This document shows, piece by piece, positions 1-64,000 of a stretch of 64,000 bases of DNA. Below the pieces are notes generated by a model, which saw only the letters and a list, made by a program, of their open reading frames with translations, was not told the DNA's origin and did no database searches. Position 1 is the first letter of the stretch. The number at the start of each line of letters is the position of its first letter. Origin of the DNA: an uncultured Bacilli bacterium (lineage in GTDB: Bacteria > Bacillota_I > Bacilli_A > RF39 > UBA660). The stretch is taken from positions 13,037 to 77,036 of the forward strand of contig CANPXE010000001.1 of assembly GCA_947585665.1 (NCBI GenBank). The letters are read 5' to 3'. The translations under genes were made by a program, and so were the position numbers.

Positions 1-405
1 TTTCAAAGAACTAGGGTTTTCTTTAATACCAATAACTTCGGAAAGTGTATCATATGGTTGTCCACTAATACTAACTAAAGTATCTCCTGGTCTTAAAAGA
101 GCAAATAAAGTGACATTTAAAGCGTGTGAGCCAGATATGAATTGATTGCGCACTAACGCGTCTTCACTTCCTAAGACAGACGCAAAAATCTTTTCACAAA
201 CATCACGACCAATATCGTTATAACCATAACCTGTAGTCGTCGCAAAATGTACTTCTGATAATTCATAATCTTGAAAAGCTTTAATTACTTTTAAACTGTT
301 TTGAAGACTTATATCATCAATCTTTTTAAAGATTTCTTTTACTTCTTCTTCACAAGTATTGACTAATTCATATATATCTTTTTTAATTCCAAATTCTTCA
401 AACAT
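1..405 (-). CDS. PLP-dependent methionine gamma-lyase-family protein (YnbB / aluminium-resistance-protein family), N-terminal part; 3' end lies outside the window
   Basis: My reverse translation from ATG 405 gives MFEEFGIKKDIYELVNTCEEEVKEIFKKIDDISLQNSLKVIKAFQDYELSEVHFATTTGYGYNDIGRDVCEKIFA... This matches the remembered YnbB-family N-terminus (TGYGYxDxGRD). A GGGGGA RBS lies 7 nt upstream. Not in the ORF track because it is truncated. Confidence 0.6.
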   Translation of the reverse strand, partial: MFEEFGIKKDIYELVNTCEEEVKEIFKKIDDISLQNSLKVIKAFQDYELSEVHFATTTGYGYNDIGRDVCEKIFASVLGSEDALVRNQFISGSHALNVTLFALLRPGDTLVSISGQPYDTLSEVIGIKENPSSLK

Positions 406-1153
406 TTTCATTTCCCCCATCAACAACAATTATTTCACCATTTATGTAACTAGCATCATGCCCAGCAAGGAAAAGAACAACTTTCGCTATTTCTTCTGGT
501 TCAGCAAATCTCTTTAAACAAATTTTTTCACTTTCACTTTTGACAAATTGACCTTGTAATTCTTCATCTAACTCTTTATTTTTTTCCGTTAAAACCCAGC
601 CAGGAGCAACAGCATTAACGTTCACAAAAGGCGCAAAGACTTGAGCCATACTCTTAGTTAAAATATTAATACCTGCTTTACTCGTATCATACTCTAATGT
701 TTCAGGACTATATTTATTAATACTATTATTGGATGAAATATTGATAATTCTTCCTTTTTTTCTTTCCATCATATGTTTTCCAACCATTTGACTAACTAAA
801 AAAGTACCAATTAAATTAGTCTCTAAAACTTTTGTAAAACTATCTTTACTCTTAGCAAAAAAATCACTACTAACTTCAATAGCGGCATTATTAACTAAAA
901 CATCGATATGACCAAAATGTTCAATAACTTCATCAACCATTTTTTTAACTTCATCACTATTAGAGACGTCAGCTTTTACTACTTTAACTGAACAATCATA
1001 TTTAGTTTCTAGTTCGCTTTTTAATTTTTCTGCTTCTTCTTTAGAATTATTATAATTAATGATGACATTATACCCTTTTTTACAAAATTCTATAACACAA
1101 CTTTTTCCAATACCACGACTACTACCAGTCACTAAAACAACTTCTTTTTCCAT
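398..1153 (-). CDS. Short-chain dehydrogenase/reductase (FabG-like oxidoreductase)
   Basis: TGSSRGIG Rossmann motif, NNAA, and catalytic YxxxK (YDTSKAG). Start moved to MEKEVV, which has a GAGG RBS. Confidence 0.8.
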   Translation of the reverse strand: MEKEVVLVTGSSRGIGKSCVIEFCKKGYNVIINYNNSKEEAEKLKSELETKYDCSVKVVKADVSNSDEVKKMVDEVIEHFGHIDVLVNNAAIEVSSDFFAKSKDSFTKVLETNLIGTFLVSQMVGKHMMERKKGRIINISSNNSINKYSPETLEYDTSKAGINILTKSMAQVFAPFVNVNAVAPGWVLTEKNKELDEELQGQFVKSESEKICLKRFAEPEEIAKVVLFLAGHDASYINGEIIVVDGGNENV

Positions 1154-1177
1154 ATTAAACCTCAACAAAAAAGAGCT

Positions 1178-1735
1178 TTACGCTCTTGAAGAATACTTAC
1201 CATCAGCACTAGTTACTAAAATAGTTTCACCTTCGTTAATGAACAAAGGAACTTTAACAACTAACCCATTTTCAAGAGTTGCATCTTTCATAGCACTACT
1301 AGTCGTATTACCTTTTACTGCTGGCTCTGTATGTGTTACAACATATTCAATCTTATCAGGAAGAACTAATCCTATGACATCACCTTCGTACATTGTAATG
1401 AATACGGAAATATTTTCCTTTAAGAATTTAACATCATCACCAATAGAATCTTTATTTAATTCAATTTGTTCATAAGTTTGCATATTCATAAAGTAATATG
1501 TATCACCTTGTGAATATAAGTATTGCATTTCTCTTCTCTCAATTCGTGCAGCCTCTACTTTAACTCCAGCATTAAAAGTTGTTTCGATTGTTGTTCCATT
1601 CTTAATATTTTTTAATTTAGCACGAACAAAAGCAGAACCTTTTCCTGGTTTAACGTGTTGGAAATCAATAACAGTATAAATATTATTATCAATCTTAATT
1701 GTTAAACCATTTTTGAAATCATTAACATTTATCAT
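1178..1735 (-). CDS. efp: Translation elongation factor P
   Basis: 185 aa. Has the KPGKGSAFVRAKLKN loop and typical EF-P length and sequence. Confidence 0.95.
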   Translation of the reverse strand: MINVNDFKNGLTIKIDNNIYTVIDFQHVKPGKGSAFVRAKLKNIKNGTTIETTFNAGVKVEAARIERREMQYLYSQGDTYYFMNMQTYEQIELNKDSIGDDVKFLKENISVFITMYEGDVIGLVLPDKIEYVVTHTEPAVKGNTTSSAMKDATLENGLVVKVPLFINEGETILVTSADGKYSSRA

Positions 1736-1774
1736 AAAATGCTCCTTTCTCGGTCTTGTCTTTATTAATATTTA

Positions 1775-1939
1775 TTATTTTTTCTCTTTATGAACCGTAT
1801 GTTTTTGACATCTAGGGCAATATTTTTTTAATTCTAAACGATCTGTCGTATTTTTTACATTTTTTTCTACACGATAGTTTTCTTCATTACATTCAGTACA
1901 AACTAAAGTTTTATATTGTCTATTACCAACTTTTGCCAT
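1775..1939 (-). CDS. rpmG: 50S ribosomal protein L33
   Basis: [54 protein letters not shown]. Zinc-ribbon CxxC...CxxC L33 signature. Start trimmed to the internal ATG. Confidence 0.9.
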
Positions 1940-2010
1940 AATATCCCTCCTCGCTTTTTCTATTGGTATTATATCAAATAAATGGGCATTTGCCAAAGGT
2001 TTTTTTTAAT

Positions 2011-3981
2011 TTAAGAGATTTTAAAGAATTTTTCACTAATTCGACGTGCTATTCGCTTATTAGCGTAACTTCTCGAAGACGATGGACTATCGACATAAAC
2101 AATGTTAGGAGAGACAACCGCAATCGTCATTTTCGGCTTGTCAAATGGTGCATAACCGACAAAAGTATTAGTAAGTGTTGCGGTATCAATTACGCCATCT
2201 TTGTTAGTATCCATAAATGATTGACTGGTTCCTGTTTTACCGGCTGGCTCCTTTATAGAACCCATATAATTTTTACCTAGACCATAACTCATAACTCCTC
2301 TAAAACCTTTTTGAATTCTTTTTAAATATTTAGAAGGAAGAGATAACTCATTTAAGACTTTGGGTTCTACTTTTATTAACTCGTCGTTATTGTAATAAGA
2401 TTTTAAAAGATGCGGTTCTAGTCTTTTACCGTTAGAAGCAATGGTCGTTACATACTGTGATAATTGAAGAATGGTATAAGTATCATATTGACCAATGGTA
2501 TAATTCAATAAAAGATCACTGGAATAGTCTTCTCCAACCGTTCCCGCACTTTCAAAAGGTAGATCAATTCCCGTTTTAACACCTAGACCATATTCATTAA
2601 ACATAGAGCGATACGTCTTAAAGACATCTTTTTTAACATTAAACTTTTTATTGTAACTATAATTGAAACCAGCTACTTTAAATGCTGTTTTAAATTGATA
2701 AATATTTGAAGAATACGCTAAAGCATCTAAATCATTAATACGCCCTAGTTTACTCCAAGAACACTTTTTAGGTTTAGAATAAATTTTTATGCAATCGTCA
2801 TACATGTATTCACCAATTTTAATCGCACCTTCTTTATAGCCAACGGACATCGAAGCACCTTTAACAACACTACCAACAGTAAAAGTATCTGTCGCAATAT
2901 TATGGGTGTAATCATATACTTTATAACCTTTTTTATCTTTTACGATTTGCTTTCCACTGATAGCTAGAACTTCTCCAGTATTCGGTTCTTGAATGACGAC
3001 AAAAGCATGATCATAATATTCGGTCTTACCATAGTTTTTAGCGTCAATCAATTCCTCTTTAATGGTTTTTTCTACTTCTTTTTGTAAATTTATATCAATT
3101 GATAAAACAATATCATTACCCCTTTTACCTTCTTCAATCAGTTTTAACTTTTTATTAACAATTTCATATTTGGCTTTTGTCCCCTTTAAAATATCTTCAT
3201 ACTGTTTTTCAATAAAACTCGTTCCAACAACATCGTTTAAACTGTAGCCCTTCTTTAAATATTCATCTTTTTCTTCACTACTAATACTTCCAATATTTCC
3301 TAACAAATCACGAAAAGTATCACCATAAGGATAGACTCTCTCCCAACTATATTTAATGTTAAATCCTCCTAAATTTTCATAATTTTCAACGATGTAAGCA
3401 ATCTCTTTATCAGTAATATTATCATCCTTAATAGCTTTGTCTTCATAGTAATAACCTTTATTCATCAAATAAAAAAGATAGGCAACAACTAAATCATCTT
3501 CTTTAAGTTCCTTTATCGTTTCCGAACTAATTCTTTTTTTCTTTAAATCATAAATATCACTATTAGTAAGTTTTCGACTATCATATAGTTTCCATTCACT
3601 CTCTTCAATTAATTCATCTAATTTATTGTCATCTCTTGCGATTAAAAAGTCTTTTATTTCATCATCAGTCAACTTACTATGATCAACTTTAATATGTTTA
3701 ATTATGTTATAGGCGTAGTCAATTTTCTCTTGATCGTTTAAATTTAAGACATTATTAAAGTAAATTATGGGAATACTCTTATTATCAACTAATAGATTCA
3801 TGTTACAATCATAAATTCTTCCTCTTGGTGTCGATGGTCCTAAAACGACATTATAAGTCATTTTATCAAGTTTTTCACTATAATAGTCACCTTTAATAAT
3901 AATTAAGTAAAAAAGACGTGACAAGATTATTGAAAAAGATAATAAGATGATGACACCTATAAAATTTATTCTCTTTTCCAT
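2011..3981 (-). CDS. Class B penicillin-binding protein (PBP2-type transpeptidase)
   Basis: N-terminal TM anchor, SxxK (SVVK), SxN (SSN) and KTG (GKTGTSQ) motifs. 656 aa. Confidence 0.85.
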   Translation of the reverse strand: MEKRINFIGVIILLSFSIILSRLFYLIIIKGDYYSEKLDKMTYNVVLGPSTPRGRIYDCNMNLLVDNKSIPIIYFNNVLNLNDQEKIDYAYNIIKHIKVDHSKLTDDEIKDFLIARDDNKLDELIEESEWKLYDSRKLTNSDIYDLKKKRISSETIKELKEDDLVVAYLFYLMNKGYYYEDKAIKDDNITDKEIAYIVENYENLGGFNIKYSWERVYPYGDTFRDLLGNIGSISSEEKDEYLKKGYSLNDVVGTSFIEKQYEDILKGTKAKYEIVNKKLKLIEEGKRGNDIVLSIDINLQKEVEKTIKEELIDAKNYGKTEYYDHAFVVIQEPNTGEVLAISGKQIVKDKKGYKVYDYTHNIATDTFTVGSVVKGASMSVGYKEGAIKIGEYMYDDCIKIYSKPKKCSWSKLGRINDLDALAYSSNIYQFKTAFKVAGFNYSYNKKFNVKKDVFKTYRSMFNEYGLGVKTGIDLPFESAGTVGEDYSSDLLLNYTIGQYDTYTILQLSQYVTTIASNGKRLEPHLLKSYYNNDELIKVEPKVLNELSLPSKYLKRIQKGFRGVMSYGLGKNYMGSIKEPAGKTGTSQSFMDTNKDGVIDTATLTNTFVGYAPFDKPKMTIAVVSPNIVYVDSPSSSRSYANKRIARRISEKFFKIS

Positions 3982-4059
3982 AAAATCACCCAGTATTATT
4001 TTGGATTAAAAAAATGTAATTATTTATGAAAGAGACCATATAATTTATTGGTGATAACA

Positions 4060-4311
4060 ATGGAAGAAATGTTAAGAGAATACGTTAAAAATATTGATGA
4101 ATATACAATTGAAAAATTTGCTCAAAGTAATGGTATAAATCTAAGTGATGATGAGAAAAAAATTATTTATTTATACATCAAAAACTACTGGTATCAATTT
4201 TATAAGGGCGATGCTAATGAATTATTTAAGGAACTAGAAGAACAACTACGTAAAGAAACATATCAAAAGATTCTAGAATTATATAATAAATATAAAAAGA
4301 AGATTAAATAA
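4060..4311 (+). CDS. Small DUF2624/YqfT-like protein
   Basis: 83-aa helical protein next to nfo, mirroring the B. subtilis yqfT-yqfS(nfo) neighbourhood. Family assignment is from memory. Confidence 0.5.
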   Translation: MEEMLREYVKNIDEYTIEKFAQSNGINLSDDEKKIIYLYIKNYWYQFYKGDANELFKELEEQLRKETYQKILELYNKYKKKIK

Positions 4312-4314
4312 TTT

Positions 4315-5190
4315 TTAATCTTCTTCTAGTTTTTCTTTTAACTTTTCATCAAACTTTTGTGCTCTAATCATAGCGATTTCTTCTTTGTATGGTGGCTTTT
4401 CACCTACATATGGTGTCTCTAATATCTTAGGGATATCTTCTAAACGCTTGTTATAAATAATTTTAATTAAATTATCAAAGCCAATGGTACCAAAGCCAAT
4501 GTTTTCATGACGGTCTTTATGAGAACCACAAACATTTTTACTATCATTGATGTGAATGCATTTAACGTATGAAAGCCCAACTACTTTATCAAATTCATCA
4601 AGTAACTTATCAAAATCGGTCACATCGTATCCTGCGTCATTTAAGTGACACGTATCAAGACAAACACCAATTCGATCTTTATTTTCAACGCCATCAATAA
4701 TTCTTTTTATCTCTTCAAAATTACGTCCAACTTCACTACCCTTACCAGCCATTGTCTCTAAAAGAATAGTCACCGGACTATCGACTAAAACTTCATTTAA
4801 ACCATGGATTATGTTATCAATTCCCATATCGACACCTAAACCAACATGACTTCCAGGATGAAGAACCATCCATTTAATGCCAAGCATCGCACAACGCTCA
4901 ACTTCTTCCTTTAAAAAGCGAACTGAAAATTTAAATTTATCCGGATCACCATTAGCCAAATTGATGATGTAAGGGGCATGAACGACAACATTACTATAAT
5001 CAATGTTCTCTTCCTTCATCTTCTCCATTGCTTGAAGAGTAAGACCATCAACGATTTTACCACGAACAGTATTTTGAGGTGCTCCGGTATAAAACATAAA
5101 AGTATTAGCGCCATAACTCAAAGCTTCATTCAAACTACCAAGTAATTGCGTATCTTTATTAAAACCAACATGATTACCAATTATTAACAT
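4315..5190 (-). CDS. nfo: Endonuclease IV (deoxyribonuclease IV)
   Basis: 291 aa, TIM-barrel Nfo-like sequence ([23 protein letters not shown], HxNDS). Confidence 0.9.
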
Positions 5191-5240
5191 AATACCACCT
5201 CAATAAAATTATACAAAGTAAATAAAATAAAGTAAATGGC

Positions 5241-5267
5241 AAAAGAAAAAAGACTTAGAAAGTCTTT
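5241..5267 (-). terminator. Rho-independent terminator after the pilin operon
   Basis: On the minus strand, an 8-bp stem AAAGACTT/AAGTCTTT with a 3-nt loop is followed by TTTCTTTT, 11 nt after the pilin stop. Confidence 0.7.
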
Positions 5268-5277
5268 AATCATCATA

Positions 5278-5850
5278 TTATGCAACTTTTTCTTTACAAG
5301 TGCTATCAGCATATTCATATATAACTGGTTTTACTTCTACTTCTTCAACACCACTATCAAGTGTTAATTTTTGAACTGTTTTTATAGTATCCTTTGTTAT
5401 ATCTTTTATTGGGTTAACAATCTTTGAAGCATTAATATCTTTTTGAAGAGTTAATGGCATACCATATCCTGCACTATCAATAAATGTGAAATAATATTCA
5501 TATGAATAATCTTGGGAATTATAATGAACTGCTACAAAAGTTTGACCATCTACCCAGTTTCCGAATGGATTAGATCCACCTTTTTCTAGTTTAATACAAG
5601 ACCAATCTTCATTACTAACTGGTATGAAGTATAACTTACTAGCATCGGATAGAGCTCCCCAACTATTATCATTAACATTAGTAGCAACCTCAGTAATGAA
5701 TTGATCAATTGTACTTGCTAATGTTTTCTTTCTTGATTGTGTAATATATCTAGTTACACTTGGAATAGCTATAGCCATTAATAAACCTAAAATTACGATA
5801 ACTGCCAATAACTCAATTAATGTAAAACCTTTCTTATTAATTTTTTTCAT
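5278..5850 (-). CDS. Type IV pilin / pseudopilin-like protein with prepilin N-terminal cleavage-methylation signal
   Basis: MKKINKKG|FTLIELLAVIVILGLL is a class III signal with Glu at +5. 190 aa. Confidence 0.85.
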   Translation of the reverse strand: MKKINKKGFTLIELLAVIVILGLLMAIAIPSVTRYITQSRKKTLASTIDQFITEVATNVNDNSWGALSDASKLYFIPVSNEDWSCIKLEKGGSNPFGNWVDGQTFVAVHYNSQDYSYEYYFTFIDSAGYGMPLTLQKDINASKIVNPIKDITKDTIKTVQKLTLDSGVEEVEVKPVIYEYADSTCKEKVA

Positions 5851-5950
5851 TTAAAAATCCTTCCTTTCTATTTTACTTATAATATAATAATATATTAATT
5901 ATTTTTTAAAGTCAATATTGTTTACATAAATTATTTTAAATATGTAAAGT

Positions 5951-6514
5951 TTATTGATCGTTGATAAAAATGGCCTTACCATTTAATGGAGAAAGAACAC
6001 TTATACTATTATCACCTAACAAATCAAATAAATTTCCCATTGCACCACTTGATTTAACTAAGTCATAACGATTATCAGTATTTAAATCATTTAATTCAGA
6101 AAAATCAATTCCACGCCAATGACTATAATCACCAGTATCACAACTAGATCCTTCCGTACAACTTACTAAATGAACATAGTATACATATTTACTTCCACTC
6201 ATCGTAATTGCTACAAATGATCCTTTTTTATCATATGCTGAACCATAAGGATCTTCTTCAATATCCGTTGTGTTTAAGTATTCCAAAGTAATTACTAAAA
6301 CCTGATTAGCACTTACTGGTAATTGTAATTTTTTATCGGTTTGTGACTTACTTTGCGCTAACGATATAAATGTCTTCGCATTCTCAATATAAGTCGTTTT
6401 CCTATTCTTTTCAATTAAACCAACCGTATTAGGAATAGCGATTGTCATAATTATTCCCAAAATAACAACGACAGCTAATAACTCTATCAATGTAAAACCT
6501 TTATTATTCCTCAT
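5951..6514 (-). CDS. Type IV pilin / pseudopilin-like protein (second copy)
   Basis: MRNNKG|FTLIELLAVVVILGII. Start trimmed to MRNNKG. Shares the D/NP-F/Y-G ... FVA motif with the neighbouring pilin. Confidence 0.85.
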   Translation of the reverse strand: MRNNKGFTLIELLAVVVILGIIMTIAIPNTVGLIEKNRKTTYIENAKTFISLAQSKSQTDKKLQLPVSANQVLVITLEYLNTTDIEEDPYGSAYDKKGSFVAITMSGSKYVYYVHLVSCTEGSSCDTGDYSHWRGIDFSELNDLNTDNRYDLVKSSGAMGNLFDLLGDNSISVLSPLNGKAIFINDQ

Positions 6515-6607
6515 ATAATCACCTATCCTAATATATAGTATAACTTTTTTATCTATATTTATCAACAAATAAAAAGAGTAAAGGACTTTATCTTTACTCT
6601 TATTTTA

Positions 6608-7027
6608 CTATTTTTGTAATAGATTTAATAAATTTACTTTAAACATATCTTTTTCTGGATTTGATTTAGAAATCATAACACCTTTATATGTACCTAATTC
6701 AGCACGATGTCCTTCATCCAAAATACCTTCAGGTGTAATATTTGTTAAAAGAATGATTTTCTTATCTTCATAAACTGTATAATGTAATTTAATTTCACCA
6801 TGAACTTTAACAAATAGTTCATCAGTTGGTAATTTTAAAACATAATCACTTGTCTTAGCTTTCTTATTAACCGCAACTAATTCACCTAAAAAGTTACCAT
6901 TTCTAATTTCTGGATAATATTCAAATGTCAACTTCTTATAAGCAAGCATATTATATTTTCTTACAGTTCTTTCTTTTTTACGAAAATCATTTTCATTTAA
7001 ATATTCAAAGATATAAGTTTGTTTCAT
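6608..7027 (-). CDS. Hypothetical protein, first gene of the pilin operon
   Basis: Good ORF with AAAGGGG RBS 9 nt before ATG (MKQTYIFEY...). No family recognised with confidence. Confidence 0.6.
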   Translation of the reverse strand: MKQTYIFEYLNENDFRKKERTVRKYNMLAYKKLTFEYYPEIRNGNFLGELVAVNKKAKTSDYVLKLPTDELFVKVHGEIKLHYTVYEDKKIILLTNITPEGILDEGHRAELGTYKGVMISKSNPEKDMFKVNLLNLLQK

Positions 7028-7110
7028 AGAATTCAACCCCTTTACCCCCTGATTAAAAGTTTTAACCCCTTTTTATACACCGAGTATCTTAACTCTCTCA
7101 ATGTGCTGTT

Positions 7111-7139
7111 ATTATAACACATATGTTAAAAAATGTCAA
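7111..7139 (-). promoter_or_regulatory. Consensus sigma-A promoter for the hypothetical-pilin-pilin operon
   Basis: The minus strand reads TTGACA-17 nt-TATAAT, preceded by a TGt extended -10. It lies about 75 nt upstream of the 6608..7027 start. Confidence 0.7.
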
Positions 7140-7170
7140 ATTTTTTTAAAAAAACTTGACAAATTTACTT

Positions 7171-10125
7171 TTATTTCTTTTTAAAGACAAATAATTTACT
7201 AAATATATAATTAAAAATCATTATTAACACTTGTGTTACAATGGTCCAAATTAGAACCCAAGAATCAGTATTTAGTCTTAAGAGTGTTACAAAGAACCAC
7301 ATTATGACCATTTCCATTACTAAAGTAAGAATTCTTGCTCCAAAGAATTGTACCATTTCTTTTAAAATGTGTTTATTCTTACTATAAAAGACAAACAAGC
7401 GATTAGCAACATAAGCAAATAAAACAGCACAAATCCAAGATATGATAATCGCAACTTGTAGTTCAAAAGCATTTTCAGCATCTAATACTGTAAACAACAA
7501 TAACCATTTAGAACCCAAACTGACAATTGTCGTCAAGACCCCTACGACTAAATAATTAAAGATTTCTTTATACTTATTGTATATTCCCATTACAAATTTA
7601 AAAAATTTAGTTTGCGGATTTTTAATTTCAGCAATCACTTTTTTTATTGTTCCCATAAACACCTCAATTATAAAGAATAGTAAACCTATTAAAGATAAGA
7701 TGATACCTACTTTTTTATAAGGAGATTCATACTTAATTAATACTTCATGATGACCTCTATCGATTTCAAAACCAATAAAATCAACATCTGTATTTATATA
7801 ATTTACTTTTTGATCATCGACATAAATAGTAAATCCTTCATCATAAGGAACTGATAAGTTAAAGTATCCCTTTTCTTTAACATCAATACTACCATATATT
7901 TTATCACCCTTAGTCTTTTCACGATCTAACACAAAAGGACTAATATTTTTAGTTATCTCTTCTATTTTTTCATATTCTAATGTATAAAGTTCAAAGTCTG
8001 AAAGATCAAAATTTCCTTTCGAAAAAGAAATATCTAACTCATCTAAATTGACATTATCTAAAACATATTCAAAATCATAATTATTATTGTTATATTTCCA
8101 TCCCCTACAACTCAATTTATTAGTTTGATCATTAATAGTTATATAAGTATCTCCTACGCCACAACGCTCTTGATAATTCATCTTAAATCTAATCACTAAT
8201 ATTTTATTTTCTAAATTATTATTTATTTTTAATTTGACAAGATTATTATTTTTATCAGAATTAATAATAATATTATTTTCTTTTTCTTCATATGAAATAT
8301 TATTTTCTAGGACTTCATAATCTAAATCAATCTTTTTAAAGACCTTTTCATAATCGCTTTCAATATTATCATCATCAATAATTACATAATTTAAATAAGC
8401 ATATAATTGTTCTGGATAAGGAAGATTTTCATACTCTTTTAAACTCATAACTTTATTTTTAACATATCCTATTGGTAAAACATTTTCATTTTTATAGACT
8501 TTATCTTTATCTTTTTTATAAAAATATGAATCTAAATCATCCGTTACAATATATTTATTACCTAAATAGATATTATAAAACAAATTATTAGTATTTGTCA
8601 TTTGACGATAACTTCGACATAAAATATTGTTACCAATTTTTTGATAATAAAAGTCTTCATAAGGACGTGATTGATTAGAAGAATAAATAGTTGTTCCATA
8701 ATAATCTTCATCATAAACACGGTTAGAACCATTTAAATCTTTATCATAAAGATTAATACGATATGATGAAGAATCTTCTTTTAAAAGATCAACAATTGGT
8801 TCTTCAAATCTATCGTTTAAATCTCTTCTAACTAAATTGTCACCACAATTAAAAGCAATACTAAAAACTAATAGAACTGGCAATAATAAAACATAAAATA
8901 ATGTAAAACTATTCCTTTTATTTAAAAAGTAAAGACAAAGCAAAACTATTGGTAACTCAATAATTAAATCTTCAACTAAAGATGTTCTTATAAAGTATAG
9001 TGACAAAGAACATAAGAAAATAGTTAACATTGAAATAATTGTTACCTTTACTTTTTTAGTAGATACATCTTTTAGAGTATTACCAATCAAAATTATAAAT
9101 AATGGTAATAGTGGAATCAAAGCCTTATATTCAACATATAGTCCCCCATTTAGACAAAAAGTAAAGATGGGAAAAGTAACAATTAAGAAAAGAATTATTC
9201 CTAAAAAGACATTTTCTTTTTTCTTACTAAAGATACTGTAAATAAGACTAAATATGGCAATCGAAGATAGCCCTAAACTATAAGAACTATAAAGAATCGT
9301 CTTAATTGAAAAGTAAGGACGGAATAAAGCAATGATATTAATTGTTTCACTACCAGTAGTCTCACGCCCAATTAAAAGTGAAAAGAAAGTTGGAACAATT
9401 AAGATACAAGATAATAAAACGCCTATAAAAATAGGTATTAAGAACTTGATACCATCTAAGATAAAAGACTTAATCGTAATCTTATCATTCTTCTTTATAT
9501 AACAATATATGCCATAAATAACGATTGATAGAAGACCTCCAACACTATAAAAATAACTTGTCATTATCATTAAAAAGACCGCTATTGTCAATAAGACATA
9601 ACTCTTCTTTTCAAAATACTTTTCAACACCGAAATATCCCAATAAAAGAAATGGAAAATAATTGATAAACATGATGTGACGATGTCCCTGAAAGATAATT
9701 GGTGTTGCCATTAAAAAGATAAAACTACTAATTAAAGCACATTTACTATCCGTTTTCTTCTTCATGAAAAAATACATCATTATCGTACTTACAAGAATAC
9801 AAATAATTGTTGATAGAGAAATAAATTCACGCATTGGTATAAATGGTAACAAATAAGAAATTAAAATAATTGGACTTAAAAAGCCATAATAAGCAAAATT
9901 ATAAATATTTTGACCACTTCCTAAATTAAAAGCAAAATTAGGAAATAAATTATGGTTTTCATAAAAAAGCATTCGAAAATATTCAGGAACAATAGAATGT
10001 TGCTGACTCCAATCCTTAGTTGATCCAAAAAAATAAGTAAATCTCGTTATCGCAAAATAGACGATAAAAAAAGAAATTATTAAAATTATTATGTTTATGA
10101 TATTATGTTTCGTTTCTTTCTTCAT
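7171..10125 (-). CDS. YfhO-family polytopic glycosyltransferase fused to a C-terminal GtrA-like domain
   Basis: About 850 aa with many TM helices and an extracytoplasmic domain typical of YfhO. The last ~130 aa (FNYLVVGVLTT...NRLFVF...SKLFVF) form a 4-TM GtrA-family domain. Start set at the ATG preceded by AAGGAG. Overlaps the upstream gene by 23 nt. Confidence 0.75.
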   Translation of the reverse strand: MKKETKHNIINIIILIISFFIVYFAITRFTYFFGSTKDWSQQHSIVPEYFRMLFYENHNLFPNFAFNLGSGQNIYNFAYYGFLSPIILISYLLPFIPMREFISLSTIICILVSTIMMYFFMKKKTDSKCALISSFIFLMATPIIFQGHRHIMFINYFPFLLLGYFGVEKYFEKKSYVLLTIAVFLMIMTSYFYSVGGLLSIVIYGIYCYIKKNDKITIKSFILDGIKFLIPIFIGVLLSCILIVPTFFSLLIGRETTGSETINIIALFRPYFSIKTILYSSYSLGLSSIAIFSLIYSIFSKKKENVFLGIILFLIVTFPIFTFCLNGGLYVEYKALIPLLPLFIILIGNTLKDVSTKKVKVTIISMLTIFLCSLSLYFIRTSLVEDLIIELPIVLLCLYFLNKRNSFTLFYVLLLPVLLVFSIAFNCGDNLVRRDLNDRFEEPIVDLLKEDSSSYRINLYDKDLNGSNRVYDEDYYGTTIYSSNQSRPYEDFYYQKIGNNILCRSYRQMTNTNNLFYNIYLGNKYIVTDDLDSYFYKKDKDKVYKNENVLPIGYVKNKVMSLKEYENLPYPEQLYAYLNYVIIDDDNIESDYEKVFKKIDLDYEVLENNISYEEKENNIIINSDKNNNLVKLKINNNLENKILVIRFKMNYQERCGVGDTYITINDQTNKLSCRGWKYNNNNYDFEYVLDNVNLDELDISFSKGNFDLSDFELYTLEYEKIEEITKNISPFVLDREKTKGDKIYGSIDVKEKGYFNLSVPYDEGFTIYVDDQKVNYINTDVDFIGFEIDRGHHEVLIKYESPYKKVGIILSLIGLLFFIIEVFMGTIKKVIAEIKNPQTKFFKFVMGIYNKYKEIFNYLVVGVLTTIVSLGSKWLLLFTVLDAENAFELQVAIIISWICAVLFAYVANRLFVFYSKNKHILKEMVQFFGARILTLVMEMVIMWFFVTLLRLNTDSWVLIWTIVTQVLIMIFNYIFSKLFVFKKK

Positions 10126-10828
10126 TTTTTTCTCCTTCATATTTATCCCACATTTCATAATGTAACATATGACCAAATTGTTTTTTTACCCATCTTTGTG
10201 ATTCATATAAATCAAGTACGCGCATTTTTTCTTTATACAAATCATCTGGTAAAGGGACTAATTTATCAATGACTTTACCAATTTTCTTTTTAGTATAATA
10301 TTTACCAAAATAATAAAAATCAGTTGTCATATTATTATTTTCATATATATCAGTAACAATTCTTGCCGTCATCTTATGTTGAAGATGTCCATAAACACCA
10401 GCTAAATCATAAGTAACTATCGTCTCCCAATCATTACTCAAAAGAATTCTTTCAACATCATCATAAATGTCATCATAACAATATTTCCATTCGCTTCTTT
10501 TATGACCAATCAATAAATCAGGATATCCTAAAGCAACATAGCTGTTATTAGTTGCTTCGGCTACTCTTTTAAATTCATTTAAACGACGCGGATTACTACC
10601 ACAAGTTATGCATACTACTAAATAATCATCTTCAATTAGATGCCCTCCACCCCATAAAATATCATCATCAGGATGAGCAACAATCATTACTTTTTTATAC
10701 TTTTCTAAGTTTGTTTTATGTAAATCAGCATTTTCTCTAATGGGAAGATGATATATAACATAAGAACTTACTAGAACAAACACTAACATTAATAAACATT
10801 TTAATATAAATACCAACTTATACTTCAC
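10103..10828 (-). CDS. PIG-L / LmbE-family deacetylase
   Basis: N-terminal TM plus the VMIVAHPDDDILWGG motif (AHPDD). GTG start with GGTGAG RBS. Confidence 0.75.
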   Translation of the reverse strand: MKYKLVFILKCLLMLVFVLVSSYVIYHLPIRENADLHKTNLEKYKKVMIVAHPDDDILWGGGHLIEDDYLVVCITCGSNPRRLNEFKRVAEATNNSYVALGYPDLLIGHKRSEWKYCYDDIYDDVERILLSNDWETIVTYDLAGVYGHLQHKMTARIVTDIYENNNMTTDFYYFGKYYTKKKIGKVIDKLVPLPDDLYKEKMRVLDLYESQRWVKKQFGHMLHYEMWDKYEGEKNEERNET

Positions 10829-10962
10829 TTTTTCTCACCAGTCTTATTATATCACTATTATATGGCATTCTTTAAAAATCTTTTTTATTTGACACATATC
10901 TTACAAAACTAACTATTTAAATTTAGAGAATTTTATAGTAAGATAAGTTTAGGAGATAAAAT

Positions 10963-11907
10963 ATGAAAAAGAATAGTAAAAAAGAAATTAATGATGAATA
11001 TAAAAATGGTTGTATTCGTGAAAAAGAAGAATATGTTTTAAAAACGTATAACGGCAGAAAAGTTACGGTTCGCGATTTACAATTACAAGTACTAGAAATA
11101 ATGGATGAAATTCATCGCGTTTGCGTTAAAAATAATATCAAGTATGCTTTGATGGCTGGAAGTGCATTAGGAATAGTCAATTATAAAGGTTTCATTCCTT
11201 GGGATGACGATATGGATGTCATTGTACCAAGAAGTGATTGGAATCGTTTTATTGAAGCAATGAAAAAAGACTTAAGTGATAAGTTTTATTTTCAATGTTA
11301 TGAGACTGATAAAAAGTTTAATGTCATCATGGGACCAACAATGAAGGTAAGAAAAAAAGGAACTTGGATGGAAGAAGTTAATTTTCTCCTAAAAAATCGT
11401 TGTCAAGGTGGCGATGGTATTTTTGTCGATGTCATTATTTATGACAATGTTTCTGAAAATAAATTCAAATTTGAAATGGCTTTAACTGTGACTAAAATTT
11501 TAATGCCTTTATATGTTCTTTTGGACAACTTACATTTACCTCATGATTGGTTATCAAGATTTATTAGATGGTTTTCCTATCGTAATTCTAAAAAGAATGA
11601 AAATAGTTCTTTAGTATCCCAACCTATTTCTGTTCCTTGGGAAAAATTCTTAAAAGAACCTGTCTTTAAAAAAGAAGATGTTTTTCCTTTTAAACTATAT
11701 GAATTTGAAGGAAGAAAGTTCTATTCATACAACAACATCGAAAAAATTCTAAAAGAATGGTATGGACCTAATTGCTTAAAGAAATGGGATGGTGAAAAAT
11801 GGGTAGAAACCTTACCTATTTCTAAAAGGAAGCCAAAACATACCGCTAATCTAAATTTAGAAAGTGATCAAAAGCAGAAAGAAGATAAAATTGAAAAAGG
11901 AAAATAG
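10963..11907 (+). CDS. licD: LicD-family phosphotransferase (phosphocholine/ribitol-phosphate transferase-like)
   Basis: ALMAGSALGIVNYKGFIPWDDDMDVIVPR is the LicD nucleotidyltransferase-fold DxD motif. AGGAG RBS. Confidence 0.8.
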   Translation: MKKNSKKEINDEYKNGCIREKEEYVLKTYNGRKVTVRDLQLQVLEIMDEIHRVCVKNNIKYALMAGSALGIVNYKGFIPWDDDMDVIVPRSDWNRFIEAMKKDLSDKFYFQCYETDKKFNVIMGPTMKVRKKGTWMEEVNFLLKNRCQGGDGIFVDVIIYDNVSENKFKFEMALTVTKILMPLYVLLDNLHLPHDWLSRFIRWFSYRNSKKNENSSLVSQPISVPWEKFLKEPVFKKEDVFPFKLYEFEGRKFYSYNNIEKILKEWYGPNCLKKWDGEKWVETLPISKRKPKHTANLNLESDQKQKEDKIEKGK

Positions 11908-11909
11908 TT

Positions 11910-12089
11910 ATGAAAAAAGAAAAACAAAGATTTAGTATTTATGCCGTTCCTAGTGATAAAGCATTTATATTAGATGAAAGAGAAAAAAAAGAAAATAAAA
12001 AAGGCGCTGATATCTCAATGCTTGCTCAAAAATTTATGAAAAACAACTTAAATAGTAGTAAACCAAAAATATTAACTAAGAAAAAATAG
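11910..12089 (+). CDS. Possible small Lys-rich ORF (59 aa) coupled to licD
   Basis: ATG lies 2 nt after the licD stop. My translation: MKKEKQRFSIYAVPSDKAFILDEREKKENKKGADISMLAQKFMKNNLNSSKPKILTKKK. It falls below the ORF-track size cutoff and has no recognised family. Confidence 0.3.
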   Translation: MKKEKQRFSIYAVPSDKAFILDEREKKENKKGADISMLAQKFMKNNLNSSKPKILTKKK

Positions 12090-12093
12090 ATAA

Positions 12094-12138
12094 AAAAGAG
12101 TTCTTAAAACCACTTCATTAAAAAATTAGAACTCTTTT
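12094..12138. terminator. Stem-loop between convergent genes (possible bidirectional terminator)
   Basis: AAAAGAGTTCT ... AGAACTCTTTT forms an 11-bp stem flanked by A-run and T-run. The loop is large (23 nt). Confidence 0.45.
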
Positions 12139-12156
12139 TATTTTTATAAATTTCTA

Positions 12157-12750
12157 TTATTTAATAGTTTGAGACTTTTGTGATGGCGACATATTTTCAA
12201 AATCTTCATTAGGAGAATATGGTTGTTGATAATTATCGTAATAATCTTGAGGTAAATTTCCAGATAAACGATTTATTTCAAAATCAATAAAGTAATTTTC
12301 AGGATTATTTTCATCAATGACTAAGTCAACCAAGCCATCACTATCCATTTCTTTTCTATCATGTCTTGGATCACCATACAACGTCAATGTAACACCATTA
12401 GGTAAGGTATAGTAAACAACAGTTTTTTTTATATGAACATCATTGACAGACATTCCCGTATCTTCAAGATGATATTTTAATCCTTTTATTAATTTGCCCT
12501 TTTGATTTAGTTCTTTAATTAATTTTATTCGTTTATTAATCTTTAAAATATTATAAGTGGAAATGTAAATGCAAATGATAGGTATTATTACAAACAAAGA
12601 AAGAGATAAAATATCAGGAGAAGTAGAATCATTTGAATTTGAAAAAAAAGTAGCATAAATTATGATAACTAAAAAAAACATACCGGCAAAGAAAAAACTA
12701 TAAAAGAAAGATCTTCCCTTTCTAACATTCTTCAAATTAATATCATACAT
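12157..12750 (-). CDS. Membrane protein, two N-terminal TM helices plus soluble domain (DUF3592-like?)
   Basis: AAGGAG RBS 8 nt before ATG. Has hydrophobic helices FFYSFFFAGMFFLVIIIYATFF and LSLFVIIPIICIYISTY. Family assignment is tentative. Confidence 0.55.
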   Translation of the reverse strand: MYDINLKNVRKGRSFFYSFFFAGMFFLVIIIYATFFSNSNDSTSPDILSLSLFVIIPIICIYISTYNILKINKRIKLIKELNQKGKLIKGLKYHLEDTGMSVNDVHIKKTVVYYTLPNGVTLTLYGDPRHDRKEMDSDGLVDLVIDENNPENYFIDFEINRLSGNLPQDYYDNYQQPYSPNEDFENMSPSQKSQTIK

Positions 12751-12858
12751 ACTATTCACTCCTTAAAACTAATTTATGTATACTATACTAATTTTCATTT
12801 TTCAATATTAAAAATATTATTTATTCTTATTTGACACATTTTAACAATAAAAAAAGAC

Positions 12859-13119
12859 CTATTTGGTCTCAACAATCAATTTAATAGCCGTTTTCTCTTC
12901 ACCATCGATAATTATATCCGTAAAAGCTGGTATACAAACAATATTCTTACCACTAGGAGCAATAAAACCACGAGCTATAGCAATGGCCTTAATAGCTTGA
13001 TTGACAGCCCCAGCACCAATTGTTTGCATTTCGACACTATCATGATCTCTAAAGGTATTAGCAAGCGCTCCTGCAACAGAATTGGGATTTGATTTAGATG
13101 ATACTTTTAATATTTCCAT
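12859..13119 (-). CDS. spoVS: Stage V sporulation protein S
   Basis: MEILKVSSKSNPNSVAGALANTFRDHDSVEMQTIGAGAVNQAIKAIAIARGF... is a highly conserved 86-aa SpoVS sequence. Confidence 0.9.
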   Translation of the reverse strand: MEILKVSSKSNPNSVAGALANTFRDHDSVEMQTIGAGAVNQAIKAIAIARGFIAPSGKNIVCIPAFTDIIIDGEEKTAIKLIVETK

Positions 13120-13170
13120 ATATTTCATTCCTTTCAAAATAAATATATGTTTAGATTTTTTTTTATATCA

Positions 13171-13201
13171 CAAAAAAAGATTTCATTTTATTATGAAATC
13201 T
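13171..13201 (-). terminator. Rho-independent terminator after the P/T/E-rich protein gene
   Basis: The minus strand reads AGATTTCAT-AATAAA-ATGAAATCT followed by TTTTTTT. Confidence 0.75.
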
Positions 13202-13214
13202 CATTTTCATTTTT

Positions 13215-13991
13215 CTAAAACTCTAATGTTTCAACTTCTGTATTAGGAGTTGCTGGTGAAGAATTCTCTTCTTTCTTTTCTTCAGCAGGTTTTTCTTCTG
13301 GAACTGTTGTTTCTGGAGCAGCTGGTGCTTCAGGTGTTGCAGGTTCAGCAGGTGTTTCAACAGTTTCTTCTTTCTTTTCTTCTACTGGTTCAGTAGCAGG
13401 AACTTCAACTCTTGGTAATGCTCCTGTATTTTCTAGTGGATCGGCACCACCATAAATTGCTTTAGTCTCTTCTTGTGGAGTATCAACACTAACTTGTGGA
13501 TTTGCTCCTCCATAAATTGGACTACCTTCTCCTTCAGTAGTAGGTGTTTCAGTAGTTGGTTCTACTTCTGTTGGAGTAGTAGGTGCTACTTCTTCAGTAA
13601 CAGCTGGTACTTCAGGTGCTGGAGTTTCTGTAGGAGTCTCAGCAGGTGTTTCAACTACTGGCTCTGTAGAAACTGGTGTCTCTACTTGAGTAGTTACATC
13701 TGTAGCAGGAACTTCAACAGCAGCTAAGCTCTCAGTTGGAGTTTCAGTTTTTACTTCTTCAGTAGCAACTGGTACTTCAGGTGCTGGAGTTGCTGCAGGA
13801 GTCTCAGCTACTGGTTCTGTAGAAACTAGCGTTTCACTACTAGCCTCAGTAGTTGGTGCTACTTCTCCTTTCTTTTTCTTACCACCTAAAATAAATATTA
13901 TTAGACCAACAACTAATAAAACAAGACCAACTGTAATTAATATTCCTGGTACAGTTGTAAACCAACTTACGTCAAAACTCATATATTGCAT
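13215..13991 (-). CDS. Membrane-anchored Pro/Thr/Glu/Ala-rich low-complexity protein
   Basis: N-terminal TM (VPGILITVGLVLLVVGLIIFILGG) then KKKKGE, followed by ~200 aa of ETP/APEVP repeats and two IYGGA(N/D)P motifs. No LPXTG motif. Confidence 0.65.
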   Translation of the reverse strand: MQYMSFDVSWFTTVPGILITVGLVLLVVGLIIFILGGKKKKGEVAPTTEASSETLVSTEPVAETPAATPAPEVPVATEEVKTETPTESLAAVEVPATDVTTQVETPVSTEPVVETPAETPTETPAPEVPAVTEEVAPTTPTEVEPTTETPTTEGEGSPIYGGANPQVSVDTPQEETKAIYGGADPLENTGALPRVEVPATEPVEEKKEETVETPAEPATPEAPAAPETTVPEEKPAEEKKEENSSPATPNTEVETLEF

Positions 13992-14081
13992 AAAAATTCA
14001 TCTCCCTCATATTCTCATATGTTTATATTCTAATAACAATATATCAAAAAAAAAAAGCAAATGCAAGTTAATTTATAAATA

Positions 14082-14750
14082 TTAATAATTAAAATTACAC
14101 CATTCGCCTTTTTTTGCAGGTTTGTTTACAAATATTAATTTTTCTTTGGTAACAGGATGATAAAATTCTAAATAATAAGACCATAAAGCTATCTGTTTTT
14201 TATCTTCTTTGCCATAGCGTTGATCGCCAAATAAAGGATGATTTCTTGATGCAAATTGTACCCTTATTTGATGATGACGCCCTGTTTTAAGTTCAATCTC
14301 AACAAGTGTTAATTTTTTATTTTTATTTTTTTCAATAATATGGTAATTTAATTCCGAATATTTTCCAATATCAGCACTAACTATTTTACTACTATTATCA
14401 TTTGTTTTAGCAATATAATCAACAAAAGTATCATCATCTTTTAAAGAGCCATCATCATAGACAATCGCCATATATTTCTTTTTAAAATCACTGTTTCGCA
14501 CTTGTTCAGATAAACGCGAAGCCGCTTTTGATGTTTTAGCAAAAACCATTACACCACCAACAGGACGATCTAGACGATGAACTAATCCTAAATAAACATT
14601 TCCCGGTTTATTATATTTTTCTTTCAAATAATCTTTAATAATGGTCAGCATATCTAAATCTTTAGTATTATCACTTTGACTTAAAATATTATTTGGTTTA
14701 ACAACAACAATGATATGATTATCTTCATATAAAACTTCTAGCTTATTCAT
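14082..14750 (-). CDS. RluA-family pseudouridine synthase
   Basis: HRLDRPVGGVMVFAKT catalytic Asp motif plus the HQIRVQF motif. 222 aa with no S4 domain. Confidence 0.85.
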   Translation of the reverse strand: MNKLEVLYEDNHIIVVVKPNNILSQSDNTKDLDMLTIIKDYLKEKYNKPGNVYLGLVHRLDRPVGGVMVFAKTSKAASRLSEQVRNSDFKKKYMAIVYDDGSLKDDDTFVDYIAKTNDNSSKIVSADIGKYSELNYHIIEKNKNKKLTLVEIELKTGRHHQIRVQFASRNHPLFGDQRYGKEDKKQIALWSYYLEFYHPVTKEKLIFVNKPAKKGEWCNFNY

Positions 14751-15609
14751 CGTTTTCGTACCTCACATACATCCCACAAGGTAAAACTAAATCTGTATTT
14801 TTAATTGGTAGACCAATCTCATCACCATATATTTTACCTGAATGATTTAAACCAATTGTCAACTTTAAAATGTTCGTAAAAATATCTTTAGAAAGTCCCG
14901 TTGAATAAGAATTAATAATGAAGAAGAGCGGATCTTCAACAAGCAACTCATTACATAATGAAACTAACTCATAAAGATTTTTTTCAATATCCCAAACTTC
15001 GCCATTAGCACCACGACCATATGATGGTGGATCCATTACAATGGCGTCATACTTATTACCACGACGGATTTCCCTTTTGACAAATTTGACAACATCATCC
15101 ACAATATAGCGAATTGGTTTTTCTTCAAGTCCACTCGATTTAACATTTTCTTTTGCCCAATCAACCATACCTCGCGAAGAATCAACATGCACAACACTAG
15201 CACCAGCACTCAAACAAGCAACACTAGCACCACCTGTATATGCAAAAAGATTTAAAACTTTTACTTCACGCTTACTTCTTTTTATTTTATTAATCATAAA
15301 ATCCCAATTAACAGCTTGTTCAGGGAAAAGACCAGTGTGCTTAAAACCCATTTGCTTAATATTAAAGGTCAAATTACGATATGAGATTTGCCAACTAGAA
15401 GGTGTCTTTTTAATATTTTCCCAATATCCGCCACCTTTATTACTACGATGATAATGACTATTCACTTCATATTTATCACGCAAAACGCCATTATCCCAAA
15501 TAATTTGCGGATCTGGTCGAAGTAAAATAAAATTACCCCATCGTTCCAATTTTTCACCATTAGAACAATCAATTAATTCATAATCTTTCCATGAATTTGC
15601 TAGTTCCAT
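14743..15609 (-). CDS. Class I SAM-dependent (rRNA large-subunit-type) methyltransferase
   Basis: LNLFAYTGGASV (SAM motif I) and VMDPPSYGRG (DPPxY/F motif IV). Overlaps the downstream rluA-like gene by 8 nt. Confidence 0.75.
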   Translation of the reverse strand: MELANSWKDYELIDCSNGEKLERWGNFILLRPDPQIIWDNGVLRDKYEVNSHYHRSNKGGGYWENIKKTPSSWQISYRNLTFNIKQMGFKHTGLFPEQAVNWDFMINKIKRSKREVKVLNLFAYTGGASVACLSAGASVVHVDSSRGMVDWAKENVKSSGLEEKPIRYIVDDVVKFVKREIRRGNKYDAIVMDPPSYGRGANGEVWDIEKNLYELVSLCNELLVEDPLFFIINSYSTGLSKDIFTNILKLTIGLNHSGKIYGDEIGLPIKNTDLVLPCGMYVRYENDE

Positions 15610-15663
15610 AATAACCACCGAAATAATTATAACAAAATTAAAAGATCTAGTAAACTAGACCTC

Positions 15664-16392
15664 TTAATGATGATTATAATATTTTTCCATAAATCTTTGA
15701 TATAATTTATCACATTTTTCTTTATCCATTGCTTCCAAGTCACCCAACGGATAAGGTATTCCCATTTCTTCATATTTCTTTTTAGCCATTGTGTGATATG
15801 GCAAAAATTCAATTTTTTCAATATTTTCTTGCTTAATATGAATTTTTATAAAACTACTAAGACGTTGTAAGTATTCATCGTTATCCATAATTCCAGGTAC
15901 AATTACTTGTCTAACCCAAAATTTTTTATTCATTATATTAGCAGTTTGTAAAAAATTAAAAATTTCATTAATATTACCACCTGTTAAATCTTTATAACCA
16001 TCAGCTGTAACTTGTTTAACATCAAAAATTATCAAATCAACATTTTCTAAAATTTCATGATAATTACCATTACCAACACCAGCAGTATCTAAAGCAATAT
16101 GAACATTTTCTTTTTTTAATAACTTGCACATTTCCAAAAGAAATTCAGGTTGTAACAAAGGCTCTCCTCCTGAAAAAGTTACTCCCCCATTATTTCTACG
16201 GAAATATGGCTTAAAACGAAGAAGTTTTTTGAGAAGCGTTTCCGTATCAATATTATCTTCTTTTTTTACCCATGTTTCAGGATTATGACAATACTTACAA
16301 CGCAATCTACAACCGTTTAAGAAAACGACAGCACGTATTCCTGGTCCATCAACTAGACCAAATGATTCAACAGAACTTACACTACCTTTCAT
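15664..16392 (-). CDS. pflA: Pyruvate formate-lyase activating enzyme (radical SAM)
   Basis: CRLRCKYCHN is the CxxxCxxC cluster. Lies directly downstream of pflB. Confidence 0.9.
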   Translation of the reverse strand: MKGSVSSVESFGLVDGPGIRAVVFLNGCRLRCKYCHNPETWVKKEDNIDTETLLKKLLRFKPYFRRNNGGVTFSGGEPLLQPEFLLEMCKLLKKENVHIALDTAGVGNGNYHEILENVDLIIFDVKQVTADGYKDLTGGNINEIFNFLQTANIMNKKFWVRQVIVPGIMDNDEYLQRLSSFIKIHIKQENIEKIEFLPYHTMAKKKYEEMGIPYPLGDLEAMDKEKCDKLYQRFMEKYYNHH

Positions 16393-16394
16393 TA

Positions 16395-18632
16395 CTACAT
16401 CTTCTCGTGGAATGTACGAGAAATTACCTCCTCTTGTTGTTTTCTAGTTAAACGATTAAAGCGAACCGCATAACCAGAAACACGAATTGTTAAAAGTGGA
16501 TACTTTTCAGGATGTTCCATTGCATCTATCAAAGTTTCACGATGTAAAACATTTACATTTAAATGATGTGCAGATTGAATGAAGTAACCATCTAATAAAG
16601 AAACTAAATTATCAACTTGTTCCTCCTTAGTCTTTCCAAGGGAAGTTGGAACAATTGAGAAAGTATTAGATATTCCATCTTTACAACAATTAGCATACTC
16701 TAATTTAGCAACTGAATTTAGACTTGCGATAGCACCACTACTATCTCTTCCATGCATTGGGTTAGCTCCTGGAGCAAAAGGAACGCCAGCTTTTCTTCCA
16801 TCTGGTGTTGATCCTGTCTTTCCACCATAAACAACATTAGATGTAATTGTAAGAACACTCATCGTCACTTCAGCATCACGATAAGTCTTATGCTTTTCTA
16901 ATTCACTATGCATTTTTTCAAGAACTTCTTTAGCAAGATTATCAACTCTATCATCGTCATTTCCATACTTTGGAAAATCTCCTTCAATTTCAAAGTCGAT
17001 AGCAATACCATCTTCATTACGAATTGGTTTTACTTTTGCATACTTGATTGCTGATAAACTATCGGCTACTACTGATAATCCAGCAACACCATAGGCCATA
17101 TAGCGATGAACATCAGTATCATGTAAAGCCATTTGTCCAGCTTCATAAGCATATTTGTCATGCATATAATGGATAATATTCATACTGTCGGAATATATTT
17201 TCGCAATCTTTTCAAGCATTCTAAAATAAGATTCTTTTACTTTTTCATAATCTAAAACTTCATCAGTCATCTTTTCAAATCCTGGAATGACTAACTCATT
17301 TTTCATTTCATCGACTCCACCATTGATGGAATATAACAATGCTTTAGCAAGATTACAACGTGCTCCAAAAAATTGCATATCTTTTCCAACACGCATTGCG
17401 GAAACACAACAAGCAATGGCATAGTCATCACCATAAATTGGACGCATTAAATCATCATTCTCATATTGAATAGCATCCGTCTCAATAGAAATACTAGCAC
17501 AGAAATTTTTAAAATTATCTGGTAGTTTTTCACTCCATAAAATTGTCATATTAGGTTCTGGTGAAGGATGCAAATTTCGTAAAGTGTTAACAATACGATA
17601 ACTCGTCTTTGTTACCATACTATGTCCACTATTGTTGACACCAGCTATTGAACAAGTTACCCAGGTTGGATCTCCTGTAAATAATTCATCATAATCAGGA
17701 GTACGTAAATGTCTTACCAAACGCAACTTAATGACAAATTGGTCAATCATTTCTTGAACTTCTTCTTCAGTAACAAGACCTTTTTCTAAGTCTCTTTCAA
17801 TATAAATATCAAAGAAATCATCAACTCTACCTAAGCTCATTGCAGCACCATTATTTTCTTTGACACTTGCTAAATAACCAAAATAAGTCCATTGTATTGC
17901 TTCTTTAGCATTTTTGGCAGGATTAGATATATCAAAACCATATTTCATTGCCATTTTCTTAATTTCATCTAAGGCACGATATTGCATTGAAATTTCTTCA
18001 CGTATACGAATTAAATCTTCAGACATGTAACCATCTGATTGATAACCATTTTCCCATTCATTTTTCTTTTGTTCCATTAAATAGTCAATACCATATAAAG
18101 CAATACGACGATAGTCACCAATAATTCGTCCACGACCATAAGCATCAGGTAGTCCTGTCAACAACCCAACATGACGAGCTTTTCTTATTTCTTTAGTATA
18201 AGCATCAAATACACCTTGGTTATGTGTTTTACGGAACTCATTAAAATATTTATCAACAGTTGGGTCTAGTTCATAATTATAAGCTTTTAACTCATCATAA
18301 ACCATCCTAATACCACCATAAGGATTTACCATTCTTTTAAGTGGAGCATCAGTTTGTAAACCAACGATAACATCATCATCTTCAGAAATATATCCAGCCT
18401 CAAAACTATTGATTCCTGACATATGCACAGTATCAATATCTAATACGTGCTTTTTTCCCTCTTCTAAAATTAGTTCTTCATAACGATTTAATACTCTTTG
18501 TGTCTTTTCGGTAGGACCAGCTAAAAAGTGTTCATCACCTGTATATGCTTTATAATTATTTTGTATAAAGTTACGGACATTTATCTCTTTTGTCCACTCA
18601 CCATCATTAAAACCTTTCCATTCTTCTCTCAT
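16395..18632 (-). CDS. pflB: Formate C-acetyltransferase (pyruvate formate-lyase)
   Basis: 745 aa. Active-site ACCVS and C-terminal glycyl-radical motif RVSGYAVRF. Confidence 0.95.
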
Positions 18633-18791
18633 ATGAAATTACCTCCTAAGTCTATTCTATATAATAATACCACATTTACTTTTTATTTACTATGAACTTA
18701 AAAACTTTACATATTTATTATGTATAACTTTACACAAAATTATCACTAATTTTACATTATTTGTTTTAATCTTCAAATTACCAAATTAAAT

Positions 18792-18820
18792 TTACTGCAC
18801 GATGTTTTATGTGCTATAAT
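18792..18820 (+). promoter_or_regulatory. Putative sigma-A promoter of the PH-domain gene
   Basis: TTACTG-17 nt-TATAAT with a TGc extended -10. GGAGG RBS precedes ATG 18844. Confidence 0.5.
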
Positions 18821-18843
18821 ATGGTAAGAAGACGGAGGATATT

Positions 18844-19281
18844 ATGGAAGAAAAGAAAGATGAAAAAGAAAATGGGAAAATAACAAAAGCTGATTTAGAT
18901 GATATTGACTTAAATGTAATTTGGGAAGATAAACCTAGTGGTCTATGGCAAAGATTTTTAACGCAAATACATCTTAACTTTACTACTTACCAAATAACTA
19001 AAGATGAACTAATAATCATTACTGGTTTCTTTAAAAGACGTCTAAATTCCTGTGAACTATATTTACTAAAAGATCCTGATTTAACGGACAATTTATACCA
19101 AAGGCTTTTAAACATCAGCACTATTTCTGTAAAAGTAGATACCCATACACAACCTAATGCTCCAGAACGTATTATTAGACTTAAAAATATTAGGAATGGA
19201 CAAAAAGTACGAAAATTATTAAGAGATGCCATCGAAAAAGATGTCACAGAAAGAAAAATAACCTACTTTGATAAAGTATAA
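18844..19281 (+). CDS. Bacterial PH-domain (bPH_2/YdbT-like) protein
   Basis: 145 aa. Pattern of hydrophobic segment ... TYQITKDELIIITGFFKRRLNSCELYLLKD ... resembles bPH_2 domains. From memory only. Confidence 0.5.
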   Translation: MEEKKDEKENGKITKADLDDIDLNVIWEDKPSGLWQRFLTQIHLNFTTYQITKDELIIITGFFKRRLNSCELYLLKDPDLTDNLYQRLLNISTISVKVDTHTQPNAPERIIRLKNIRNGQKVRKLLRDAIEKDVTERKITYFDKV

Positions 19282-19291
19282 AAGAAAAGAG

Positions 19292-19305
19292 AACTTCACA
19301 CAAAG
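19292..19305. repeat. Left copy of the 14-bp direct repeat AACTTCACACAAAG flanking the IS
   Basis: An identical 14-mer occurs at 20652..20665, immediately outside both IS termini. Confidence 0.85.
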
Positions 19306-19368
19306 TGAACCAGTCAATAAAAAGTAGACACAAAAAGAAAATTATATGAACCCTAATTCAGTTCTATA

Positions 19369-20145
19369 CTAAATTGGGGTTTTATAGTTTAATGAGTAAG
19401 CTAATCTTTCGTTATTATAATAATAAATATATGCATTAATAAAATCATCAAAAGAATCATATTCATCAATATTCCAGTCATTTATTATTTCATCTTTAAT
19501 CCATCCATTAATTGACTCCATTTTTGGATTATCCGTTGGTGTTCCTGCTCGACTCATTGAACGAATAATGTTATAATCTTTATGTGCATTTGTAAATGCC
19601 ATTGAGGAATATACTACTCCTTGATCACTATGCAAAGTTGTGGAGTATGATATTCCTTTTATTTTGTTTAAAACTTGATTAAGTCCATCATAATATGGTG
19701 CTATTGAATTATGTTTATTAGTATATGAATATCCAATTATTTCTATATTAAACGCATCCATATATAAAACGATATCATATAGTTCTTTTCTATATTTAAT
19801 ACAAGTCATATCAGTTACAATTAATTCTAACGGTTTTGAAACTTTCCAATTGTTTTTTACTAAATTTGGATATTTAATTGATTCTTCTCCTGGTTTTCTA
19901 TATTTATATTTTCTAACTACTGATTTTATATTTAAAAATTTACAACATTTATGAACATAATTATCTGATACATACCATCCAATATCCACTCTTATTTGTC
20001 TATTTATATGTCTATAACCCCATGATGGATGTTTTTGATGATACTCTTGAATTAATTTAAACATATATTCTCTATTTATTTCATAACTATTTAGAACATT
20101 TTTGTTTTTAAACCATTTATAATATCCTGACCTTGATACTTTCAT
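19369..20145 (-). CDS. IS3-family transposase OrfB (DDE integrase core); made as an OrfAB fusion by -1 frameshift
   Basis: VSRSGYYKWF ... DMTCI ... HSDQGVVYSS ... GTPTDNPKMESINGWIK carries the DD(35)E motifs. The -1 frame is open from the slippery run at 20262..20268 onward. Confidence 0.85.
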   Translation of the reverse strand: MKVSRSGYYKWFKNKNVLNSYEINREYMFKLIQEYHQKHPSWGYRHINRQIRVDIGWYVSDNYVHKCCKFLNIKSVVRKYKYRKPGEESIKYPNLVKNNWKVSKPLELIVTDMTCIKYRKELYDIVLYMDAFNIEIIGYSYTNKHNSIAPYYDGLNQVLNKIKGISYSTTLHSDQGVVYSSMAFTNAHKDYNIIRSMSRAGTPTDNPKMESINGWIKDEIINDWNIDEYDSFDDFINAYIYYYNNERLAYSLNYKTPI

Positions 20146-20192
20146 TTCATTACATAAAGCTTTAACATTAAATTCTTTACTTAATACTTGTA

Positions 20193-20564
20193 TTATTTCA
20201 AATTCTTGTTCTTTGAACCATTGAATACTACAACTTGACCATCTCCTTCCACTAGATATCCTTTTTTTAAACGTTCATTCTCAATTCTTAATTTCATATT
20301 TTCATATTGTAATTTTTCCATATCTGTAAGATGTTTTTTATTAGAATATTTGGATAATGGATTCCCTGGCTTTTTCTTATTTATTAAACCTTCTTCTCCT
20401 TTTTCTAAATATCTTTTAATCCATATACTAAGCATTCCATTTGAAATATTCTCTCTATTTGACACTTCTAAAGTACTTTTATGTTCTTCGATAACTTCTT
20501 TAACTATTTTTAATTTTTCTTCTTTAGACCAATATCTATTTTTTCCACCTTTTGTTCTTCCCAT
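20193..20564 (-). CDS. IS3-family transposase OrfA (HTH)
   Basis: YWSKEEKLKIVKEV...GMLSIWIKRY is the HTH. A leucine-zipper-like region ends at LKKGYLV, spanning TTAAAAAAAGG. Confidence 0.85.
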   Translation of the reverse strand: MGRTKGGKNRYWSKEEKLKIVKEVIEEHKSTLEVSNRENISNGMLSIWIKRYLEKGEEGLINKKKPGNPLSKYSNKKHLTDMEKLQYENMKLRIENERLKKGYLVEGDGQVVVFNGSKNKNLK

Positions 20565-20651
20565 TTTCTATCATTCCTTTCTTATTTAATTATAACAAAA
20601 TAAAAGTAGATCACATTCTTTTTATGTGTCTACTTTCACTTTATCACTTCA

Positions 20652-20665
20652 AACTTCACACAAAG
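20652..20665. repeat. Right copy of the 14-bp direct repeat AACTTCACACAAAG
   Basis: See 19292..19305. Confidence 0.85.
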
Positions 20666-20677
20666 CTCTCTTTTTTA

Positions 20678-21328
20678 TTACATTTCTATTTCTTGAATCA
20701 CATTTAAGACATCATCTTCAATTACTTTAGAATTATTATTTGATAAAACCAACAAAATTCTTAAACACTCGCCACTATTTTTATAAATAAAATAACTTTT
20801 TCCATAATAACTACTATCAATGTCACTCTTAAAATCAGTCGTCAAATAGTAATAATCAGTATTATTCATCTTTTTTATTTCTGACATTATATTGGTATAT
20901 GTTATTTCTTCATCATTCGTAAATGCATCTAGATATTGTAAATATAAATCATTTCTTTCATCAATGTCATCCATATTGACTTGTAAATCAACTAATTCTT
21001 CAGCAAATATCAAATAAGCATCTTGCCCACCATGATAACGCAATATAAAACTATCATCACTTTCATCCTTATATCTACCCCATTTTTTATTGGCATAAGT
21101 AACTACATAATTATTAGTCTCATATCTTATAATTTTATTACTAAAATTAAAATTGGCAATTACTGATGCTGAAATTAGTGCTAAAATAACACCTATAAAA
21201 ATAATTATGTTTGCTGTACTTTTCTTTTTATTATTACCACTATCATTTTGGTTTAAATACATTCCACAACTAGGACAAGGCTTATTGACATCATTTATTG
21301 TGGCACCACATTTTTCACAATGATACAT
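20678..21328 (-). CDS. Zinc-ribbon membrane protein (hypothetical)
   Basis: MYHCEKCGATINDVNKPCPSCG zinc ribbon, one TM (ANIIIFIGVILALISASVIA), then an extracytoplasmic domain. AGGTGA RBS. Confidence 0.6.
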   Translation of the reverse strand: MYHCEKCGATINDVNKPCPSCGMYLNQNDSGNNKKKSTANIIIFIGVILALISASVIANFNFSNKIIRYETNNYVVTYANKKWGRYKDESDDSFILRYHGGQDAYLIFAEELVDLQVNMDDIDERNDLYLQYLDAFTNDEEITYTNIMSEIKKMNNTDYYYLTTDFKSDIDSSYYGKSYFIYKNSGECLRILLVLSNNNSKVIEDDVLNVIQEIEM

Positions 21329-21430
21329 AATTATCACCTACTACAATATAAAAATACCATAATTTTTTCAAAAAATAATTATTATTTGCAAAATATTGTA
21401 AACATTGACATTATAATTTACAAATTTTTG

Positions 21431-22258
21431 TTATTTCAACCAATGTAAATTACTTTTATCAGCACCCCATGGATAATTTAAGAGTTGACTATCATAATTA
21501 TCAATAACAATTTCTTCTAAATATGAATTATTTGCAAAAGCATCAATACCTACTTCTTTTATATTGTTTGATAAATAGACCTCAACTAAATAGTTATCTT
21601 TAAAAGCTGCATTATCAATTTTCATAACAGTTTTAGGAATACTAATAGCAACAATATTATTGGCAAAAAAACTTTTATTACCAAGAGTTAATATTTTCTT
21701 CCCATTTTTAATTTCTGGTATTATAACACTACTCCTATTTTTTCCACCATAACTAATTATTTCACTATAATCAATTATACCATCACTATTTACTCTATAA
21801 AAAAAAGCACTGCTGTCATCTAGTTCATTATCATTAAAACATCCATTACCAATAATTGTCTTTTCATTCATTTTAATCGTACTTATATCATTGTGCATAA
21901 AACTTCCATCCCCTATTTTTTTTATACTAGATGGAACAACTAAACTCTTAATTTGATTATTAGCAAAAGAATAATTACCAATTTCAACAATAGTATTAGG
22001 AATGACAACACTTTCTATTTTTAAATCATTAAAAGCATAGTCACCAATTTTTGTAATCGTAACACCATTGATTTCTCTAGGAATTGAAATATTACCTCCT
22101 TTTCCTAAATATTTAATAATAGTTTCACCATTTACTTTAAAATCATCTATTGTTAAAAAGGCATCTTCACTTTTTTGATGATATATAAAAGTCTTTACGG
22201 AAAATATAAAAAATAATGAAAAAACAATAATTATAAATATATATATTCTCTTATTCAT
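21431..22258 (-). CDS. BspA-type leucine-rich-repeat surface protein
   Basis: N-terminal signal/TM, then repeated IPxxVxxIGxxAFxxNxL units (e.g. VVIPNTIVEIGNYSFANNQIKSLVVPSSIKKIGDGSF). Confidence 0.75.
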   Translation of the reverse strand: MNKRIYIFIIIVFSLFFIFSVKTFIYHQKSEDAFLTIDDFKVNGETIIKYLGKGGNISIPREINGVTITKIGDYAFNDLKIESVVIPNTIVEIGNYSFANNQIKSLVVPSSIKKIGDGSFMHNDISTIKMNEKTIIGNGCFNDNELDDSSAFFYRVNSDGIIDYSEIISYGGKNRSSVIIPEIKNGKKILTLGNKSFFANNIVAISIPKTVMKIDNAAFKDNYLVEVYLSNNIKEVGIDAFANNSYLEEIVIDNYDSQLLNYPWGADKSNLHWLK

Positions 22259-22356
22259 ACTACATTAAATGAAAAAATATATTAAAAAATTCTAATAAAT
22301 TATCTATACATAAAATTTAAAAAAATGTTAACTATATATGTGAAAGGAAGAAATTT

Positions 22357-22794
22357 ATGAAAGATAAAAATGAATTATTAGAATACATTTATCAAACAAC
22401 TGATATGGGTAAGAAGAGTTTAGAAGATTTATTAAATGCTTTAGAAGGAAAAGATAACAAAATTAAGGCTGTTATTGAAAAACAAATGAAAGAATATGAA
22501 AAGTATTATGCCGAAAGTGAAAAACTTTTAAAAAAGAATAAAATAAAGCCTAAAACCAAAGGTCCTATGTCAGAAATGATGAGTAAAATGGGAATCAATA
22601 TGAATGTTATGAAAGACAATAGTGATCCCAAAATGGCAGAAATGATTATTCAAGGATTAACAATGGGAATAATTGAAATGGAGAAGAAAATTAAAGATTA
22701 TAAAGATGAAGTTGACAAAGACATTATTAAACTAGCAAAAGACGTCTTAAAATTTCAAGAAAAAAGTATTGATGAAATAAAAGAATTCATGTAA
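22357..22794 (+). CDS. Hypothetical helical protein
   Basis: 145-aa Lys/Glu-rich ORF with RBS GGAAG. No family recognised. Confidence 0.5.
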   Translation: MKDKNELLEYIYQTTDMGKKSLEDLLNALEGKDNKIKAVIEKQMKEYEKYYAESEKLLKKNKIKPKTKGPMSEMMSKMGINMNVMKDNSDPKMAEMIIQGLTMGIIEMEKKIKDYKDEVDKDIIKLAKDVLKFQEKSIDEIKEFM

Positions 22795-22842
22795 AAAGAT
22801 CTATTTGAAGTGTATTAAAAGTACATTTCATTTTAGATCTTT

Positions 22843-23985
22843 TTAATTTCCTATACAAGATAATATTGCATTATAAATGTCCTTTGATGTATTTGGTAAA
22901 TAATGTAAACCATCACCAGAAGAAAAATTGTTAACTATTTTACTATAAGTGTCACAATAACTAATATTTGCTACATCAGATAAACCGCTTTTTAAATTGT
23001 TATTAAATGATATAATATCATTTGTCATATGAGAATAACTTCCTTTAACAGGATTTACGGAAACGATTATAAGATTATGATTTTTCCATCTGCCATTTGC
23101 GAGTTCTTTATATTTTGATATATAACTATTAATGTACGTTAAACCATTAACCCCCAAATTTGAAATAATATTATATCTCTCATTTGGATGAGAATCTAAA
23201 ATTTTGTTAACTTCAGGTATAGCTTCGTCGACAAGCCAAATATATCCCATATTTCCTTGAGCTATATAAATATCATTATTATTATAATATGCATCTTTAA
23301 TTAAATCATATTGACATTTTGTCCAATTTCCAGTTAGATGAGCACACATCTGAACAGTTCGTGAATCACCAATAAAAATATTTTTAGTACCAGGATTAGT
23401 AACTGCATTTCCACTATTTTTACTTCCTGTTGTATTTCTCTTTTTAGCACTATTAGCCTTTTCTTCATTTTCTTTTCGTTGCTGTTCTCTTTTTTCTAAA
23501 AATTGTTTTTGTTTCTCAATATTAGAAAGATTTTCATTTTTATCAGAATCTTTGTCAACCTCTACATCATAAGATGTACAATAACTATCATCAACAACAA
23601 AGCACGAAAAACATTCAGATAAGCTATTACTATTGTTCTCATCATTAGTAATTGTAATCAATTCTTTTACTAATGTAACCAACAAAAAAACACCAGCTCC
23701 AGCTATTAGTCTTAAAGCAAACTTTTTTATTGCCTTCGACAAATCATCTTTATTGTTTCCAAAAATAACTTTAAGGAAATCAGTAGAACCGATTATTATA
23801 ATTATTATTGGAATAACAAATTGAATAATAATAATGAAAGTACGAATTAAAGATGGTAAATAATATGGAATATCTTTTGTAGTTCCACAAGAAGTATATT
23901 TGACTGTTTCAGCATATGTAATATCAAATCGAAATAGTATCATTAATAGCAAAACAATTGCACTTAAACATTTATTTCTTTTCAT
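22843..23985 (-). CDS. Membrane-anchored SGNH/GDSL-family hydrolase with N-terminal signal peptide plus two-TM hairpin
   Basis: C-terminal domain has block I IFIGDSRT, block II LGVNG, and block V GDGLHY (DxxH). The N-terminal half has a signal peptide, two TM helices separated by a basic loop, and a KE-rich linker. Confidence 0.65.
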   Translation of the reverse strand: MKRNKCLSAIVLLLMILFRFDITYAETVKYTSCGTTKDIPYYLPSLIRTFIIIIQFVIPIIIIIIGSTDFLKVIFGNNKDDLSKAIKKFALRLIAGAGVFLLVTLVKELITITNDENNSNSLSECFSCFVVDDSYCTSYDVEVDKDSDKNENLSNIEKQKQFLEKREQQRKENEEKANSAKKRNTTGSKNSGNAVTNPGTKNIFIGDSRTVQMCAHLTGNWTKCQYDLIKDAYYNNNDIYIAQGNMGYIWLVDEAIPEVNKILDSHPNERYNIISNLGVNGLTYINSYISKYKELANGRWKNHNLIIVSVNPVKGSYSHMTNDIISFNNNLKSGLSDVANISYCDTYSKIVNNFSSGDGLHYLPNTSKDIYNAILSCIGN

Positions 23986-24173
23986 ATTATCACTTCCGTT
24001 AATAAATAGACAAATTAATTATATCATTACTACAAACAAAAATAAATTCTATTATTTAGAACTTTACAAAAGAAAAATCACATATACTATTTTGTTAAGT
24101 TTATACGTTTACGTATTTATTACGATATTAATATATAAATTTTTTGAACATAATAATATTGGTGATACGAAGT

Positions 24174-24437
24174 ATGAATAATTTATATGAGAGAAACGAA
24201 TTTATAAGAACAATAAAATATAATTTAAGAAGAATCATAAAAGGAAGTAATATGTCTGTAAGTGAACTGTCCGAAAAAATAAATTTACAATTTCAATCAC
24301 TTGCTGATATGCAAAGTATGACATTAATTGAGAGATATCCATCATTAGAAACATTACGCAAAATATGTGTAGTAACTAATACTGACATTAATGAATTTTT
24401 TAAACCAATTCCTAAGGATCAAGAAAACAACAAATAA
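24174..24437 (+). CDS. XRE-family HTH transcriptional regulator (possible controller protein)
   Basis: IRTIKYNLRRIIKGSNMSVSELSEKINLQFQSLADMQ ... PSLETLRKICVVTNTDINEFF is the classic Cro/C1 HTH pattern. It lies immediately upstream and co-directional with the endonuclease gene. Confidence 0.65.
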   Translation: MNNLYERNEFIRTIKYNLRRIIKGSNMSVSELSEKINLQFQSLADMQSMTLIERYPSLETLRKICVVTNTDINEFFKPIPKDQENNK

Positions 24438-24654
24438 TTTTTTTAGTTATAACTATAATAATAAAAAATAATATTTAAAATTATAAACATAGTACAAAGA
24501 GTGCATTTTAGAAGAAAAATCTAAAATGTATTTTTTTTATCGAATAAGGAACTCTTAATAATATCTATTATTTTCTCATATTTACACACATATTATAAAT
24601 TTTTACAAAATAATTAAAGGAATCTATCCTACAAAAGACTAATAATAGTATTAG

Positions 24655-25404
24655 GTGGTAATTTTGAGACAGAATATTATAGATTTAGACAAAGAGTTTC
24701 AAAGAATAAAAAGTATGGGATTAATTGAAAGTAAACGAAAAGGAGCAACTGGAATTGGATATACATTTGAATGTCTTTTAAATAAACAAGAAGAAAGTTT
24801 TGATATACCAGATTATAAAGGAATTGAAATAAAAACTAAATACATCTATAGTAGAGGAAAAATTCACTTGTTTTGTGCAGCACCAGATGGCGACTATTTA
24901 TTTGAAAATAAAAGGCTTGTTGAAAAATATGGTTATCCAGACAAAAAATACTCAAATAGACACGCTTTCAATGGCACTATTAATGCTAAAAATTATACAC
25001 AGATAGGAACGCAATTTTTATTCAAACTTGATGTCAATAGAAAAGAAGAAAAAATAAGACTTTTAGTTGCAAACAAAGAATATCAAATAATTGACAAAGA
25101 AATATCATGGTCTTTTGACTTACTAAAAAGTAGATTAAACAGAAAACTCCAATATTTAGCAATAATAAATGCATATAAAAGAATAATTAATAAAAAAGAG
25201 TACTTTCATTATTGCAAAATAGATTTCTATCATTTAAAAGATTTCAATACATTCATCAATTTATTAGAAGATGGAATAGTCAAAATATCCTTTTGTATTG
25301 GAATAGATAAAGATGGCGTAAAAAAAGGAAAAATACATGATCATGGTACATCTTTCGAAATACAAGAATTTGATATTAAAAAATTGTACAATTTAATAAT
25401 GTAA
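24655..25404 (+). CDS. MvaI/BcnI-family (MutH-like fold) type II restriction endonuclease-like protein
   Basis: KRKGATGIGYTFECLL...DIPDYKGIEIKTK parallels the D-x-GE-x-ELK catalytic region. LQYLAIINAYKR and the C-terminal GKIHDHGTSFEI...KKLYNLI parallel remembered BcnI (HDRGPHLRI...LDKLYRNI). The true start may be TTG at 24664, after AGGTGG. Confidence 0.6.
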   Translation: MVILRQNIIDLDKEFQRIKSMGLIESKRKGATGIGYTFECLLNKQEESFDIPDYKGIEIKTKYIYSRGKIHLFCAAPDGDYLFENKRLVEKYGYPDKKYSNRHAFNGTINAKNYTQIGTQFLFKLDVNRKEEKIRLLVANKEYQIIDKEISWSFDLLKSRLNRKLQYLAIINAYKRIINKKEYFHYCKIDFYHLKDFNTFINLLEDGIVKISFCIGIDKDGVKKGKIHDHGTSFEIQEFDIKKLYNLIM

Positions 25405-25470
25405 AATTTTGCAATTTCTCTATATATAAAATGATATAACTGGTTTGGTGAAAGGGGGTTGCTCACAACA

Positions 25471-25496
25471 AACAAAAAAGACTTTGAATAAAGTCT
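25471..25496 (-). terminator. Rho-independent terminator ending the tRNA array
   Basis: The minus strand reads AGACTTT-ATTC-AAAGTCT followed by TTTTTGTT, 13 nt after tRNA-Pro. Confidence 0.65.
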
Positions 25497-25509
25497 CTTG
25501 TTAATAAAA

Positions 25510-25586
25510 TGGTCGGGAAGACAGGATTTGAACCTGCAACCCCCTGGTCCCAAACCAGGTGCTCTACCAAGTTGAGCCACTTCCCG
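25510..25586 (-). tRNA. tRNA-Pro (UGG)
   Basis: Hand-folded cloverleaf with anticodon arm CCTGG-TTTGGGA-CCAGG. Encoded CCA, 77 nt. Confidence 0.9.
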
Positions 25587-25589
25587 AAG

Positions 25590-25666
25590 TGGTGCGCTCG
25601 AAGGGATTCGAACCCCTGACCTTTTGGTTCGTAGCCAAACACTCTATCCAGCTGAGCTACGAGCGC
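25590..25666 (-). tRNA. tRNA-Arg (ACG)
   Basis: Anticodon arm TTTGG-CTACGAA-CCAAA. Acceptor GCGCTCG/CGAGCGC, encoded CCA. Confidence 0.9.
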
Positions 25667-25706
25667 ATGATTACGATTTAGTTTTAATAATAATCGAAAA
25701 AATAAA

Positions 25707-25782
<76 letters not shown>

Positions 25783-25785
25783 ATA

Positions 25786-25861
25786 TGGCGGTCTCGACGG
25801 GAATTGAACCCGCGATCTTCTGCGTGACAGGCAGACGTGTTAACCCCTGCACTACGAGACC
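25786..25861 (-). tRNA. tRNA-Asp (GUC)
   Basis: Anticodon arm TCTGC-CTGTCAC-GCAGA. 76 nt, encoded CCA. Confidence 0.9.
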
Positions 25862-25863
25862 AT

Positions 25864-25940
<77 letters not shown>

Positions 25941-25952
25941 ATAAATTATTAA

Positions 25953-26045
25953 TGGCGGAGGAAAAGGGATTCGAACCCCTGCGCCGCTTTCACGACCTCC
26001 CGGTTTTCAAGACCGGTCCCTTCAACCAGACTTGGGTATTCCTCC
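25953..26045 (-). tRNA. tRNA-Ser (UGA)
   Basis: Anticodon arm CCGGT-CTTGAAA-ACCGG with a long variable arm. 93 nt. Confidence 0.9.
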
Positions 26046-26050
26046 AAATA

Positions 26051-26139
26051 TGGTGCCTAAGGCCGGACTTGAACCGGCACGAGGGTTGAATCTCGCAGGA
26101 TTTTAAGTCCTGTGCGTCTACCAATTCCGCCACTCAGGC
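26051..26139 (-). tRNA. tRNA-Leu (UAA)
   Basis: Anticodon arm CAGGA-CTTAAAA-TCCTG with a long variable arm. 89 nt. Confidence 0.9.
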
Positions 26140-26170
26140 ATGATACACGTCACTTCCACGTGTCTACTTA

Positions 26171-26199
26171 ATTGTATCTTAAAATCCTTTATTAATCAA
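26171..26199 (-). promoter_or_regulatory. Putative internal promoter for the distal seven tRNAs
   Basis: The minus strand reads TTGATT-17 nt-TACAAT inside the 137-bp gap of the tRNA array. Confidence 0.4.
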
Positions 26200-26244
26200 G
26201 CATTTTTTGATTTTTATTATATTTTAAGAACAATTTTTTATAAA

Positions 26245-26263
26245 AGCCCTGATAATCAGGGCT
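26245..26263 (-). other. GC-rich stem-loop inside the tRNA array (weak terminator or processing site)
   Basis: AGCCCTGA-TAA-TCAGGGCT forms a perfect 8-bp stem. On the minus strand only TTTAT follows, so termination is probably partial. Confidence 0.4.
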
Positions 26264-26276
26264 AATACTTCAAAAA

Positions 26277-26352
26277 TGGTGTCCCGTTGGAGATTCGAAC
26301 TCCAGACCCTTTGATTAAAAGTCAAATGCTCTACCGACTGAGCTAACGGAAC
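26277..26352 (-). tRNA. tRNA-Lys (UUU)
   Basis: Anticodon arm TTTGA-CTTTTAA-TCAAA. 76 nt. Confidence 0.9.
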
Positions 26353-26355
26353 AAG

Positions 26356-26430
26356 TGGCTGCCTCGGCTAGACTCGAACTAGCGCATGTCAGAGTCAAAG
26401 TCTGATGCCTTACCGCTTGGCTACGAGGCA
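26356..26430 (-). tRNA. tRNA-Gln (UUG)
   Basis: Anticodon arm TCAGA-CTTTGAC-TCTGA. U1-A72 pair, 75 nt. Confidence 0.9.
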
Positions 26431-26437
26431 ATCTATA

Positions 26438-26521
26438 TGGTGGAGAGAGATGGATTCGAACCATCGAACCCGAAGGAACAGATTTACAGTCTGCCGCGTT
26501 TAGCCACTTCGCTACCTCTCC
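26438..26521 (-). tRNA. tRNA-Tyr (GUA)
   Basis: Anticodon arm GCAGA-CTGTAAA-TCTGT with a long variable arm. 84 nt. Confidence 0.9.
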
Positions 26522-26528
26522 AAATAAA

Positions 26529-26604
26529 TGGTGCCGAAAACAGGACTTGAACCCGTAACCTATTGATTACAAATCAATTGCTCTACCAATTGAGCTATTT
26601 CGGC
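26529..26604 (-). tRNA. tRNA-Thr (UGU)
   Basis: Anticodon arm ATTGA-TTTGTAA-TCAAT. 76 nt. Confidence 0.9.
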
Positions 26605-26609
26605 ACTAA

Positions 26610-26686
26610 TGGTGGGCGATATAGGACTCGAACCTATGACCCCCTGCTTGTAAGGCAGGTGCTCTAACCAACTGAGCTAATCGCCC
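26610..26686 (-). tRNA. tRNA-Val (UAC)
   Basis: Anticodon arm CCTGC-CTTACAA-GCAGG. 77 nt. Confidence 0.9.
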
Positions 26687-26716
26687 AACTAAAACAAATT
26701 GTCGTTGACATCTAAC

Positions 26717-26745
26717 AATATACCATTTTATATTTTTTTTGTCAA
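26717..26745 (-). promoter_or_regulatory. Strong sigma-A promoter of the tRNA array
   Basis: The minus strand reads TTGACA-17 nt-TATATT with a TGg extended -10, about 30 nt upstream of tRNA-Val. Confidence 0.7.
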
Positions 26746-26763
26746 CTCAAATATTGCTTTTTA

Positions 26764-27129
26764 TCAAATATTTTCGCCTTTTTGAATCTCATTGTACTTT
26801 TCTTCTATCCAATCCTCTAGCTTTACAGATAGAGTTTCAAATCCTTTTTCTGTTTCAATTATTTTATTACGTCTTTTATTATTAACGCGATAATCAATAT
26901 CTTTAATACTAAGTTTTAAATGACAGCTTTCATCATCTTTATCAACAATTTTTACTCTAATTGTTTCCCCAATATTAACATAGTCATTAACATCTTTAAC
27001 AAATTTTGTTGATATTTCAGAAATATGAATCAAACCACTATAATAATCATCTAAACTAACAAAAATACCATAGTTTTCAATTCCTGTCACACATCCAGTA
27101 ACAATTTTACCTTTCTCATATTTAGACAT
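26764..27129 (-). CDS. S1 RNA-binding domain protein (general stress protein 13 / YugI-like)
   Basis: GKIVTGCVTGIENYGIFVSLDDYYSGLIHISEIS is the S1 OB-fold signature. 121 aa. Confidence 0.8.
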   Translation of the reverse strand: MSKYEKGKIVTGCVTGIENYGIFVSLDDYYSGLIHISEISTKFVKDVNDYVNIGETIRVKIVDKDDESCHLKLSIKDIDYRVNNKRRNKIIETEKGFETLSVKLEDWIEEKYNEIQKGENI

Positions 27130-27225
27130 ACTTCCACCCTCTTGCTTATTATATCATTCAAACAATCATTTCGCAAACTCTTTACTAAACAAATTAATAA
27201 GTGTATACTTTTATTGGTGATATTT

Positions 27226-27468
27226 ATGAAAAAAAGCGATGATACAATTGAAAAAAAAATACTAGAAGTACTAGAAAGAATAAAACCATACCTTGAAAAT
27301 GACGGAGGAAGCTTAGAATATGTTAAATTTGAAAAAGGAATTGTCTATTTAAAACTTCTAGGTGCATGTGCTGGCTGTGGAATGATTGATATAACACTAA
27401 AAGAAGGAATAGAAGCAATGCTAATGGATGAAATACCTGAAGTGTTAGGAGTAACAAGAGTCGAATAG
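27226..27468 (+). CDS. NifU C-terminal-domain (Nfu/YutI-like) Fe-S cluster carrier
   Basis: IRPYLENDGGSLEYV ... LLGACAGCGM carries the CxxC motif. Start trimmed to MKKSDD. Confidence 0.85.
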   Translation: MKKSDDTIEKKILEVLERIKPYLENDGGSLEYVKFEKGIVYLKLLGACAGCGMIDITLKEGIEAMLMDEIPEVLGVTRVE

Positions 27469-27474
27469 ACTTTT

Positions 27475-28326
27475 TTATTTTATAATGAAATTTATTATTG
27501 TTTTTAAATTATCATTATAAGTTTCAATATCAATAAAATTTTTATAAAAATTGTTAAAATTCTTATTATTAATAATAAAATCATCAAAAACATCAAAAAA
27601 ATAACTTGGAAAAATAATTCTTGAAACCAACATATATTTTTCATTAAATGAAAGCTGATTAATGATTAGAAAATCACTAATATCAATATTTTTATTTGAA
27701 TATACATAATTTTTTATATATTCCCCCATATCTCTTGTTTTATGATCCAAAAGCAAATTAGTTATACTAAAGTAATCATATAAATCAGCCTCTTTCTTAA
27801 TTCTATTATGACATAACGACAATGGAAGATAGTCTTCAATGTCAATATAATCATAAAAAATTATTGCTATTTCACCAAGCATTAAGTAATAGTTAATAAT
27901 TGATAATGTCAATATATCAAAATCAACGCTTCCAGCTTTTACAAAAAATTCAACTTGATCTATTTTTTGTTTCCAAAGACTGCCCCAATTGAAATTTATT
28001 TTTTTTATATAACTTATATAATTATTAGTTGAATTATTAATATCTTCAAGCAATAATCTCCTATTTATATTAAATTTTATCATCATTAAAATATAATTTT
28101 CACCATTATAATTACTAACATATTTATTATGCCTATTTTTTACAATTGTATGATATAAATTATTATTATTTATATAATTATAAATATATCTAATTTTCTC
28201 CTCTTTTTCATAACACTTCATAAAAATGTAAAAGTGTTTATTATAATAAAAAATATAATCATCATTATGTCTTCTAATTATTTCAACTTTTATATTATAT
28301 AAAAAAGAGATCAAATTAGTTATCAT
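27475..28326 (-). CDS. Hypothetical protein, possibly CotS/YutH-like kinase-fold spore-coat protein
   Basis: 283 aa, very AT-rich. Call rests mainly on its position next to the yutI-like gene and weak N-terminal resemblance. Low certainty. Confidence 0.35.
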   Translation of the reverse strand: MITNLISFLYNIKVEIIRRHNDDYIFYYNKHFYIFMKCYEKEEKIRYIYNYINNNNLYHTIVKNRHNKYVSNYNGENYILMMIKFNINRRLLLEDINNSTNNYISYIKKINFNWGSLWKQKIDQVEFFVKAGSVDFDILTLSIINYYLMLGEIAIIFYDYIDIEDYLPLSLCHNRIKKEADLYDYFSITNLLLDHKTRDMGEYIKNYVYSNKNIDISDFLIINQLSFNEKYMLVSRIIFPSYFFDVFDDFIINNKNFNNFYKNFIDIETYNDNLKTIINFIIK

Positions 28327-28390
28327 ATTTATTCACCATACTAAATTATATGAAAAAAACCTAGCATATAAACTAGGTTTTTTTAAATTA

Positions 28391-30874
28391 TTAAATAGTT
28401 TTTTTACTTTCGCCAACTGTTGAAGCTTTAAGAATACTAACAGCACTCTTACGATGTTCTTGTGGCTTACTATCATCTAATAAATCAGTAATAGCTTTTT
28501 TGAAGTCGATTTCATTATCATTAACATCTCTAACACCTGATTCAGATAAAGTACTAGCAAGACCTTCGACAGCTAATTCATATTCTTCTTTTTTAGTTTC
28601 GCTAACATTCTTTAAAACTTGTCCCAAATCTACTTTTTCTTCTTCATATTGATCCCATTCATCAATCATTTCCCTTGGAACAACACCAAGTGTTGATAAC
28701 AATTCATTAATTACATATTTTCTAGCTTTCGTTACTTGAGCATCAGCTTTTTTACTAGTAGCTTCTCTAGTTTCACTAGCTAATTTATCATGTCTTTCTT
28801 CAGAATCTCTTACATCAATACGGTGTCTACCAACAGCATATTTCTCTTCTACTTCATCAAAATCAACGCCCTTACTTCTAAGAGATGATAATTCTTTCTC
28901 AGAGTCAGGATCATCTAAGATTTTACCATATAATTCTCCCCAAAACTTTGAATATTCATCACTATCATCAACTACTTTTGGAGTTGGTTTTACAACTGGT
29001 TCTTCAGTTTTTGGAGCATCTACGTTTTCTGGTGTTACTACAGGTGTATCAACAGGAGTAGCAGTTTCTTTCTTTGGTTCAGATTCTTCACTATTAGCAG
29101 TAGGACCTTGAACTACTTTTTCATCATCTTTATCATAATCCAACAAGTCACTTACTCTTTGAACTAAAGTTGCTAATTCATTGTCTATTTTTTCAATTGC
29201 TTCCTTACTTTTATCATCTGATAAACCAGATTTTTGTAAACTTTCTTTTAATTCAGCAAGTTCTCTAATTCTATCATTTAATTTTCCAAATGTCATTTTA
29301 TTATCAGTTTCTTTTTCTTTATCAGTTTCTTCTGGTTCTTCAACTTTTGGACTTTCAACAGCTGATGTTACTTGTTCTTCCACTGGTTTCTCATCGGACG
29401 GTGCATCTTCTTGTTCATGTGAAGAACTATCATCTTTTCCATCTTGAGTTGCTTCTTTTGGTGTCTTACCCTTAGCTCTTCTATTTTGAATTCCAGCATC
29501 AACTTGTGCATTTTTCACTTCTACATCATCCTTTTCTTCTGCATCTACTTTTACTTTTTCAAAAATCTTACCAAACGTATCAATTGTTCTTCTTACTAAA
29601 GCAAAATTATTATCAATAACATTTTTCAAAACTTGTTGTTTTTCAGGACTCAACTCACGACTTGCTTTTACAAGTAGAGTATCTTCACCATATCCATTTC
29701 TTACTGCATCATAAATAAATGCAAAAACATCATTATTTTCTTCTCTAAAAGATGCTTTCTCCTGCCAAAGTTGAGCAAAAGAAATATAGTCTACCATATC
29801 ATTATAAGCACTAACTTTTTCTTCACTGGATAAATCTGTATTTTTCATTATTTCTGCTAACATATCTGGATTAAGATATTTCTTTCCATTATTAGCTTTT
29901 GCATATAAAACCAATTTTTGTTTACTTTTATCACTATTTTGTAATAAGTCAACGCCAAAGATACTATTATTTTTCATACAATAAGCTAGCATAGCCATTG
30001 CTTGTTCTTGAATTGAAATATCCCTTTGTTCTTGCTTTTTAGCTTTCTTTCTAGAAAGTCCAGCATCAACTTGAGAATTCTTTTCAACTGTTTCATCTGA
30101 CTCTTTAGCAGGCTCTACTGGTGTACTTGTAGTATCAACTGGTGTAATATCAGGAGTAGGAGCAGTTAATTCAGAAACAACAGAATCTCTTACATCACCA
30201 ATATCAGATAAAGATGCAAGCATAGCAGCTTCTTCTTTTCCCATTGTCTTTTGAGCAGCTTCTTCTATATTATCACCACTAGGATTTAATCCCACTACTT
30301 CACGAGCATTTTTGGCAACAACTTCAGCTATTTCTTTTTCTAATTTTTCTTGAGCGTGCTCTTTATCCTCTTTAACTTTTTTCATATATGATCTACCTGC
30401 TGAGCTCAAATATTTTAAAGGGCCAATTAAGAAAGGTGGTACTTTAAGAGCACGAGCTGCTGACTTCTCAATATCTTTATCAATTTTGAACTTGATTTTT
30501 TGGATATCTTCATCAAAAAGCAAAATTTTAACAGCGCTTTCTGCTAAACGTTTTACTTGTGCATTATACTCTTCTAATTTGTCTTTAACATCAGTAAATT
30601 CGCCTTTACTATCAGCTTCTGACTTAGATTCATTAACCTCAAGAGCAATTCTACGCAACTCATTATAATCATGATTATACTTTTCAAAAGCTTTTTCCAA
30701 ATTACCACTTTTTCGATTATCCAAAAAGCTTGCTAAAGTATCACCAGTCATTTTTAATCTACTTGGTTTTTTCAAATGTTTAGCACGCGTAGGATCCTCT
30801 GTTCTTCTTACAAGATCAGGTTCACTTTCTCCTTGTGGTTTCACAAACCCAGATTGGTATTCTTCTTCGTTCAT
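28391..30874 (-). CDS. Large acidic coiled-coil-rich cytoplasmic protein of unknown function (827 aa)
   Basis: AAGGAGG RBS 9 nt before ATG. No TM or signal peptide. Internal duplicated motif K-N-[SA]-Q-V-D-A-G-[LI]-x-[RN]-[KR]-[KR]-A-K. No family recognised. Confidence 0.7.
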   Translation of the reverse strand: MNEEEYQSGFVKPQGESEPDLVRRTEDPTRAKHLKKPSRLKMTGDTLASFLDNRKSGNLEKAFEKYNHDYNELRRIALEVNESKSEADSKGEFTDVKDKLEEYNAQVKRLAESAVKILLFDEDIQKIKFKIDKDIEKSAARALKVPPFLIGPLKYLSSAGRSYMKKVKEDKEHAQEKLEKEIAEVVAKNAREVVGLNPSGDNIEEAAQKTMGKEEAAMLASLSDIGDVRDSVVSELTAPTPDITPVDTTSTPVEPAKESDETVEKNSQVDAGLSRKKAKKQEQRDISIQEQAMAMLAYCMKNNSIFGVDLLQNSDKSKQKLVLYAKANNGKKYLNPDMLAEIMKNTDLSSEEKVSAYNDMVDYISFAQLWQEKASFREENNDVFAFIYDAVRNGYGEDTLLVKASRELSPEKQQVLKNVIDNNFALVRRTIDTFGKIFEKVKVDAEEKDDVEVKNAQVDAGIQNRRAKGKTPKEATQDGKDDSSSHEQEDAPSDEKPVEEQVTSAVESPKVEEPEETDKEKETDNKMTFGKLNDRIRELAELKESLQKSGLSDDKSKEAIEKIDNELATLVQRVSDLLDYDKDDEKVVQGPTANSEESEPKKETATPVDTPVVTPENVDAPKTEEPVVKPTPKVVDDSDEYSKFWGELYGKILDDPDSEKELSSLRSKGVDFDEVEEKYAVGRHRIDVRDSEERHDKLASETREATSKKADAQVTKARKYVINELLSTLGVVPREMIDEWDQYEEEKVDLGQVLKNVSETKKEEYELAVEGLASTLSESGVRDVNDNEIDFKKAITDLLDDSKPQEHRKSAVSILKASTVGESKKTI

Positions 30875-30892
30875 AACCAATAACCTCCTTTA

Positions 30893-31186
30893 TTATTGTT
30901 GTGGTTTTTCTTCTTCAGCGACAGGCTTAGATAACTCTTTTAATACACTCTTAATTCTTGTCCACTCTTCTTCAGAATCAACACTACCTAAAACAGGTTC
31001 AGAGTCTACTTCTCTCATTAAAGAAGCTACATAAATAGTAACATTTCCGTTATCATCTGTCTCATTCTTTGTATAAATAACATATTCTTTCTTTGTATCA
31101 GTAAATTCAAATGTCAAAAGGACTTCTACTTCATCAATTGAACCATCCTCTAAAACGATAGACATTACCTTTTTATCTTCATTCAT
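30893..31186 (-). CDS. DUF1292 (UPF0473/YrzB-like) protein
   Basis: DGSIDEVEVLLTFEFTDTKKEYVIYTKNE has the DUF1292 pattern. GAAGGAGG RBS. Confidence 0.6.
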   Translation of the reverse strand: MNEDKKVMSIVLEDGSIDEVEVLLTFEFTDTKKEYVIYTKNETDDNGNVTIYVASLMREVDSEPVLGSVDSEEEWTRIKSVLKELSKPVAEEEKPQQ

Positions 31187-31286
31187 CTTAATTGCCTCCT
31201 TCAAATTCTTTTACTACTATACATTGTAACATACTGTAAGTGCATATTTCAATAACTATTATGTTATTTTTTAACAATTTTACTCA

Positions 31287-31577
31287 TCATTTACTTCTAC
31301 TTTTTTCCTTATGTAATAAAAAGTAACGGCACTCAAAGGAGCAATAGTTTTTTATATAATCATCTAGTGTTTTTATATTGTTAATTTTTTTAACATTTTT
31401 GCTATTTTCTTCATAAAAACCTTTAAGACGCAACTTATCATAAGAATAATCACCAAAAATATAATCAAAATCATTAAAATATTCGGTACATAATTCTTTA
31501 AAAACATCCTCATCAAAGGCTTCTTTATAATTTTTTTCCAAATTATAAGTAAATCCATTAATTTCAACTTTTTTCAC
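31287..31577 (-). CDS. YutD-like protein (DUF1027)
   Basis: INGFTYNLEKNYKEAFDEDVFKELCTEYFNDFDYIFGDYSYDKLRLKGF resembles YutD-family sequences. Confidence 0.6.
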   Translation of the reverse strand: MKKVEINGFTYNLEKNYKEAFDEDVFKELCTEYFNDFDYIFGDYSYDKLRLKGFYEENSKNVKKINNIKTLDDYIKNYCSFECRYFLLHKEKSRSK

Positions 31578-31597
31578 ATTACCACATCCTAAACTTC

Positions 31598-32296
31598 TTA
31601 TTCTATTATATCAGATTTTTGACTATTTAGATAATTTTCTGGTACTTTGCCAGAAATCAGTTCAACAATTAAAGGTACTTCTAATTCAACTTTGACATAA
31701 CGATTAGAAAAAGGAAATATGATTTTCTCGTAAACGTTAATTTCAATACTAATTTCGAATAAGATACTATTTATACCATATTGTCTAACATTTGTCAAGA
31801 TTTTTGTTTCTATTTGTCCACTTAAAAGAATTTTTACTGGTATACTTGGACCAATACTAAAAAGTATAGGATTAGAAAAAGCAATACCTAATGGCACATT
31901 TATATACAAGCCACTTTTCTTACCGACCATATATCGATTAAAAACATCTGAATACTTATTAATCAATTCAACATTTCCCTTATCAAATTCATTAAAATAG
32001 TACAAAATAATACTGTTACTCTTTCCAAGAACTTCATTCACTTTTTTTGTCTTTAAATCAATTAAGTCAATTTCACCACTTTCATTTTTATTCACGACAA
32101 ACAAATCGTCTAATGTAATATCGTTCCAAAAATTATCTTCTAATATTTTCCTAATCAATATTTTTGATACCTTATTAACCTCTTCTGTAACATAATTTGA
32201 CATCTTATCATCAATCATTTTTCCAAACATTGAAACTGATAAAATAGTAAAGATAATCAGTGCCAAATATACAAATATTATTTTTTTCTTAAACAT
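31598..32296 (-). CDS. yunB: Sporulation protein YunB-like
   Basis: 232 aa with N-terminal TM. Size and architecture, and the neighbourhood (yutD-like adjacent), fit YunB. From memory. Confidence 0.5.
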   Translation of the reverse strand: MFKKKIIFVYLALIIFTILSVSMFGKMIDDKMSNYVTEEVNKVSKILIRKILEDNFWNDITLDDLFVVNKNESGEIDLIDLKTKKVNEVLGKSNSIILYYFNEFDKGNVELINKYSDVFNRYMVGKKSGLYINVPLGIAFSNPILFSIGPSIPVKILLSGQIETKILTNVRQYGINSILFEISIEINVYEKIIFPFSNRYVKVELEVPLIVELISGKVPENYLNSQKSDIIE

Positions 32297-32341
32297 ATTA
32301 AATAATATGAAAAAAAGGTGACTTAAAGCACCTTTATATAA

Positions 32342-33148
32342 CTATATAATTCCCATTTTTTTCAAAACAAACAAACTAATAGTTGCAAGAATTACAATAA
32401 CAATTAAAATAATCAAAACGATCATTTTTGTTTTATTTTTATGTTCCTCATATTCATCTTCGCCAATGTCAAAATCATGTTCTGTCAAATCCATACTACG
32501 TGTATAAAATGAATTGACTAAACGACCATCTTCTGTTTTTATTTCATCGACAGTATCTTCTTTTTCTTCCTTTTTAGCAAGAATTTCCTTAGCAATTTCT
32601 TCTTCTAAATTGATGTCTTCGCCAACACTTAATGTACTTGTAGCCATCAAATCACTCATTAAATCTTTATCATCCTCTTCTTTAGCTTTTTCAAGCAAAT
32701 CCCTAGGAAGATTTCTCGAAGTAATGGTATCAATTAATTCTCTAATTCCTTGCTCTTCTAATTCTTCATCTAATTTTTCTTTTTTAGAAATATATTTCTT
32801 GTTCAAGTCATCTAAAATACTATATTCAGCATTTTGAAGATTACGCTTTTTTTCAACTTCTTCAGGAATATTACGATTTTTCTTTGCTTCCTCTAAGACA
32901 GAATTAATATCATAAACCTTTGGTTCTGAAGAAGAAGTATCTTCTTGTTCAATATTTCTAGTTTGATCAGAACGTTTTTTTACAGGCATTGTTTCCTCTT
33001 GTTTATTCTCACCAGTAAGACTTTCCATTTTACCATAGCCAATTTGACTATTTATTTCATCATATAAATACTTATTTTTATTACTGCGGCTTGATCTAGG
33101 TTCAGTTGATATATCTTCTTGAACGTATCTTGTAGTTCTTCTTTGCAT
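32342..33148 (-). CDS. Acidic protein with C-terminal TM anchor (hypothetical)
   Basis: 268 aa, Glu/Lys/Asp-rich. The last ~25 aa are hydrophobic (MIVLIILIVIVILATISLFVL). Confidence 0.6.
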   Translation of the reverse strand: MQRRTTRYVQEDISTEPRSSRSNKNKYLYDEINSQIGYGKMESLTGENKQEETMPVKKRSDQTRNIEQEDTSSSEPKVYDINSVLEEAKKNRNIPEEVEKKRNLQNAEYSILDDLNKKYISKKEKLDEELEEQGIRELIDTITSRNLPRDLLEKAKEEDDKDLMSDLMATSTLSVGEDINLEEEIAKEILAKKEEKEDTVDEIKTEDGRLVNSFYTRSMDLTEHDFDIGEDEYEEHKNKTKMIVLIILIVIVILATISLFVLKKMGII

Positions 33149-33274
33149 ATCAATACCTCCTACTCTAATTTTATTCTAACACACCTAAATATATTTGGAA
33201 ATAGTCAAATGTAAAGAAAAAATAAATTGTACATCTAAAATATTTATATTATAATGATTCTTGGAGGAGATTTT

Positions 33275-33463
33275 ATGAAAGCAAAAGTTAACAAAGATAG
33301 TTGCATCGGTTGTGGTGCTTGTCAAGCTATTGCTCCTAACGTTTTTGAAATTGGTGATGATGGTCTTTCAAAAACAATCGTTAATGAAGTACCAGAGACT
33401 GATGAAGAAGATTGTAAAGATGCAATTGAAAGTTGTCCAACTGGAGCAATTACAGAAGAATAA
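33275..33463 (+). CDS. fdx: 4Fe-4S single-cluster ferredoxin
   Basis: MKAKVNKDSCIGCGACQAIAPNVF ... CKDAIESCPTGAI carries CxxCxxC...CP. GGAGG RBS. Confidence 0.85.
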   Translation: MKAKVNKDSCIGCGACQAIAPNVFEIGDDGLSKTIVNEVPETDEEDCKDAIESCPTGAITEE

Positions 33464-33466
33464 TAA

Positions 33467-33488
33467 AAAAGCCAATTGCTCGGCTTTT
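33467..33488. terminator. Bidirectional stem-loop terminator
   Basis: AAAAGCC-8 nt-GGCTTTT with A/T runs on both sides. Lies between the convergent ferredoxin gene and the TasA-like operon. Confidence 0.55.
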
Positions 33489-33499
33489 ATCTATTATTG

Positions 33500-33529
33500 A
33501 TAGTGTTAATGGCTAACACTATTTTTTTA
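33500..33529 (+). terminator. Rho-independent terminator (plus strand)
   Basis: ATAGTGTTA-ATGGC-TAACACTAT followed by TTTTTTT. Confidence 0.7.
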
Positions 33530-33544
33530 TTACTTAAATTATAA

Positions 33545-35710
33545 CTAAGGCAATTCTATTTCATATGCCGTTTTTGGTGTTTTTCCATCTCCACTTTTGA
33601 TTATAACATCTGCATTTAATGTAATAGTTGGCTTTACAGCAAAATCATGGTCATATGGTTCTTGAAATATACCTTGAGTTTCTGACTCAAATGCTCCAAT
33701 CATTGGCCAGCTACCATTGCCATATGGAGTCATGGTAGCCGTCTTATAATCATGTACATCATTTCCTCCTAATGGATATGCAAATAATTCACCAACAATT
33801 GGAAGTCCAACATACCCTTTCCATGTTTTATCTGTTTTTACACAATCTTTTGTTGTTTCAGTAGTATTTTTCTCTTTACATATAGTATTTTTATAACTAC
33901 CAATAGTACTATCAGTAGGGACTTTTTGAACATTATCTACATAATAAGTATCTTCAACTAAATATTTTTTTATACCTTGTTGTTCAAGCCATGTGCCATT
34001 TAAATATGCTCCCCAATAAGCTTCATTTTCTGAATTAACAACATCTGCATAACTATGCATACTCATCTCACCAAATTTCTTTGTAATAACATTACCATCA
34101 GAATCTTTTACATAATTAGCACTTTTTAATTTAGTTACAAGTTTTCCTTCTTCTTTATGAGTGTTTACTATACGATATAACATATCGTTAACCATAACAA
34201 GTTCTCCTGGAGTTCTTGTATTTATTTGCTCCCCAGGTTGAGCCGCTTTTATATCATCTAATAAAACAAATGGATCATATTGTGTTCCTGTACCACTAAA
34301 TTTAACATCGGCTTTTAAAACTACCATAGGTCGAACTCCAAAAGCGTTATTTGGCACAGCCCATCCTGTTATTGTTCCATCATAGTGAATTCCAGAAACA
34401 GTTTTAGGAGGATCATTCTGTGGATCAGAATATGATGATAACCACCAAGCATGCCCAAGATTTAAAAAACTATCTTTACTATAACTGGCAGTCTTGCTAA
34501 ATTCGTAAGGATTCATTAAACCAACGGGGGCTTTTGGTTGTTGAAGCGGAGCAACATAGCACCAATCATACCTATTTGATATATCCCAAGTAGCATCTTC
34601 CACTAATATGTTTTTATGATTATATAAAGTATCTAAAAAATCTTCATTTAACCATTGTTTTATATATGAGTCATCAAAGAATCCATTTTCACCAAAGTTT
34701 ATAGCAGATAAAATATTTTCCGAAATCATTTTTACTGATCCATCATTTAATATTTCTGTTATTCTCCACATATAACCCGAATACCAAACATAATTAAAAT
34801 TCAAACAAGCATTAGTCCCCTCAAAATATGTATGATAAGGTGGTGGATCATTAACTCCACCACTACCATTACAAGGTGAATCAGTTGTTAATAACAAAGA
34901 GTCATTACCATTATAATTACATGTTTTTTTATTATCAGCAAGTTCCATAACCTTATCCGCTAAAGTTCTATATTGAACAACGACATCACCTGAAACATTT
35001 TCAACTTGTAAAAGATTATTGTCAAATGTAAACGTTGTATTACTTCCATCAACAAAGACTTTAATATCTTTTTGTAAAAGGTCACCTGGAAATTGAACTT
35101 TTAAAACATCGCCTTCTAAAATTTCTTTAGGGTATTCTTTTGTATTCGTATTAATTAAAAAGTTTGTATACGTTACTGTATGAAATTGTCTAAAATCAAA
35201 ATCAAGAGTTATGTTGTACTGTGAGTTATTAGCATTATATTTATTATCCTTATATTTAATCGTAATATAAATATCTTTTTGAATTCCTGATTTACAAGAA
35301 GACTCATCACATATTTTATCCTTTAAAGAATATCCTTCACCCAATTCGTAATCCAACTCTTCTGGTAAACCAGTTATTTTTAAAATTCCCATTTCAACAT
35401 TACCTAAATTAGTAATTTGTACGCGATATGTAACAGTTGAATTTTTTTCAGGCAAAACTATCCCTGAACTAATACTTTTAACATTATAATCTTCCCAACC
35501 AGAAGCACCTTCATTAGAAGTTCCATCGACACTAACACCTGTAACTCTTATATCAGCTTCTATTCTAACTGTTGCAGCAACATTACCAATTTCCAATGTC
35601 TGTTTAAAAAAAGAATAACCAAGCGAAAGCATAAACACAGAAAAGACTAACAAAGTTGTCGTTAGTCCATAAATATACTTTTTGCCACTATCAGTTTTAT
35701 ACTTTTTCAT
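33545..35710 (-). CDS. Large secreted protein: SipW-type signal peptide, TasA/camelysin-like N-domain, C-terminal modules with W..GVRP motif
   Basis: N-terminus ...FMLSLGYS|FFKQTLEIGNVAAT parallels the TasA signal (..GTWA|AFND..). LPEKNSTVTYRVQITNLGNVEMGILKI parallels TasA LKPGD....F.F.N.GSL. C-terminal AWWLSS...AFGVRPMVVLKADV and ...FAVKPTITLNADV form two modules. Start set at the ATG with a GGAGA RBS. Confidence 0.65.
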   Translation of the reverse strand: MKKYKTDSGKKYIYGLTTTLLVFSVFMLSLGYSFFKQTLEIGNVAATVRIEADIRVTGVSVDGTSNEGASGWEDYNVKSISSGIVLPEKNSTVTYRVQITNLGNVEMGILKITGLPEELDYELGEGYSLKDKICDESSCKSGIQKDIYITIKYKDNKYNANNSQYNITLDFDFRQFHTVTYTNFLINTNTKEYPKEILEGDVLKVQFPGDLLQKDIKVFVDGSNTTFTFDNNLLQVENVSGDVVVQYRTLADKVMELADNKKTCNYNGNDSLLLTTDSPCNGSGGVNDPPPYHTYFEGTNACLNFNYVWYSGYMWRITEILNDGSVKMISENILSAINFGENGFFDDSYIKQWLNEDFLDTLYNHKNILVEDATWDISNRYDWCYVAPLQQPKAPVGLMNPYEFSKTASYSKDSFLNLGHAWWLSSYSDPQNDPPKTVSGIHYDGTITGWAVPNNAFGVRPMVVLKADVKFSGTGTQYDPFVLLDDIKAAQPGEQINTRTPGELVMVNDMLYRIVNTHKEEGKLVTKLKSANYVKDSDGNVITKKFGEMSMHSYADVVNSENEAYWGAYLNGTWLEQQGIKKYLVEDTYYVDNVQKVPTDSTIGSYKNTICKEKNTTETTKDCVKTDKTWKGYVGLPIVGELFAYPLGGNDVHDYKTATMTPYGNGSWPMIGAFESETQGIFQEPYDHDFAVKPTITLNADVIIKSGDGKTPKTAYEIELP

Positions 35711-36911
35711 TTTTATCATTCTCCATATCAACAGCTTTTAACTGAAGTAGATAAACATCATTATTGTTTTTTACATATAAGTAGCATTTTTGATGCTTGG
35801 TAATTTCATAATACATTATTGGTACTTGTAAATTATCATGAACATCTAATAATTCTTCAAACTTAGCAATTTTTATTATATTGCTATTAGAAAAATCAAC
35901 TAATGTTTTACTTTCAACAATTAAACGGTCATATTCTGTCAATAATTTCTTAACATATTTGTCATATGTACTACTTTTAACATGTAACAATTGCAATAAT
36001 TTAATAATTTTAACTAAGAAGTAAATAGCTATTAAAGAAACAACTATTAATAGTATTAAAGATTCATCTGTCAATATTTTCCATCCCTTATTAACCAATG
36101 TTTGAGTAGTTGGTGTAATTTCAACATCAGCAATATCTATAGTAATTGATCTTTTTGATAATGGAATAGTAACGGATATTTCTTTATTTTCACCAAGTTT
36201 TATTTCTTTTTCATTATTACTGTTTTGTTTATGTACAATTAAAGAAACTTTAAGATAACTTACAGTATCCAAACCATTAAGATTTTTAAAATTATTAGCA
36301 ATACTATTGTATTTATCGTAATCTAAAGAAATAGTTTCTTTAATATTGATATCGTTGGCATTTTCCATTTTTTTAGTCTTTTTATCTAATAAATTATAGT
36401 TTTCACTATAAAAGACATTTTTACCATCACTATCAAATATTAATAATTCACCGACTATATTATAATCAAAATCAATATTACTCTTTTTTTCAATATCAAA
36501 ATTATAATTATAATCAATTTCAATTTTATCAATTAAACTAGTAACATAAGCATAATTATGATTATCTAAATCTTGTTTTCCTAAATATTTAAGTCCTGGA
36601 AAAGAGGAATTTGCTTTTAGCCAAACACGATAGTCAGCTACCCCATTTTCGGTATAAGAGACTGTTTTCTCTTTTTGATAACGAATAGAATAATTAAAAA
36701 GTAATGCAACTAATAAAAGACATAAAAGAAGAAAGCAAGAGTTAATAATAAGTCTTACATTATAACTGATATATCTTTTAGGCTTTTCTTCTACTTCAAT
36801 ATTCTTTATCGTTTCTTTTACGGTTTCCTTTTTTACATTTTCCTTTTTTACATTTTCCTTTTTATCATTTTTACTTTTATGATTTTGTTTATTTTTTCCA
36901 GAGTCCTTCAT
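35697..36911 (-). CDS. Two-TM protein, DUF5305-like (signal-peptidase-associated)
   Basis: Lys-rich cytoplasmic N-terminus, TM1 (SCFLLLCLLLVALLF), ~210-aa extracytoplasmic domain, TM2 (LILLIVVSLIAIYFLV), ~100-aa cytoplasmic tail. AGGAGGTG RBS. DUF5305 assignment is from memory. Confidence 0.5.
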   Translation of the reverse strand: MKDSGKNKQNHKSKNDKKENVKKENVKKETVKETIKNIEVEEKPKRYISYNVRLIINSCFLLLCLLLVALLFNYSIRYQKEKTVSYTENGVADYRVWLKANSSFPGLKYLGKQDLDNHNYAYVTSLIDKIEIDYNYNFDIEKKSNIDFDYNIVGELLIFDSDGKNVFYSENYNLLDKKTKKMENANDINIKETISLDYDKYNSIANNFKNLNGLDTVSYLKVSLIVHKQNSNNEKEIKLGENKEISVTIPLSKRSITIDIADVEITPTTQTLVNKGWKILTDESLILLIVVSLIAIYFLVKIIKLLQLLHVKSSTYDKYVKKLLTEYDRLIVESKTLVDFSNSNIIKIAKFEELLDVHDNLQVPIMYYEITKHQKCYLYVKNNNDVYLLQLKAVDMENDKNEKV

Positions 36912-36927
36912 AAAGTTGCACCTCCTT

Positions 36928-38052
36928 CTATAATTCATTTAAAATTACTGTTGGTAAACCAATATATGGAACTTTAACATTAACTACTCCCACAATCATA
37001 TCCTCAGTAATAGGATATCCATCTTCTATTTCATTGGCATCTCCCTTAGTATAGAAATAATCTTCACCATTTACTTCTAGCTTATTGACAAGCCGATGCA
37101 CAATTAAAATATCGTCATATTCGTATGCAATTATTTGTCCGAGTTGTAAATTTTTAGTATTATCAATTTTTTCAATTATGACAACATCACCTTTTTTAAT
37201 CTCTGGAGTCATTGATCCACTAGCAATCGCAACAGCATAATAGTGAAAATAACCAGATGTTATATAAACTAAAAAAGCAATAATTAACCCAGGGAAAATA
37301 AGGGATCCTAATCTTCTTTTAGCTACATCCTGTGTTGGAATAGAACGTCGGTCTTTTTTTAAGAAATTTCCTACTCGATAAGCATAAATGGTTGGTAAAA
37401 TCAATTGTACTACCGAAATTATATATTCATTAGGATTAGGTACAATTGGTATTATATATGAATATATTTGTGTCACAAAAGAATACAACAATACAGGTTT
37501 ATATCCAACCTTATACGTTACATATGATAAAGCAATATTAGTACTTATTGCTGGCAATAATCCCAATGCTAAAAATAAAAAGACATCATAATTACTAGAA
37601 AAAGGAACTAAATATTCACTGGTAAAAACATCAAATAATATAAAAACAATAATTGTTGTTATAATTAATGTTTTACTTCCTTCAGCTTTTCTAATCATCA
37701 TATAACGCAATAATTCTTTTAATGTGACAATTATAATAATTGGCAATAAAAAATTAAATATACCCGAAATAGTAAAATAACTATTTATTTTAGAAAAAGT
37801 AAAGATAATTCCTGATAAATACCACAAAAAGAAAAATATGAGTAAAAATATTAAAGTATCTAATATAATATCTTTTTTATAACGATATTTATCTTTTTCA
37901 TAACCAAATAAAATTTTAAAAAGCAAAGTAAATACTAATAAGATTATTACAAAACGATATTTACCTAATATACTTGATACAAAACTACTTAAAATTAAAA
38001 GTATTGAAAAAAAGATTTGAAAAATTAATAACCTTTTATAACCCTTTTTCAT
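36928..38052 (-). CDS. sipW: SipW/Sec11-type (S26B) signal peptidase I fused to an N-terminal ~8-TM domain
   Basis: C-terminal 125 aa has ASGSMTPEIKKGDVVII (catalytic Ser), ILIVHRLV (catalytic His, ER/archaeal type) and FYTKGDANE. The first ~240 aa are eight hydrophobic helices with no Cys or His. Confidence 0.75.
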   Translation of the reverse strand: MKKGYKRLLIFQIFFSILLILSSFVSSILGKYRFVIILLVFTLLFKILFGYEKDKYRYKKDIILDTLIFLLIFFFLWYLSGIIFTFSKINSYFTISGIFNFLLPIIIIVTLKELLRYMMIRKAEGSKTLIITTIIVFILFDVFTSEYLVPFSSNYDVFLFLALGLLPAISTNIALSYVTYKVGYKPVLLYSFVTQIYSYIIPIVPNPNEYIISVVQLILPTIYAYRVGNFLKKDRRSIPTQDVAKRRLGSLIFPGLIIAFLVYITSGYFHYYAVAIASGSMTPEIKKGDVVIIEKIDNTKNLQLGQIIAYEYDDILIVHRLVNKLEVNGEDYFYTKGDANEIEDGYPITEDMIVGVVNVKVPYIGLPTVILNEL

Positions 38053-38117
38053 TCTATTCCTCCTAAATAGTCTTGTGCAAAAATATTAAGAAATAATATC
38101 TCAATATTTTCATCTTA

Positions 38118-38780
38118 TTAGCCAGCGTCACTAGAGCTGTAATTTAATGTAATCGCACCAAAATTAACAGTGAAGTCACCATCAGCTCTTTCTGCATCTG
38201 GTTTATATGTTAAAGTTACAACAACTTTTTCATCTGTCTTCTTAGCTAGTTTTTGTTCAGTTATACTAGCTACTGTTGATGTTGCAGTATTATGGCTTCC
38301 AACTTCTACTTTTAACTCAAATCCTTTACAAGCTTTTTCTACCAATGCAGGTGTTGTTGTAGATAATGCTTCACATTTTATGTTACTTGTTTCATCTACA
38401 TTAGAGTAAATGATTGATTTCAAATAAGCATCATATTCACCATCATTTCTTACAAAAAACTCATATTTAATAGATTGTCCTGGAGCAGTAAACGTCCCAC
38501 CGATATTAGTGATAGTCTTATCATCACTAATAGTTGCTTGATTTCCTGAAAAGCCGTCAACTTCACCTGGCGTTACCTCTGGAGTAACTTCTCCTTTTTC
38601 GACTTTACTTGCAGTTGTCGAAAATTTAACAGCAAATGCACTATCACTTGGGTTTACTGTACTACTAGATGCATTTATAGTTAGTTGACTAGTGAAAGCA
38701 GCAAATCCAACTGACAAACCGACAATTGCAACTACCAAAGCAATAACAGCTATAACTTTTGTTCCTCTATCTCTTTCCAT
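38118..38780 (-). CDS. TasA/camelysin-like secreted protein with SipW-type signal peptide
   Basis: MERDRGTKVIAVIALVVAIVGLSVGFA|AFTSQLTINASS mirrors TasA ...GTWA|AFNDIK. FTAPGQSIKYEFFVRNDGEYDAYLKSI matches the TasA-fold PG....F.....N.G motif. AGGAGG RBS. Confidence 0.65.
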   Translation of the reverse strand: MERDRGTKVIAVIALVVAIVGLSVGFAAFTSQLTINASSSTVNPSDSAFAVKFSTTASKVEKGEVTPEVTPGEVDGFSGNQATISDDKTITNIGGTFTAPGQSIKYEFFVRNDGEYDAYLKSIIYSNVDETSNIKCEALSTTTPALVEKACKGFELKVEVGSHNTATSTVASITEQKLAKKTDEKVVVTLTYKPDAERADGDFTVNFGAITLNYSSSDAG

Positions 38781-38816
38781 ATTTTCACCTCCTCTATCTT
38801 AATTATATCTAATACA

Positions 38817-38846
38817 AGTATACCCCCCCCAATTCAATTGTGTCAA
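38817..38846 (-). promoter_or_regulatory. Putative promoter of the TasA-like/SipW operon with a G8 tract in the spacer
   Basis: The minus strand reads TTGACA-caattgaattGGGGGGGG-TATACT with an 18-nt spacer. About 35 nt of leader precedes AGGAGG and ATG 38780. Confidence 0.55.
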
Positions 38847-38873
38847 CAAATTATACATATACAAGTGTAAAGT

Positions 38874-38903
38874 AAAAAAATGAATCATTATAATAATGAA
38901 TCA
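38874..38903 (-). terminator. Terminator after rluB
   Basis: The minus strand reads TGATTCATTA-TTA-TAATGATTCA (9 of 10 bp paired) followed by TTTTTTT. It overlaps the rluB stop codon. Confidence 0.6.
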
Positions 38904-39620
38904 TTTTTCTTTAGCTAAAACATACAATTTTGAAATCTCTTTATGATTTAATTTACGATATTCTCCAGAATTTAATCCCTTTAAATCAAGAAAAGCTATT
39001 TTTTCACGTTTTAATTTTAAAACTTCTTTACCAATACTTTCAAACATTTTCTTTACTTGATGATTCTTACCTTCATGAATAATTAATTCAACGATTGAAG
39101 TATTAGTACTCTTATCAATTTTTTTAACTTTAACTCTCGATTTAGAAGTCATTACCCCATCAATAATAACTCCATCTTTAAGTTGCATAATTTCACTTGG
39201 CGAAAGAATTCCTTTAACTTTGGCAACATACACTTTATCAATATTATTTTTAGGATGCATCATCATATTAGCGAATTCACCATCATTTGTTAATATTAAA
39301 GCCCCTGTCGTATCATAGTCAAGACGTCCAACCGGATAAATTCTTTTGGTTTCTCCAATTAATGACACAACTGTTTTACGGCCATGCTCATCATTAGTTG
39401 ATGTAATAACACCTCTTGGTTTATTTAATAAATAATAGACTTTTTCTTCACGACTTATAATGGTATCATCAACTTTGATCTCATCTTTTTCACTTACTTT
39501 AACACCTAACTCTGTAATTATTTCACCATTTACTTTAACTCTTTTATTTAAAATTAATTCTTCTGCTTTACGACGCGATGCCACTCCACTTTCCGCAATA
39601 ACTTTTTGTAAACGTTCCAT
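38901..39620 (-). CDS. rluB: RsuA/RluB-family pseudouridine synthase with S4 domain
   Basis: MERLQKVIAESGVASRRKAEELI (S4 domain) and GRLDYDTTGALILTNDG catalytic motif. Confidence 0.85.
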   Translation of the reverse strand: MERLQKVIAESGVASRRKAEELILNKRVKVNGEIITELGVKVSEKDEIKVDDTIISREEKVYYLLNKPRGVITSTNDEHGRKTVVSLIGETKRIYPVGRLDYDTTGALILTNDGEFANMMMHPKNNIDKVYVAKVKGILSPSEIMQLKDGVIIDGVMTSKSRVKVKKIDKSTNTSIVELIIHEGKNHQVKKMFESIGKEVLKLKREKIAFLDLKGLNSGEYRKLNHKEISKLYVLAKEK

Positions 39621-39671
39621 AAAATCACCTAGGCATATTATGGCATAATAACTTATCTTTTTCAAGAATGA

Positions 39672-40748
39672 CTAGAAGAGTTTTTGGAAAAACAATAAAA
39701 TCTTGTCAAAAAAAGAAAGTTTTTCTTTACTCTTCTTAATATATAAATCTTCACGATGAATTTCTTCTTTATCAAGATATACAATAACTGTTCCAACTTT
39801 ATTTGATTCATTTAAATCAACATCATTCATAATTTGAATTGTCATTGTAACAAGTTCTTTTTCTTTTTCTAAAACAGGATAAGAAAAAGAATTTTTTATA
39901 TATAGCTTTCCATAGTTTTTATCCTTATAAGAGAAAGAATTTTTATTTAAAATAAGATAATTTTCATATTTTGAAAAAGCATATTCATATAAAGAAATAT
40001 GAGTACCATAAGTATCACTATCCGATAAAGAAACCGCTGTTAAGGATAAATTATTATTAAAAGCAGTACTAACTAAGGTCTTGCCAGCTCTTGGCGTATA
40101 ACCATTCTTCCCACCTGTAGCGTACTTATATTGGGTTAATAACTTGTTACGATTATACCAATCATATGCTTTCATATCACTTGTTGTCGTATAGTGTTTA
40201 GTAGAAGATACCTCTAAATAAAAAGGAATCTTTGATAACTCCTGTGAAAGAAGAGCCATATCATAACTTGTTGAATAATTTTCAGTCTTTTCATCAAGTC
40301 CATGAGGATTAGAAAAGATAGTATTTTTCATACCTAAATCTTGAGCTTTTTTATTCATTAAATAAATAAAATCATCATAATTTTTACCAATGTTAGAAGC
40401 AATGACAACACTCGCATCATTACCACTTCTTAAAATTAAACCATATAATAAATCACGTAAACTTATCTTTTCACCAACACTTAAATAAATACTGGTACCA
40501 TACATATCAAGAACTTCTTCACCTACTTCATAAACATCATTCAAATTACCATTTTCATAAGCAATTAAAAAAGTCATCATTTTCGTAGTTGAAGCAATCA
40601 ATCTTTTTTCATTGGAGTTTTTTGAATATAAAACGCGACCACTATCAATATCCATAAGAATACAACTATGAGCATTTTCACATAAAGCAAAACAAGAACT
40701 AGGAAATAAAAAAAGAATAAATAATAATAAATATTTCAAAAGTATCAC
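39672..40748 (-). CDS. D-alanyl-D-alanine carboxypeptidase (S11, PBP5/DacB-like)
   Basis: Signal peptide, SxxK (ASTTKMMT), SxN (RSGNDAS) and KxG (GGKNGYT). The exact start is uncertain: GTG 40748 or TTG 40739. Confidence 0.8.
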   Translation of the reverse strand: MILLKYLLLFILFLFPSSCFALCENAHSCILMDIDSGRVLYSKNSNEKRLIASTTKMMTFLIAYENGNLNDVYEVGEEVLDMYGTSIYLSVGEKISLRDLLYGLILRSGNDASVVIASNIGKNYDDFIYLMNKKAQDLGMKNTIFSNPHGLDEKTENYSTSYDMALLSQELSKIPFYLEVSSTKHYTTTSDMKAYDWYNRNKLLTQYKYATGGKNGYTPRAGKTLVSTAFNNNLSLTAVSLSDSDTYGTHISLYEYAFSKYENYLILNKNSFSYKDKNYGKLYIKNSFSYPVLEKEKELVTMTIQIMNDVDLNESNKVGTVIVYLDKEEIHREDLYIKKSKEKLSFFDKILLFFQKLF

Positions 40749-40824
40749 CTATTTTAATAAATGTAAAAACAATTAAAATAGAATAAAAAAAGGAAAGAAA
40801 ACTCTTTCCTCTAATATTTATAAA

Positions 40825-42960
40825 TTACATGTCAGTAATAGTTGGATCAGTTGGAACAGGTATACTACCATCAGGTTTAGGTATTTCTACTTTAGAGAAA
40901 CCAATTTTATCATCGATACCTTCCATCATATCATCAAAGTCAAAGTCGTCAATAACAGGATTAACATCTAATGGATCAACATTATCTAAACTTAAATCGT
41001 ATAAAGAACTTGTATCACCAGATGTCATCATATTTTCCATAGAAGGATCATTCTCTAAAACATTAGAATTTAGTTCGGCAACACCTGTGTCTGTAGTAGA
41101 CTCTGTTACAGTATCAGTTACAGCTGATGTAACATCAGAAGTTACATCACCAGTTTCAGTAGTTGGTGCTGTACTTACATTTTCTCCTTCACCAATGTCA
41201 GGAATCTCTACATGATTATTATCATCAGTAAGAGGTTCTTCTTCTGGTGCAGGATTTATTGTATCACCTTCAATAGTTCCAGGATCAGTTGTTTCTGGTG
41301 GTTGAACATCACCATTTGCATCAGGAAGTGGATTTCCTTCTTCTGGTGCAGGATTTATTGTATCACCTTCAATAGTTCCAGGATCAGTTGTTTCTGGTGG
41401 TTGAACATCACCATTTGCATCAGGAAGCGGATTTCCCTCTTCTGGTGCTGGATTTGTTGTATCACCTTCAACAGTTCCAGTATCACCTACTTCTGGTTGT
41501 TGAACATCACCATTTGCATCAGGAATTGGTTCCGTACCATCAGCATTTGGTTCAGTAACATTTGAATCACCAGTTTCCTCAGGTGGTGTAAATGTATCTT
41601 CACCAGTATCTATTTCAGGTTCTGGAACTTCTCCTTCGTCATCTGGCACAGCTTCCCAATCACTTTCTCCTCCTATTTCTGGCTCAGGTTCAGTTGTACC
41701 TGGATCATCTGTAGGTGGTGTTTCTTCTGGTGGTTTTTCTTCAGGCGTTTCTGAAGGTTTCTCTTCAGGATTTTCGGTAGGTGGTGTTTCTGGTTGAGTT
41801 TCTTCAGGCTTTACAGCAGGTAGTGGATCTGGTTGTTGAGTTGGCGATGGATTAGTACCACCACCAGAAGGATTTGATGGCGGTATATATCCTATATTAT
41901 TAGATGTACCTCCAGCACTTGTATCATTTTTTTCAGAATCAGAAGATTCTTCTTCATTTGTCTCATCTTTTTTGTTTTCTTCTATCATAGAAAGAATTAT
42001 AGCGCTATTTAAGCCAGGGTATTTTTTTATTAAATCATCATACTCAGTGAGTGTGCTCCACCTATCACTATCGTCATCTTTTATATATTTATTATAAAAC
42101 GACATTACATCATTTTTAAATTCTTCTACTTCTTTTTCATCTAAAAAATAATAATAATAATCAAATTTCTTATCATCGTCAATATCATCTAAATCATATG
42201 AACCACCTGTTAAAGTATAAATATCACTATCAGTCTTAAGAACTAGATTAATAATATCATCAAATGTTAATATATAAGAGCTTAAATTCTCACTTGCTGT
42301 ATTAGCCGTATTAGATATTGCTGTAGAATATTGAGTAATTTCACCACATGTCATTCTATCTGCAGAATCTTTTATATTTAAAAGATTAGAAGAAATTTTA
42401 CTACATTCACCTTTTATATTTAAAAGAGTTGATTCTGTAGTATCTCGAATAAGAAAATCTTTATCTGCTAAAGCAACTACTTTACCTGTTTCAAAACTAA
42501 CACTAGGAAATTCATCTAACTGTTCAGCAATTTTTAATGCATCAAGTTCTCCTTGTGTCTTAGGTGTTAGTTCTGGTGGTTGTTGAGGCATCCTCACTCC
42601 AAGATGTTCATTTGCATAGTTGCACTGTTGGTAATATGTATTCCATGCAGAACACAAAGCATCCCATTCATCTTGTAAAGTTTGATCATCTACTGGAACT
42701 ATTTGATTTACTGTGGACACTATATTACTACAACAACTTGCAATATTCCCTAAAGTATCAGAACCCAAAACATTATCAATTTTACCTATAATTTCATTAA
42801 TTTTATCATAACCTAATTCTGTATGCCACTCATTACCCAAATCTCCTATGTATTCAGTCAACGTACCATTTATAGTAGATATGTCTTCAATATAACCTTT
42901 TATATTTTCTAATTCGTTTTTAATAGTTTTAAATTCATTTTTTGTAACTTTCCTTTTCAC
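40825..42960 (-). CDS. Acidic Pro-rich 711-aa protein; candidate T7SS substrate with WXG-like N-terminal helical domain
   Basis: GTG start after GGAGG. N-terminus ...LTEYIGDLGNEWHTELGYDKINEI... is paralogous to the 43162..43812 product. The centre and C-terminus are P/E/T/D-rich with 33-aa tandem repeats. No signal peptide or TM. Confidence 0.6.
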   Translation of the reverse strand: MKRKVTKNEFKTIKNELENIKGYIEDISTINGTLTEYIGDLGNEWHTELGYDKINEIIGKIDNVLGSDTLGNIASCCSNIVSTVNQIVPVDDQTLQDEWDALCSAWNTYYQQCNYANEHLGVRMPQQPPELTPKTQGELDALKIAEQLDEFPSVSFETGKVVALADKDFLIRDTTESTLLNIKGECSKISSNLLNIKDSADRMTCGEITQYSTAISNTANTASENLSSYILTFDDIINLVLKTDSDIYTLTGGSYDLDDIDDDKKFDYYYYFLDEKEVEEFKNDVMSFYNKYIKDDDSDRWSTLTEYDDLIKKYPGLNSAIILSMIEENKKDETNEEESSDSEKNDTSAGGTSNNIGYIPPSNPSGGGTNPSPTQQPDPLPAVKPEETQPETPPTENPEEKPSETPEEKPPEETPPTDDPGTTEPEPEIGGESDWEAVPDDEGEVPEPEIDTGEDTFTPPEETGDSNVTEPNADGTEPIPDANGDVQQPEVGDTGTVEGDTTNPAPEEGNPLPDANGDVQPPETTDPGTIEGDTINPAPEEGNPLPDANGDVQPPETTDPGTIEGDTINPAPEEEPLTDDNNHVEIPDIGEGENVSTAPTTETGDVTSDVTSAVTDTVTESTTDTGVAELNSNVLENDPSMENMMTSGDTSSLYDLSLDNVDPLDVNPVIDDFDFDDMMEGIDDKIGFSKVEIPKPDGSIPVPTDPTITDM
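41236..41532. repeat. Three tandem 99-bp repeats inside the 711-aa gene
   Basis: Period of 99 bp, verified at three landmark positions (GGTGC at 41250, 41349, 41448). Copies 1 and 2 are nearly identical, and copy 3 has diverged. Each encodes EEGNPLPDANGDVQPPETTDPGTIEGDTINPAP. Confidence 0.9.
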
Positions 42961-43057
42961 AATCGCAATTCCTCCATTTACTAATATCGCTGGTTTTTAT
43001 TTTTAGAAATCATTATTTTATTAGAGAACATAAAATACTCACTATTCTTCTATCCTA

Positions 43058-43087
43058 ATTCTATCATATTTTCTTTAATTTTGTTAA
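43058..43087 (-). promoter_or_regulatory. Putative promoter of the 711-aa gene
   Basis: The minus strand reads TTAACA-18 nt-TAGAAT with a TGa extended -10. Confidence 0.35.
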
Positions 43088-43124
43088 TAAATAATAATTA
43101 TTTAAAAAAAGTTTACACTTTTGA

Positions 43125-43150
43125 CACAAAAAAAGTGCAATAAATGCACT
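43125..43150 (-). terminator. Terminator after the 216-aa gene
   Basis: The minus strand reads AGTGCA-TTTAT-TGCACT followed by TTTTTTTG. Confidence 0.6.
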
Positions 43151-43161
43151 CTCTATTATTG

Positions 43162-43812
43162 TTATCCAGTAACTGTTGAATTGTTTAAAGATCTAGAAAC
43201 ATTTTCTCTATCTTGATCAACATCACTATTAAATGTGCTCATAAATGTTTGAAGAGTTTCATCAAGTTTTTCTTCTACATTTTTTATAGTCGTTTGAATA
43301 ACTACTCTTGGATTAACATCTCCATCAGCACGATAACCAAATTGTTCATCACTTTCTACATAAGGAACAATATTATTTAAGTAAAGTCTCAATTTATCAA
43401 AACCAGCTTTTAATTGATTCTTTACTTCTTCCAAATCAGCATCATCAATATGTGGTCCATCTGGATCATCAAAGTTAATTACTTCAGTAACAATTTCCTT
43501 TTCACTTAATCTATCTAATTGGAATGGTTGTCCTCCTTGTGACATCATATATTGGTTAGCACTAGATAACATAGTTAAATATTGTCTATTAATTGTTTTT
43601 CTTGCTCCATTAAGAAGAGAAGAAACCTTTCCTGCTAACTCATTAGTTTTTGCATATCCCAAAGGTGAATGCCAATGTGCACGCAAATTTGTAAATGCTG
43701 TTTCCAAATCACTTGTACCAGTAGTAACATCTAATCCTACATAGTTCTCAGAAACAGTTTGCATTGCTGTTGTAAAATTTTTAGGTACTAATCCTGAATT
43801 TTGTAGACCCAT
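43162..43812 (-). CDS. 216-aa protein, candidate T7SS substrate/accessory with WXG-like N-terminal domain
   Basis: ...LETAFTNLRAHWHSPLGYAKTNELAGKV... aligns with the N-terminus of the 711-aa protein. No signal peptide. GGAG RBS 8 nt before ATG. Confidence 0.6.
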   Translation of the reverse strand: MGLQNSGLVPKNFTTAMQTVSENYVGLDVTTGTSDLETAFTNLRAHWHSPLGYAKTNELAGKVSSLLNGARKTINRQYLTMLSSANQYMMSQGGQPFQLDRLSEKEIVTEVINFDDPDGPHIDDADLEEVKNQLKAGFDKLRLYLNNIVPYVESDEQFGYRADGDVNPRVVIQTTIKNVEEKLDETLQTFMSTFNSDVDQDRENVSRSLNNSTVTG

Positions 43813-43923
43813 TTTTATCACTCCATTCTTTTATTTTATTTATTTAGGGCTTTCTATCCTACAAATATAATATAAACTAATTTTTTTTGTTTATCTACGC
43901 TTTTGCTTAAATTTTACATAAAT

Positions 43924-44190
43924 TTACATTTGTTTTTCAAATAGAATTAATTCTGAAGCATTTCTTATATCTGTTGTTATAACAATTTCATTATTTAAAT
44001 ATATGCGACCAGTATTTTTATTAATTAAAACATATTTTGATAATTCTTCTTGTGACAAATGACTCATTTCAGGAACAGTTTTTAACAATAATTTTTTTAT
44101 TTTGTATACTGTTTCGTTAACTGGTATAAAGAAATCAGCACTAAAATTCATCTTAGGAATTAATAATTTTATTAAAACTTTATTCTTCAT
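43924..44190 (-). CDS. esaB: YukD/EsaB-like ubiquitin-fold T7SS protein
   Basis: 88 aa. VLIKLLIPKMNFSADFFIPVNETVYKIKKLLLKTV resembles EsaB/YukD (..FD...P....I..LI..). Overlaps the essC stop by 11 nt. Confidence 0.6.
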   Translation of the reverse strand: MKNKVLIKLLIPKMNFSADFFIPVNETVYKIKKLLLKTVPEMSHLSQEELSKYVLINKNTGRIYLNNEIVITTDIRNASELILFEKQM

Positions 44191-47100
44191 TATCGTTCAC
44201 CTCATCCTGTGATAAAAAGTCAAGTATTTTCATCAAAGTTGGTTCGCCATCAATTACAGCATATCCCATATCATTTTTTATTGGCCTATTATATTCATTA
44301 CTATAGGCATCTGTTTTTATTATATTTTGTTCACCAAATCCTTTACCTATCCATATTCCGTATGTACTTGAGCCAAATGATTTCTTATACCAACCATCAT
44401 ATAATACTTCATCAACCTTGTCACCAACTCCAATAATAGCAATCTTTTCATATGCTTTTATTTTTTCAACAAAGAGTGTAAGAACTTTATCATCTACTTC
44501 GCCTTTTAAAGAATTCAAATCATACATTAATAGAACACCATATTCTTTTGAACCTTCGGCAATTTTTTTGTCAATATAAGTTGTTAATTTAGGAATCATA
44601 TCATTAAGATTGCTAGTATAATAATTAGGGTATTCCGTTTTTTCAATTCCTAATTTTTTATTTACATCAAAGATAAAGATATTACAATTTGGAATTAATT
44701 TAATAGTTTTTAAAAGACTTTGAATAAATATATTAATATCTTTTATCTTTTTACCAGCAATTAAAGTAGAACGACTTTCTAAGAAATCAAATAATATAGG
44801 TGAAATATTTGCTTTTGAAAGTCCTACTGGTACAGCACTTAATTTTTGAATAAATGGCTTTACATGTTCTAAACGGACGTGCGCAGGAAGAGTTGGTATT
44901 TTAGGTGCTGAAGTAGGATTTTGTTGCTTAACTAATTGAATAAACTTATCAACAAAAGCATTGAACTCTTCTGGTGTTTTTGTTATCGATCCTGTTTGAA
45001 ATTCATGTAGTTCACCATTGTTTAAGATACCGCGACCAGGATTATCTCTTGGAACAATTTGTTTCTTTGAACCTAATACATAGCCATATTCAAATTGATC
45101 TTTCAATTTATACGTATAAATTTGTGTAAAGTTTTGTGAAACCTTTTGTCGAACAGAATTAGTAGCAAGTCCAGATACAACAAAGACAATTCCATAACGG
45201 GCTGAATCTCTTGTTATTTCAGGCATTGTTTCATAAGAATCTTGATTGGCTTCAGCATAAGCATCATAGTTATTAATAATTATTACTTTTAAAGGTAGTT
45301 TCTTACCACTACTCTTTATGTAGTTCATATAAGATCCACCATAATCTGTGAATAATTTTTTACGTTTAACAATTTCATCACGAATCATTTTTACTAAACT
45401 ATTATATTTTTCTGTTTCTTCGGCAAAAACCATTCCACCAACTTGTGGTAGTTTTGAGAATTTGCGAAGCGACTCAGAACCATAATCAATTATATAAAAG
45501 TTAACCTCTTCAGCAGTATGAAGACGAGATGTTGAATATATTAAAGCATTAAAGAACATTTCTGAGTCACCATTATCATTACTATATGTAATAGCACTAC
45601 CATCTTCAAAGAAATTGTACTTAACAATTCCTTGTTGTTGTAACTCAGGAGCATCATATTCACCAATAATTGCTTCAACTTGATATGGCACAGGTCTAAC
45701 ATTATATTTATTGATTATTTCATCAATGACAATATCTTGGGGAATATTATCAAGCCATAATCTCTTAGCTTTAACATTATTAATATTTGAAACTTCTATT
45801 ATGTTTTTCATAACCGCAGCTAATTGCTCACCTTGAGCTTCAACTTTAACGTCATTAGTTTCTTCAACACTTCTAATTATATCAGCACAATCATTGATGT
45901 AATCAACACTTTTATCAACTTGTTTAACAATCCTATCAGAAGGATAATATTTAGCTCCACACCAACCAGATTGACCTAGAGCATATATTTCATCATATCC
46001 AACTTGTAAGAAATAGCGTCCAGCTTGGGAAATGTGAGCAGCATCAGGATGTTTTAACATTTCATTACTATCTGGTTCACTAGCAACTTTTAAACAAACA
46101 CGGAACTTTGTATTTGACCAAATTTGATCATTGACAACACCACTTGGTTTTTGGGTTGCCAAAATTAAGTGAACTCCTAAACTACGTCCAATACGCGCAA
46201 TACTAATCAAGTTGTCCATGAAATCTGGTTGTTGCGCTTTTAATTCAGCAAACTCATCACAAATGATGAACAAATGAGGAATTGGTTCTTTCAATCTACC
46301 ATCTTTAAAATGCCTTTGATATTTATAGATGTCCATGGTACTTTCACCTAAGGCATCACGAGCTTCATTAAACACTTTTTGACGACGTTTAACTTCGCTA
46401 TCAATACTTACTAAAGTTCTATCCATCTCAGCTTTATCGAGGTTTGTTATAGTACCTGCCAAATGTGGAAGAGTTACTCCTGTCAACTTATTTTCAAAAG
46501 CAAGTGCAAGTCCTCCACCTTTATAGTCAATCAAAATGAAAGCAACATCATTAGGACTATAATTAATACACATTGATAAAATATAGGTAATGATAAATTC
46601 AGATTTACCAGAACCAGTAGTACCAGCAATAAGTCCATGTGGTCCATGATATTTTTCATGTAAATCCAAATACATTAACTCTTGTTTAGCATTAACACCA
46701 ATTTCTGCTTTTAAAGAAGTTGTCGCATCATTATTATTCCAACGATTTAAAATATTCAATTGTTCAACTTTACCAACTTTTTCCATTTCTAAGAAACTTA
46801 TAGAATTAGGAAGAGACCCTACCTTTTCTTCAAACTCAATTGGTAAATTAGAAACAATTCTACTAATATCCATATAATTAATATTTGAACAAACTTCATC
46901 AGTAAATTGAATATACTCTTGGCTATCAAAATTACTCTTCAATAAACCGGATTTTGAAGATTCAGAAACATCAATATAATTGTTACACTTACTTGGTAAC
47001 TTACTCAAACTTTGAGCAACAATTATCATACTGAAACCTAAATTATTATCATTTTCAGCAATATTATTGACGAATTCATATTCTTTAACACGATCATAAT

Positions 47101-55888: not shown

Positions 55889-56974
55889 TTACTCTTCCTC
55901 TTCAATTTGTAATTTATCCATTTCAACACCACTTATTTCACCAAAACGTTTAGTTATTTTTTCGGTTGTTATGTGGACATTTTCAACATCTTTGTTAACG
56001 GTTTGAATACTTTTAGCAAGGTGATCCCAACGTTCTTTATAACGTGAAAACTCTTGTCCTAATTTATTTAATTCTTGATGAATAATTGATGTGTACTTAT
56101 CACGTTCCATATTTTTAATAATCATTTGTACAACAGTTAGAGTTGAGATTAAAGTCGTTGGTGAAGTTATCCAAACATGTTTCTTATAAGCATAATCAAT
56201 AATATCTTGATGATATGCATTTACTTCGGCAAAAATAGCTTCAGCTGGTAAGAACATAATAGCTTGATCACTTGTTTCATCAGGAATTATATACTTACTA
56301 CTAATGGCATCAATATGTTTTTTCATATCACTTTTAAATAATTTTTCATATTTTTCACGTGCTTCTTGGGAATTCTTTTTATCAACCATCATCTGATAGT
56401 GTTCAAGGGGAAACTTAGAATCAATCGCTATTGTTCCTAAAGGTTCTGGTGCAAACAAAATAGAATCGGCAATTGTACCGTTTGATAACGTATATTGTAA
56501 GCGGTAAATTCTATCATTTTTCTCACCAAAAACATTACTCAAAATATGTTTTAAATTAATTTCACCAAAAATACCACGACTCTTCTTATCAGTTAAAACA
56601 CTTTGAAGCGAAACAATATCACTAGATAGTGTTTCAATTTTCTTTTGTGCTTCATCAATTTTTGATAAACGTTCCAAAATATTAGAAAAAGTCTTATTTG
56701 TCTTTTCAAAATTTTGATCAAGTCGTTCATTAACACGATCGTTTATGATATTTAATTTTCTCTCTATCTTTTCATTCATTTTATCAAAATTACCATCAAC
56801 ATCTTTATTTAAATCACTCTTAAAATCATTTACTTCTTTACTTATAGTAAATTCAAAGCGTCCAAGTCTTTCAACAATACTCGTCTCATCTTGTTTATTT
56901 TTTAATATTAAAACAATTAACACTACATTTATTAAGACAACAACTACTAATAAAACTAAAATCGCTAACTCCAT
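55889..56974 (-). CDS. rmuC: DNA recombination protein RmuC
   Basis: N-terminal TM and coiled coil, plus a conserved RmuC nuclease-like C-terminus (DSKFPLE..., MFLPAEAIF). Confidence 0.85.
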   Translation of the reverse strand: MELAILVLLVVVVLINVVLIVLILKNKQDETSIVERLGRFEFTISKEVNDFKSDLNKDVDGNFDKMNEKIERKLNIINDRVNERLDQNFEKTNKTFSNILERLSKIDEAQKKIETLSSDIVSLQSVLTDKKSRGIFGEINLKHILSNVFGEKNDRIYRLQYTLSNGTIADSILFAPEPLGTIAIDSKFPLEHYQMMVDKKNSQEAREKYEKLFKSDMKKHIDAISSKYIIPDETSDQAIMFLPAEAIFAEVNAYHQDIIDYAYKKHVWITSPTTLISTLTVVQMIIKNMERDKYTSIIHQELNKLGQEFSRYKERWDHLAKSIQTVNKDVENVHITTEKITKRFGEISGVEMDKLQIEEEE

Positions 56975-56982
56975 AAAAACAC

Positions 56983-57564
56983 CTACTCTATATTATACTT
57001 TTTAACAATTATTTTCGATACGACAAAAGCAATCGATAAAAGAAGACATACCGTAATAACCGTTGTTGCATCAGTAATACTCTCTATTAAACTAGTTCCA
57101 ATAAAACCCCAGAAATAAACAATGACTGTTTTCCCAATTAATAGAGCTAATAAAAACTTCTTAAAACTAACCTTAGCTATACCACAAGCAATATTAATCA
57201 TAAAAGCTGGCGAAAAAGGAAGAGCAACAATCAATACCAAATTAGAAAAATCAATCTTTTCAATAGCTCGTACGACTTTTTTTACTTTTGCATACTTATT
57301 TTTATTAATAATCTTTTCTAAACGATTTCCTATGAGATACCGAAAAAAAGAATAAGAAATGATACATCCACAAATTGTCGCTACCCAAGATATAATAAAA
57401 CCAAGAACATTACCATAAGCAGCCAAATTTAAAGCAATAAAAACAAAAAGTGGCAACCATGGTAAAATTGATTCTAAAACAATGATTGAAAAACCAAACC
57501 ATAATCCATACATTTGCATATATTGGACAGCATTATTTGTAATATTATTAAACAAGTCTAACAA
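56983..57564 (-). CDS. TVP38/TMEM64 (DedA-related SNARE-associated) family membrane protein
   Basis: 193 aa, polytopic, LPFSPAFMINIACG motif. Confidence 0.7.
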   Translation of the reverse strand: MLDLFNNITNNAVQYMQMYGLWFGFSIIVLESILPWLPLFVFIALNLAAYGNVLGFIISWVATICGCIISYSFFRYLIGNRLEKIINKNKYAKVKKVVRAIEKIDFSNLVLIVALPFSPAFMINIACGIAKVSFKKFLLALLIGKTVIVYFWGFIGTSLIESITDATTVITVCLLLSIAFVVSKIIVKKYNIE

Positions 57565-57700
57565 ATTAACACCTTCTTGAAAAATAATATTTATATTATT
57601 TACATTTTTAATTATAATATAAATGTTAAGTATAATAAAATAATAATTTCATAAATTGACAAACTTTACTTAATTTCATATACTCAAGTAGGTGATAATA

Positions 57701-58207
57701 ATGGAAGTAGTAATGTTATGTGCAAAAGTATTTTTTGTAAGGATTTTAGATGTAACACTAGGAACATTTAGAACGATTTTAACAGTTAAATCAAAGAAAT
57801 TACAAGCTAGTCTCATTGGCTTTTTTGAAGTCTTAGTATGGTTTTTAGTCGTACGAGAAGCACTTAATTCCGATATTGATAGTATTTGGGTAGCTGTTTT
57901 CTATTCTCTAGGGTTTGCAACAGGAACTTATCTTGGTGGAACCTTATCAGAGAAACTCATCAGTGGTAACTCAACACTACAAGTAATTACTAAAAATCGT
58001 AAAATAATTGATGTTATTAGTGGTAGTGGTTATGGCGTAACAGTAGTTGAAGCTAAAGGTTATAATGATTCTAAAAAATATATGTTAGTAATTGAAGTAA
58101 ATAATAAAAATATAGATGACGTCAAAGCTATCATTAAAAAACTTGATAAAGATGCCTTCATCGTTGTCACAGAAACAAAATTAGTTCATAATGGATATAT
58201 AAAATAG
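57701..58207 (+). CDS. UPF0316 family membrane protein (DUF5698 + DUF2179)
   Basis: FFVRILDVTLGTFRTILTVKSKK ... has a typical UPF0316 N-terminus. AGGTGA RBS. Confidence 0.7.
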   Translation: MEVVMLCAKVFFVRILDVTLGTFRTILTVKSKKLQASLIGFFEVLVWFLVVREALNSDIDSIWVAVFYSLGFATGTYLGGTLSEKLISGNSTLQVITKNRKIIDVISGSGYGVTVVEAKGYNDSKKYMLVIEVNNKNIDDVKAIIKKLDKDAFIVVTETKLVHNGYIK

Positions 58208-58215
58208 AGCGACTT

Positions 58216-58758
58216 TTAAAGTTGCTCTATTTTGTTTAAAATATAATCATAATCTTCTTGGTTATAAATACCACCACAATACTTACATTTACCAGAATTG
58301 TTGACATCAAGTGGTGAACCACAATGTGGACATCTACGAACAGTACCTTGTTCATCAACAAAAATATTTCTTACAAATTCCAAAGAGTATTTCACTTTTA
58401 CCCTTTCTTCTTCATTACCGCTTATTGTCTTTCCCGTTTTTAAATCAATTATATAATCTAAATATCTTGCTTCTAAACGGACTACTATTATATATTGACC
58501 ATATTCTTTGGCTATCAAATGTATTTTTGAATCTTTAACATTTAATTCATCATACATTTGTCTTTTATTTTCTTCTTTTAATCTATTTATTTTTTCTTTA
58601 TATTGATTATAGACCTCATCAGATATAAAATGATCGATTTCATCTAATTTGTCAAACATAACACTTGACAGCAATTTAACAAATATATTATTGGCTTTAC
58701 TTAAAAACAAACTACTATTAAAATTTTCATCTTCCATTTCCAATTCTTCAATCGTCAT
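58216..58758 (-). CDS. Tim44-like-domain protein with C-terminal zinc ribbon (soluble paralogue)
   Basis: FLSKANNIFVKLLSSVMFDKLDEIDHFISDEVY... (Tim44-like/SnoaL fold pattern) plus CPHCGSPLDVNNSGKCKYCG. Confidence 0.6.
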   Translation of the reverse strand: MTIEELEMEDENFNSSLFLSKANNIFVKLLSSVMFDKLDEIDHFISDEVYNQYKEKINRLKEENKRQMYDELNVKDSKIHLIAKEYGQYIIVVRLEARYLDYIIDLKTGKTISGNEEERVKVKYSLEFVRNIFVDEQGTVRRCPHCGSPLDVNNSGKCKYCGGIYNQEDYDYILNKIEQL

Positions 58759-59620
58759 TATAACCTCCATCAATTTGCTTTTTACTCAAAACAAATTCTT
58801 TTGAATCTTTTACAATTATACTACCACAATATTCACATCTTCCTGATGCATTAATATGAACTTCATTATTACAATTAGGACAATGAACTGTTTCACCTTG
58901 ATATAAACTACTCTTAACAAATTCCATAATATATTCATTTCTGATCTTAAACGCATTATCACCTTTTACAACTTCATTTGTATCAGTATTGATTATATAA
59001 TCAATGAAAGCAACACGCATATAAACTTCAACTATTATGTTATCATTTTCCTCTTTAATATTGGTTATTACAACATTTTCAGACCTAAAATCACTCATAA
59101 CATTTTGGCGATGTTTTAATTTTAGTACTTCCAATTGTTCTTTATACATATTATATAATTCATTAGTACATAATTTTTGAAGGGTTGGATAATCAAAATT
59201 CATCCAAGCATTTTGAATATCAACAAACTTTTGATATAACTCCAACTTTAAAACAGCAAGATCTCCAATTCCATAGCTTGCAGCAATTTCAGGAGAGATA
59301 TCAAAATATATTTCATTATATGGTGGAGAATATAGTCCATTTTTAACTCGCTTATAAAATACTATAAGAACACCTAAAAGACAACAGAAGACTATTCCAA
59401 GCGACAATTCAAGTAAAAATGAAAAAATAAATCCTGCCCCACCACCACTAGATGAAGAACTTGAATCATTGCTACTAGAAGAATATGAACTACTTGAAGA
59501 ACTACTAGATGAACTAGAACTAGAACCATAATCCGTATCAAATCCACTATCGGCTTTGGCAGGAACAAAAGCAAAGGAAAGGAACAAAATGATACTCAAT
59601 AAAAATATAAACTTTTTCAT
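58748..59620 (-). CDS. Membrane-anchored Tim44-like-domain protein with Ser-rich region and C-terminal zinc ribbon
   Basis: Signal peptide, poly-Ser tract, TM (FIFSFLLELSLGIVFCCLLGVLIVF), Tim44-like domain, CPNCNNEVHINASGRCEYCG. Confidence 0.6.
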   Translation of the reverse strand: MKKFIFLLSIILFLSFAFVPAKADSGFDTDYGSSSSSSSSSSSSSYSSSSNDSSSSSSGGGAGFIFSFLLELSLGIVFCCLLGVLIVFYKRVKNGLYSPPYNEIYFDISPEIAASYGIGDLAVLKLELYQKFVDIQNAWMNFDYPTLQKLCTNELYNMYKEQLEVLKLKHRQNVMSDFRSENVVITNIKEENDNIIVEVYMRVAFIDYIINTDTNEVVKGDNAFKIRNEYIMEFVKSSLYQGETVHCPNCNNEVHINASGRCEYCGSIIVKDSKEFVLSKKQIDGGYNDD

Positions 59621-59735
59621 ATTCATAACATTCACCACTATAATTAAAAGATAAATTAATCTAATGAGAAAAACAATATTTAGAAGATCTTTTTATTAAA
59701 AATTTACAAAAAAAGACATTTCTGTCTTTTTCTTT

Positions 59736-60029
59736 TTATCTTTTATTTTTATTCTTTAAATAACTATTGTAACCACCATCAACATTGACAACGTCATATC
59801 CTAAATCTAGTAATTCTAGAACACATCTAAGACTAATATTACCACTTTCACAAACAATATAATATGTTTCATTTTTATTTAAATATTCGCGGGGATTAGT
59901 AATTAAAAATAGATAAGGAATATTAACGGAATTAGGAATATTTCCTAAATTATATTTATAGTTATCTCTAATATCAATTATTTTAGGATTATCCAATTTA
60001 GATAAAGATAAAACATCTATACTCTTCAT
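59736..60029 (-). CDS. Rhodanese-like domain protein
   Basis: IIDIRDNYKY..GNIPNSVNIP ... YYIVCESGNISLRC has the active-site Cys loop. AGGAGG RBS. Confidence 0.75.
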   Translation of the reverse strand: MKSIDVLSLSKLDNPKIIDIRDNYKYNLGNIPNSVNIPYLFLITNPREYLNKNETYYIVCESGNISLRCVLELLDLGYDVVNVDGGYNSYLKNKNKR

Positions 60030-60084
60030 AAACACCTCCTAGATTATATTATGAAAAGTATGGATGTTGATAAATTTTATTAGT

Positions 60085-61674
60085 CTATTTATTAATCTTT
60101 TCTTCTAAATATGTATCATAATCAGTCATTCGATCAATTAGTCCATCATCAGTTAATTCAATGATACGATTAGCGGTTGTTTGGACAAATTGATGGTCAT
60201 GAGAAGAAAACAATAACTCACCATTAAAGCGCATTAAACCATTATTCAAAGAGGTAATACTTTCAAGATCCAAATGGTTCGTTGGTTCATCTAAAATAAT
60301 CAGGTTACTTCCTTCTAACATAATTTTAGATAACATGCAACGGTTCTTTTCACCACCACTTAGGACATTGACCTTTTTAAAAACTTCTTCACCGGAAAAG
60401 AGCATTCTTCCTAAAAAACTACGAAGTACTTGTTCATCATCAACTTTATGAAACTTTCCCATCCATTCCATAATTGACTCTTCGCCTTGAAAATATTCTG
60501 TATTATCTTGTGGCATATAAGACTTTGTGATGGTTTTCCCCCACTCGACTACACCACTATCAGGCACCTCTTCTCCCATTAATATTTTAAAGAGCGTAGT
60601 TTTCGCAATGTTATTAGTCCCAACAAAGGCAATTTTATCACCCTTCTGCATGATGAAACTGACATTGTTAAGAACTTTTTTACCATCAATGGTTTTAGAA
60701 ATATTTTTAACTGTCAATATTTCCTTACCACTTTCATGTTCTGGTTTAAAATCAATATAAGGATACTTTCTTGATGAGGGAACGATTTGTTCAAGTTCAA
60801 TCTTTTCAAGCATCTTTTTCCTACTAGTTGCTTGACGACTCTTTGATGCATTAGCCGCAAAACGGGCGATAAAAGATTGAAGTTCTTTTATCTTTTCCTC
60901 TTTTTTCTTATTTTGTTCCTTCATTTGTTTTAAGGCCAGTTGACTTGATTCATACCAAAAGTCATAATTACCAATATATAGTTTGATCTTACCATAATCG
61001 ATATCCGCAATATGTGTACAAACTTTATTTAAAAAGTGACGATCATGTGATACGACAATAACAGTATTATTAAAATTGATTAGGAACTCTTCTAACCAAG
61101 AAATAGCTTCAATATCTAAATTATTAGTAGGTTCATCAAGGAGTAAAATATCTGGATTACCAAAAAGAGCTTGAGCAAGTAAAACTTTTACTTTTTTATT
61201 ATTAGGTAATTCTTTCATTTGTAAATAGTGTAAATCAACATCTATTCCCAAATTATTTAATAGTTCACTTGCTTCACTTTCAGCTTCCCAACCATTTAGT
61301 TCCATAAATTCTGCTTCTAGTTCTCCAAGGCGCATTCCATCTTCATCAGTAAATTCAGTATGGGAATATAATTCTTCTTTTTCTTTCATAATTGAATACA
61401 AATGACTATTTCCCATAATGACCGTATCAATGACACGTTCTTCATCATATTCATAGTGATTTTGTTTTAGTACGGCAATTCGTTCTTGTTTATCGATGAT
61501 TACTTCACCATGAGTCGTTTCAATTTCGCCAGCTAAAACTTTCAAAAAAGTACTTTTTCCACTACCGTTCGCTCCAATCAAACCATAACAATTTCCAGGT
61601 GTAAATTTAATATTAACATCTTCAAAAAGCGTTCTTTTACCAAACTTTAAAGTTACGTTATTAACTTGTATCAT
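60085..61674 (-). CDS. ABC-F family ATPase (translation-factor type, no TM domain)
   Basis: Two ABC cassettes (GANGSGKST, LLLDEPTN; LSGGEKNR, LILDEPTNHLD) joined by a Lys/Glu-rich linker. Confidence 0.85.
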   Translation of the reverse strand: MIQVNNVTLKFGKRTLFEDVNIKFTPGNCYGLIGANGSGKSTFLKVLAGEIETTHGEVIIDKQERIAVLKQNHYEYDEERVIDTVIMGNSHLYSIMKEKEELYSHTEFTDEDGMRLGELEAEFMELNGWEAESEASELLNNLGIDVDLHYLQMKELPNNKKVKVLLAQALFGNPDILLLDEPTNNLDIEAISWLEEFLINFNNTVIVVSHDRHFLNKVCTHIADIDYGKIKLYIGNYDFWYESSQLALKQMKEQNKKKEEKIKELQSFIARFAANASKSRQATSRKKMLEKIELEQIVPSSRKYPYIDFKPEHESGKEILTVKNISKTIDGKKVLNNVSFIMQKGDKIAFVGTNNIAKTTLFKILMGEEVPDSGVVEWGKTITKSYMPQDNTEYFQGEESIMEWMGKFHKVDDEQVLRSFLGRMLFSGEEVFKKVNVLSGGEKNRCMLSKIMLEGSNLIILDEPTNHLDLESITSLNNGLMRFNGELLFSSHDHQFVQTTANRIIELTDDGLIDRMTDYDTYLEEKINK

Positions 61675-61713
61675 TTCATCACCTCAAGACTGTATATAAT
61701 TCTACTATAAAAC

Positions 61714-61741
61714 AAGAAAAAAGTCACTATTAAAGTGACTT
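61714..61741 (-). terminator. Terminator after feoB
   Basis: The minus strand reads AAGTCACT-TTAAT-AGTGACTT followed by TTTTCTTGTTTT. It overlaps the feoB stop. Confidence 0.7.
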
Positions 61742-63797
61742 AGACCAATCCTTTAAAAAGGATATTAATAATTAGACATATTAATAGACCAAAGAAAGTT
61801 GGAATAATACAAGATAGTAAGACACACCACCAAGAATTAGTTTCTTTTTTTATTGTAAGACAAGCTGTAGAACAAGGATAATGCATGATGAACATAATTA
61901 TTACGGAGATTGCTGTTAGAATGGTCCAACCATTATCAATTAATAAAGTTTTTAGTTCTAAAAGACTACTATAATCAACTAATGTTCCTGTATTTAAGTA
62001 TCCCATGAGCATAATTGGCATAATTATTTCATTAGCTGGAAAACCTAGAAGAAAAGCAATGACGATAACCCCATCTAAACCAAATAATCTTCCAAAAGGA
62101 TCAACAAAATTAATTAAATGTTGAAAAATACTCATTTCCCCAATATTTATATTAGCTAAAATCCAAATTAAGAATCCCGCGGGGATAGCAACTGTAATAG
62201 CACGAAATAAAACAAATAGCGTTCGATCAAAAATAGATGTAATAATGGTTTTAACAATTCGAGGTCGACGATATGGTGTAAGTTCTAAGATAAAGGAAGA
62301 AGGATATCCTGAAAAAAGAGTATTAGAAAGAAGCTTTGAAACTAAAAAAGTCATAAATACACCAAGTAAAACTAATAATAACAAAATTCCTGTGGAAAAA
62401 ATCAATGAAGAAAAATTATTACTTAAACCGACAAAGAACATCGTTATAATAGCAATTATCGTTGGAAACTTACCATTACAAGGAATAAAACTATTAGTAA
62501 GTATAGCAATTATTCTCTCACGTTTAGAATCAATTATTCTAGCACCCGTTATTCCCACACAATTACAACCAAAGCCCATTGCCATCGTAAGAGACTGTTT
62601 ACCACAAGAAGCACACTTTTTAAAAATACCATCTAAATTAAAAGCAATGCGCGGAAGATAGCCAAAGTCCTCTAAAAGTGTAAACAAAGGAAAAAAGATC
62701 ATCATTGGTGGTAACATGACACTAATTACCCATGTTGTAACTTTATAGACACCATTTATCAATAAATCAATTAAAGCTGGTGGCAAGTTAATATTGACTA
62801 ACCAATTGAATAGAACTTTTTCTAGTGAAGCAAAACAAGCAAATAACCATTCAGATGGATAATTACTAATTTTAATGGTAATGAGAAAGATTATTCCTAA
62901 AAACAATAACATAATAGGAATACCCCAAATCTTACTAATAAAGATTTTATCGAGATAACGCTCTTTAAAACTAACTCTCTCTTCCCTTACGACATCATCA
63001 TAAATGGAACTAGCTAAATCATTTAAAGTCCTAACGATAACATCATCTATTTCATCAAGACTAAAAGATAAATTCTTTTGTCCATTACTAATTATTTCTC
63101 TTAATTCAAAATCCATTATATCTCTATCTAATATAGTGTTAACTTTATTGATAATTGTTTTATCTTCGCGAAGAAGATTGATTGCTAACCAACGCTTATT
63201 AATGTTTAAGTCATATTTAGAAAGATAAGTACTAACTTTTTCAATAGCCTTTTCAAAATCTTCTGGATACTTTATAAAGATTTCATTAGAAAGACCTTTT
63301 TTCCCCTTATAATTAATGAGTTCATTCTTTAAATTAATTAATGATTTACGACTATGAGCACAACAAGTAATAACTTTAACACCTAGCTTTTGTTCTAGTT
63401 TTTTAGTATCAATAAAGATATTCTTTTTCTTTGCTTCATCAATTAAATTTAAACATAAAACAAGGTCACGCCCTATTTCTTTTAATTGTAAAACCAAGTT
63501 TAAATTACGAAGTAAAGACGAGGCATCACAGACAACAACATTATAGTCATATTCTTCAAAAATTAAAAAGTCACGAGCAAGCGTCTCTTCTTCTGAATGT
63601 GGCAATAACGAATAAGTACCTGGAAGATCATATATTTCATAACTTTTCTTTTTAGTTTTCATTATCCCTACTTTATTCTCAACTGTTTTTCCAGCCCAAT
63701 TACCAGTATGTTGTTTAGAATAAGTAAGATAATTAAAAATAGTACTCTTACCAACATTAGGATTTCCTGATAAGCCAATTCTTACTGTTTTCTTCAT
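61740..63797 (-). CDS. feoB: Ferrous iron transporter FeoB
   Basis: N-terminal G-domain (GNPNVGKST, DLPGTYS) plus a polytopic permease. 685 aa. Confidence 0.95.
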   Translation of the reverse strand: MKKTVRIGLSGNPNVGKSTIFNYLTYSKQHTGNWAGKTVENKVGIMKTKKKSYEIYDLPGTYSLLPHSEEETLARDFLIFEEYDYNVVVCDASSLLRNLNLVLQLKEIGRDLVLCLNLIDEAKKKNIFIDTKKLEQKLGVKVITCCAHSRKSLINLKNELINYKGKKGLSNEIFIKYPEDFEKAIEKVSTYLSKYDLNINKRWLAINLLREDKTIINKVNTILDRDIMDFELREIISNGQKNLSFSLDEIDDVIVRTLNDLASSIYDDVVREERVSFKERYLDKIFISKIWGIPIMLLFLGIIFLITIKISNYPSEWLFACFASLEKVLFNWLVNINLPPALIDLLINGVYKVTTWVISVMLPPMMIFFPLFTLLEDFGYLPRIAFNLDGIFKKCASCGKQSLTMAMGFGCNCVGITGARIIDSKRERIIAILTNSFIPCNGKFPTIIAIITMFFVGLSNNFSSLIFSTGILLLLVLLGVFMTFLVSKLLSNTLFSGYPSSFILELTPYRRPRIVKTIITSIFDRTLFVLFRAITVAIPAGFLIWILANINIGEMSIFQHLINFVDPFGRLFGLDGVIVIAFLLGFPANEIIMPIMLMGYLNTGTLVDYSSLLELKTLLIDNGWTILTAISVIIMFIMHYPCSTACLTIKKETNSWWCVLLSCIIPTFFGLLICLIINILFKGLV

Positions 63798-64000
63798 GCT
63801 TTTCTCACCAGAATATTTTCAGCATCCTCATCTCTTATTGCAATAAGGGAATTCCTAATCTCATATGCTCTTATTCCACCACTAACACTATTGTAAAGAG
63901 GTCTAACTCTAGTATTAAAACTAAGTCCAATATCCAAAAGTCTTCTCTTAATAGCGTCATTTGTAATTATTTTACAAACATAAGCATCTTCATCTATTAA
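63794..64000 (-). CDS. feoA: FeoA-family protein, C-terminal part (5' end outside window)
   Basis: My reverse translation gives ...KIITNDAIKRRLLDIGLSFNTRVRPLYNSVSGGIRAYEIRNSLIAIRDEDAENILVRKA*. The stop overlaps the feoB ATG (ATGA). Confidence 0.75.
   Translation of the reverse strand, partial: LIDEDAYVCKIITNDAIKRRLLDIGLSFNTRVRPLYNSVSGGIRAYEIRNSLIAIRDEDAENILVRKA

Follow-up and report, generated by a model that had tools for sequence, protein, structure and literature searches.

A conserved four-gene module of uncultured gut Bacilli: a signal peptidase, a DUF5305 protein and two secreted proteins with predicted SipW/TasA-style cleavage sites

The window analysed here, a stretch of 64,000 nucleotides (64 kb) from an uncultured Bacilli bacterium, carries four co-oriented minus-strand genes, A-B-C-D, at 33545-38846. 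Two of the genes encode secreted proteins, one a signal peptidase and one a membrane protein, and the question is whether they build a surface fibre or serve only to export and mature two surface proteins. The best reading of the operon, at a probability of about 0.6, is a surface-fibre system of the TasA/AbpX/Tafi type that is complete in itself and works without a chaperone.

The module and its membrane proteins

The order and place of the four open reading frames, and the short or overlapping junctions between them, are as an earlier note on this DNA had described them. Gene A (38118..38780; 220 aa) is separated by 65 nt from gene B (36928..38052; 374 aa). Gene C (35697..36938) encodes 413 aa if the first ATG is the start and 404 aa, the length counted in the earlier note, if the ATG at 36911 is; the B-C junction is accordingly either an 11-nt overlap or a 16-nt gap. 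C overlaps gene D (33545..35710; 721 aa from ATG) by 14 nt. The reading frame of D is open as far as a TTG at 35731, which would give 728 aa; the 721-aa form is supported by homologues, which begin at MKK. A promoter-like site (38846) precedes the module, and a terminator-like hairpin (33467) follows it. The promoter-like site (38817..38846, minus strand; TTGACA-18-TATACT, then GGAGG and the ATG of A) lies just downstream of the hairpin that ends an rluB-like gene and, with 11/12 matches, scores higher than any other in the region scanned; since such sites are no more numerous there than expected from shuffled sequence, it counts as positional evidence only. The terminator-like hairpin (33467..33488), between the end of D and a convergent ferredoxin gene, is bidirectional, its stem having 9 pairs on one strand and 7 on the other, with a T-run after each. 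A further AU-rich hairpin of 13 bp followed by a U-run occupies the A-B spacer (38079..38111, minus strand; MFE -14.9 kcal/mol, z = -2.2, 5/200 shuffles folding equally well) and might possibly act as a partial terminator or attenuator that raises expression of A relative to B-D. The data support reading A-D as a single transcription-unit-like module whose two secreted products have a cleavage site and an N-terminus in the style of SipW/TasA.

The module was surveyed in 80 genome loci, all from uncultured gut Bacilli or "Mollicutes"-labelled metagenome-assembled genomes (MAGs); the homologues of the module proteins likewise all come from uncultured MAGs. B and C adjoin A in 58 of the 80 loci, B never lies next to A without C, and all four genes are together in 45. 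At least two genomes carry the whole module twice, the second copy being a diverged A2-B2-C2-D2 set, and the genes flanking the module vary between genomes. The cluster is kept as a unit, so that one of the grounds named in the earlier note for abandoning its reading, a cluster not conserved as such, falls away.

B is an ER/archaeal-type signal peptidase I fused to a polytopic membrane domain, as had been proposed for a dedicated peptidase. It scores 84.3 bits against TIGR02228 sigpep_I_arch (cut-off 51.85) and matches SEC11C/A at 2e-9, with SGSM, VHR and KGDAN aligned; S280, H319, R320 and D338 are invariant in 28 sequences. Hydropathy predicts nine transmembrane (TM) helices, eight of them N-terminal and the ninth an anchor (248-264), ahead of an extracytoplasmic Sec11/SipW-type catalytic domain (265-374); the positive-inside rule gives an N-in/C-out orientation. 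B falls below the SipW equivalog model (NF046067, 62 bits, cut-off 190). The best 120 of its 1319 homologues are all 366-398 aa long and cover 94-100% of the query.

C is the expected two-TM DUF5305 protein: it reaches 30.7 bits against PF17231 (gathering score 29), a family that its homologues also match. By hydropathy its N-terminus, which is rich in Lys, is predicted to be cytoplasmic; TM1 (63-81) and TM2 (294-312) enclose an extracytoplasmic domain of 212 aa, and the C-domain of 101 aa lies in the cytoplasm. C is presumed, by analogy with TafG, to be an accessory subunit of the peptidase (PMC11821415; PMC12337348; 10.64898/2026.01.04.697558).

The secreted proteins and their N-termini

The signal peptide of A (residues 1-27) is predicted to be cut at VGFA|AF. 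Behind that site come an amphipathic N-terminal strand (AFTSQLTINASSSTV), which is conserved, and a beta-sandwich domain at about residues 51-215 with a conserved Cys pair (AF2 model and family logo). Mature A is acidic (pI 4.6; family median 4.4). It has no sequence match in Pfam, NCBIfam or PDB, and its family of subunits is large and unannotated; in other genomes it forms tandem diverged arrays of up to 10 copies, and in one protein (P0496) the A-type N-domain is fused to a BspA-type LRR region. A is presumed to be the major fibre subunit.

D likewise has a signal peptide, with predicted cleavage at LGYS|FF and an N-terminal strand FFKQTLEI. The rest of the protein consists of two beta domains, the first A-like (54-182) and the second small (196-247), and of a DUF6273-type, C-type-lectin-like C-terminal region of about 460 aa (AF2 model, pLDDT 86). 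The C-terminus, common to hundreds of PF19789 proteins, finds DUF6273 phage proteins in BFVD with Foldseek (E 7e-10 to 1e-6). Profiles of A and of the D N-domain align with hhalign at a probability of 96.8% (E 2.6e-10), and the D N-domain HMM finds A at 3.4e-11. The probability is 70% when the signal peptide is left out and 12% (E 0.0026) for the core alone; judged by these profiles, the N-terminal domain of D is a distant paralogue of A, the homology being based largely on the signal peptide and N-terminal strand. D-type proteins (363 to 1328 aa) keep the N-domain and swap C-termini, which carry DUF6273, Laminin_G_3, CBM_X2 or Flg_new. A small subunit beside a large multidomain adhesin, a division suggested earlier with a question mark, is supported by this domain structure, and D is presumed to be a tip or nucleator adhesin subunit.

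The signal-peptide ends quoted in the earlier note (..VGFA|AFTSQLTI.. in A, ..LGYS|FFKQTLEI.. in D) are present in both sequences and belong to a signature common to the two families, L-S-[LIV]-G-[FY]-[AS]|A-F-x-x-x-L-x-I, which obeys the -3/-1 rule. Its retention in 139/145 A-family and 43/47 D-family sequences shows that it is not due to chance, and among the open reading frames of the window only A and D have G-[FYWT]-[ASWY]-[AFY]-[FY] in their first 80 residues. In the logos of both families G and [FY] stand at 100%, F at 93-97% and L at 93-98%, with I or V at the last position; G at -3 and A/S at -1, directly after the hydrophobic core, are 97-100% conserved. Four of the six invariant columns of the A family (G25, F26, L33, I35, N112 and L120) fall in residues 25-35, and conservation with alternating hydrophobicity reaches +16. 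In the AF2 models the same segment is unpacked and of low confidence: residues 31-40 of A average a pLDDT of 51 (mean of the model 90), and residues 36-49 of D are below 50. Such a segment beside domains near 90 is as expected of a strand that binds another subunit, and the N-terminus of A and D appears to do more than direct cleavage.

The layout is that of known donor-strand subunits: TWA|AFNDIK in TasA (chain 8AUR begins AFNDIK), GTYA|YFSD in the CalY/TasA family and TYA|QWSETLSL in AbpX, compared with GFA|AFTSQLTI in A. In AbpX the strand residues W2, L6, L8, A10 and I12 are buried (10.64898/2026.01.04.697558 and supplement), and A/D share with AbpX an aromatic residue at -2, a small one at -1, an aromatic one at +2 and hydrophobic ones at +6 and +8. 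The Ca2+-coordinating acidic residue at +4 (D4) of AbpX and TasA is N, S or Q in the A and D families, so Ca2+-clamped docking of the strand is not expected. At one locus (L003) a protein with a canonical CalY/TasA signal, GGTYAYF, is encoded beside a B/C pair of the same type.

The TasA-like jelly-roll that had been proposed for the secreted proteins was not recovered. Foldseek against PDB gives no match at E<=1e-3 for the A or D models; the TasA fibre (8aur_A) ranks 43rd for A (E 0.032, TM 0.30) amid generic beta-sandwiches. Two AbpX entries, 9SJ2 and 9RHP, do not appear among the top 50 matches; both are present in the PDB sequence copy, and the Foldseek library possibly lacks them. The A1 profile finds nothing among PDB sequences, and none of 50 family members matches Pfam Peptidase_M73. 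With hhalign, A and D against TasA/CalY and AbpX are non-significant outside the signal/N-terminal strand region, and the positive control, too, matched only that region. The motif PG/K....Y.[FV].[VI].N.G, said to be shared by both proteins, fits A exactly (PGQSIKYEFFVRNDG) and D only from the Y onward (TYRVQITNLG); its region weakly matches Ig-like families (Cep192_D5, HYDIN/VesB Ig-like and DUF7507), and these matches to generic families mean that the motif is not specific to TasA. Membership of A and D in the TasA superfamily would thus be based on the N-terminal signature and locus architecture, not on fold.

A donor-strand fibre and its alternatives

The most likely arrangement is a donor-strand fibre with a swappable adhesin subunit. 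A and D would be exported by Sec with an N-terminal signal anchor, and B with its DUF5305 partner C would cut after G-[FY]-[AS] (VGFA|AF in A, LGYS|FF in D), freeing the amphipathic N-terminal strand (F +2, L +6 and I +8; in A also A +12 and V +14). By donor-strand complementation the freed strand may then enter the beta-sandwich of an adjacent subunit, so that A would polymerise into a non-covalent fibre; D, with an A-like polymerisation domain and a variable lectin-like C-terminus, would sit at one end as adhesin or act as a TapA-like nucleator. The assignment of major and tip subunits draws on the position of A, first after the promoter with a hairpin behind it, on the tandem arrays of A, on the swapped C-termini of D and on the A-LRR fusion. 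The likeness of the locus to Tafi and AbpX fibre loci also counts for a donor-strand fibre, as does the acidity of mature A, which AbpX-type subunits share. Counting against it are the lack of a significant match of either core domain to a solved TasA-superfamily subunit, the dependence of the A-D homology on the N-terminus, the replacement of the acidic residue at +4 and the absence of an anchor gene from the module.

The strongest competing explanation, though doubtful, is that A and D, once matured by B and C, do not polymerise but act as monomers, secreted or at the surface, in the role of adhesins, lectins or wall-associated proteins; the conserved N-terminus would then serve for recognition by a highly specific peptidase and for nothing else. 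The cores of A and D lack significant similarity to known donor-strand pilins, the top PDB match of D is a domain of the non-pilus adhesin Epf of S. pyogenes (4es8, E 1.7e-3), which is also among the matches of A (E 0.012), and in many proteins an A-type N-domain is joined directly to a binding domain, which is compatible with an export or stalk module. Yet strand-like periodic conservation runs to +14/+16, well past the normal recognition needs of SPase I, the N-terminal segment is unpacked in the monomer models of both proteins, and tandem small A paralogues and a major-plus-tip gene logic are typical of polymers; moreover, every experimentally studied SPase I-DUF5305 locus yields donor-strand fibres (PMC11821415; PMC12337348).

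It is improbable that A and D are uncleaved type-II membrane-anchored surface proteins and B a general signal peptidase linked to them by chance. AF2 does give one long helix in each (A residues 6-28, D residues 11-36), several MAG records of these lineages are labelled Mollicutes/Tenericutes, and a separate SPase-like open reading frame (204 aa) occurs at one locus only (L030). Against this, G at -3 and A/S at -1 after a hydrophobic core form a canonical SPase I site, the synteny of B with A and C in the surveyed loci and the duplication of the module as a whole are unexpected for a housekeeping enzyme, and with its additional 8-TM domain and its DUF5305 partner B belongs to the specialised AbpX/Tafi type. 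Slightly less probable still is an appendage or coat component of endospores with the same assembly chemistry instead of a vegetative or biofilm fibre, since the clues to it (B. subtilis TasA deposited in PDB as 'Spore coat-associated protein N', 5of1; a YunB sporulation protein gene 1.2 kb downstream in the window; related contigs with SpoIIID and CotJB/CotJC genes) are offset by a sporulation-gene linkage that is not conserved between genomes, a promoter-like site that is sigma-70/sigA-like, and lectin-like and LRR tips that suggest host or glycan binding.

Comparison with known fibre systems

Chaperone-usher pili offer a functional analogy only: their Ig-like subunits polymerise non-covalently through an N-terminal donor strand, and D can be compared with the adhesin at their tip, which has two domains (pilin and lectin). 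The PapG pilin domain and FimA are weak Foldseek matches of A (ranks 39 and 44; not statistically significant). In contrast to those pili, the module has no chaperone or usher, the envelope is of Gram-positive type and the signal peptidase is the only dedicated enzyme.

In B. subtilis tapA-sipW-tasA and B. cereus sipW-calY/tasA, as here, the gene for an ER-type SPase I adjoins those of its substrates (presumed ones in the case of B), and mature TasA, like predicted mature A, starts A-F. D, as a second, larger presumed substrate with the same signal, could nucleate or anchor by analogy to TapA. Unlike Bacillus SipW, B carries an extra 8-TM domain and misses the SipW equivalog cut-off; A and D have no match to Peptidase_M73/TasA, and gene order and the lectin-type tip differ. 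The membrane platform that the earlier note regarded as absent from the Bacillus paradigm is indeed so, in that the Bacillus system has no DUF5305 partner, but such proteins are already described for Tafi and AbpX loci.

In haloarchaeal Tat-fimbriae (Tafi), TafG (DUF5305) occurs together with the SPase I TafD (PMC11821415; PMC12337348), beside major and minor pilins and a variable tip/adhesin. Deletion of tafD blocks TafA processing and abolishes fibres (PMC11821415), and assembly by strand donation is reported in Natrinema (PMC12337348). Enzyme genes are conserved and structural genes variable there, as here (>50% identity for B across the homologues listed, 30-60% to the window protein for those of A, and swapped C-termini for D). 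The signals are of Tat type in the pilins TafA/TafE and of Sec type in A and D; in TafD, a protein with four TM helices, the catalytic domain is N-terminal and an additional C-terminal domain is present, whereas in B the 8-TM part is N-terminal and the catalytic domain C-terminal; and Tafi loci include a transcription regulator, TafB, unlike the module.

In AbpX loci of archaea and bacteria the SPase I has ten TM helices and is accompanied by a DUF5305 accessory protein, by minor subunits and by tip proteins (10.64898/2026.01.04.697558). The AbpX-type parts list (P. abyssi AbpX; PMC12518558) is that found here: a small acidic secreted subunit, as mature A is; another subunit, or a tip protein, that contains a subunit-like domain; a dedicated many-TM SPase I; and a DUF5305 protein with an extracellular beta domain, two TM helices and a cytoplasmic domain. 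The differences are that the cores of A and D have no significant sequence or fold match to AbpX, that B has nine predicted TM helices and ends directly after the catalytic domain with no C-terminal TM helix, that the module encodes no LPXTG or SLH anchor (nor a TapA homologue) and no c-di-GMP or two-component genes, and that the host belongs to a gut lineage of uncultured Bacilli represented by MAGs alone. The kind of system was already described in 2025-2026: of the 'distinct, uncharacterised variant' envisaged earlier, the subunit family is unannotated, and the locus architecture (multi-TM SPase I, DUF5305 protein, major subunit and tip) is known from haloarchaeal Tafi and from AbpX loci.

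Layout and conservation of the module

The earlier note placed a TasA-like fibre or adhesin module at positions 33545-38846, and these limits are borne out by a promoter-like site and a terminator-like hairpin that bracket four co-oriented ORFs on the minus strand; with such sites at both ends, a single transcription unit is plausible. Gene A (38780..38118) encodes a secreted protein of 220 aa, gene B (38052..36928) a polytopic signal peptidase of 374 aa, gene C (36938..35697) a DUF5305 protein of 413 aa (404 aa if the second ATG is used), and gene D (35710..33545) a secreted protein of 721 aa. The mechanical ORF of D begins at a TTG seven codons further upstream; the start is placed at MKK because homologues begin there. 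A and B are separated by 65 nt, B and C overlap by 11 nt or lie 16 nt apart, and C and D overlap by 14 nt. The promoter-like site, TTGACA-18-TATACT (38846..38817, minus strand), has 11 of 12 matches and is the best in the region; it lies directly after the hairpin that closes an upstream rluB-like gene and ahead of the GGAGG and ATG of A. The terminator-like hairpin is bidirectional (33467-33488, both strands) and stands between D and a ferredoxin gene convergent with it. In the A-B spacer, an AU-rich hairpin followed by a U-tract (z = -2.2) is a weak hint that the ratio of A to B-D could be raised, as expected of a major subunit. G+C content is ~29% throughout, and a compositional break is absent.

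Other features of the window lie on either side. Between the module and a cluster of 12 tRNA genes (25510-26686, minus strand; Pro, Arg, Phe, Asp, Met, Ser, Leu, Lys, Gln, Tyr, Thr, Val) are genes for an 829-aa, highly charged Glu/Lys-rich protein (28391-30880, minus strand) and an acidic protein of 268 aa that has a TM helix at its C-terminus (32342-33148, minus strand), both without a Pfam match, and between these two the YunB sporulation gene (31598-32296). An FtsK/SpoIIIE-family protein of 1520 aa, with two ATPase stretches and EssC-like in size, is encoded at 44180-48742 (minus strand). The ORFs adjoining its gene (40825-42960 and 43162-43821, minus strand) are unannotated, and the small ORFs flanking it have no Pfam match; a type VII-like secretion locus may lie here, at a distance of 1.3 kb upstream from the module. 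One adjoining ORF, of 711 aa and Pro/Glu/Thr-rich, contains three tandem 99-nt repeats (41238-41534; copies 99% and 85% identical to the first) encoding a 33-residue unit rich in Pro, Asp, Glu, and Thr.

Relatives of A are numerous and anonymous. The 125 found in a word-indexed database all lack a name or are called 'hypothetical', and where an organism is given it is a 'Bacilli bacterium' or 'bacterium' MAG. An exhaustive profile search gave 3,973 representative clusters (clustered at 50% identity) at E<=1e-3 and 679 at E<=1e-30; no Pfam assignment was present among the matches examined, and no bridge to a named family among the best 150 of the 3,973 clusters. GTDB contigs sampled at one genome per species contain 115 stretches encoding A relatives, from which 80 loci were kept. 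All 80 belong to MAGs of uncultured gut bacteria, the hosts being human (Hadza and others), rabbit, chicken, ruminant, and mouse, with the labels Bacilli, Mollicutes, Tenericutes, 'Mycoplasma sp. CAG:877', and Candidatus Faecisoma merdavium. Several contigs with a Bacilli-type module also occur under Bacteroidaceae/Muribaculaceae MAG names (e.g., loci L009, L010, L044, L045, L050, and L064) and are probably mis-binned or mis-labelled.

ORFs were called in all 80 loci and searched with A, B, C, and D of the window. In 58 loci, A has the fused peptidase and the DUF5305 gene as neighbours, and all four genes are present in 45; the commonest order is A-B-C-D (34 loci), with D-B-C-A in one clade (4 loci). 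The remaining loci are mostly cut by contig ends or hold orphan or tandem copies of A where the genome has a complete module elsewhere. A second, strongly diverged set, A2-B2-C2-D2, lies a few kb upstream of the main module at L064:2626-7788 and in L071 (about 3234-5428); its proteins are of 203 aa (A2, with GFA|LYSTTLNI), 386 aa (B2), 342 aa (C2), and 787 aa (D2). The D2 C-terminus includes a CLIEGTKVL... stretch with a weak Hint-domain match (PF05203, E 1e-3, below cut-off), a hint that a pilin-like module may carry a polymorphic-toxin-like cargo here. With duplications of the whole set in at least two genomes, the module is inherited and duplicated as a unit, and the doubt raised in the earlier note, that the cluster might not be conserved as one, therefore falls away.

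A-type genes also form tandem arrays in some genomes. Ten tandem, diverged A-type genes (35-76% pairwise identity) occupy L065:3229-11187 (CANQHF010000027.1), with the signal/strand region conserved and no peptidase on the contig; tandem A-type genes also occur in L048, L053, and L070, and other genomes have 3-4 such copies ahead of A-B-C-D. Such arrays could be a repertoire of shaft-subunit variants, providing antigenic or functional diversification. At L003:6658-7855 (ERZ28019011 k141_906461), a 216-aa protein with a canonical CalY/TasA-type signal (...SGGTYAYFA) is encoded directly upstream of genes in the order A-C-B, after which no D-type gene follows; a genuine type IV pilin-like gene (N_methyl, TIGR02532) is also located upstream of A-C-B in this locus, the only one with such a gene close by.

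Subunits, cargo, and the probable processing pair

Among the window ORFs, only A and D have a G-[FY]-[AS]-[AF]-F type motif near the N-terminus. Counted from the predicted cleavage site, a logo of 139 A-type and 43 D-type proteins has L(-6), S/T(-5), [LIV](-4), G(-3, 100%), F/Y(-2, 100%), and A/S(-1) before the cut and A(+1), F(+2, 93-97%), L(+6, 93-98%), and I/V(+8) after it, with A(+12), V(+14), and P(+16) in addition for A-type proteins; four of the six invariant columns of the A family fall in residues 25-35. Read together, these positions form a canonical -3/-1 SPase I site and, after it, a predicted strand whose hydrophobic positions alternate. Judged from their sequences, A and D appear to share N-terminal features of the TasA superfamily: a Sec signal, a predicted SPase I cut, and an amphipathic N-terminal strand with an aromatic residue at +2. 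The AbpX subfamily is characterised by an acidic +4 residue, with Ca2+-dependent docking, and a pI of about 4; position +4 is not acidic in A or D, A having N/S/Q/T there and D having N/Q/S, with E in 6% of D sequences, and the pI of mature A is 4.64 (family median 4.44). A type IV pilin reading of the A N-terminus is ruled out, as no G|F(T)LxE prepilin motif precedes the hydrophobic segment.

The AF2 model of A (mean pLDDT 90) consists of a signal helix (6-28) and an all-beta domain (51-215), with coil after the helix, in which confidence drops (mean 51 for the block 31-40). The model of D (mean pLDDT 86) has a helix at 11-36, values <50 at residues 36-49, a beta domain at 54-182, a small beta domain at 196-247, and then a large C-terminal region. 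In both modelled monomers the predicted strand is unpacked and of low confidence, which is compatible with donor-strand polymerisation but is not proof of it.

When the profiles of the A family and the D N-domain family are aligned, the probability is 96.8% (E 2.6e-10, 152 columns), falling to 70% (E 3.9e-5) without the signal peptide and to 12% (E 0.0026) for the core alone; a D-domain HMM finds A at 3.4e-11, and an A HMM finds 31 of 50 D-type ORFs. We conclude that D is probably an A-like module fused to a cargo region, most of the signal being contributed by the first 45 residues. Hundreds of PF19789 (DUF6273) proteins, some with other N-termini (type IV pilin N_methyl motif, dockerin, ricin-type lectin), share the C-terminal two-thirds of D. 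D itself scores 14.4 bits against the PF19789 gathering score of 23.5, its close homologues carry PF19789, and a BFVD search with its model finds DUF6273 phage proteins at E 7e-10 to 1e-6; DUF6273-related is the most fitting label for the region. DUF6273 is described as a C-type-lectin-like, DGR-diversified domain of phage receptor-binding proteins (PMC10743442), and the gut IgA protease ThomasA has it as N-terminal domain (PMC12402451). No DGR template/variable repeat pair targeting the DUF6273 region of D was found between the 20-kb and 50-kb positions of the window. Elsewhere, the D-type N-domain is joined to widely different C-termini (363-1328 aa), mostly unannotated, with Laminin_G_3, CBM_X2, Flg_new, and DUF6273 among the few that are annotated; A-type N-domains also occur with C-terminal extensions, such as the BspA-type LRR of the A-type protein P0496. 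The pattern is one of a conserved polymerisation or stalk module with interchangeable binding heads.

The C-terminal 120 residues of B are a signal peptidase I domain of ER/archaeal type: TIGR02228 matches residues 257-372 with 84.3 bits (cut-off 51.85), PF00717 and PF10502 score above their gathering scores, and human SEC11C/SEC11A match at 2e-9 to 7e-8. SGSM, VHR, and KGDAN of B align opposite SGSM, VHR, and KGDNN of SEC11C, and S280, H319, R320, and D338 are invariant in 28 homologues, down to 30% identity; by these residues, B is predicted to be of the Ser-His(-Asp) type rather than to use the Ser-Lys dyad of P-type enzymes. It is SipW-like in type and not a SipW orthologue, scoring 62.1 bits against the cut-off of 190 for the Bacillus SipW equivalog NF046067. 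Hydropathy and the positive-inside rule predict nine TM helices (N-in, C-out), eight of them forming an N-terminal domain and the ninth (248-264) anchoring the external catalytic domain, right after which the protein ends. The eight-TM domain (residues 1-245) had no Pfam match at E<=1 in a whole-protein scan. Its cytoplasmic-loop motifs GFEKD.HRY and KE.LRY are strictly conserved, with invariant G50 (in GFEKD), E113 and R116 (in KE.LRY), and several Pro/Gly residues, and GYKP and the external loop PI.PNPNEY are also kept; a CPBP/Abi-type or exosortase-type identity is ruled out, as there are no conserved His/Cys motifs and no Pfam match. The best 120 of 1319 B homologues are all 366-398 aa long and cover 94-100% of the query, and the fusion of peptidase and eight-TM domain is thus a very stable architecture.

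C matches PF17231 (DUF5305) with 30.7 bits (gathering score 29); the paralogue in L064 reaches 32.2 bits, and the homologue in L001 has a precomputed PF17231 match. A Lys-rich cytoplasmic N-terminus, TM1 (63-81), a 212-aa external domain, TM2 (294-312), and a 101-aa cytoplasmic domain follow one another in C, fitting the DUF5305 architecture of two TM helices that bracket an external domain, a cytoplasmic C-terminal domain, and an adjacent SPase I gene. The partnership of DUF5305 proteins with peptidases is inferred in the literature from fusions and synteny only; C adjoins B in 58 of the 80 loci, and B and C very probably form a dedicated processing pair for A and D.

Fold, assembly, and competing readings

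Similarity of A and D to known fibre subunits was sought in sequence and in fold. Neither protein has a Pfam/NCBIfam match above the curated cut-off or a significant PDB sequence match (phmmer/hmmsearch), the A1 profile matches no PDB sequence, and Peptidase_M73 (PF12389) matches 0 of 50 A-family members at E<0.1. Foldseek searches of the PDB with the AF2 models of A and D gave nothing at E<=1e-3. The list for A contains generic sandwiches and jelly rolls, with the TasA fibre 8aur_A at rank 43 (E 0.032, TM 0.30), the PapG pilin domain at rank 39, and FimA at rank 44; the best match of D is the Epf adhesin domain 4es8 (E 1.7e-3), the same entry being at rank 12 for A, and AbpX, AbpA, and Tafi are absent from the top 50. 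With hhalign, A1 matches a TasA/CalY profile (9 sequences from Bacillus plasmids) at E 0.054, covering the PG..N.G motif only, and AbpX at E 0.009, covering signal and strand only; the cores of the A and D-N profiles reach E 0.05-0.3 against TasA, AbpX, and TasA/CalY. These core negatives carry little weight because the positive control, the TasA/CalY profile against AbpX, two families that the literature places in one superfamily, also matched in the signal/strand region only (probability 72%). A core match to TasA-type subunits was not obtained at significance by Foldseek or profile search, and the motif PG....Y.F.V.N.G, which the earlier note took as evidence of a TasA fold, loses that value, as the same stretch weakly matches unrelated Ig-like families. 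The putative membership of A and D in the TasA/AbpX/Tafi functional class rests on signature and locus, not fold.

The most economical reading, to which we assign a probability of about 0.6, is that the module builds a TasA/AbpX/Tafi-like fibre. Once exported by Sec, A and D would be cut at G-[FY]-[AS]| by B acting with C, and the freed N-terminal strand would complement the sandwich of the neighbouring subunit, so that A would form the shaft and D would supply a lectin-like head at one end. Because it keeps the full strand signature, D may donate a strand to the first A, as a TapA-like nucleator, and not only accept one. Anchoring might, quite speculatively, be provided by the last, uncleaved subunit, held by its own signal anchor.

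Four other readings were weighed. A and D may be non-polymerising adhesins served by a highly specific maturation peptidase, in which case the conserved cleavage site and the adhesin-domain match would be accounted for and the alternating strand left over; this is unlikely. Somewhat less weight is given to a bolder proposal, in which the A family is a Gram-positive donor-strand pilin class of a fold unrelated to TasA, polymerisation being coupled to cleavage on a peptidase/DUF5305 platform; here the eight-TM domain of B may be the assembly site that passes the cut strand to the next subunit. If this were true, the peptidase would be a pilus polymerase, with a logic analogous to that of sortase or usher, and the swappable lectin-like, LRR, or toxin-like tips would provide a modular adhesion organelle to reduced-genome gut bacteria. 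It is improbable that A and D are uncleaved, membrane-anchored proteins and B a general peptidase; the helix modelled in each would fit this, and the canonical cleavage site and the linkage of the peptidase gene speak against it. A spore-associated version of the same fibre is slightly less probable still; the module is flanked in the window by housekeeping or sporulation genes (rluB, D-Ala-D-Ala carboxypeptidase, ferredoxin, yunB), and its flanking genes vary between genomes.

Uncultured 'Mollicutes-like' gut Bacilli (e.g., Mycoplasma sp. CAG:877, Ca. Faecisoma) are frequent inhabitants of the guts of humans and animals, and their surface biology, of which we know no account, is a blind spot of microbiome annotation. 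The module is a candidate adhesion or biofilm organelle for these bacteria, and the variable ends (C-type-lectin-like DUF6273, concanavalin-like, CBM, BspA-type LRR) point to binding of host glycans or partner cells. For a large subunit family that lacks annotation, a testable function is thereby gained. With four genes and no anchor or regulator, the module could also serve as a compact model for the roles of the eight-TM domain and its DUF5305 partner.

Comparison with known donor-strand fibre systems

In haloarchaeal Tat-fimbriae, TafG is a DUF5305 protein, and the adjacent SPase I, TafD, is required for TafA processing and fibre formation (PMC11821415); Natrinema fimbriae are reported to assemble by strand donation (PMC12337348). 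[quoted passage not shown] The AbpX precursor reads ...GLTYA|QWSETLSLSATIST (supplement of 10.64898/2026.01.04.697558), and the acceptor groove buries W2, L6, L8, A10, and I12 (10.64898/2026.01.04.697558). TasA reads ...GTWA|AFNDIK, PDB chain 8AUR beginning with AFNDIK, and plasmid TasA/CalY proteins read ...GGGTYA|YFSD.

GFA|AFTSQLTINAS of A and GYS|FFKQTLEIGNV of D match the layout of TasA and AbpX at every residue but +4, which is not acidic, so that the Ca2+-type acidic strand residue of AbpX is missing. The peptidases differ as well: that of the window has nine TM helices and is without a C-terminal one, whereas the AbpX SPase I has ten. The system-level reading of the earlier note, of a real and correctly delimited module, is largely right. 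The module is not categorically new: fibre loci with SPase I and DUF5305 have recently been described in extremophile archaea and in a few cultured Firmicutes, and the module is a variant of these that brings the system into the mammalian gut. What distinguishes it is a large unannotated subunit family, apparently without a detectable TasA-like core, a gene set with no anchor or regulator, modular lectin-like tips, and identifiable homologues confined to uncultured gut Bacilli.

Follow-up and report, generated by a model that had tools for sequence, protein, structure and literature searches.

Does a run of eight Gs lying between the -35 and -10 hexamers of a promoter act as a phase-variation switch for the operon behind it? 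The question is raised by a 64-kb stretch of DNA (28.6% GC; hereafter the window) from an uncultured gut member of the Bacilli of the RF39 group. RF39-like Bacilli are abundant, uncultured and genome-reduced. Our literature searches retrieved no description of such tracts, or of phase variation, in RF39-like gut Bacilli; in the papers they listed, phase variation in gut commensals is mostly reported as invertible promoters (invertons) in Bacteroidales. On the basis of the sequence comparisons reported here, we propose that the G8 tract is probably a slippage-driven contingency switch in the promoter of a four-gene surface-fibre operon.

A poly-G tract in the spacer of the best candidate promoter

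Ahead of the operon, the minus strand reads, in order, TTGACA (38846-38841), caattgaatt (38840-38831), GGGGGGGG (38830-38823) and TATACT (38822-38817), the C8 run of the plus strand at 38823-38830 being the G8 run of the minus strand. This candidate promoter, P1, is therefore TTGACA-18-TATACT and matches the consensus at 11 of 12 positions in a consensus scan. The G8 fills 8 of the 18 spacer positions, an arrangement that reproduces the homopolymer-between-hexamers feature of porA/opc/vlp-type promoters. Downstream of TATACT, the minus strand continues with tgtattagaTATAATtaagatAGAGGAGGtgaaaatATG and then with the ATG at 38780, a Shine-Dalgarno sequence (AGGAGG, 38788..38793, minus strand) being located 7 nt ahead of this start codon. 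The initial annotation, which placed a G8 within an 18-nt TTGACA/TATACT spacer and reported no second G/C run longer than 5, agrees with the sequence on both points: among the G/C runs of at least 5 nt in the window, twelve have a length of 5, none a length of 6 or 7, and a single one, the G8, a length of 8. Between 0.04 and 0.05 runs of at least 8 nt are expected per window (analytic estimate from base or dinucleotide composition). The window contains 15 promoter-like sites matching the consensus at 11/12 positions or better, compared to 7.5 +/- 3.1 in shuffled sequences, and the host uses canonical -35/-10 promoters. For an 8-nt tract placed at random, the probability of falling entirely inside the spacer of one of these 15 sites is ~0.0024. 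The position of the tract in a promoter spacer is thus confirmed as a real feature and not a product of chance.

P1 had also been called the only plausible promoter of the operon. No other site in the 120-nt intergenic region ahead of the operon reaches 9/12, but the same region contains two perfect TATAAT hexamers devoid of a good -35 (38855-38850 and 38807-38802), which makes P1 the best candidate rather than the only one. The second of these hexamers, P2 (38802..38807, minus strand), lies 15 nt downstream of the tract and is conserved in L012, the orthologous locus of a related species described below. From its sequence, it may belong to the 5' UTR or be an alternative promoter consisting of a -10 only, whose -35 position would fall in the tract; as a -10-only element, it could serve as a promoter independent of P1 spacing. 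However, P2 has no conserved -35 (TTGggg in the window, CCGggg in L012). Read as TTGggg-19-TATAAT, with the tract partly in the -35, it was judged less likely and ranked below P1, because its TTG is lost in one strain lineage of the same species (lineage C, see below) and absent in L012 while the P1 hexamers are conserved.

The upstream neighbour of the operon, a pseudouridine synthase gene (38901-39665, minus strand), ends in an AT-rich hairpin followed by U7 (38868..38913, minus strand; -12.9 kcal/mol, z = -2.85). As this terminator-like hairpin closes the upstream gene, the operon needs a promoter of its own, within about 38862-38800. In the Rfam search, the tRNA cluster alone was matched and no leader RNA element was found in the leader or intergenic region; the leader is also without a stable fold (z = 0.36), and an RNA element in this region was rejected on these two grounds. 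A G-quadruplex reading of the tract was rejected as well: it is a lone G8 run, and one G8 run cannot make an intramolecular G-quadruplex. A CACAATT sequence overlaps the P1 -35.

Gene content of the operon

The four genes behind P1 are all encoded on the minus strand. The first (38118..38780) encodes a 220-aa secreted protein, the presumed major fibre subunit, in which a hydrophobic helix at the N-terminus and a GFAAFT motif are combined with a beta-sandwich body; its AlphaFold model (pLDDT 82.5) comprises the N-terminal helix and the beta-sandwich. The product of the second gene (36928..38052) is a 374-aa protein with a multi-TM N-terminus and a C-terminal signal peptidase I domain of the SipW/archaeal type (Peptidase_S24/S26; TIGR02228, 84 bits). 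A hydropathy count gives about 8-10 hydrophobic segments before and around the peptidase domain, and the match of this protein to the SipW model is weak (62 bits, under the cut-off). The third gene (35697..36938) encodes a 413-aa DUF5305 protein with two TM segments (PF17231, 30.7 bits for a cut-off of 29), presumed to be a signal-peptidase accessory. The last gene (33545..35731) encodes a 728-aa protein whose N-terminal signal is similar to that of the subunit and which is presumed to be a minor subunit, a tip or an adhesin; it has no Pfam match, and its N-terminus resembles that of an 805-aa protein located behind a decayed poly-G cassette in a related contig (L124). The operon presumably ends at an intrinsic-terminator-like hairpin with a T-run (33467..33488, minus strand), 57 nt past the last gene. 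The 66-nt gap between the subunit and peptidase genes contains a 13-bp AT-rich hairpin (38079-38111, minus strand; -13.4 kcal/mol, z = -2.1), which may be a partial terminator setting the subunit:machinery ratio, as in pilus operons.

The description of this operon as TasA-like, made in the initial annotation, stands for the gene context and fails for the subunit itself. As in the Bacillus subtilis tapA-sipW-tasA operon, a small secreted subunit gene is found beside a gene for a dedicated SipW-type signal peptidase. In loci for AbpX/TasA-like donor-strand fibrils, minor or tip subunits are encoded together with a multi-TM SPase I (about 10 TM in AbpX-type loci) and a DUF5305 accessory protein with two TM helices (10.64898/2026.01.04.697558), and the window likewise possesses a multi-TM SPase I (about 8-10 hydrophobic segments by hydropathy count), a two-TM DUF5305 protein and a presumed tip or minor subunit. 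By contrast, the 220-aa protein has no detectable TasA match in sequence or fold: (i) it matches no Pfam or NCBIfam family, TasA/camelysin included, at E <= 0.01, (ii) a profile of 29 homologues found no TasA chain among PDB sequences, and (iii) Foldseek of the model against the PDB gave no match at E <= 1e-3 and no TasA entry among the best 50. Membership of the TasA/camelysin family (Peptidase_M73) was therefore rejected by Pfam, NCBIfam, the PDB profile and Foldseek. The AbpX structures 9SJ2 and 9RHP are also outside the best 50 Foldseek matches of the subunit, in a PDB copy that may lack both. If the protein is cut after GFA, the presumed processing site, the mature N-terminus would be AFTSQLTIN, with an aromatic residue (F) at position 2 and a non-acidic one (S) at position 4. 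Judged by gene context only, the four-gene operon has the gene set of TasA/AbpX-like fibre loci. The tasA gene is controlled by the regulators SinR and AbrB and is not known to be under the control of a repeat tract.

Poly-G tracts in the promoters of related species

We wondered whether related loci carry comparable tracts. A family-profile scan of a genome collection returned 80 loci, from MAGs assigned to uncultured gut 'Bacilli', 'Mollicutes', 'Tenericutes', 'Mycoplasma sp. CAG:877' and 'Candidatus Faecisoma'. Most of these loci have an ordinary promoter (TTGAAA, an A-rich spacer and TGnTATAAT). Among the upstream regions of tract-less human-gut relatives (L006-L082), many have an A7-A9 run directly past the -35 (TTGATA-A9 in L029, A9 in L024, A8 in L031). 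The L012 operon is syntenic with that of the window (54% identity for the subunit, 66% for the peptidase and 73% for the DUF5305 protein), and its promoter reads TGTTGACA-taatcgtcc-G9-TACAAT. The -35 is the same TTGACA as in P1 and the -10 stands at an equal distance: the non-G part of the spacer is one nucleotide shorter and the tract one nucleotide longer, giving 9+9 = 18 in L012 and 10+8 = 18 in the window. In the nearest relative, L005 (62% subunit identity), the promoter has decayed to TCGACA...GGGGGatgag.

In contigs from the rabbit and the human gut, genes for paralogous secreted proteins are preceded by a related cassette, TTGACC-Gn-7 nt-(TG)nTATTAT, whose tract is G8, G9 or G10. This cassette occurs in L083, in L089-L093 and in 15 human-gut contigs, and also ahead of the paralogues P0123 and P0124 in other genomic contexts. 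L083 has two tandem paralogues, each behind ..CCACAATT..AAAAAACTTGACC-G9-t(t/a)(a/t)(g/a)TGATATTAT, and in these cassettes the spacer is 16 nt long and the -10 extended. The two L083 paralogues (L083:2960-4681, Lapin-030 bin25) are 227 and 236 aa long with near-identical N-termini, their G9 tracts being at 3083-3091 and 3916-3924; in the same contig, the sequence just upstream, at about 2960-2985, resembles what would be left of a third copy at its 3' end (..LTYSSSDS*), and a DUF5305 gene is located at 59-1105. The tract is G9 in 6/7 of the rabbit-gut cassette copies. Among the 15 human-gut copies recovered by the metagenome scan, 3 have G8, 8 have G9, 1 has G10 and 3 are interrupted; most precede a near-identical signal (VDKTRNKIFVGCLALLLVMVAGYALFSQNL..) followed by hypervariable bodies of 231-256 aa. 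The Vlp-like trait of several paralogues each with a tract-bearing promoter is thus present in L083 and in the human-gut contigs, and absent in the window: no paralogue and no second tract were found in its 64 kb, which hold one family gene and one tract.

In seven contigs (L125, L152, L163, L176, L180, L193 and L206), a conserved cassette of ~150 nt comprises a CCACAAG box, A7, TTGACC, G8-10, TACATGATATTAT, the leader and the signal peptide VDKTRNKIFVGCLALLLVMVAGYALFSQNL. L180 and L193 have a common upstream flank and different gene bodies, a pattern that, from the sequences, suggests recombination between family members. Several human-gut cassette contigs end inside the conserved 5' region. 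The cassette is also found ahead of unrelated secreted or membrane proteins of 318 aa (L162:10-1148) and 190 aa (L190, minus strand, cassette at 932), and L124 (minus strand, cassette at 8638) has an interrupted version, GGGGGAGGGG, ahead of the 805-aa protein mentioned above. Two further G9 runs are differently placed: one lies inside an ORF near its 5' end (L054:8188-8196; MLRKINKLANSTHGGGHNPLQNK..), the position expected of a frameshift-type switch, and the other is found at the beginning of a membrane-protein ORF or immediately ahead of it (L032:448-456), where the reverse complement reads TTGAC-C9.

Cassette copies from the same locus differ at the tract. In the 1035 nt shared by L091 and L089, there is one mismatch, and L091 lacks one G of the tract (G8 vs G9); L152 and L176 have no mismatch over 508 nt and carry G8 and G10, respectively; in the control comparison, L093 vs L092, there is one T6/T7 indel. 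Interrupted, decayed tracts are found in L005, L124 and L152, a state to be expected once a contingency locus has been locked. Across 618 kb of related loci (26.6% GC), G/C runs of at least 6 nt are limited to four of length 6 and five of length 9, and 3 of the 5 G9 runs fall in promoter spacers of the family. In the window and L012 the tract adjoins the -10, whereas in the TTGACC cassette it adjoins the -35; this difference in position therefore favours a function of tract length over a position-specific binding site.

These data bear on the view that the tract is a neutral slippage hotspot with little or no effect on expression, either because the promoter lies elsewhere (for example at the TATAAT of 38807-38802) or because spacers of 17-19 nt are tolerated. 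This view draws on the conservation of the perfect TATAAT of P2 in L012 and its proximity to the tract, and on the tract-less relatives, whose -10 (TGnTATAAT) is similarly spaced from the GATAGGAGG ribosome-binding site. However, unselected runs of G8-G9 are unexpected at 26-29% GC (about 0.04 per 64 kb) and would decay by interruption, whereas the tract has been kept at the same promoter position between species whose subunits share only 54% identity, and it is retained in over 15 paralogous cassettes. In addition, TTGACA and TAnAnT are exactly 18 nt apart in both species though the non-G part of the spacer differs, and P2, as noted above, has no conserved -35. We therefore consider a neutral hotspot unlikely.

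Tract length differs between strains of the same species

Exact-protein look-ups in ENA and Logan assemblies yielded eight contigs that belong to the same species as the window, to which they are 99.4-99.8% identical; a metagenome query with the window's own flanks (TTGACACAATTGAA-N6-16-TATACTTGTATTAG) gave no match. Three strain lineages were defined from shared SNPs. In lineage A (the window, L001 and L003), the end of the spacer reads ..gaaTT-G8 and the spacer is 18 nt long. In lineage B (L095 and L098, from two different projects), it reads ..gaaTT-G9, which brings the spacer to 19 nt. Lineage C (L002 and L004) has ..gaaT-G9, the T at 38831 being replaced by G, and retains an 18-nt spacer. 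Two more lineage-B contigs break at the tract: L096 begins exactly past it and L097 begins 3 G inside. Over the 25.9 kb aligned, the only indels are the two at the tract, and the A7/T7 runs, used as a control, gave 0 indels in 42 comparisons. The tract is the sole length-unstable site of the aligned region and its allele differs in each strain lineage. The flanks are identical between the G8 and G9 alleles of lineages A and B; in these sequences, the tract thus varies by whole repeat units between samples. All tract lengths given here, those of the related cassettes included, come from consensus sequences of low-coverage (about 4-8x) short-read assemblies, which inform on differences between samples only; at this level, the tract varies by whole repeat units between otherwise identical sequences. 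Inspection for length heterogeneity, advocated in the initial annotation and made here on other assemblies, yielded G8 and G9 alleles with spacers of 18 or 19 nt, in keeping with phase variation; the lack of polymorphism that the annotation named as a ground for refutation was not observed.

The alleles follow the strain lineages (G8 in A, G9 in B and the T>G version of G9 in C), and this distribution fits rare mutation as well as fast switching. The substitution at 38831 in lineage C, where the tract is G9 yet the spacer is still 18 nt, suggests either that selection acts on the length of the spacer as a whole or that a base was misread where the tract begins. The contig breaks of L096 and L097 are only suggestive of switching within populations.

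Could the length differences be sequencing or assembly artefacts, the tract being fixed and static, as a rigid under-wound G:C block or a regulator site setting promoter strength? Poly-G is error-prone on Illumina, the contigs are built from short reads at low coverage (about 2-8x), and the breaks in L096 and L097 may reflect read drop-out. The G9 shared by 6/7 rabbit-gut copies also agrees with a static tract, and this near-constancy among paralogues might mean that the tract is kept at a set length for another reason. Nevertheless, TT-G9 was obtained from two independent projects (ERR14656587 and DRR848767) and G8 from three assemblies, and G8, G9 and G10 all occur in the human-gut cassettes, with a 2-nt difference in 508 otherwise identical nucleotides. 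A static binding site is further at odds with a tract that sits by the -10 in the window and L012 and by the -35 in the other cassette. An artefactual or static tract is, in our view, decidedly improbable.

A model for spacer-length switching

Taken together, these data support the phase-variation reading put forward in the initial annotation, because the tract occupies the spacer of the best promoter match, varies between samples and is kept in orthologous and paralogous promoters; the allele differences and the recurrence of G8-10 spacer tracts in relatives make a contingency switch likely at the level of sequence. In such a switch, slipped-strand mispairing at replication would add or remove one G, and the -35 and the -10, 18 nt apart at present, would come to stand 17 or 19 nt apart and in another rotational phase. 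All four genes of the operon (subunit, signal peptidase, DUF5305 accessory and large tip-like protein) would then be transcribed more, less or not at all, in a heritable yet reversible manner. The promoter would be of the sigma-A type, with P1 presumably the promoter in use, and switching within a population would presumably be frequent. A 17-nt spacer is presumed to be the strongest, an 18-nt spacer intermediate, and a 19-nt spacer weak or off. The consensus spacers mostly miss the 17-nt optimum by one nucleotide, with 18 nt in the window and L012 and 16 nt in the other cassette. This would mean either that expression is usually intermediate or, as a speculation, that a G:C block displaces the optimum. 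An alternative is a rheostat acting through a regulator or DNA topology, in which the tract would set how an upstream activator or repressor site, or a UP-like A/T element, is phased with respect to RNA polymerase. Such an effect has been proposed for the T-tract of H. pylori sabA, and PMC4081817 is a precedent of the rheostat type. The related cassette, with a conserved CCACAA(G/T) box and an A7 run ahead of its -35, and the window, with CACAATT over its -35, would suit this reading. We nevertheless consider it very unlikely, as the tract is inside the core spacer in every case seen, altered hexamer spacing is the simplest consequence, and the window shows no regulator gene linked to the operon.

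Comparison with known phase-variable promoters

Homopolymer tracts in promoter spacers were invoked in the initial annotation as a classical switch of other bacteria, and the mechanism is established for porA, hifA/B and vlp (PMC3899988, PMC10502178). In Neisseria meningitidis porA, a poly-G tract lies between the -35 and the -10, and the gain or loss of one nucleotide alters transcription (PMC3899988). The window equals porA, and also opc and fetA, in architecture and presumed mechanism, a G/C homopolymer being placed between the hexamers of a surface-protein promoter. It differs in its host, an uncultured AT-rich member of the gut Bacilli/Mycoplasmatota, and in its target, a four-gene fibre operon, whereas porA is a single gene for an outer-membrane protein in a Gram-negative pathogen.

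The vlp genes of Mycoplasma hyorhinis, each turned ON or OFF by a homopolymer (poly-A) in the promoter region (PMC10502178), belong to phylogenetic neighbours of the window organism; in M. mycoides Vmm, TA repeats are found in the spacer. Like vlp, the relatives of the window have a multigene family with a conserved promoter cassette and signal peptide and a hypervariable mature part. Unlike vlp, the tract is poly-G in a 28.6% GC background, the signal is of the SipW type without a lipobox, so that the products are not lipoproteins, and the window gene is single-copy and heads an operon. Simple repeats in promoters also govern surface filaments, with TA repeats for Haemophilus influenzae hifA/hifB and poly-C for Bordetella pertussis fim2/fim3 (PMC3899988), and the window shares with both a simple promoter repeat, upstream of presumed surface-filament genes in its case. 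It is unlike hif, where a dinucleotide repeat is located in a bidirectional promoter. In fim2/fim3, the tract is positioned between the activator site and the -10.

The mechanism is thus classical and known; what is new is the lineage, the type of target operon and the wider family of poly-G promoter cassettes. Extending the argument to this family, it is quite possible, if short of probable, that gut Bacilli of the RF39/'Mycoplasma sp. CAG' type carry genome-wide poly-G contingency cassettes (~80 nt, with a CCACAA box, an A-run, TTGACC, G8-10 and an extended -10), which would independently switch hypervariable SipW-processed fibre subunits and other surface proteins. This would amount to Vlp-like antigenic or adhesive variation in walled commensals, the operon of the window being a single-copy version linked to the assembly machinery.

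If the tract works as a switch, expression of a TasA/AbpX-like surface fibre would be diversified through replication slippage, with a bearing on adhesion, biofilm formation, immune/IgA evasion and phage-receptor variation. Short-read assemblies break at the tract, and tract length is a read-level marker of population state that can be mined in existing metagenomes.

Other features of the window

A 711-aa acidic, proline-rich protein with tandem repeats (PDANGDVQPPETTDPGTIEGDTINPAPEEGNPL) is encoded at 40825-42960 on the minus strand. Nearly all SNPs between the window and L001-L003 cluster in its repeat region (41185-41400), with 11-27 differences in ~220 nt, which reflects either repeat recombination or assembly collapse. 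Finally, 12 tRNA genes are clustered at 25513-26686 on the minus strand.

Follow-up and report, generated by a model that had tools for sequence, protein, structure and literature searches.

A candidate pared-down type VII secretion cassette of an uncultured bacterium from the rabbit gut, with a predicted double-hairpin protein encoded next to EssC

The canonical WXG100 substrate of type VII secretion systems (T7SSs) consists of two 100-residue hairpins that dimerise, and structures of EspB are available in the PDB. A WXG100 protein and the ATPase EssC/EccC are described as the two components that T7SSs have in common (PMC11217815). Proteins of the WXG100 group (EsxA/EsxB, ESAT-6/CFP-10; PF06013), which represent the TsxA component shared by T7SSa-j (PMC11217815, PMC3935865), are small, acidic, and signal-less, have a helix-turn-helix structure with a Trp at the turn, and are encoded beside EssC/EccC and YukD. 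EspB, a PE/PPE-like protein of mycobacterial ESX-1, is a substrate that forms a four-helix bundle from a single chain, with its WxG and YxxD motifs at one end (PMC8313811); in other substrates, the bundle is made by two proteins. LXG toxins with their Lap partners (T7SSb) and PE_PGRS/PPE-MPTR proteins (T7SSa) carry an N-terminal helical targeting domain that is related to the small hairpin proteins of the system, followed by a long passenger, and their genes lie beside the secretion genes. In the EssC-variant modules of S. aureus and Listeria, the downstream substrate genes vary with the type of EssC (PMC5994694, PMC10327511).

The locus described here was found in the window, the 64,000-nucleotide stretch of DNA analysed as a whole, which belongs to a metagenome-assembled genome (G000, 94.9% complete) of an uncultured bacterium of the rabbit gut. 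On the minus strand, the gene order is essC, a yukD-like gene, a gene that we call X215, a gene for a 711-aa protein, and the D-Ala-D-Ala carboxypeptidase-like gene dacA. The essC gene (44180..48742, minus strand) encodes a 1520-aa membrane ATPase of the FtsK/SpoIIIE type, with two transmembrane segments within residues 255–316 according to hydropathy windows. It is a bona fide EssC, scoring 945 bits against TIGR03928 (cut-off 778) and matching PF01580 with an E value of 1.6e-37. The next gene (43924..44190, minus strand) shares 11 nt with the 3' end of essC and encodes an 88-aa ubiquitin-like protein. Its matches to ubiquitin-like profiles are weak only (UBL_UBAC1, E 0.0026); orthologues are located directly 3' of EssC in the loci of 19 relatives, and one orthologue matches PF08817 (YukD) at E 0.032 across the full model. 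We assign this gene as yukD/esaB-like because of its position, its size, and these weak UBL and YukD matches. The locus as a whole is best explained as a pared-down type VII secretion cassette composed of EssC, the YukD-like ubiquitin-fold protein, X215, and the 711-aa protein.

Profiles for YukC/EssB and EsaA (PF10140, TIGR03929), which detected their targets in the controls G038 and B. subtilis, found neither protein in G000 or elsewhere in the genus, apart from one sub-threshold EsaA-like match in G001. G000 also showed no WXG100 match (E ≤ 1) and no match to local profiles built from the small WXG100-like proteins of its relatives, and since the assembly is incomplete, a WXG100 gene could be located in its missing part.

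X215 (43162..43812, minus strand) encodes an acidic 216-aa protein (pI 4.6) with two predicted helical hairpins. Its reading frame is open upstream to a GTG at 43821 (43162–43821, 219 aa), and the true start is likely the ATG at 43812, which stands behind a GGAG ribosome-binding site. The family is rare and unnamed; a set of 1.8 billion representative proteins contains about 13 of its clusters, and a word-index homology search returned just three close relatives. The first-pass annotation had not recognised the motif shared by X215 and the 711-aa protein (see below) as that of a described family, and our searches agree: neither protein, nor the X215 family profile, gave a meaningful match in Pfam, NCBIfam, or PDB sequences, and among the PDB matches of the family profile there was no Esx, EspB, or LXG protein. 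Matches to keratin, apolipoprotein, and SNARE proteins in profile and sequence searches were rejected as coiled-coil noise. The X215 profile also matched weakly in G026, G135, and G373, but the proteins concerned proved to be RNase III and ORFs of phage-like or helical character that are unrelated, and these matches were rejected. As a lead only, a 241-aa protein in G014a, which belongs to a sister EssC clade, carries W-Y-T-P-E-G at the same relative place as the turn motif described below, with no significant profile similarity to X215.

A motif of the form W-H-[ST]-x-L-G-Y had been proposed for both proteins, and its frame stands. The W, the [ST] at +2, the G at +5, and the aromatic residue [YWF] at +6 are each present in 17/17 family members and are kept in the 711-aa protein, whereas the H at +1 (6/17) and the L at +4 (4/17) are local to the closest relatives, so that the family form is W-x-[ST]-x-x-G-[YWF]. 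In X215, this motif reads W50-H-S-P-L-G55-Y56 (219-aa ORF numbering; 43654..43674, minus strand). A second motif, F161-G-Y...N170-P-R172 (43306..43341, minus strand), has an invariant G162, P171, and R172, with F161 found in 16 of the 17 members. The C-terminal part shows the conserved pattern h193-x3-h197-x3-h201-x2-D204-[KR], in which D204 is invariant. Hydropathy analysis bears out the earlier statement that both proteins lack a Sec signal, as neither has a hydrophobic N-terminus or a transmembrane segment (maximum 19-residue Kyte–Doolittle values of 0.28 for X215 and 1.01 for the 711-aa protein). A terminator-like hairpin (AGTGCA-ttatt-TGCACT followed by the T-run TTTTTTT; 43126..43150, minus strand), identified by a palindrome scan and minus-strand reading, lies directly 3' of the X215 stop codon. 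Several features are substrate-like: paralogues of X215 occur in tandem (three on one contig), one family member carries a 110-aa C-terminal extension, the protein has an acidic pI without a transmembrane segment or signal peptide, and the gene has its own terminator.

The AlphaFold2 model of X215 (pLDDT 89.1, pTM 0.83) contains helices at residues 13–49, 53–94, 127–161, and 171–218, which form two helix-turn-helix hairpins of about 85–95 residues each, connected by a linker of ~30 residues. The invariant Trp is located at the first turn, between the helices ending at residue 49 and starting at residue 53, and the FGY...NPR motif is located at the second turn, between helices 127–161 and 171–218. 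A backbone bridge connects residues 50–51 and 124–125 in the model, and the W-x-[ST]-x-x-G turn of hairpin 1 adjoins the start of hairpin 2; judging from the helix directions, this turn would adjoin the C-terminal end of the last helix too. The N-terminal domains had previously been likened to the WXG100 hairpin, and the Trp indeed occupies a helix-turn-helix turn in the models of both proteins, but X215 is predicted to be a double hairpin of about 215 residues. Its N- and C-terminal halves share no detectable similarity, and an internal duplication was not detected. Foldseek searches of the PDB with the X215 and 711-aa models gave nothing significant (best E 0.17 and 0.48). The matches were helical bundles such as those of ferritin, MukF, and F-BAR proteins, and for neither model did the top 50 include a T7SS substrate, be it Esx, LXG, or EspB. 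We take this null result as uninformative for long helical bundles and not as counter-evidence.

At the sequence level, X215 does not qualify as a member of the WXG100 family. X215 of the window has no PF06013 match at E ≤ 1, and 2 of the 17 family members match at E ≥ 0.14, none at threshold. The central W-x-G is absent, there being a Trp at the turn but a Gly at +5, and the spacing in X215 does not fit the WXG100 C-terminal pattern HxxxD/ExxhxxxH (PMC3935865). Against a local WXG100-like profile that includes members above the Pfam cut-off, the two halves score 22.5 and 23.1, both above the nulls, which are 14.6 and 18.2 when the alignments are reversed and no higher than 15.1 in 40 column-shuffled controls. 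Homology to WXG100 is no more than marginal. X215 shares the general properties of WXG100 proteins, namely their small size, acidity, lack of a signal, predicted helix-turn-helix structure with Trp at the turn, and position beside EssC and YukD; each half is comparable in length to a single WXG100 protein, and both halves show weak profile–profile similarity to the WXG100-like genes of relatives. Unlike the WXG100 dimer of 100-aa chains, X215 is one chain of ~215 residues with two different predicted hairpins, a W-x-[ST]-x-x-G instead of a W-x-G turn, and an FGY..NPR second turn.

X215 resembles EspB in that two linked hairpins form a bundle within one polypeptide, and in that a turn motif and a C-terminal part lie at one end, as far as the predicted model of X215 indicates. 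EspB differs in belonging to the T7SSa of Actinomycetota, in its larger size, in having the YxxD-hairpin before the WxG-hairpin, and in its processed C-terminal domain. Comparison of the X215 profile with PDB sequences and Foldseek revealed no similarity between the two proteins, and the likeness is one of design only.

The first-pass annotation had suggested a new family that replaces WXG100. This idea agrees with the lack of a WXG100 match in G000 and with the WXG100-like genes that occupy the X215 slot in other genomes; a fused, very diverged WXG100-like derivative is likelier, however, given the weak profile–profile scores above the nulls. We consider it probable that X215 is a core substrate of the WXG100-like kind, fused and highly diverged, and that the 711-aa protein is a cargo with an X215-type handle.

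The position of X215 is strongly conserved. EssC–YukD is found directly upstream in 8/8 informative loci, that is, loci with enough upstream sequence, which upholds the linkage proposed for X215. X215 follows EssC–YukD immediately in G000, G010, and the metagenome loci of P0009, P0010, P0013, P0006, and P0016; the sequence of P0008 begins just past a truncated upstream gene. A search for related loci with a five-sequence X215 alignment found G010 only. The EssCs of X215 loci form one clade (support 100/98) that is separate from the remaining EssCs of the genus. G000 and G010 share the chromosomal site of their cassette with the same-genus genomes G002 and G009. Among these four, the flanking genes are 67–85% identical, while EssC and YukD of G000 are 65–71% identical to those of G010 and only 36–38% identical to those of G002 and G009, whose cassettes have ~100-aa WXG100-like genes, in arrays, in the X215 slot. 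This shows an exchange of complete EssC–YukD–substrate cassettes at a single site of the chromosome in gut Bacilli with reduced genomes. The variation of substrate genes with EssC type recalls the S. aureus and Listeria modules; here, however, the whole EssC–YukD pair is swapped and not just the EssC C-terminus, and the small WXG100-like genes are absent too, with X215 in their place. X215 is not a variable cargo but a conserved core gene of the cassette.

Such 1:1 retention with EssC–YukD would also be expected if X215 served in the cytoplasm as an adaptor or chaperone, or as a structural accessory to EssC (comparable to Lap, EsaE, or EspG, or standing in for EssB), binding the helical N-domains of the true cargo (the 711-aa protein here, X288 elsewhere) and presenting them to the ATPase. 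The first hairpin, being common to the N-terminus of the 711-aa protein, could then be a pairing surface, and in most relatives X215 is followed by the X288/X70 pair, which resembles an LXG-like protein and a small helical partner. The absence of the canonical secretion-signal pattern from X215 would fit as well. We nevertheless regard this role as unlikely. Some loci, P0006 being an example, contain EssC–YukD–X215 and nothing else that looks like a T7SS gene, leaving no client to chaperone, and the tandem triplication and passenger-like C-terminal extension seen in the X215 family are typical of substrates. Moreover, adaptor and substrate roles often coincide in T7SSs, EsxA and Laps being co-secreted. 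X288 itself shows no significant similarity to X215 by hhalign.

The gene for the 711-aa protein (40825..42960, minus strand) has a GTG start behind GGAGG and encodes an acidic protein (pI 4.05). AlphaFold2 predicts an X215-like hairpin plus a third helix for residues 1–120 and a helical region of low to moderate confidence for residues 121–340; residues 341–711 are Pro/Glu/Asp/Thr-rich low-complexity sequence with 33-aa repeats. The whole model is modest (pLDDT 63, pTM 0.33), while its N-terminus (pLDDT 70–83) shows helices at residues 7–44 and 48–85 with the Trp at the turn (45–47). Residues 9–68 (42757..42936, minus strand) match residues 12–72 of X215 and include the motif W45-H-T-E-L-G50-Y51 (42808–42828, minus strand). 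BLASTP of X215 against the 711-aa protein gives 15/40 identities (E 3e-6), and hhalign of the N-terminus against the X215 family profile gives E 8e-6 with a probability of 83.5%, aligning residues 9–67 with 12–72. Among 5660 stop-to-stop ORFs of the genome, a profile of the X215 N-terminal half finds only X215 (7e-30) and the 711-aa protein (6e-7). The reported alignment of the two N-termini is thus real, including its Trp...Gly turn, but extends over about 60 residues and not ~90.

The 711-aa protein resembles LXG toxins and PE_PGRS/PPE-MPTR proteins in its layout, with an N-terminal helical domain related to the small hairpin protein of the system, a long passenger, and a location beside the secretion genes. 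It differs from LXG proteins in that neither it nor the rest of the genome has a PF04740 (LXG) match, in its acidic repeat passenger, which has no recognisable toxin domain, and in that the gene is followed by dacA and not by an immunity-like gene. A PF06013 match was likewise absent. Its hhalign comparison with X288, which occupies the same position in the other X215 loci, was not significant, and we claim no homology between the two beyond this shared position.

The N-terminal similarity might instead be the remnant of a partial gene duplication without shared function, in which case the 711-aa protein would not be a T7SS client but, for instance, an acidic repeat protein that stays in the cytoplasm or leaves the cell by another route and just happens to be encoded between the cassette and dacA. 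The gene has its own promoter-like site (TTAACA-18-TAGAAT, extended TG, consensus match only; 43058..43087, minus strand) at its 5' side and a terminator-like hairpin with a 10-bp stem and T-run (40789..40812, minus strand, from the scan) at its 3' side. No other X215 locus contains it, the word-index search found only a near-identical copy and no homologue of the protein outside near-identical assemblies, and the model is of low confidence past residue 120. We judge this scenario rather improbable, as the W, [ST], G, and aromatic residues and the upstream hydrophobic positions are kept, which speaks for selection on the hairpin. In addition, the gene lies inside the swapped cassette, and a very acidic protein with 16% Pro overall and no signal peptide or transmembrane segment has no other obvious exit route.

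It could also be asked whether the cassette functions in G000 at all or is decaying, with X215 and the 711-aa gene as relics after the loss of X288, X70, X465, and the membrane partners from a T7SS. G000 indeed lacks X288, X70, and X465, which most X215 loci conserve, and EssC is split in two in one related sample. A search for RNA runs covering the locus returned none. All four ORFs of the window (EssC, YukD-like, X215, and 711-aa) are intact and long, however, with good ribosome-binding sites, and X215 is 93% identical to its homologue from another sample, with every family-invariant residue retained. In EssC/EccC proteins, distal ATPase domains are normally degenerate. Decay seems highly improbable.

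In the preferred reading of X215 as a fused WXG100-like core substrate, the protein would fill the role that the WXG100 protein EsxA has in other T7SSs; the EssC ATPase would recognise and export it, and the machine would probably need it to work. Two WXG100-sized hairpins in one chain would give a four-helix bundle within a single molecule, and a W-turn near the end of the C-terminal helix would reproduce the arrangement known from EsxA/EsxB and EspB, in which WxG and a C-terminal tail make up a bipartite signal. The 711-aa protein would be a cargo that is exported by means of its X215-type hairpin and may pair with X215. For this uncultured organism, we infer secretion, the recognition of X215 by EssC, the geometry of the signal, any adaptor role, and the pairing of X215 with the 711-aa protein, going beyond gene linkage and predicted fold. 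A more far-reaching version, which we find rather doubtful, is that EssC, the YukD-like protein, and X215 form a complete and self-sufficient T7SS, the smallest natural one. X215 would then be an obligate single-chain pseudo-heterodimer, with its W-x4-G turn and C-terminal helix acting as a bipartite export signal in one molecule. The first hairpin, for its part, would be a transferable handle for unrelated cargo to which it is grafted, the 711-aa protein being a case in point.

Why a T7SS machine needs a small hairpin dimer is an open question in the field. If its substrate role holds, X215 would enlarge the repertoire of T7SS substrates by a family that has so far gone unannotated. A cassette that has a single fused chain in place of the dimer and no detectable EssB or EsaA would represent a minimal system that occurs in nature and comprises just three or four genes, suited to asking what EssC recognises, whether the four-helix bundle is the unit of export, and whether one hairpin is enough as a handle.

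On the minus strand of the window, essC (44180-48742) is followed by a yukD-like ORF of 88 aa that overlaps it (43924-44190), the 219-aa ORF of X215 (43162-43821), and the ORF of the 711-aa protein (40825-42960). EssC (1520 aa) matches TIGR03928 with 945 bits (cut-off 778), and its two TM segments lie at residues 255-316. The yukD-like ORF gives weak ubiquitin-like matches; its orthologues follow EssC in 19 loci of relatives, and one of them matches PF08817 (YukD) with an E of 0.032. X215 likely starts at the ATG at 43812, behind a GGAG site, yielding the 216-aa protein (residue numbers refer to the 219-aa ORF), and a terminator-like hairpin with a T-run lies 3' of the gene. The 711-aa gene, with a GTG start behind GGAGG, has a separate promoter-like site and a separate terminator. 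Both proteins are acidic (pI 4.6 for X215 and 4.05 for the 711-aa protein) and lack a hydrophobic N-terminus and TM segments, in agreement with the earlier statement that neither carries a Sec signal. Repeat units of 33 aa lie at residues of about 477-575 in the 711-aa protein (41236-41532). P0004, a protein of 678 aa, is identical apart from exactly one missing repeat unit; the copy number may genuinely vary, or the repeat may have collapsed in another assembly of the same sample or of one nearly identical to it.

The first-pass annotation, which is confirmed in part, had aligned the N-termini of these two proteins over some 90 residues around a W-H-[ST]-x-L-G-Y motif. The similarity is significant, but over a stretch of about 60 residues: BLASTP gave 15/40 identities (E 3e-6), and hhalign matched residues 9-67 of the 711-aa protein (1-340) to residues 12-72 of the X215 family profile (E 8e-6). 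An HMM of the family's N-terminal half, run over the complete set of 5660 stop-to-stop ORFs in the window's own genome, matched X215 (7e-30), the 711-aa protein (6e-7), and nothing else. The two N-termini are thus related beyond chance. In a 17-member alignment of the X215 family, the invariant residues include W50, G55, G162, P171, R172, and D204. Counted from the Trp, every member has S or T at +2 and Y, W, or F at +6, whereas an H at +1 and an L at +4 are confined to the closest relatives of X215. The family motif thus reads W-x-[ST]-x-x-G-[YWF], and the W, [ST], G, and [YWF] positions are all retained in the 711-aa protein. That this shared region is a functionless remnant of duplication we consider quite unlikely. 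A 241-aa gene directly after YukD in a relative's genome with an EssC of a sister clade (G014; L047 8572-9297) encodes STEWYTPEGVDFF, which shares the W-x-T-x-x-G spacing and has it at a comparable position; the profile similarity of this protein to X215 is not significant.

AlphaFold2, using the 17-sequence alignment, gave a model of X215 with a pLDDT of 89.1 and a pTM of 0.83. The model comprises a first hairpin (helices 13-29 and 38-49, turn W50-H51-S52, and helix 53-94), an extended linker (residues 95-126), and a second hairpin (helix 127-149, two short helical turns up to 161, an FGY..NPR turn at 161-172, and helix 171-218). X215 is thus predicted to be a four-helix bundle made of two helix-turn-helix hairpins, each of which, at 85-95 residues, is as large as a single WXG100 protein. 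According to DSSP, a backbone bridge links residues 50-51 to residues 124-125; therefore, the W-turn adjoins the start of hairpin 2 in the model. Judged from helix directions, it would also adjoin the C-terminus of the last helix, and we infer that the hairpins are antiparallel, as in a WXG100 dimer. The model of 711(1-340) is weaker (pLDDT 63, pTM 0.33); its residues 1-120 (pLDDT 70-83) form helix 7-44, turn W45-H46-T47, helix 48-85, and helix 93-120. In both models, the Trp lies at a helix-turn-helix turn, as had been proposed.

By the usual criteria, X215 is not a WXG100 relative: unlike WXG100 proteins, it has neither the W-x-G spacing nor the HxxxD/ExxhxxxH pattern, and its family fails to match the WXG100 profile. 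Foldseek searches of the PDB with both models returned no T7SS substrate. In profile-profile comparisons, both halves of X215 scored best against a cluster of T7SS-linked proteins of ~100 aa from relatives, some of which exceed the Pfam cut-off. The scores were 22.5 and 23.1 (P about 0.001 each), whereas reversed alignments reached 14.6 and 18.2 and none of 40 column shuffles scored above 15.1; a control YukD cluster gave P values of 0.14-0.27. These data provide weak evidence for remote homology of X215 to WXG100-like proteins. In design, X215 comes closest to mycobacterial EspB, in which a single chain forms the four-helix bundle and WxG and YxxD share one end of it (PMC8313811); LXG or PE_PGRS-type substrates are the parallel for the 711-aa protein. 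The window's own genome (1.49 Mb, 94.9% complete) contains no WXG100 match, even at E<=1, no match to YukC/EssB, EsaA, or LXG, and none to local profiles of the relatives' small WXG100-like proteins; positive controls were detected in G038, a relative's genome, and in B. subtilis.

X215 has no match in Pfam or NCBIfam, and no source names any member of its family, so the earlier impression of an undescribed family holds. When 1.84 billion representative proteins were scanned in full with HMMER, 13 clusters were obtained at E<1e-10, all of 214-231 aa with one exception at 326 aa. The family occurs in one of 401 evenly drawn genomes of the class, the window's own, and among 60 relatives only in G010, apart from a contig-end fragment in G003. 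The window's genome derives from a rabbit-gut metagenome; G010, likewise from rabbit, is a MAG labeled "uncultured Bacilli bacterium". One short metagenome contig carries three head-to-tail paralogues (210 aa partial, 212 aa, and 230 aa; L072 2-2402), and P0006 (L069 3191-4171) has a C-terminal extension of ~110 residues beyond the double hairpin.

The claimed position of both genes directly downstream of essC-yukD holds in the window, and for X215, it recurs in every locus with enough upstream sequence (the window's genome, G010, and the loci of P0009, P0013, P0010, P0006, and P0016), as EssC (about 1520 aa), a YukD-like gene (87 aa), and X215. The P0008 locus starts just after a truncated upstream gene. 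In one locus, EssC is split into ORFs of 1258 and 198 aa (L061 5191-9611), possibly by a frameshift or assembly error; two near-identical samples have a single 1520-aa ORF. In most loci (L062 10794-13278, L058 6363-8837, L057 2473-4919, and L045 9590-10664), X215 is followed by three conserved genes without Pfam matches: X288 (about 288 aa, helical, with a W-x-[ST]-x-K-[AS]-x-Y motif around residue 40), X70 (about 70 aa, small and helical), and X465 (about 465 aa), which combines a single TM helix with an HExxH motif and therefore may be a membrane-anchored metalloprotease. In hhalign, X288 is matched to a protein of 184 aa from the sister cassette (E 4e-5) that itself has a sub-threshold PF06013 match (E 4e-4), and X288 is thus tied to WXG100-like domains more clearly than X215. 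All three genes are missing from the window's genome. In the P0006 locus, EssC-YukD-X215 is directly followed by an aldehyde dehydrogenase gene, which makes it a three-gene cassette. We give hardly any credence to the idea that the cassette in the window is decaying.

The EssCs of X215 loci form one clade (support 100/98), to which the other EssCs of the genus do not belong. In this genus, the cassette occupies a single chromosomal site, with a lipoprotein gene on one side and dacA-rluB on the other. These flanking genes (lipoprotein, DacA, and RluB) share 67-85% identity among the window's genome and its relatives G010, G002, and G009, whereas EssC and YukD share 65-71% identity with G010 and only 36-38% with G002 and G009. 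The lipoprotein gene just upstream of essC (48840-50456) is kept with either cassette type (67-79% identity) and is therefore part of the chromosomal flank, outside the swapped T7SS cassette. In cassettes of the G002/G009 type, five or six genes of ~100 aa fill the slot that follows YukD, several of them with PF06013 matches, sub-threshold or above threshold. Because of these slot contents, the identities, and the EssC clade, X215 is seen to sit in the slot of the WXG100-like genes and to co-vary with EssC type. By sequence comparison, the EssC-YukD-substrate block (40825-48742, compared with L045 of G010, L053 of G002, and L054 of G009) is a swappable cassette at a fixed site.

The proposal that these proteins are cargo or adaptor of the secretion ATPase, replacing WXG100, thus gains partial support from the slot, the co-variation with EssC, and the hairpin fold, but not from the WXG100 criteria. 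That X215 is instead an adaptor, chaperone, or part of the machine we regard as unlikely. We rather favor X215 as the probable EsxA-equivalent of the cassette, fused, strongly diverged, and WXG100-like. Published surveys of T7SS variants (T7SSa-j) are based on RefSeq (PMC11217815); in that paper we found neither a system with this gene set nor mention of a fused double hairpin in the TsxA slot. The novelty here lies in a cassette whose small WXG100-like genes have themselves been replaced. In the favored reading, EssC would export the X215 double hairpin and probably require X215, and the 711-aa protein would be cargo for which a copy of X215's first hairpin serves as the handle.
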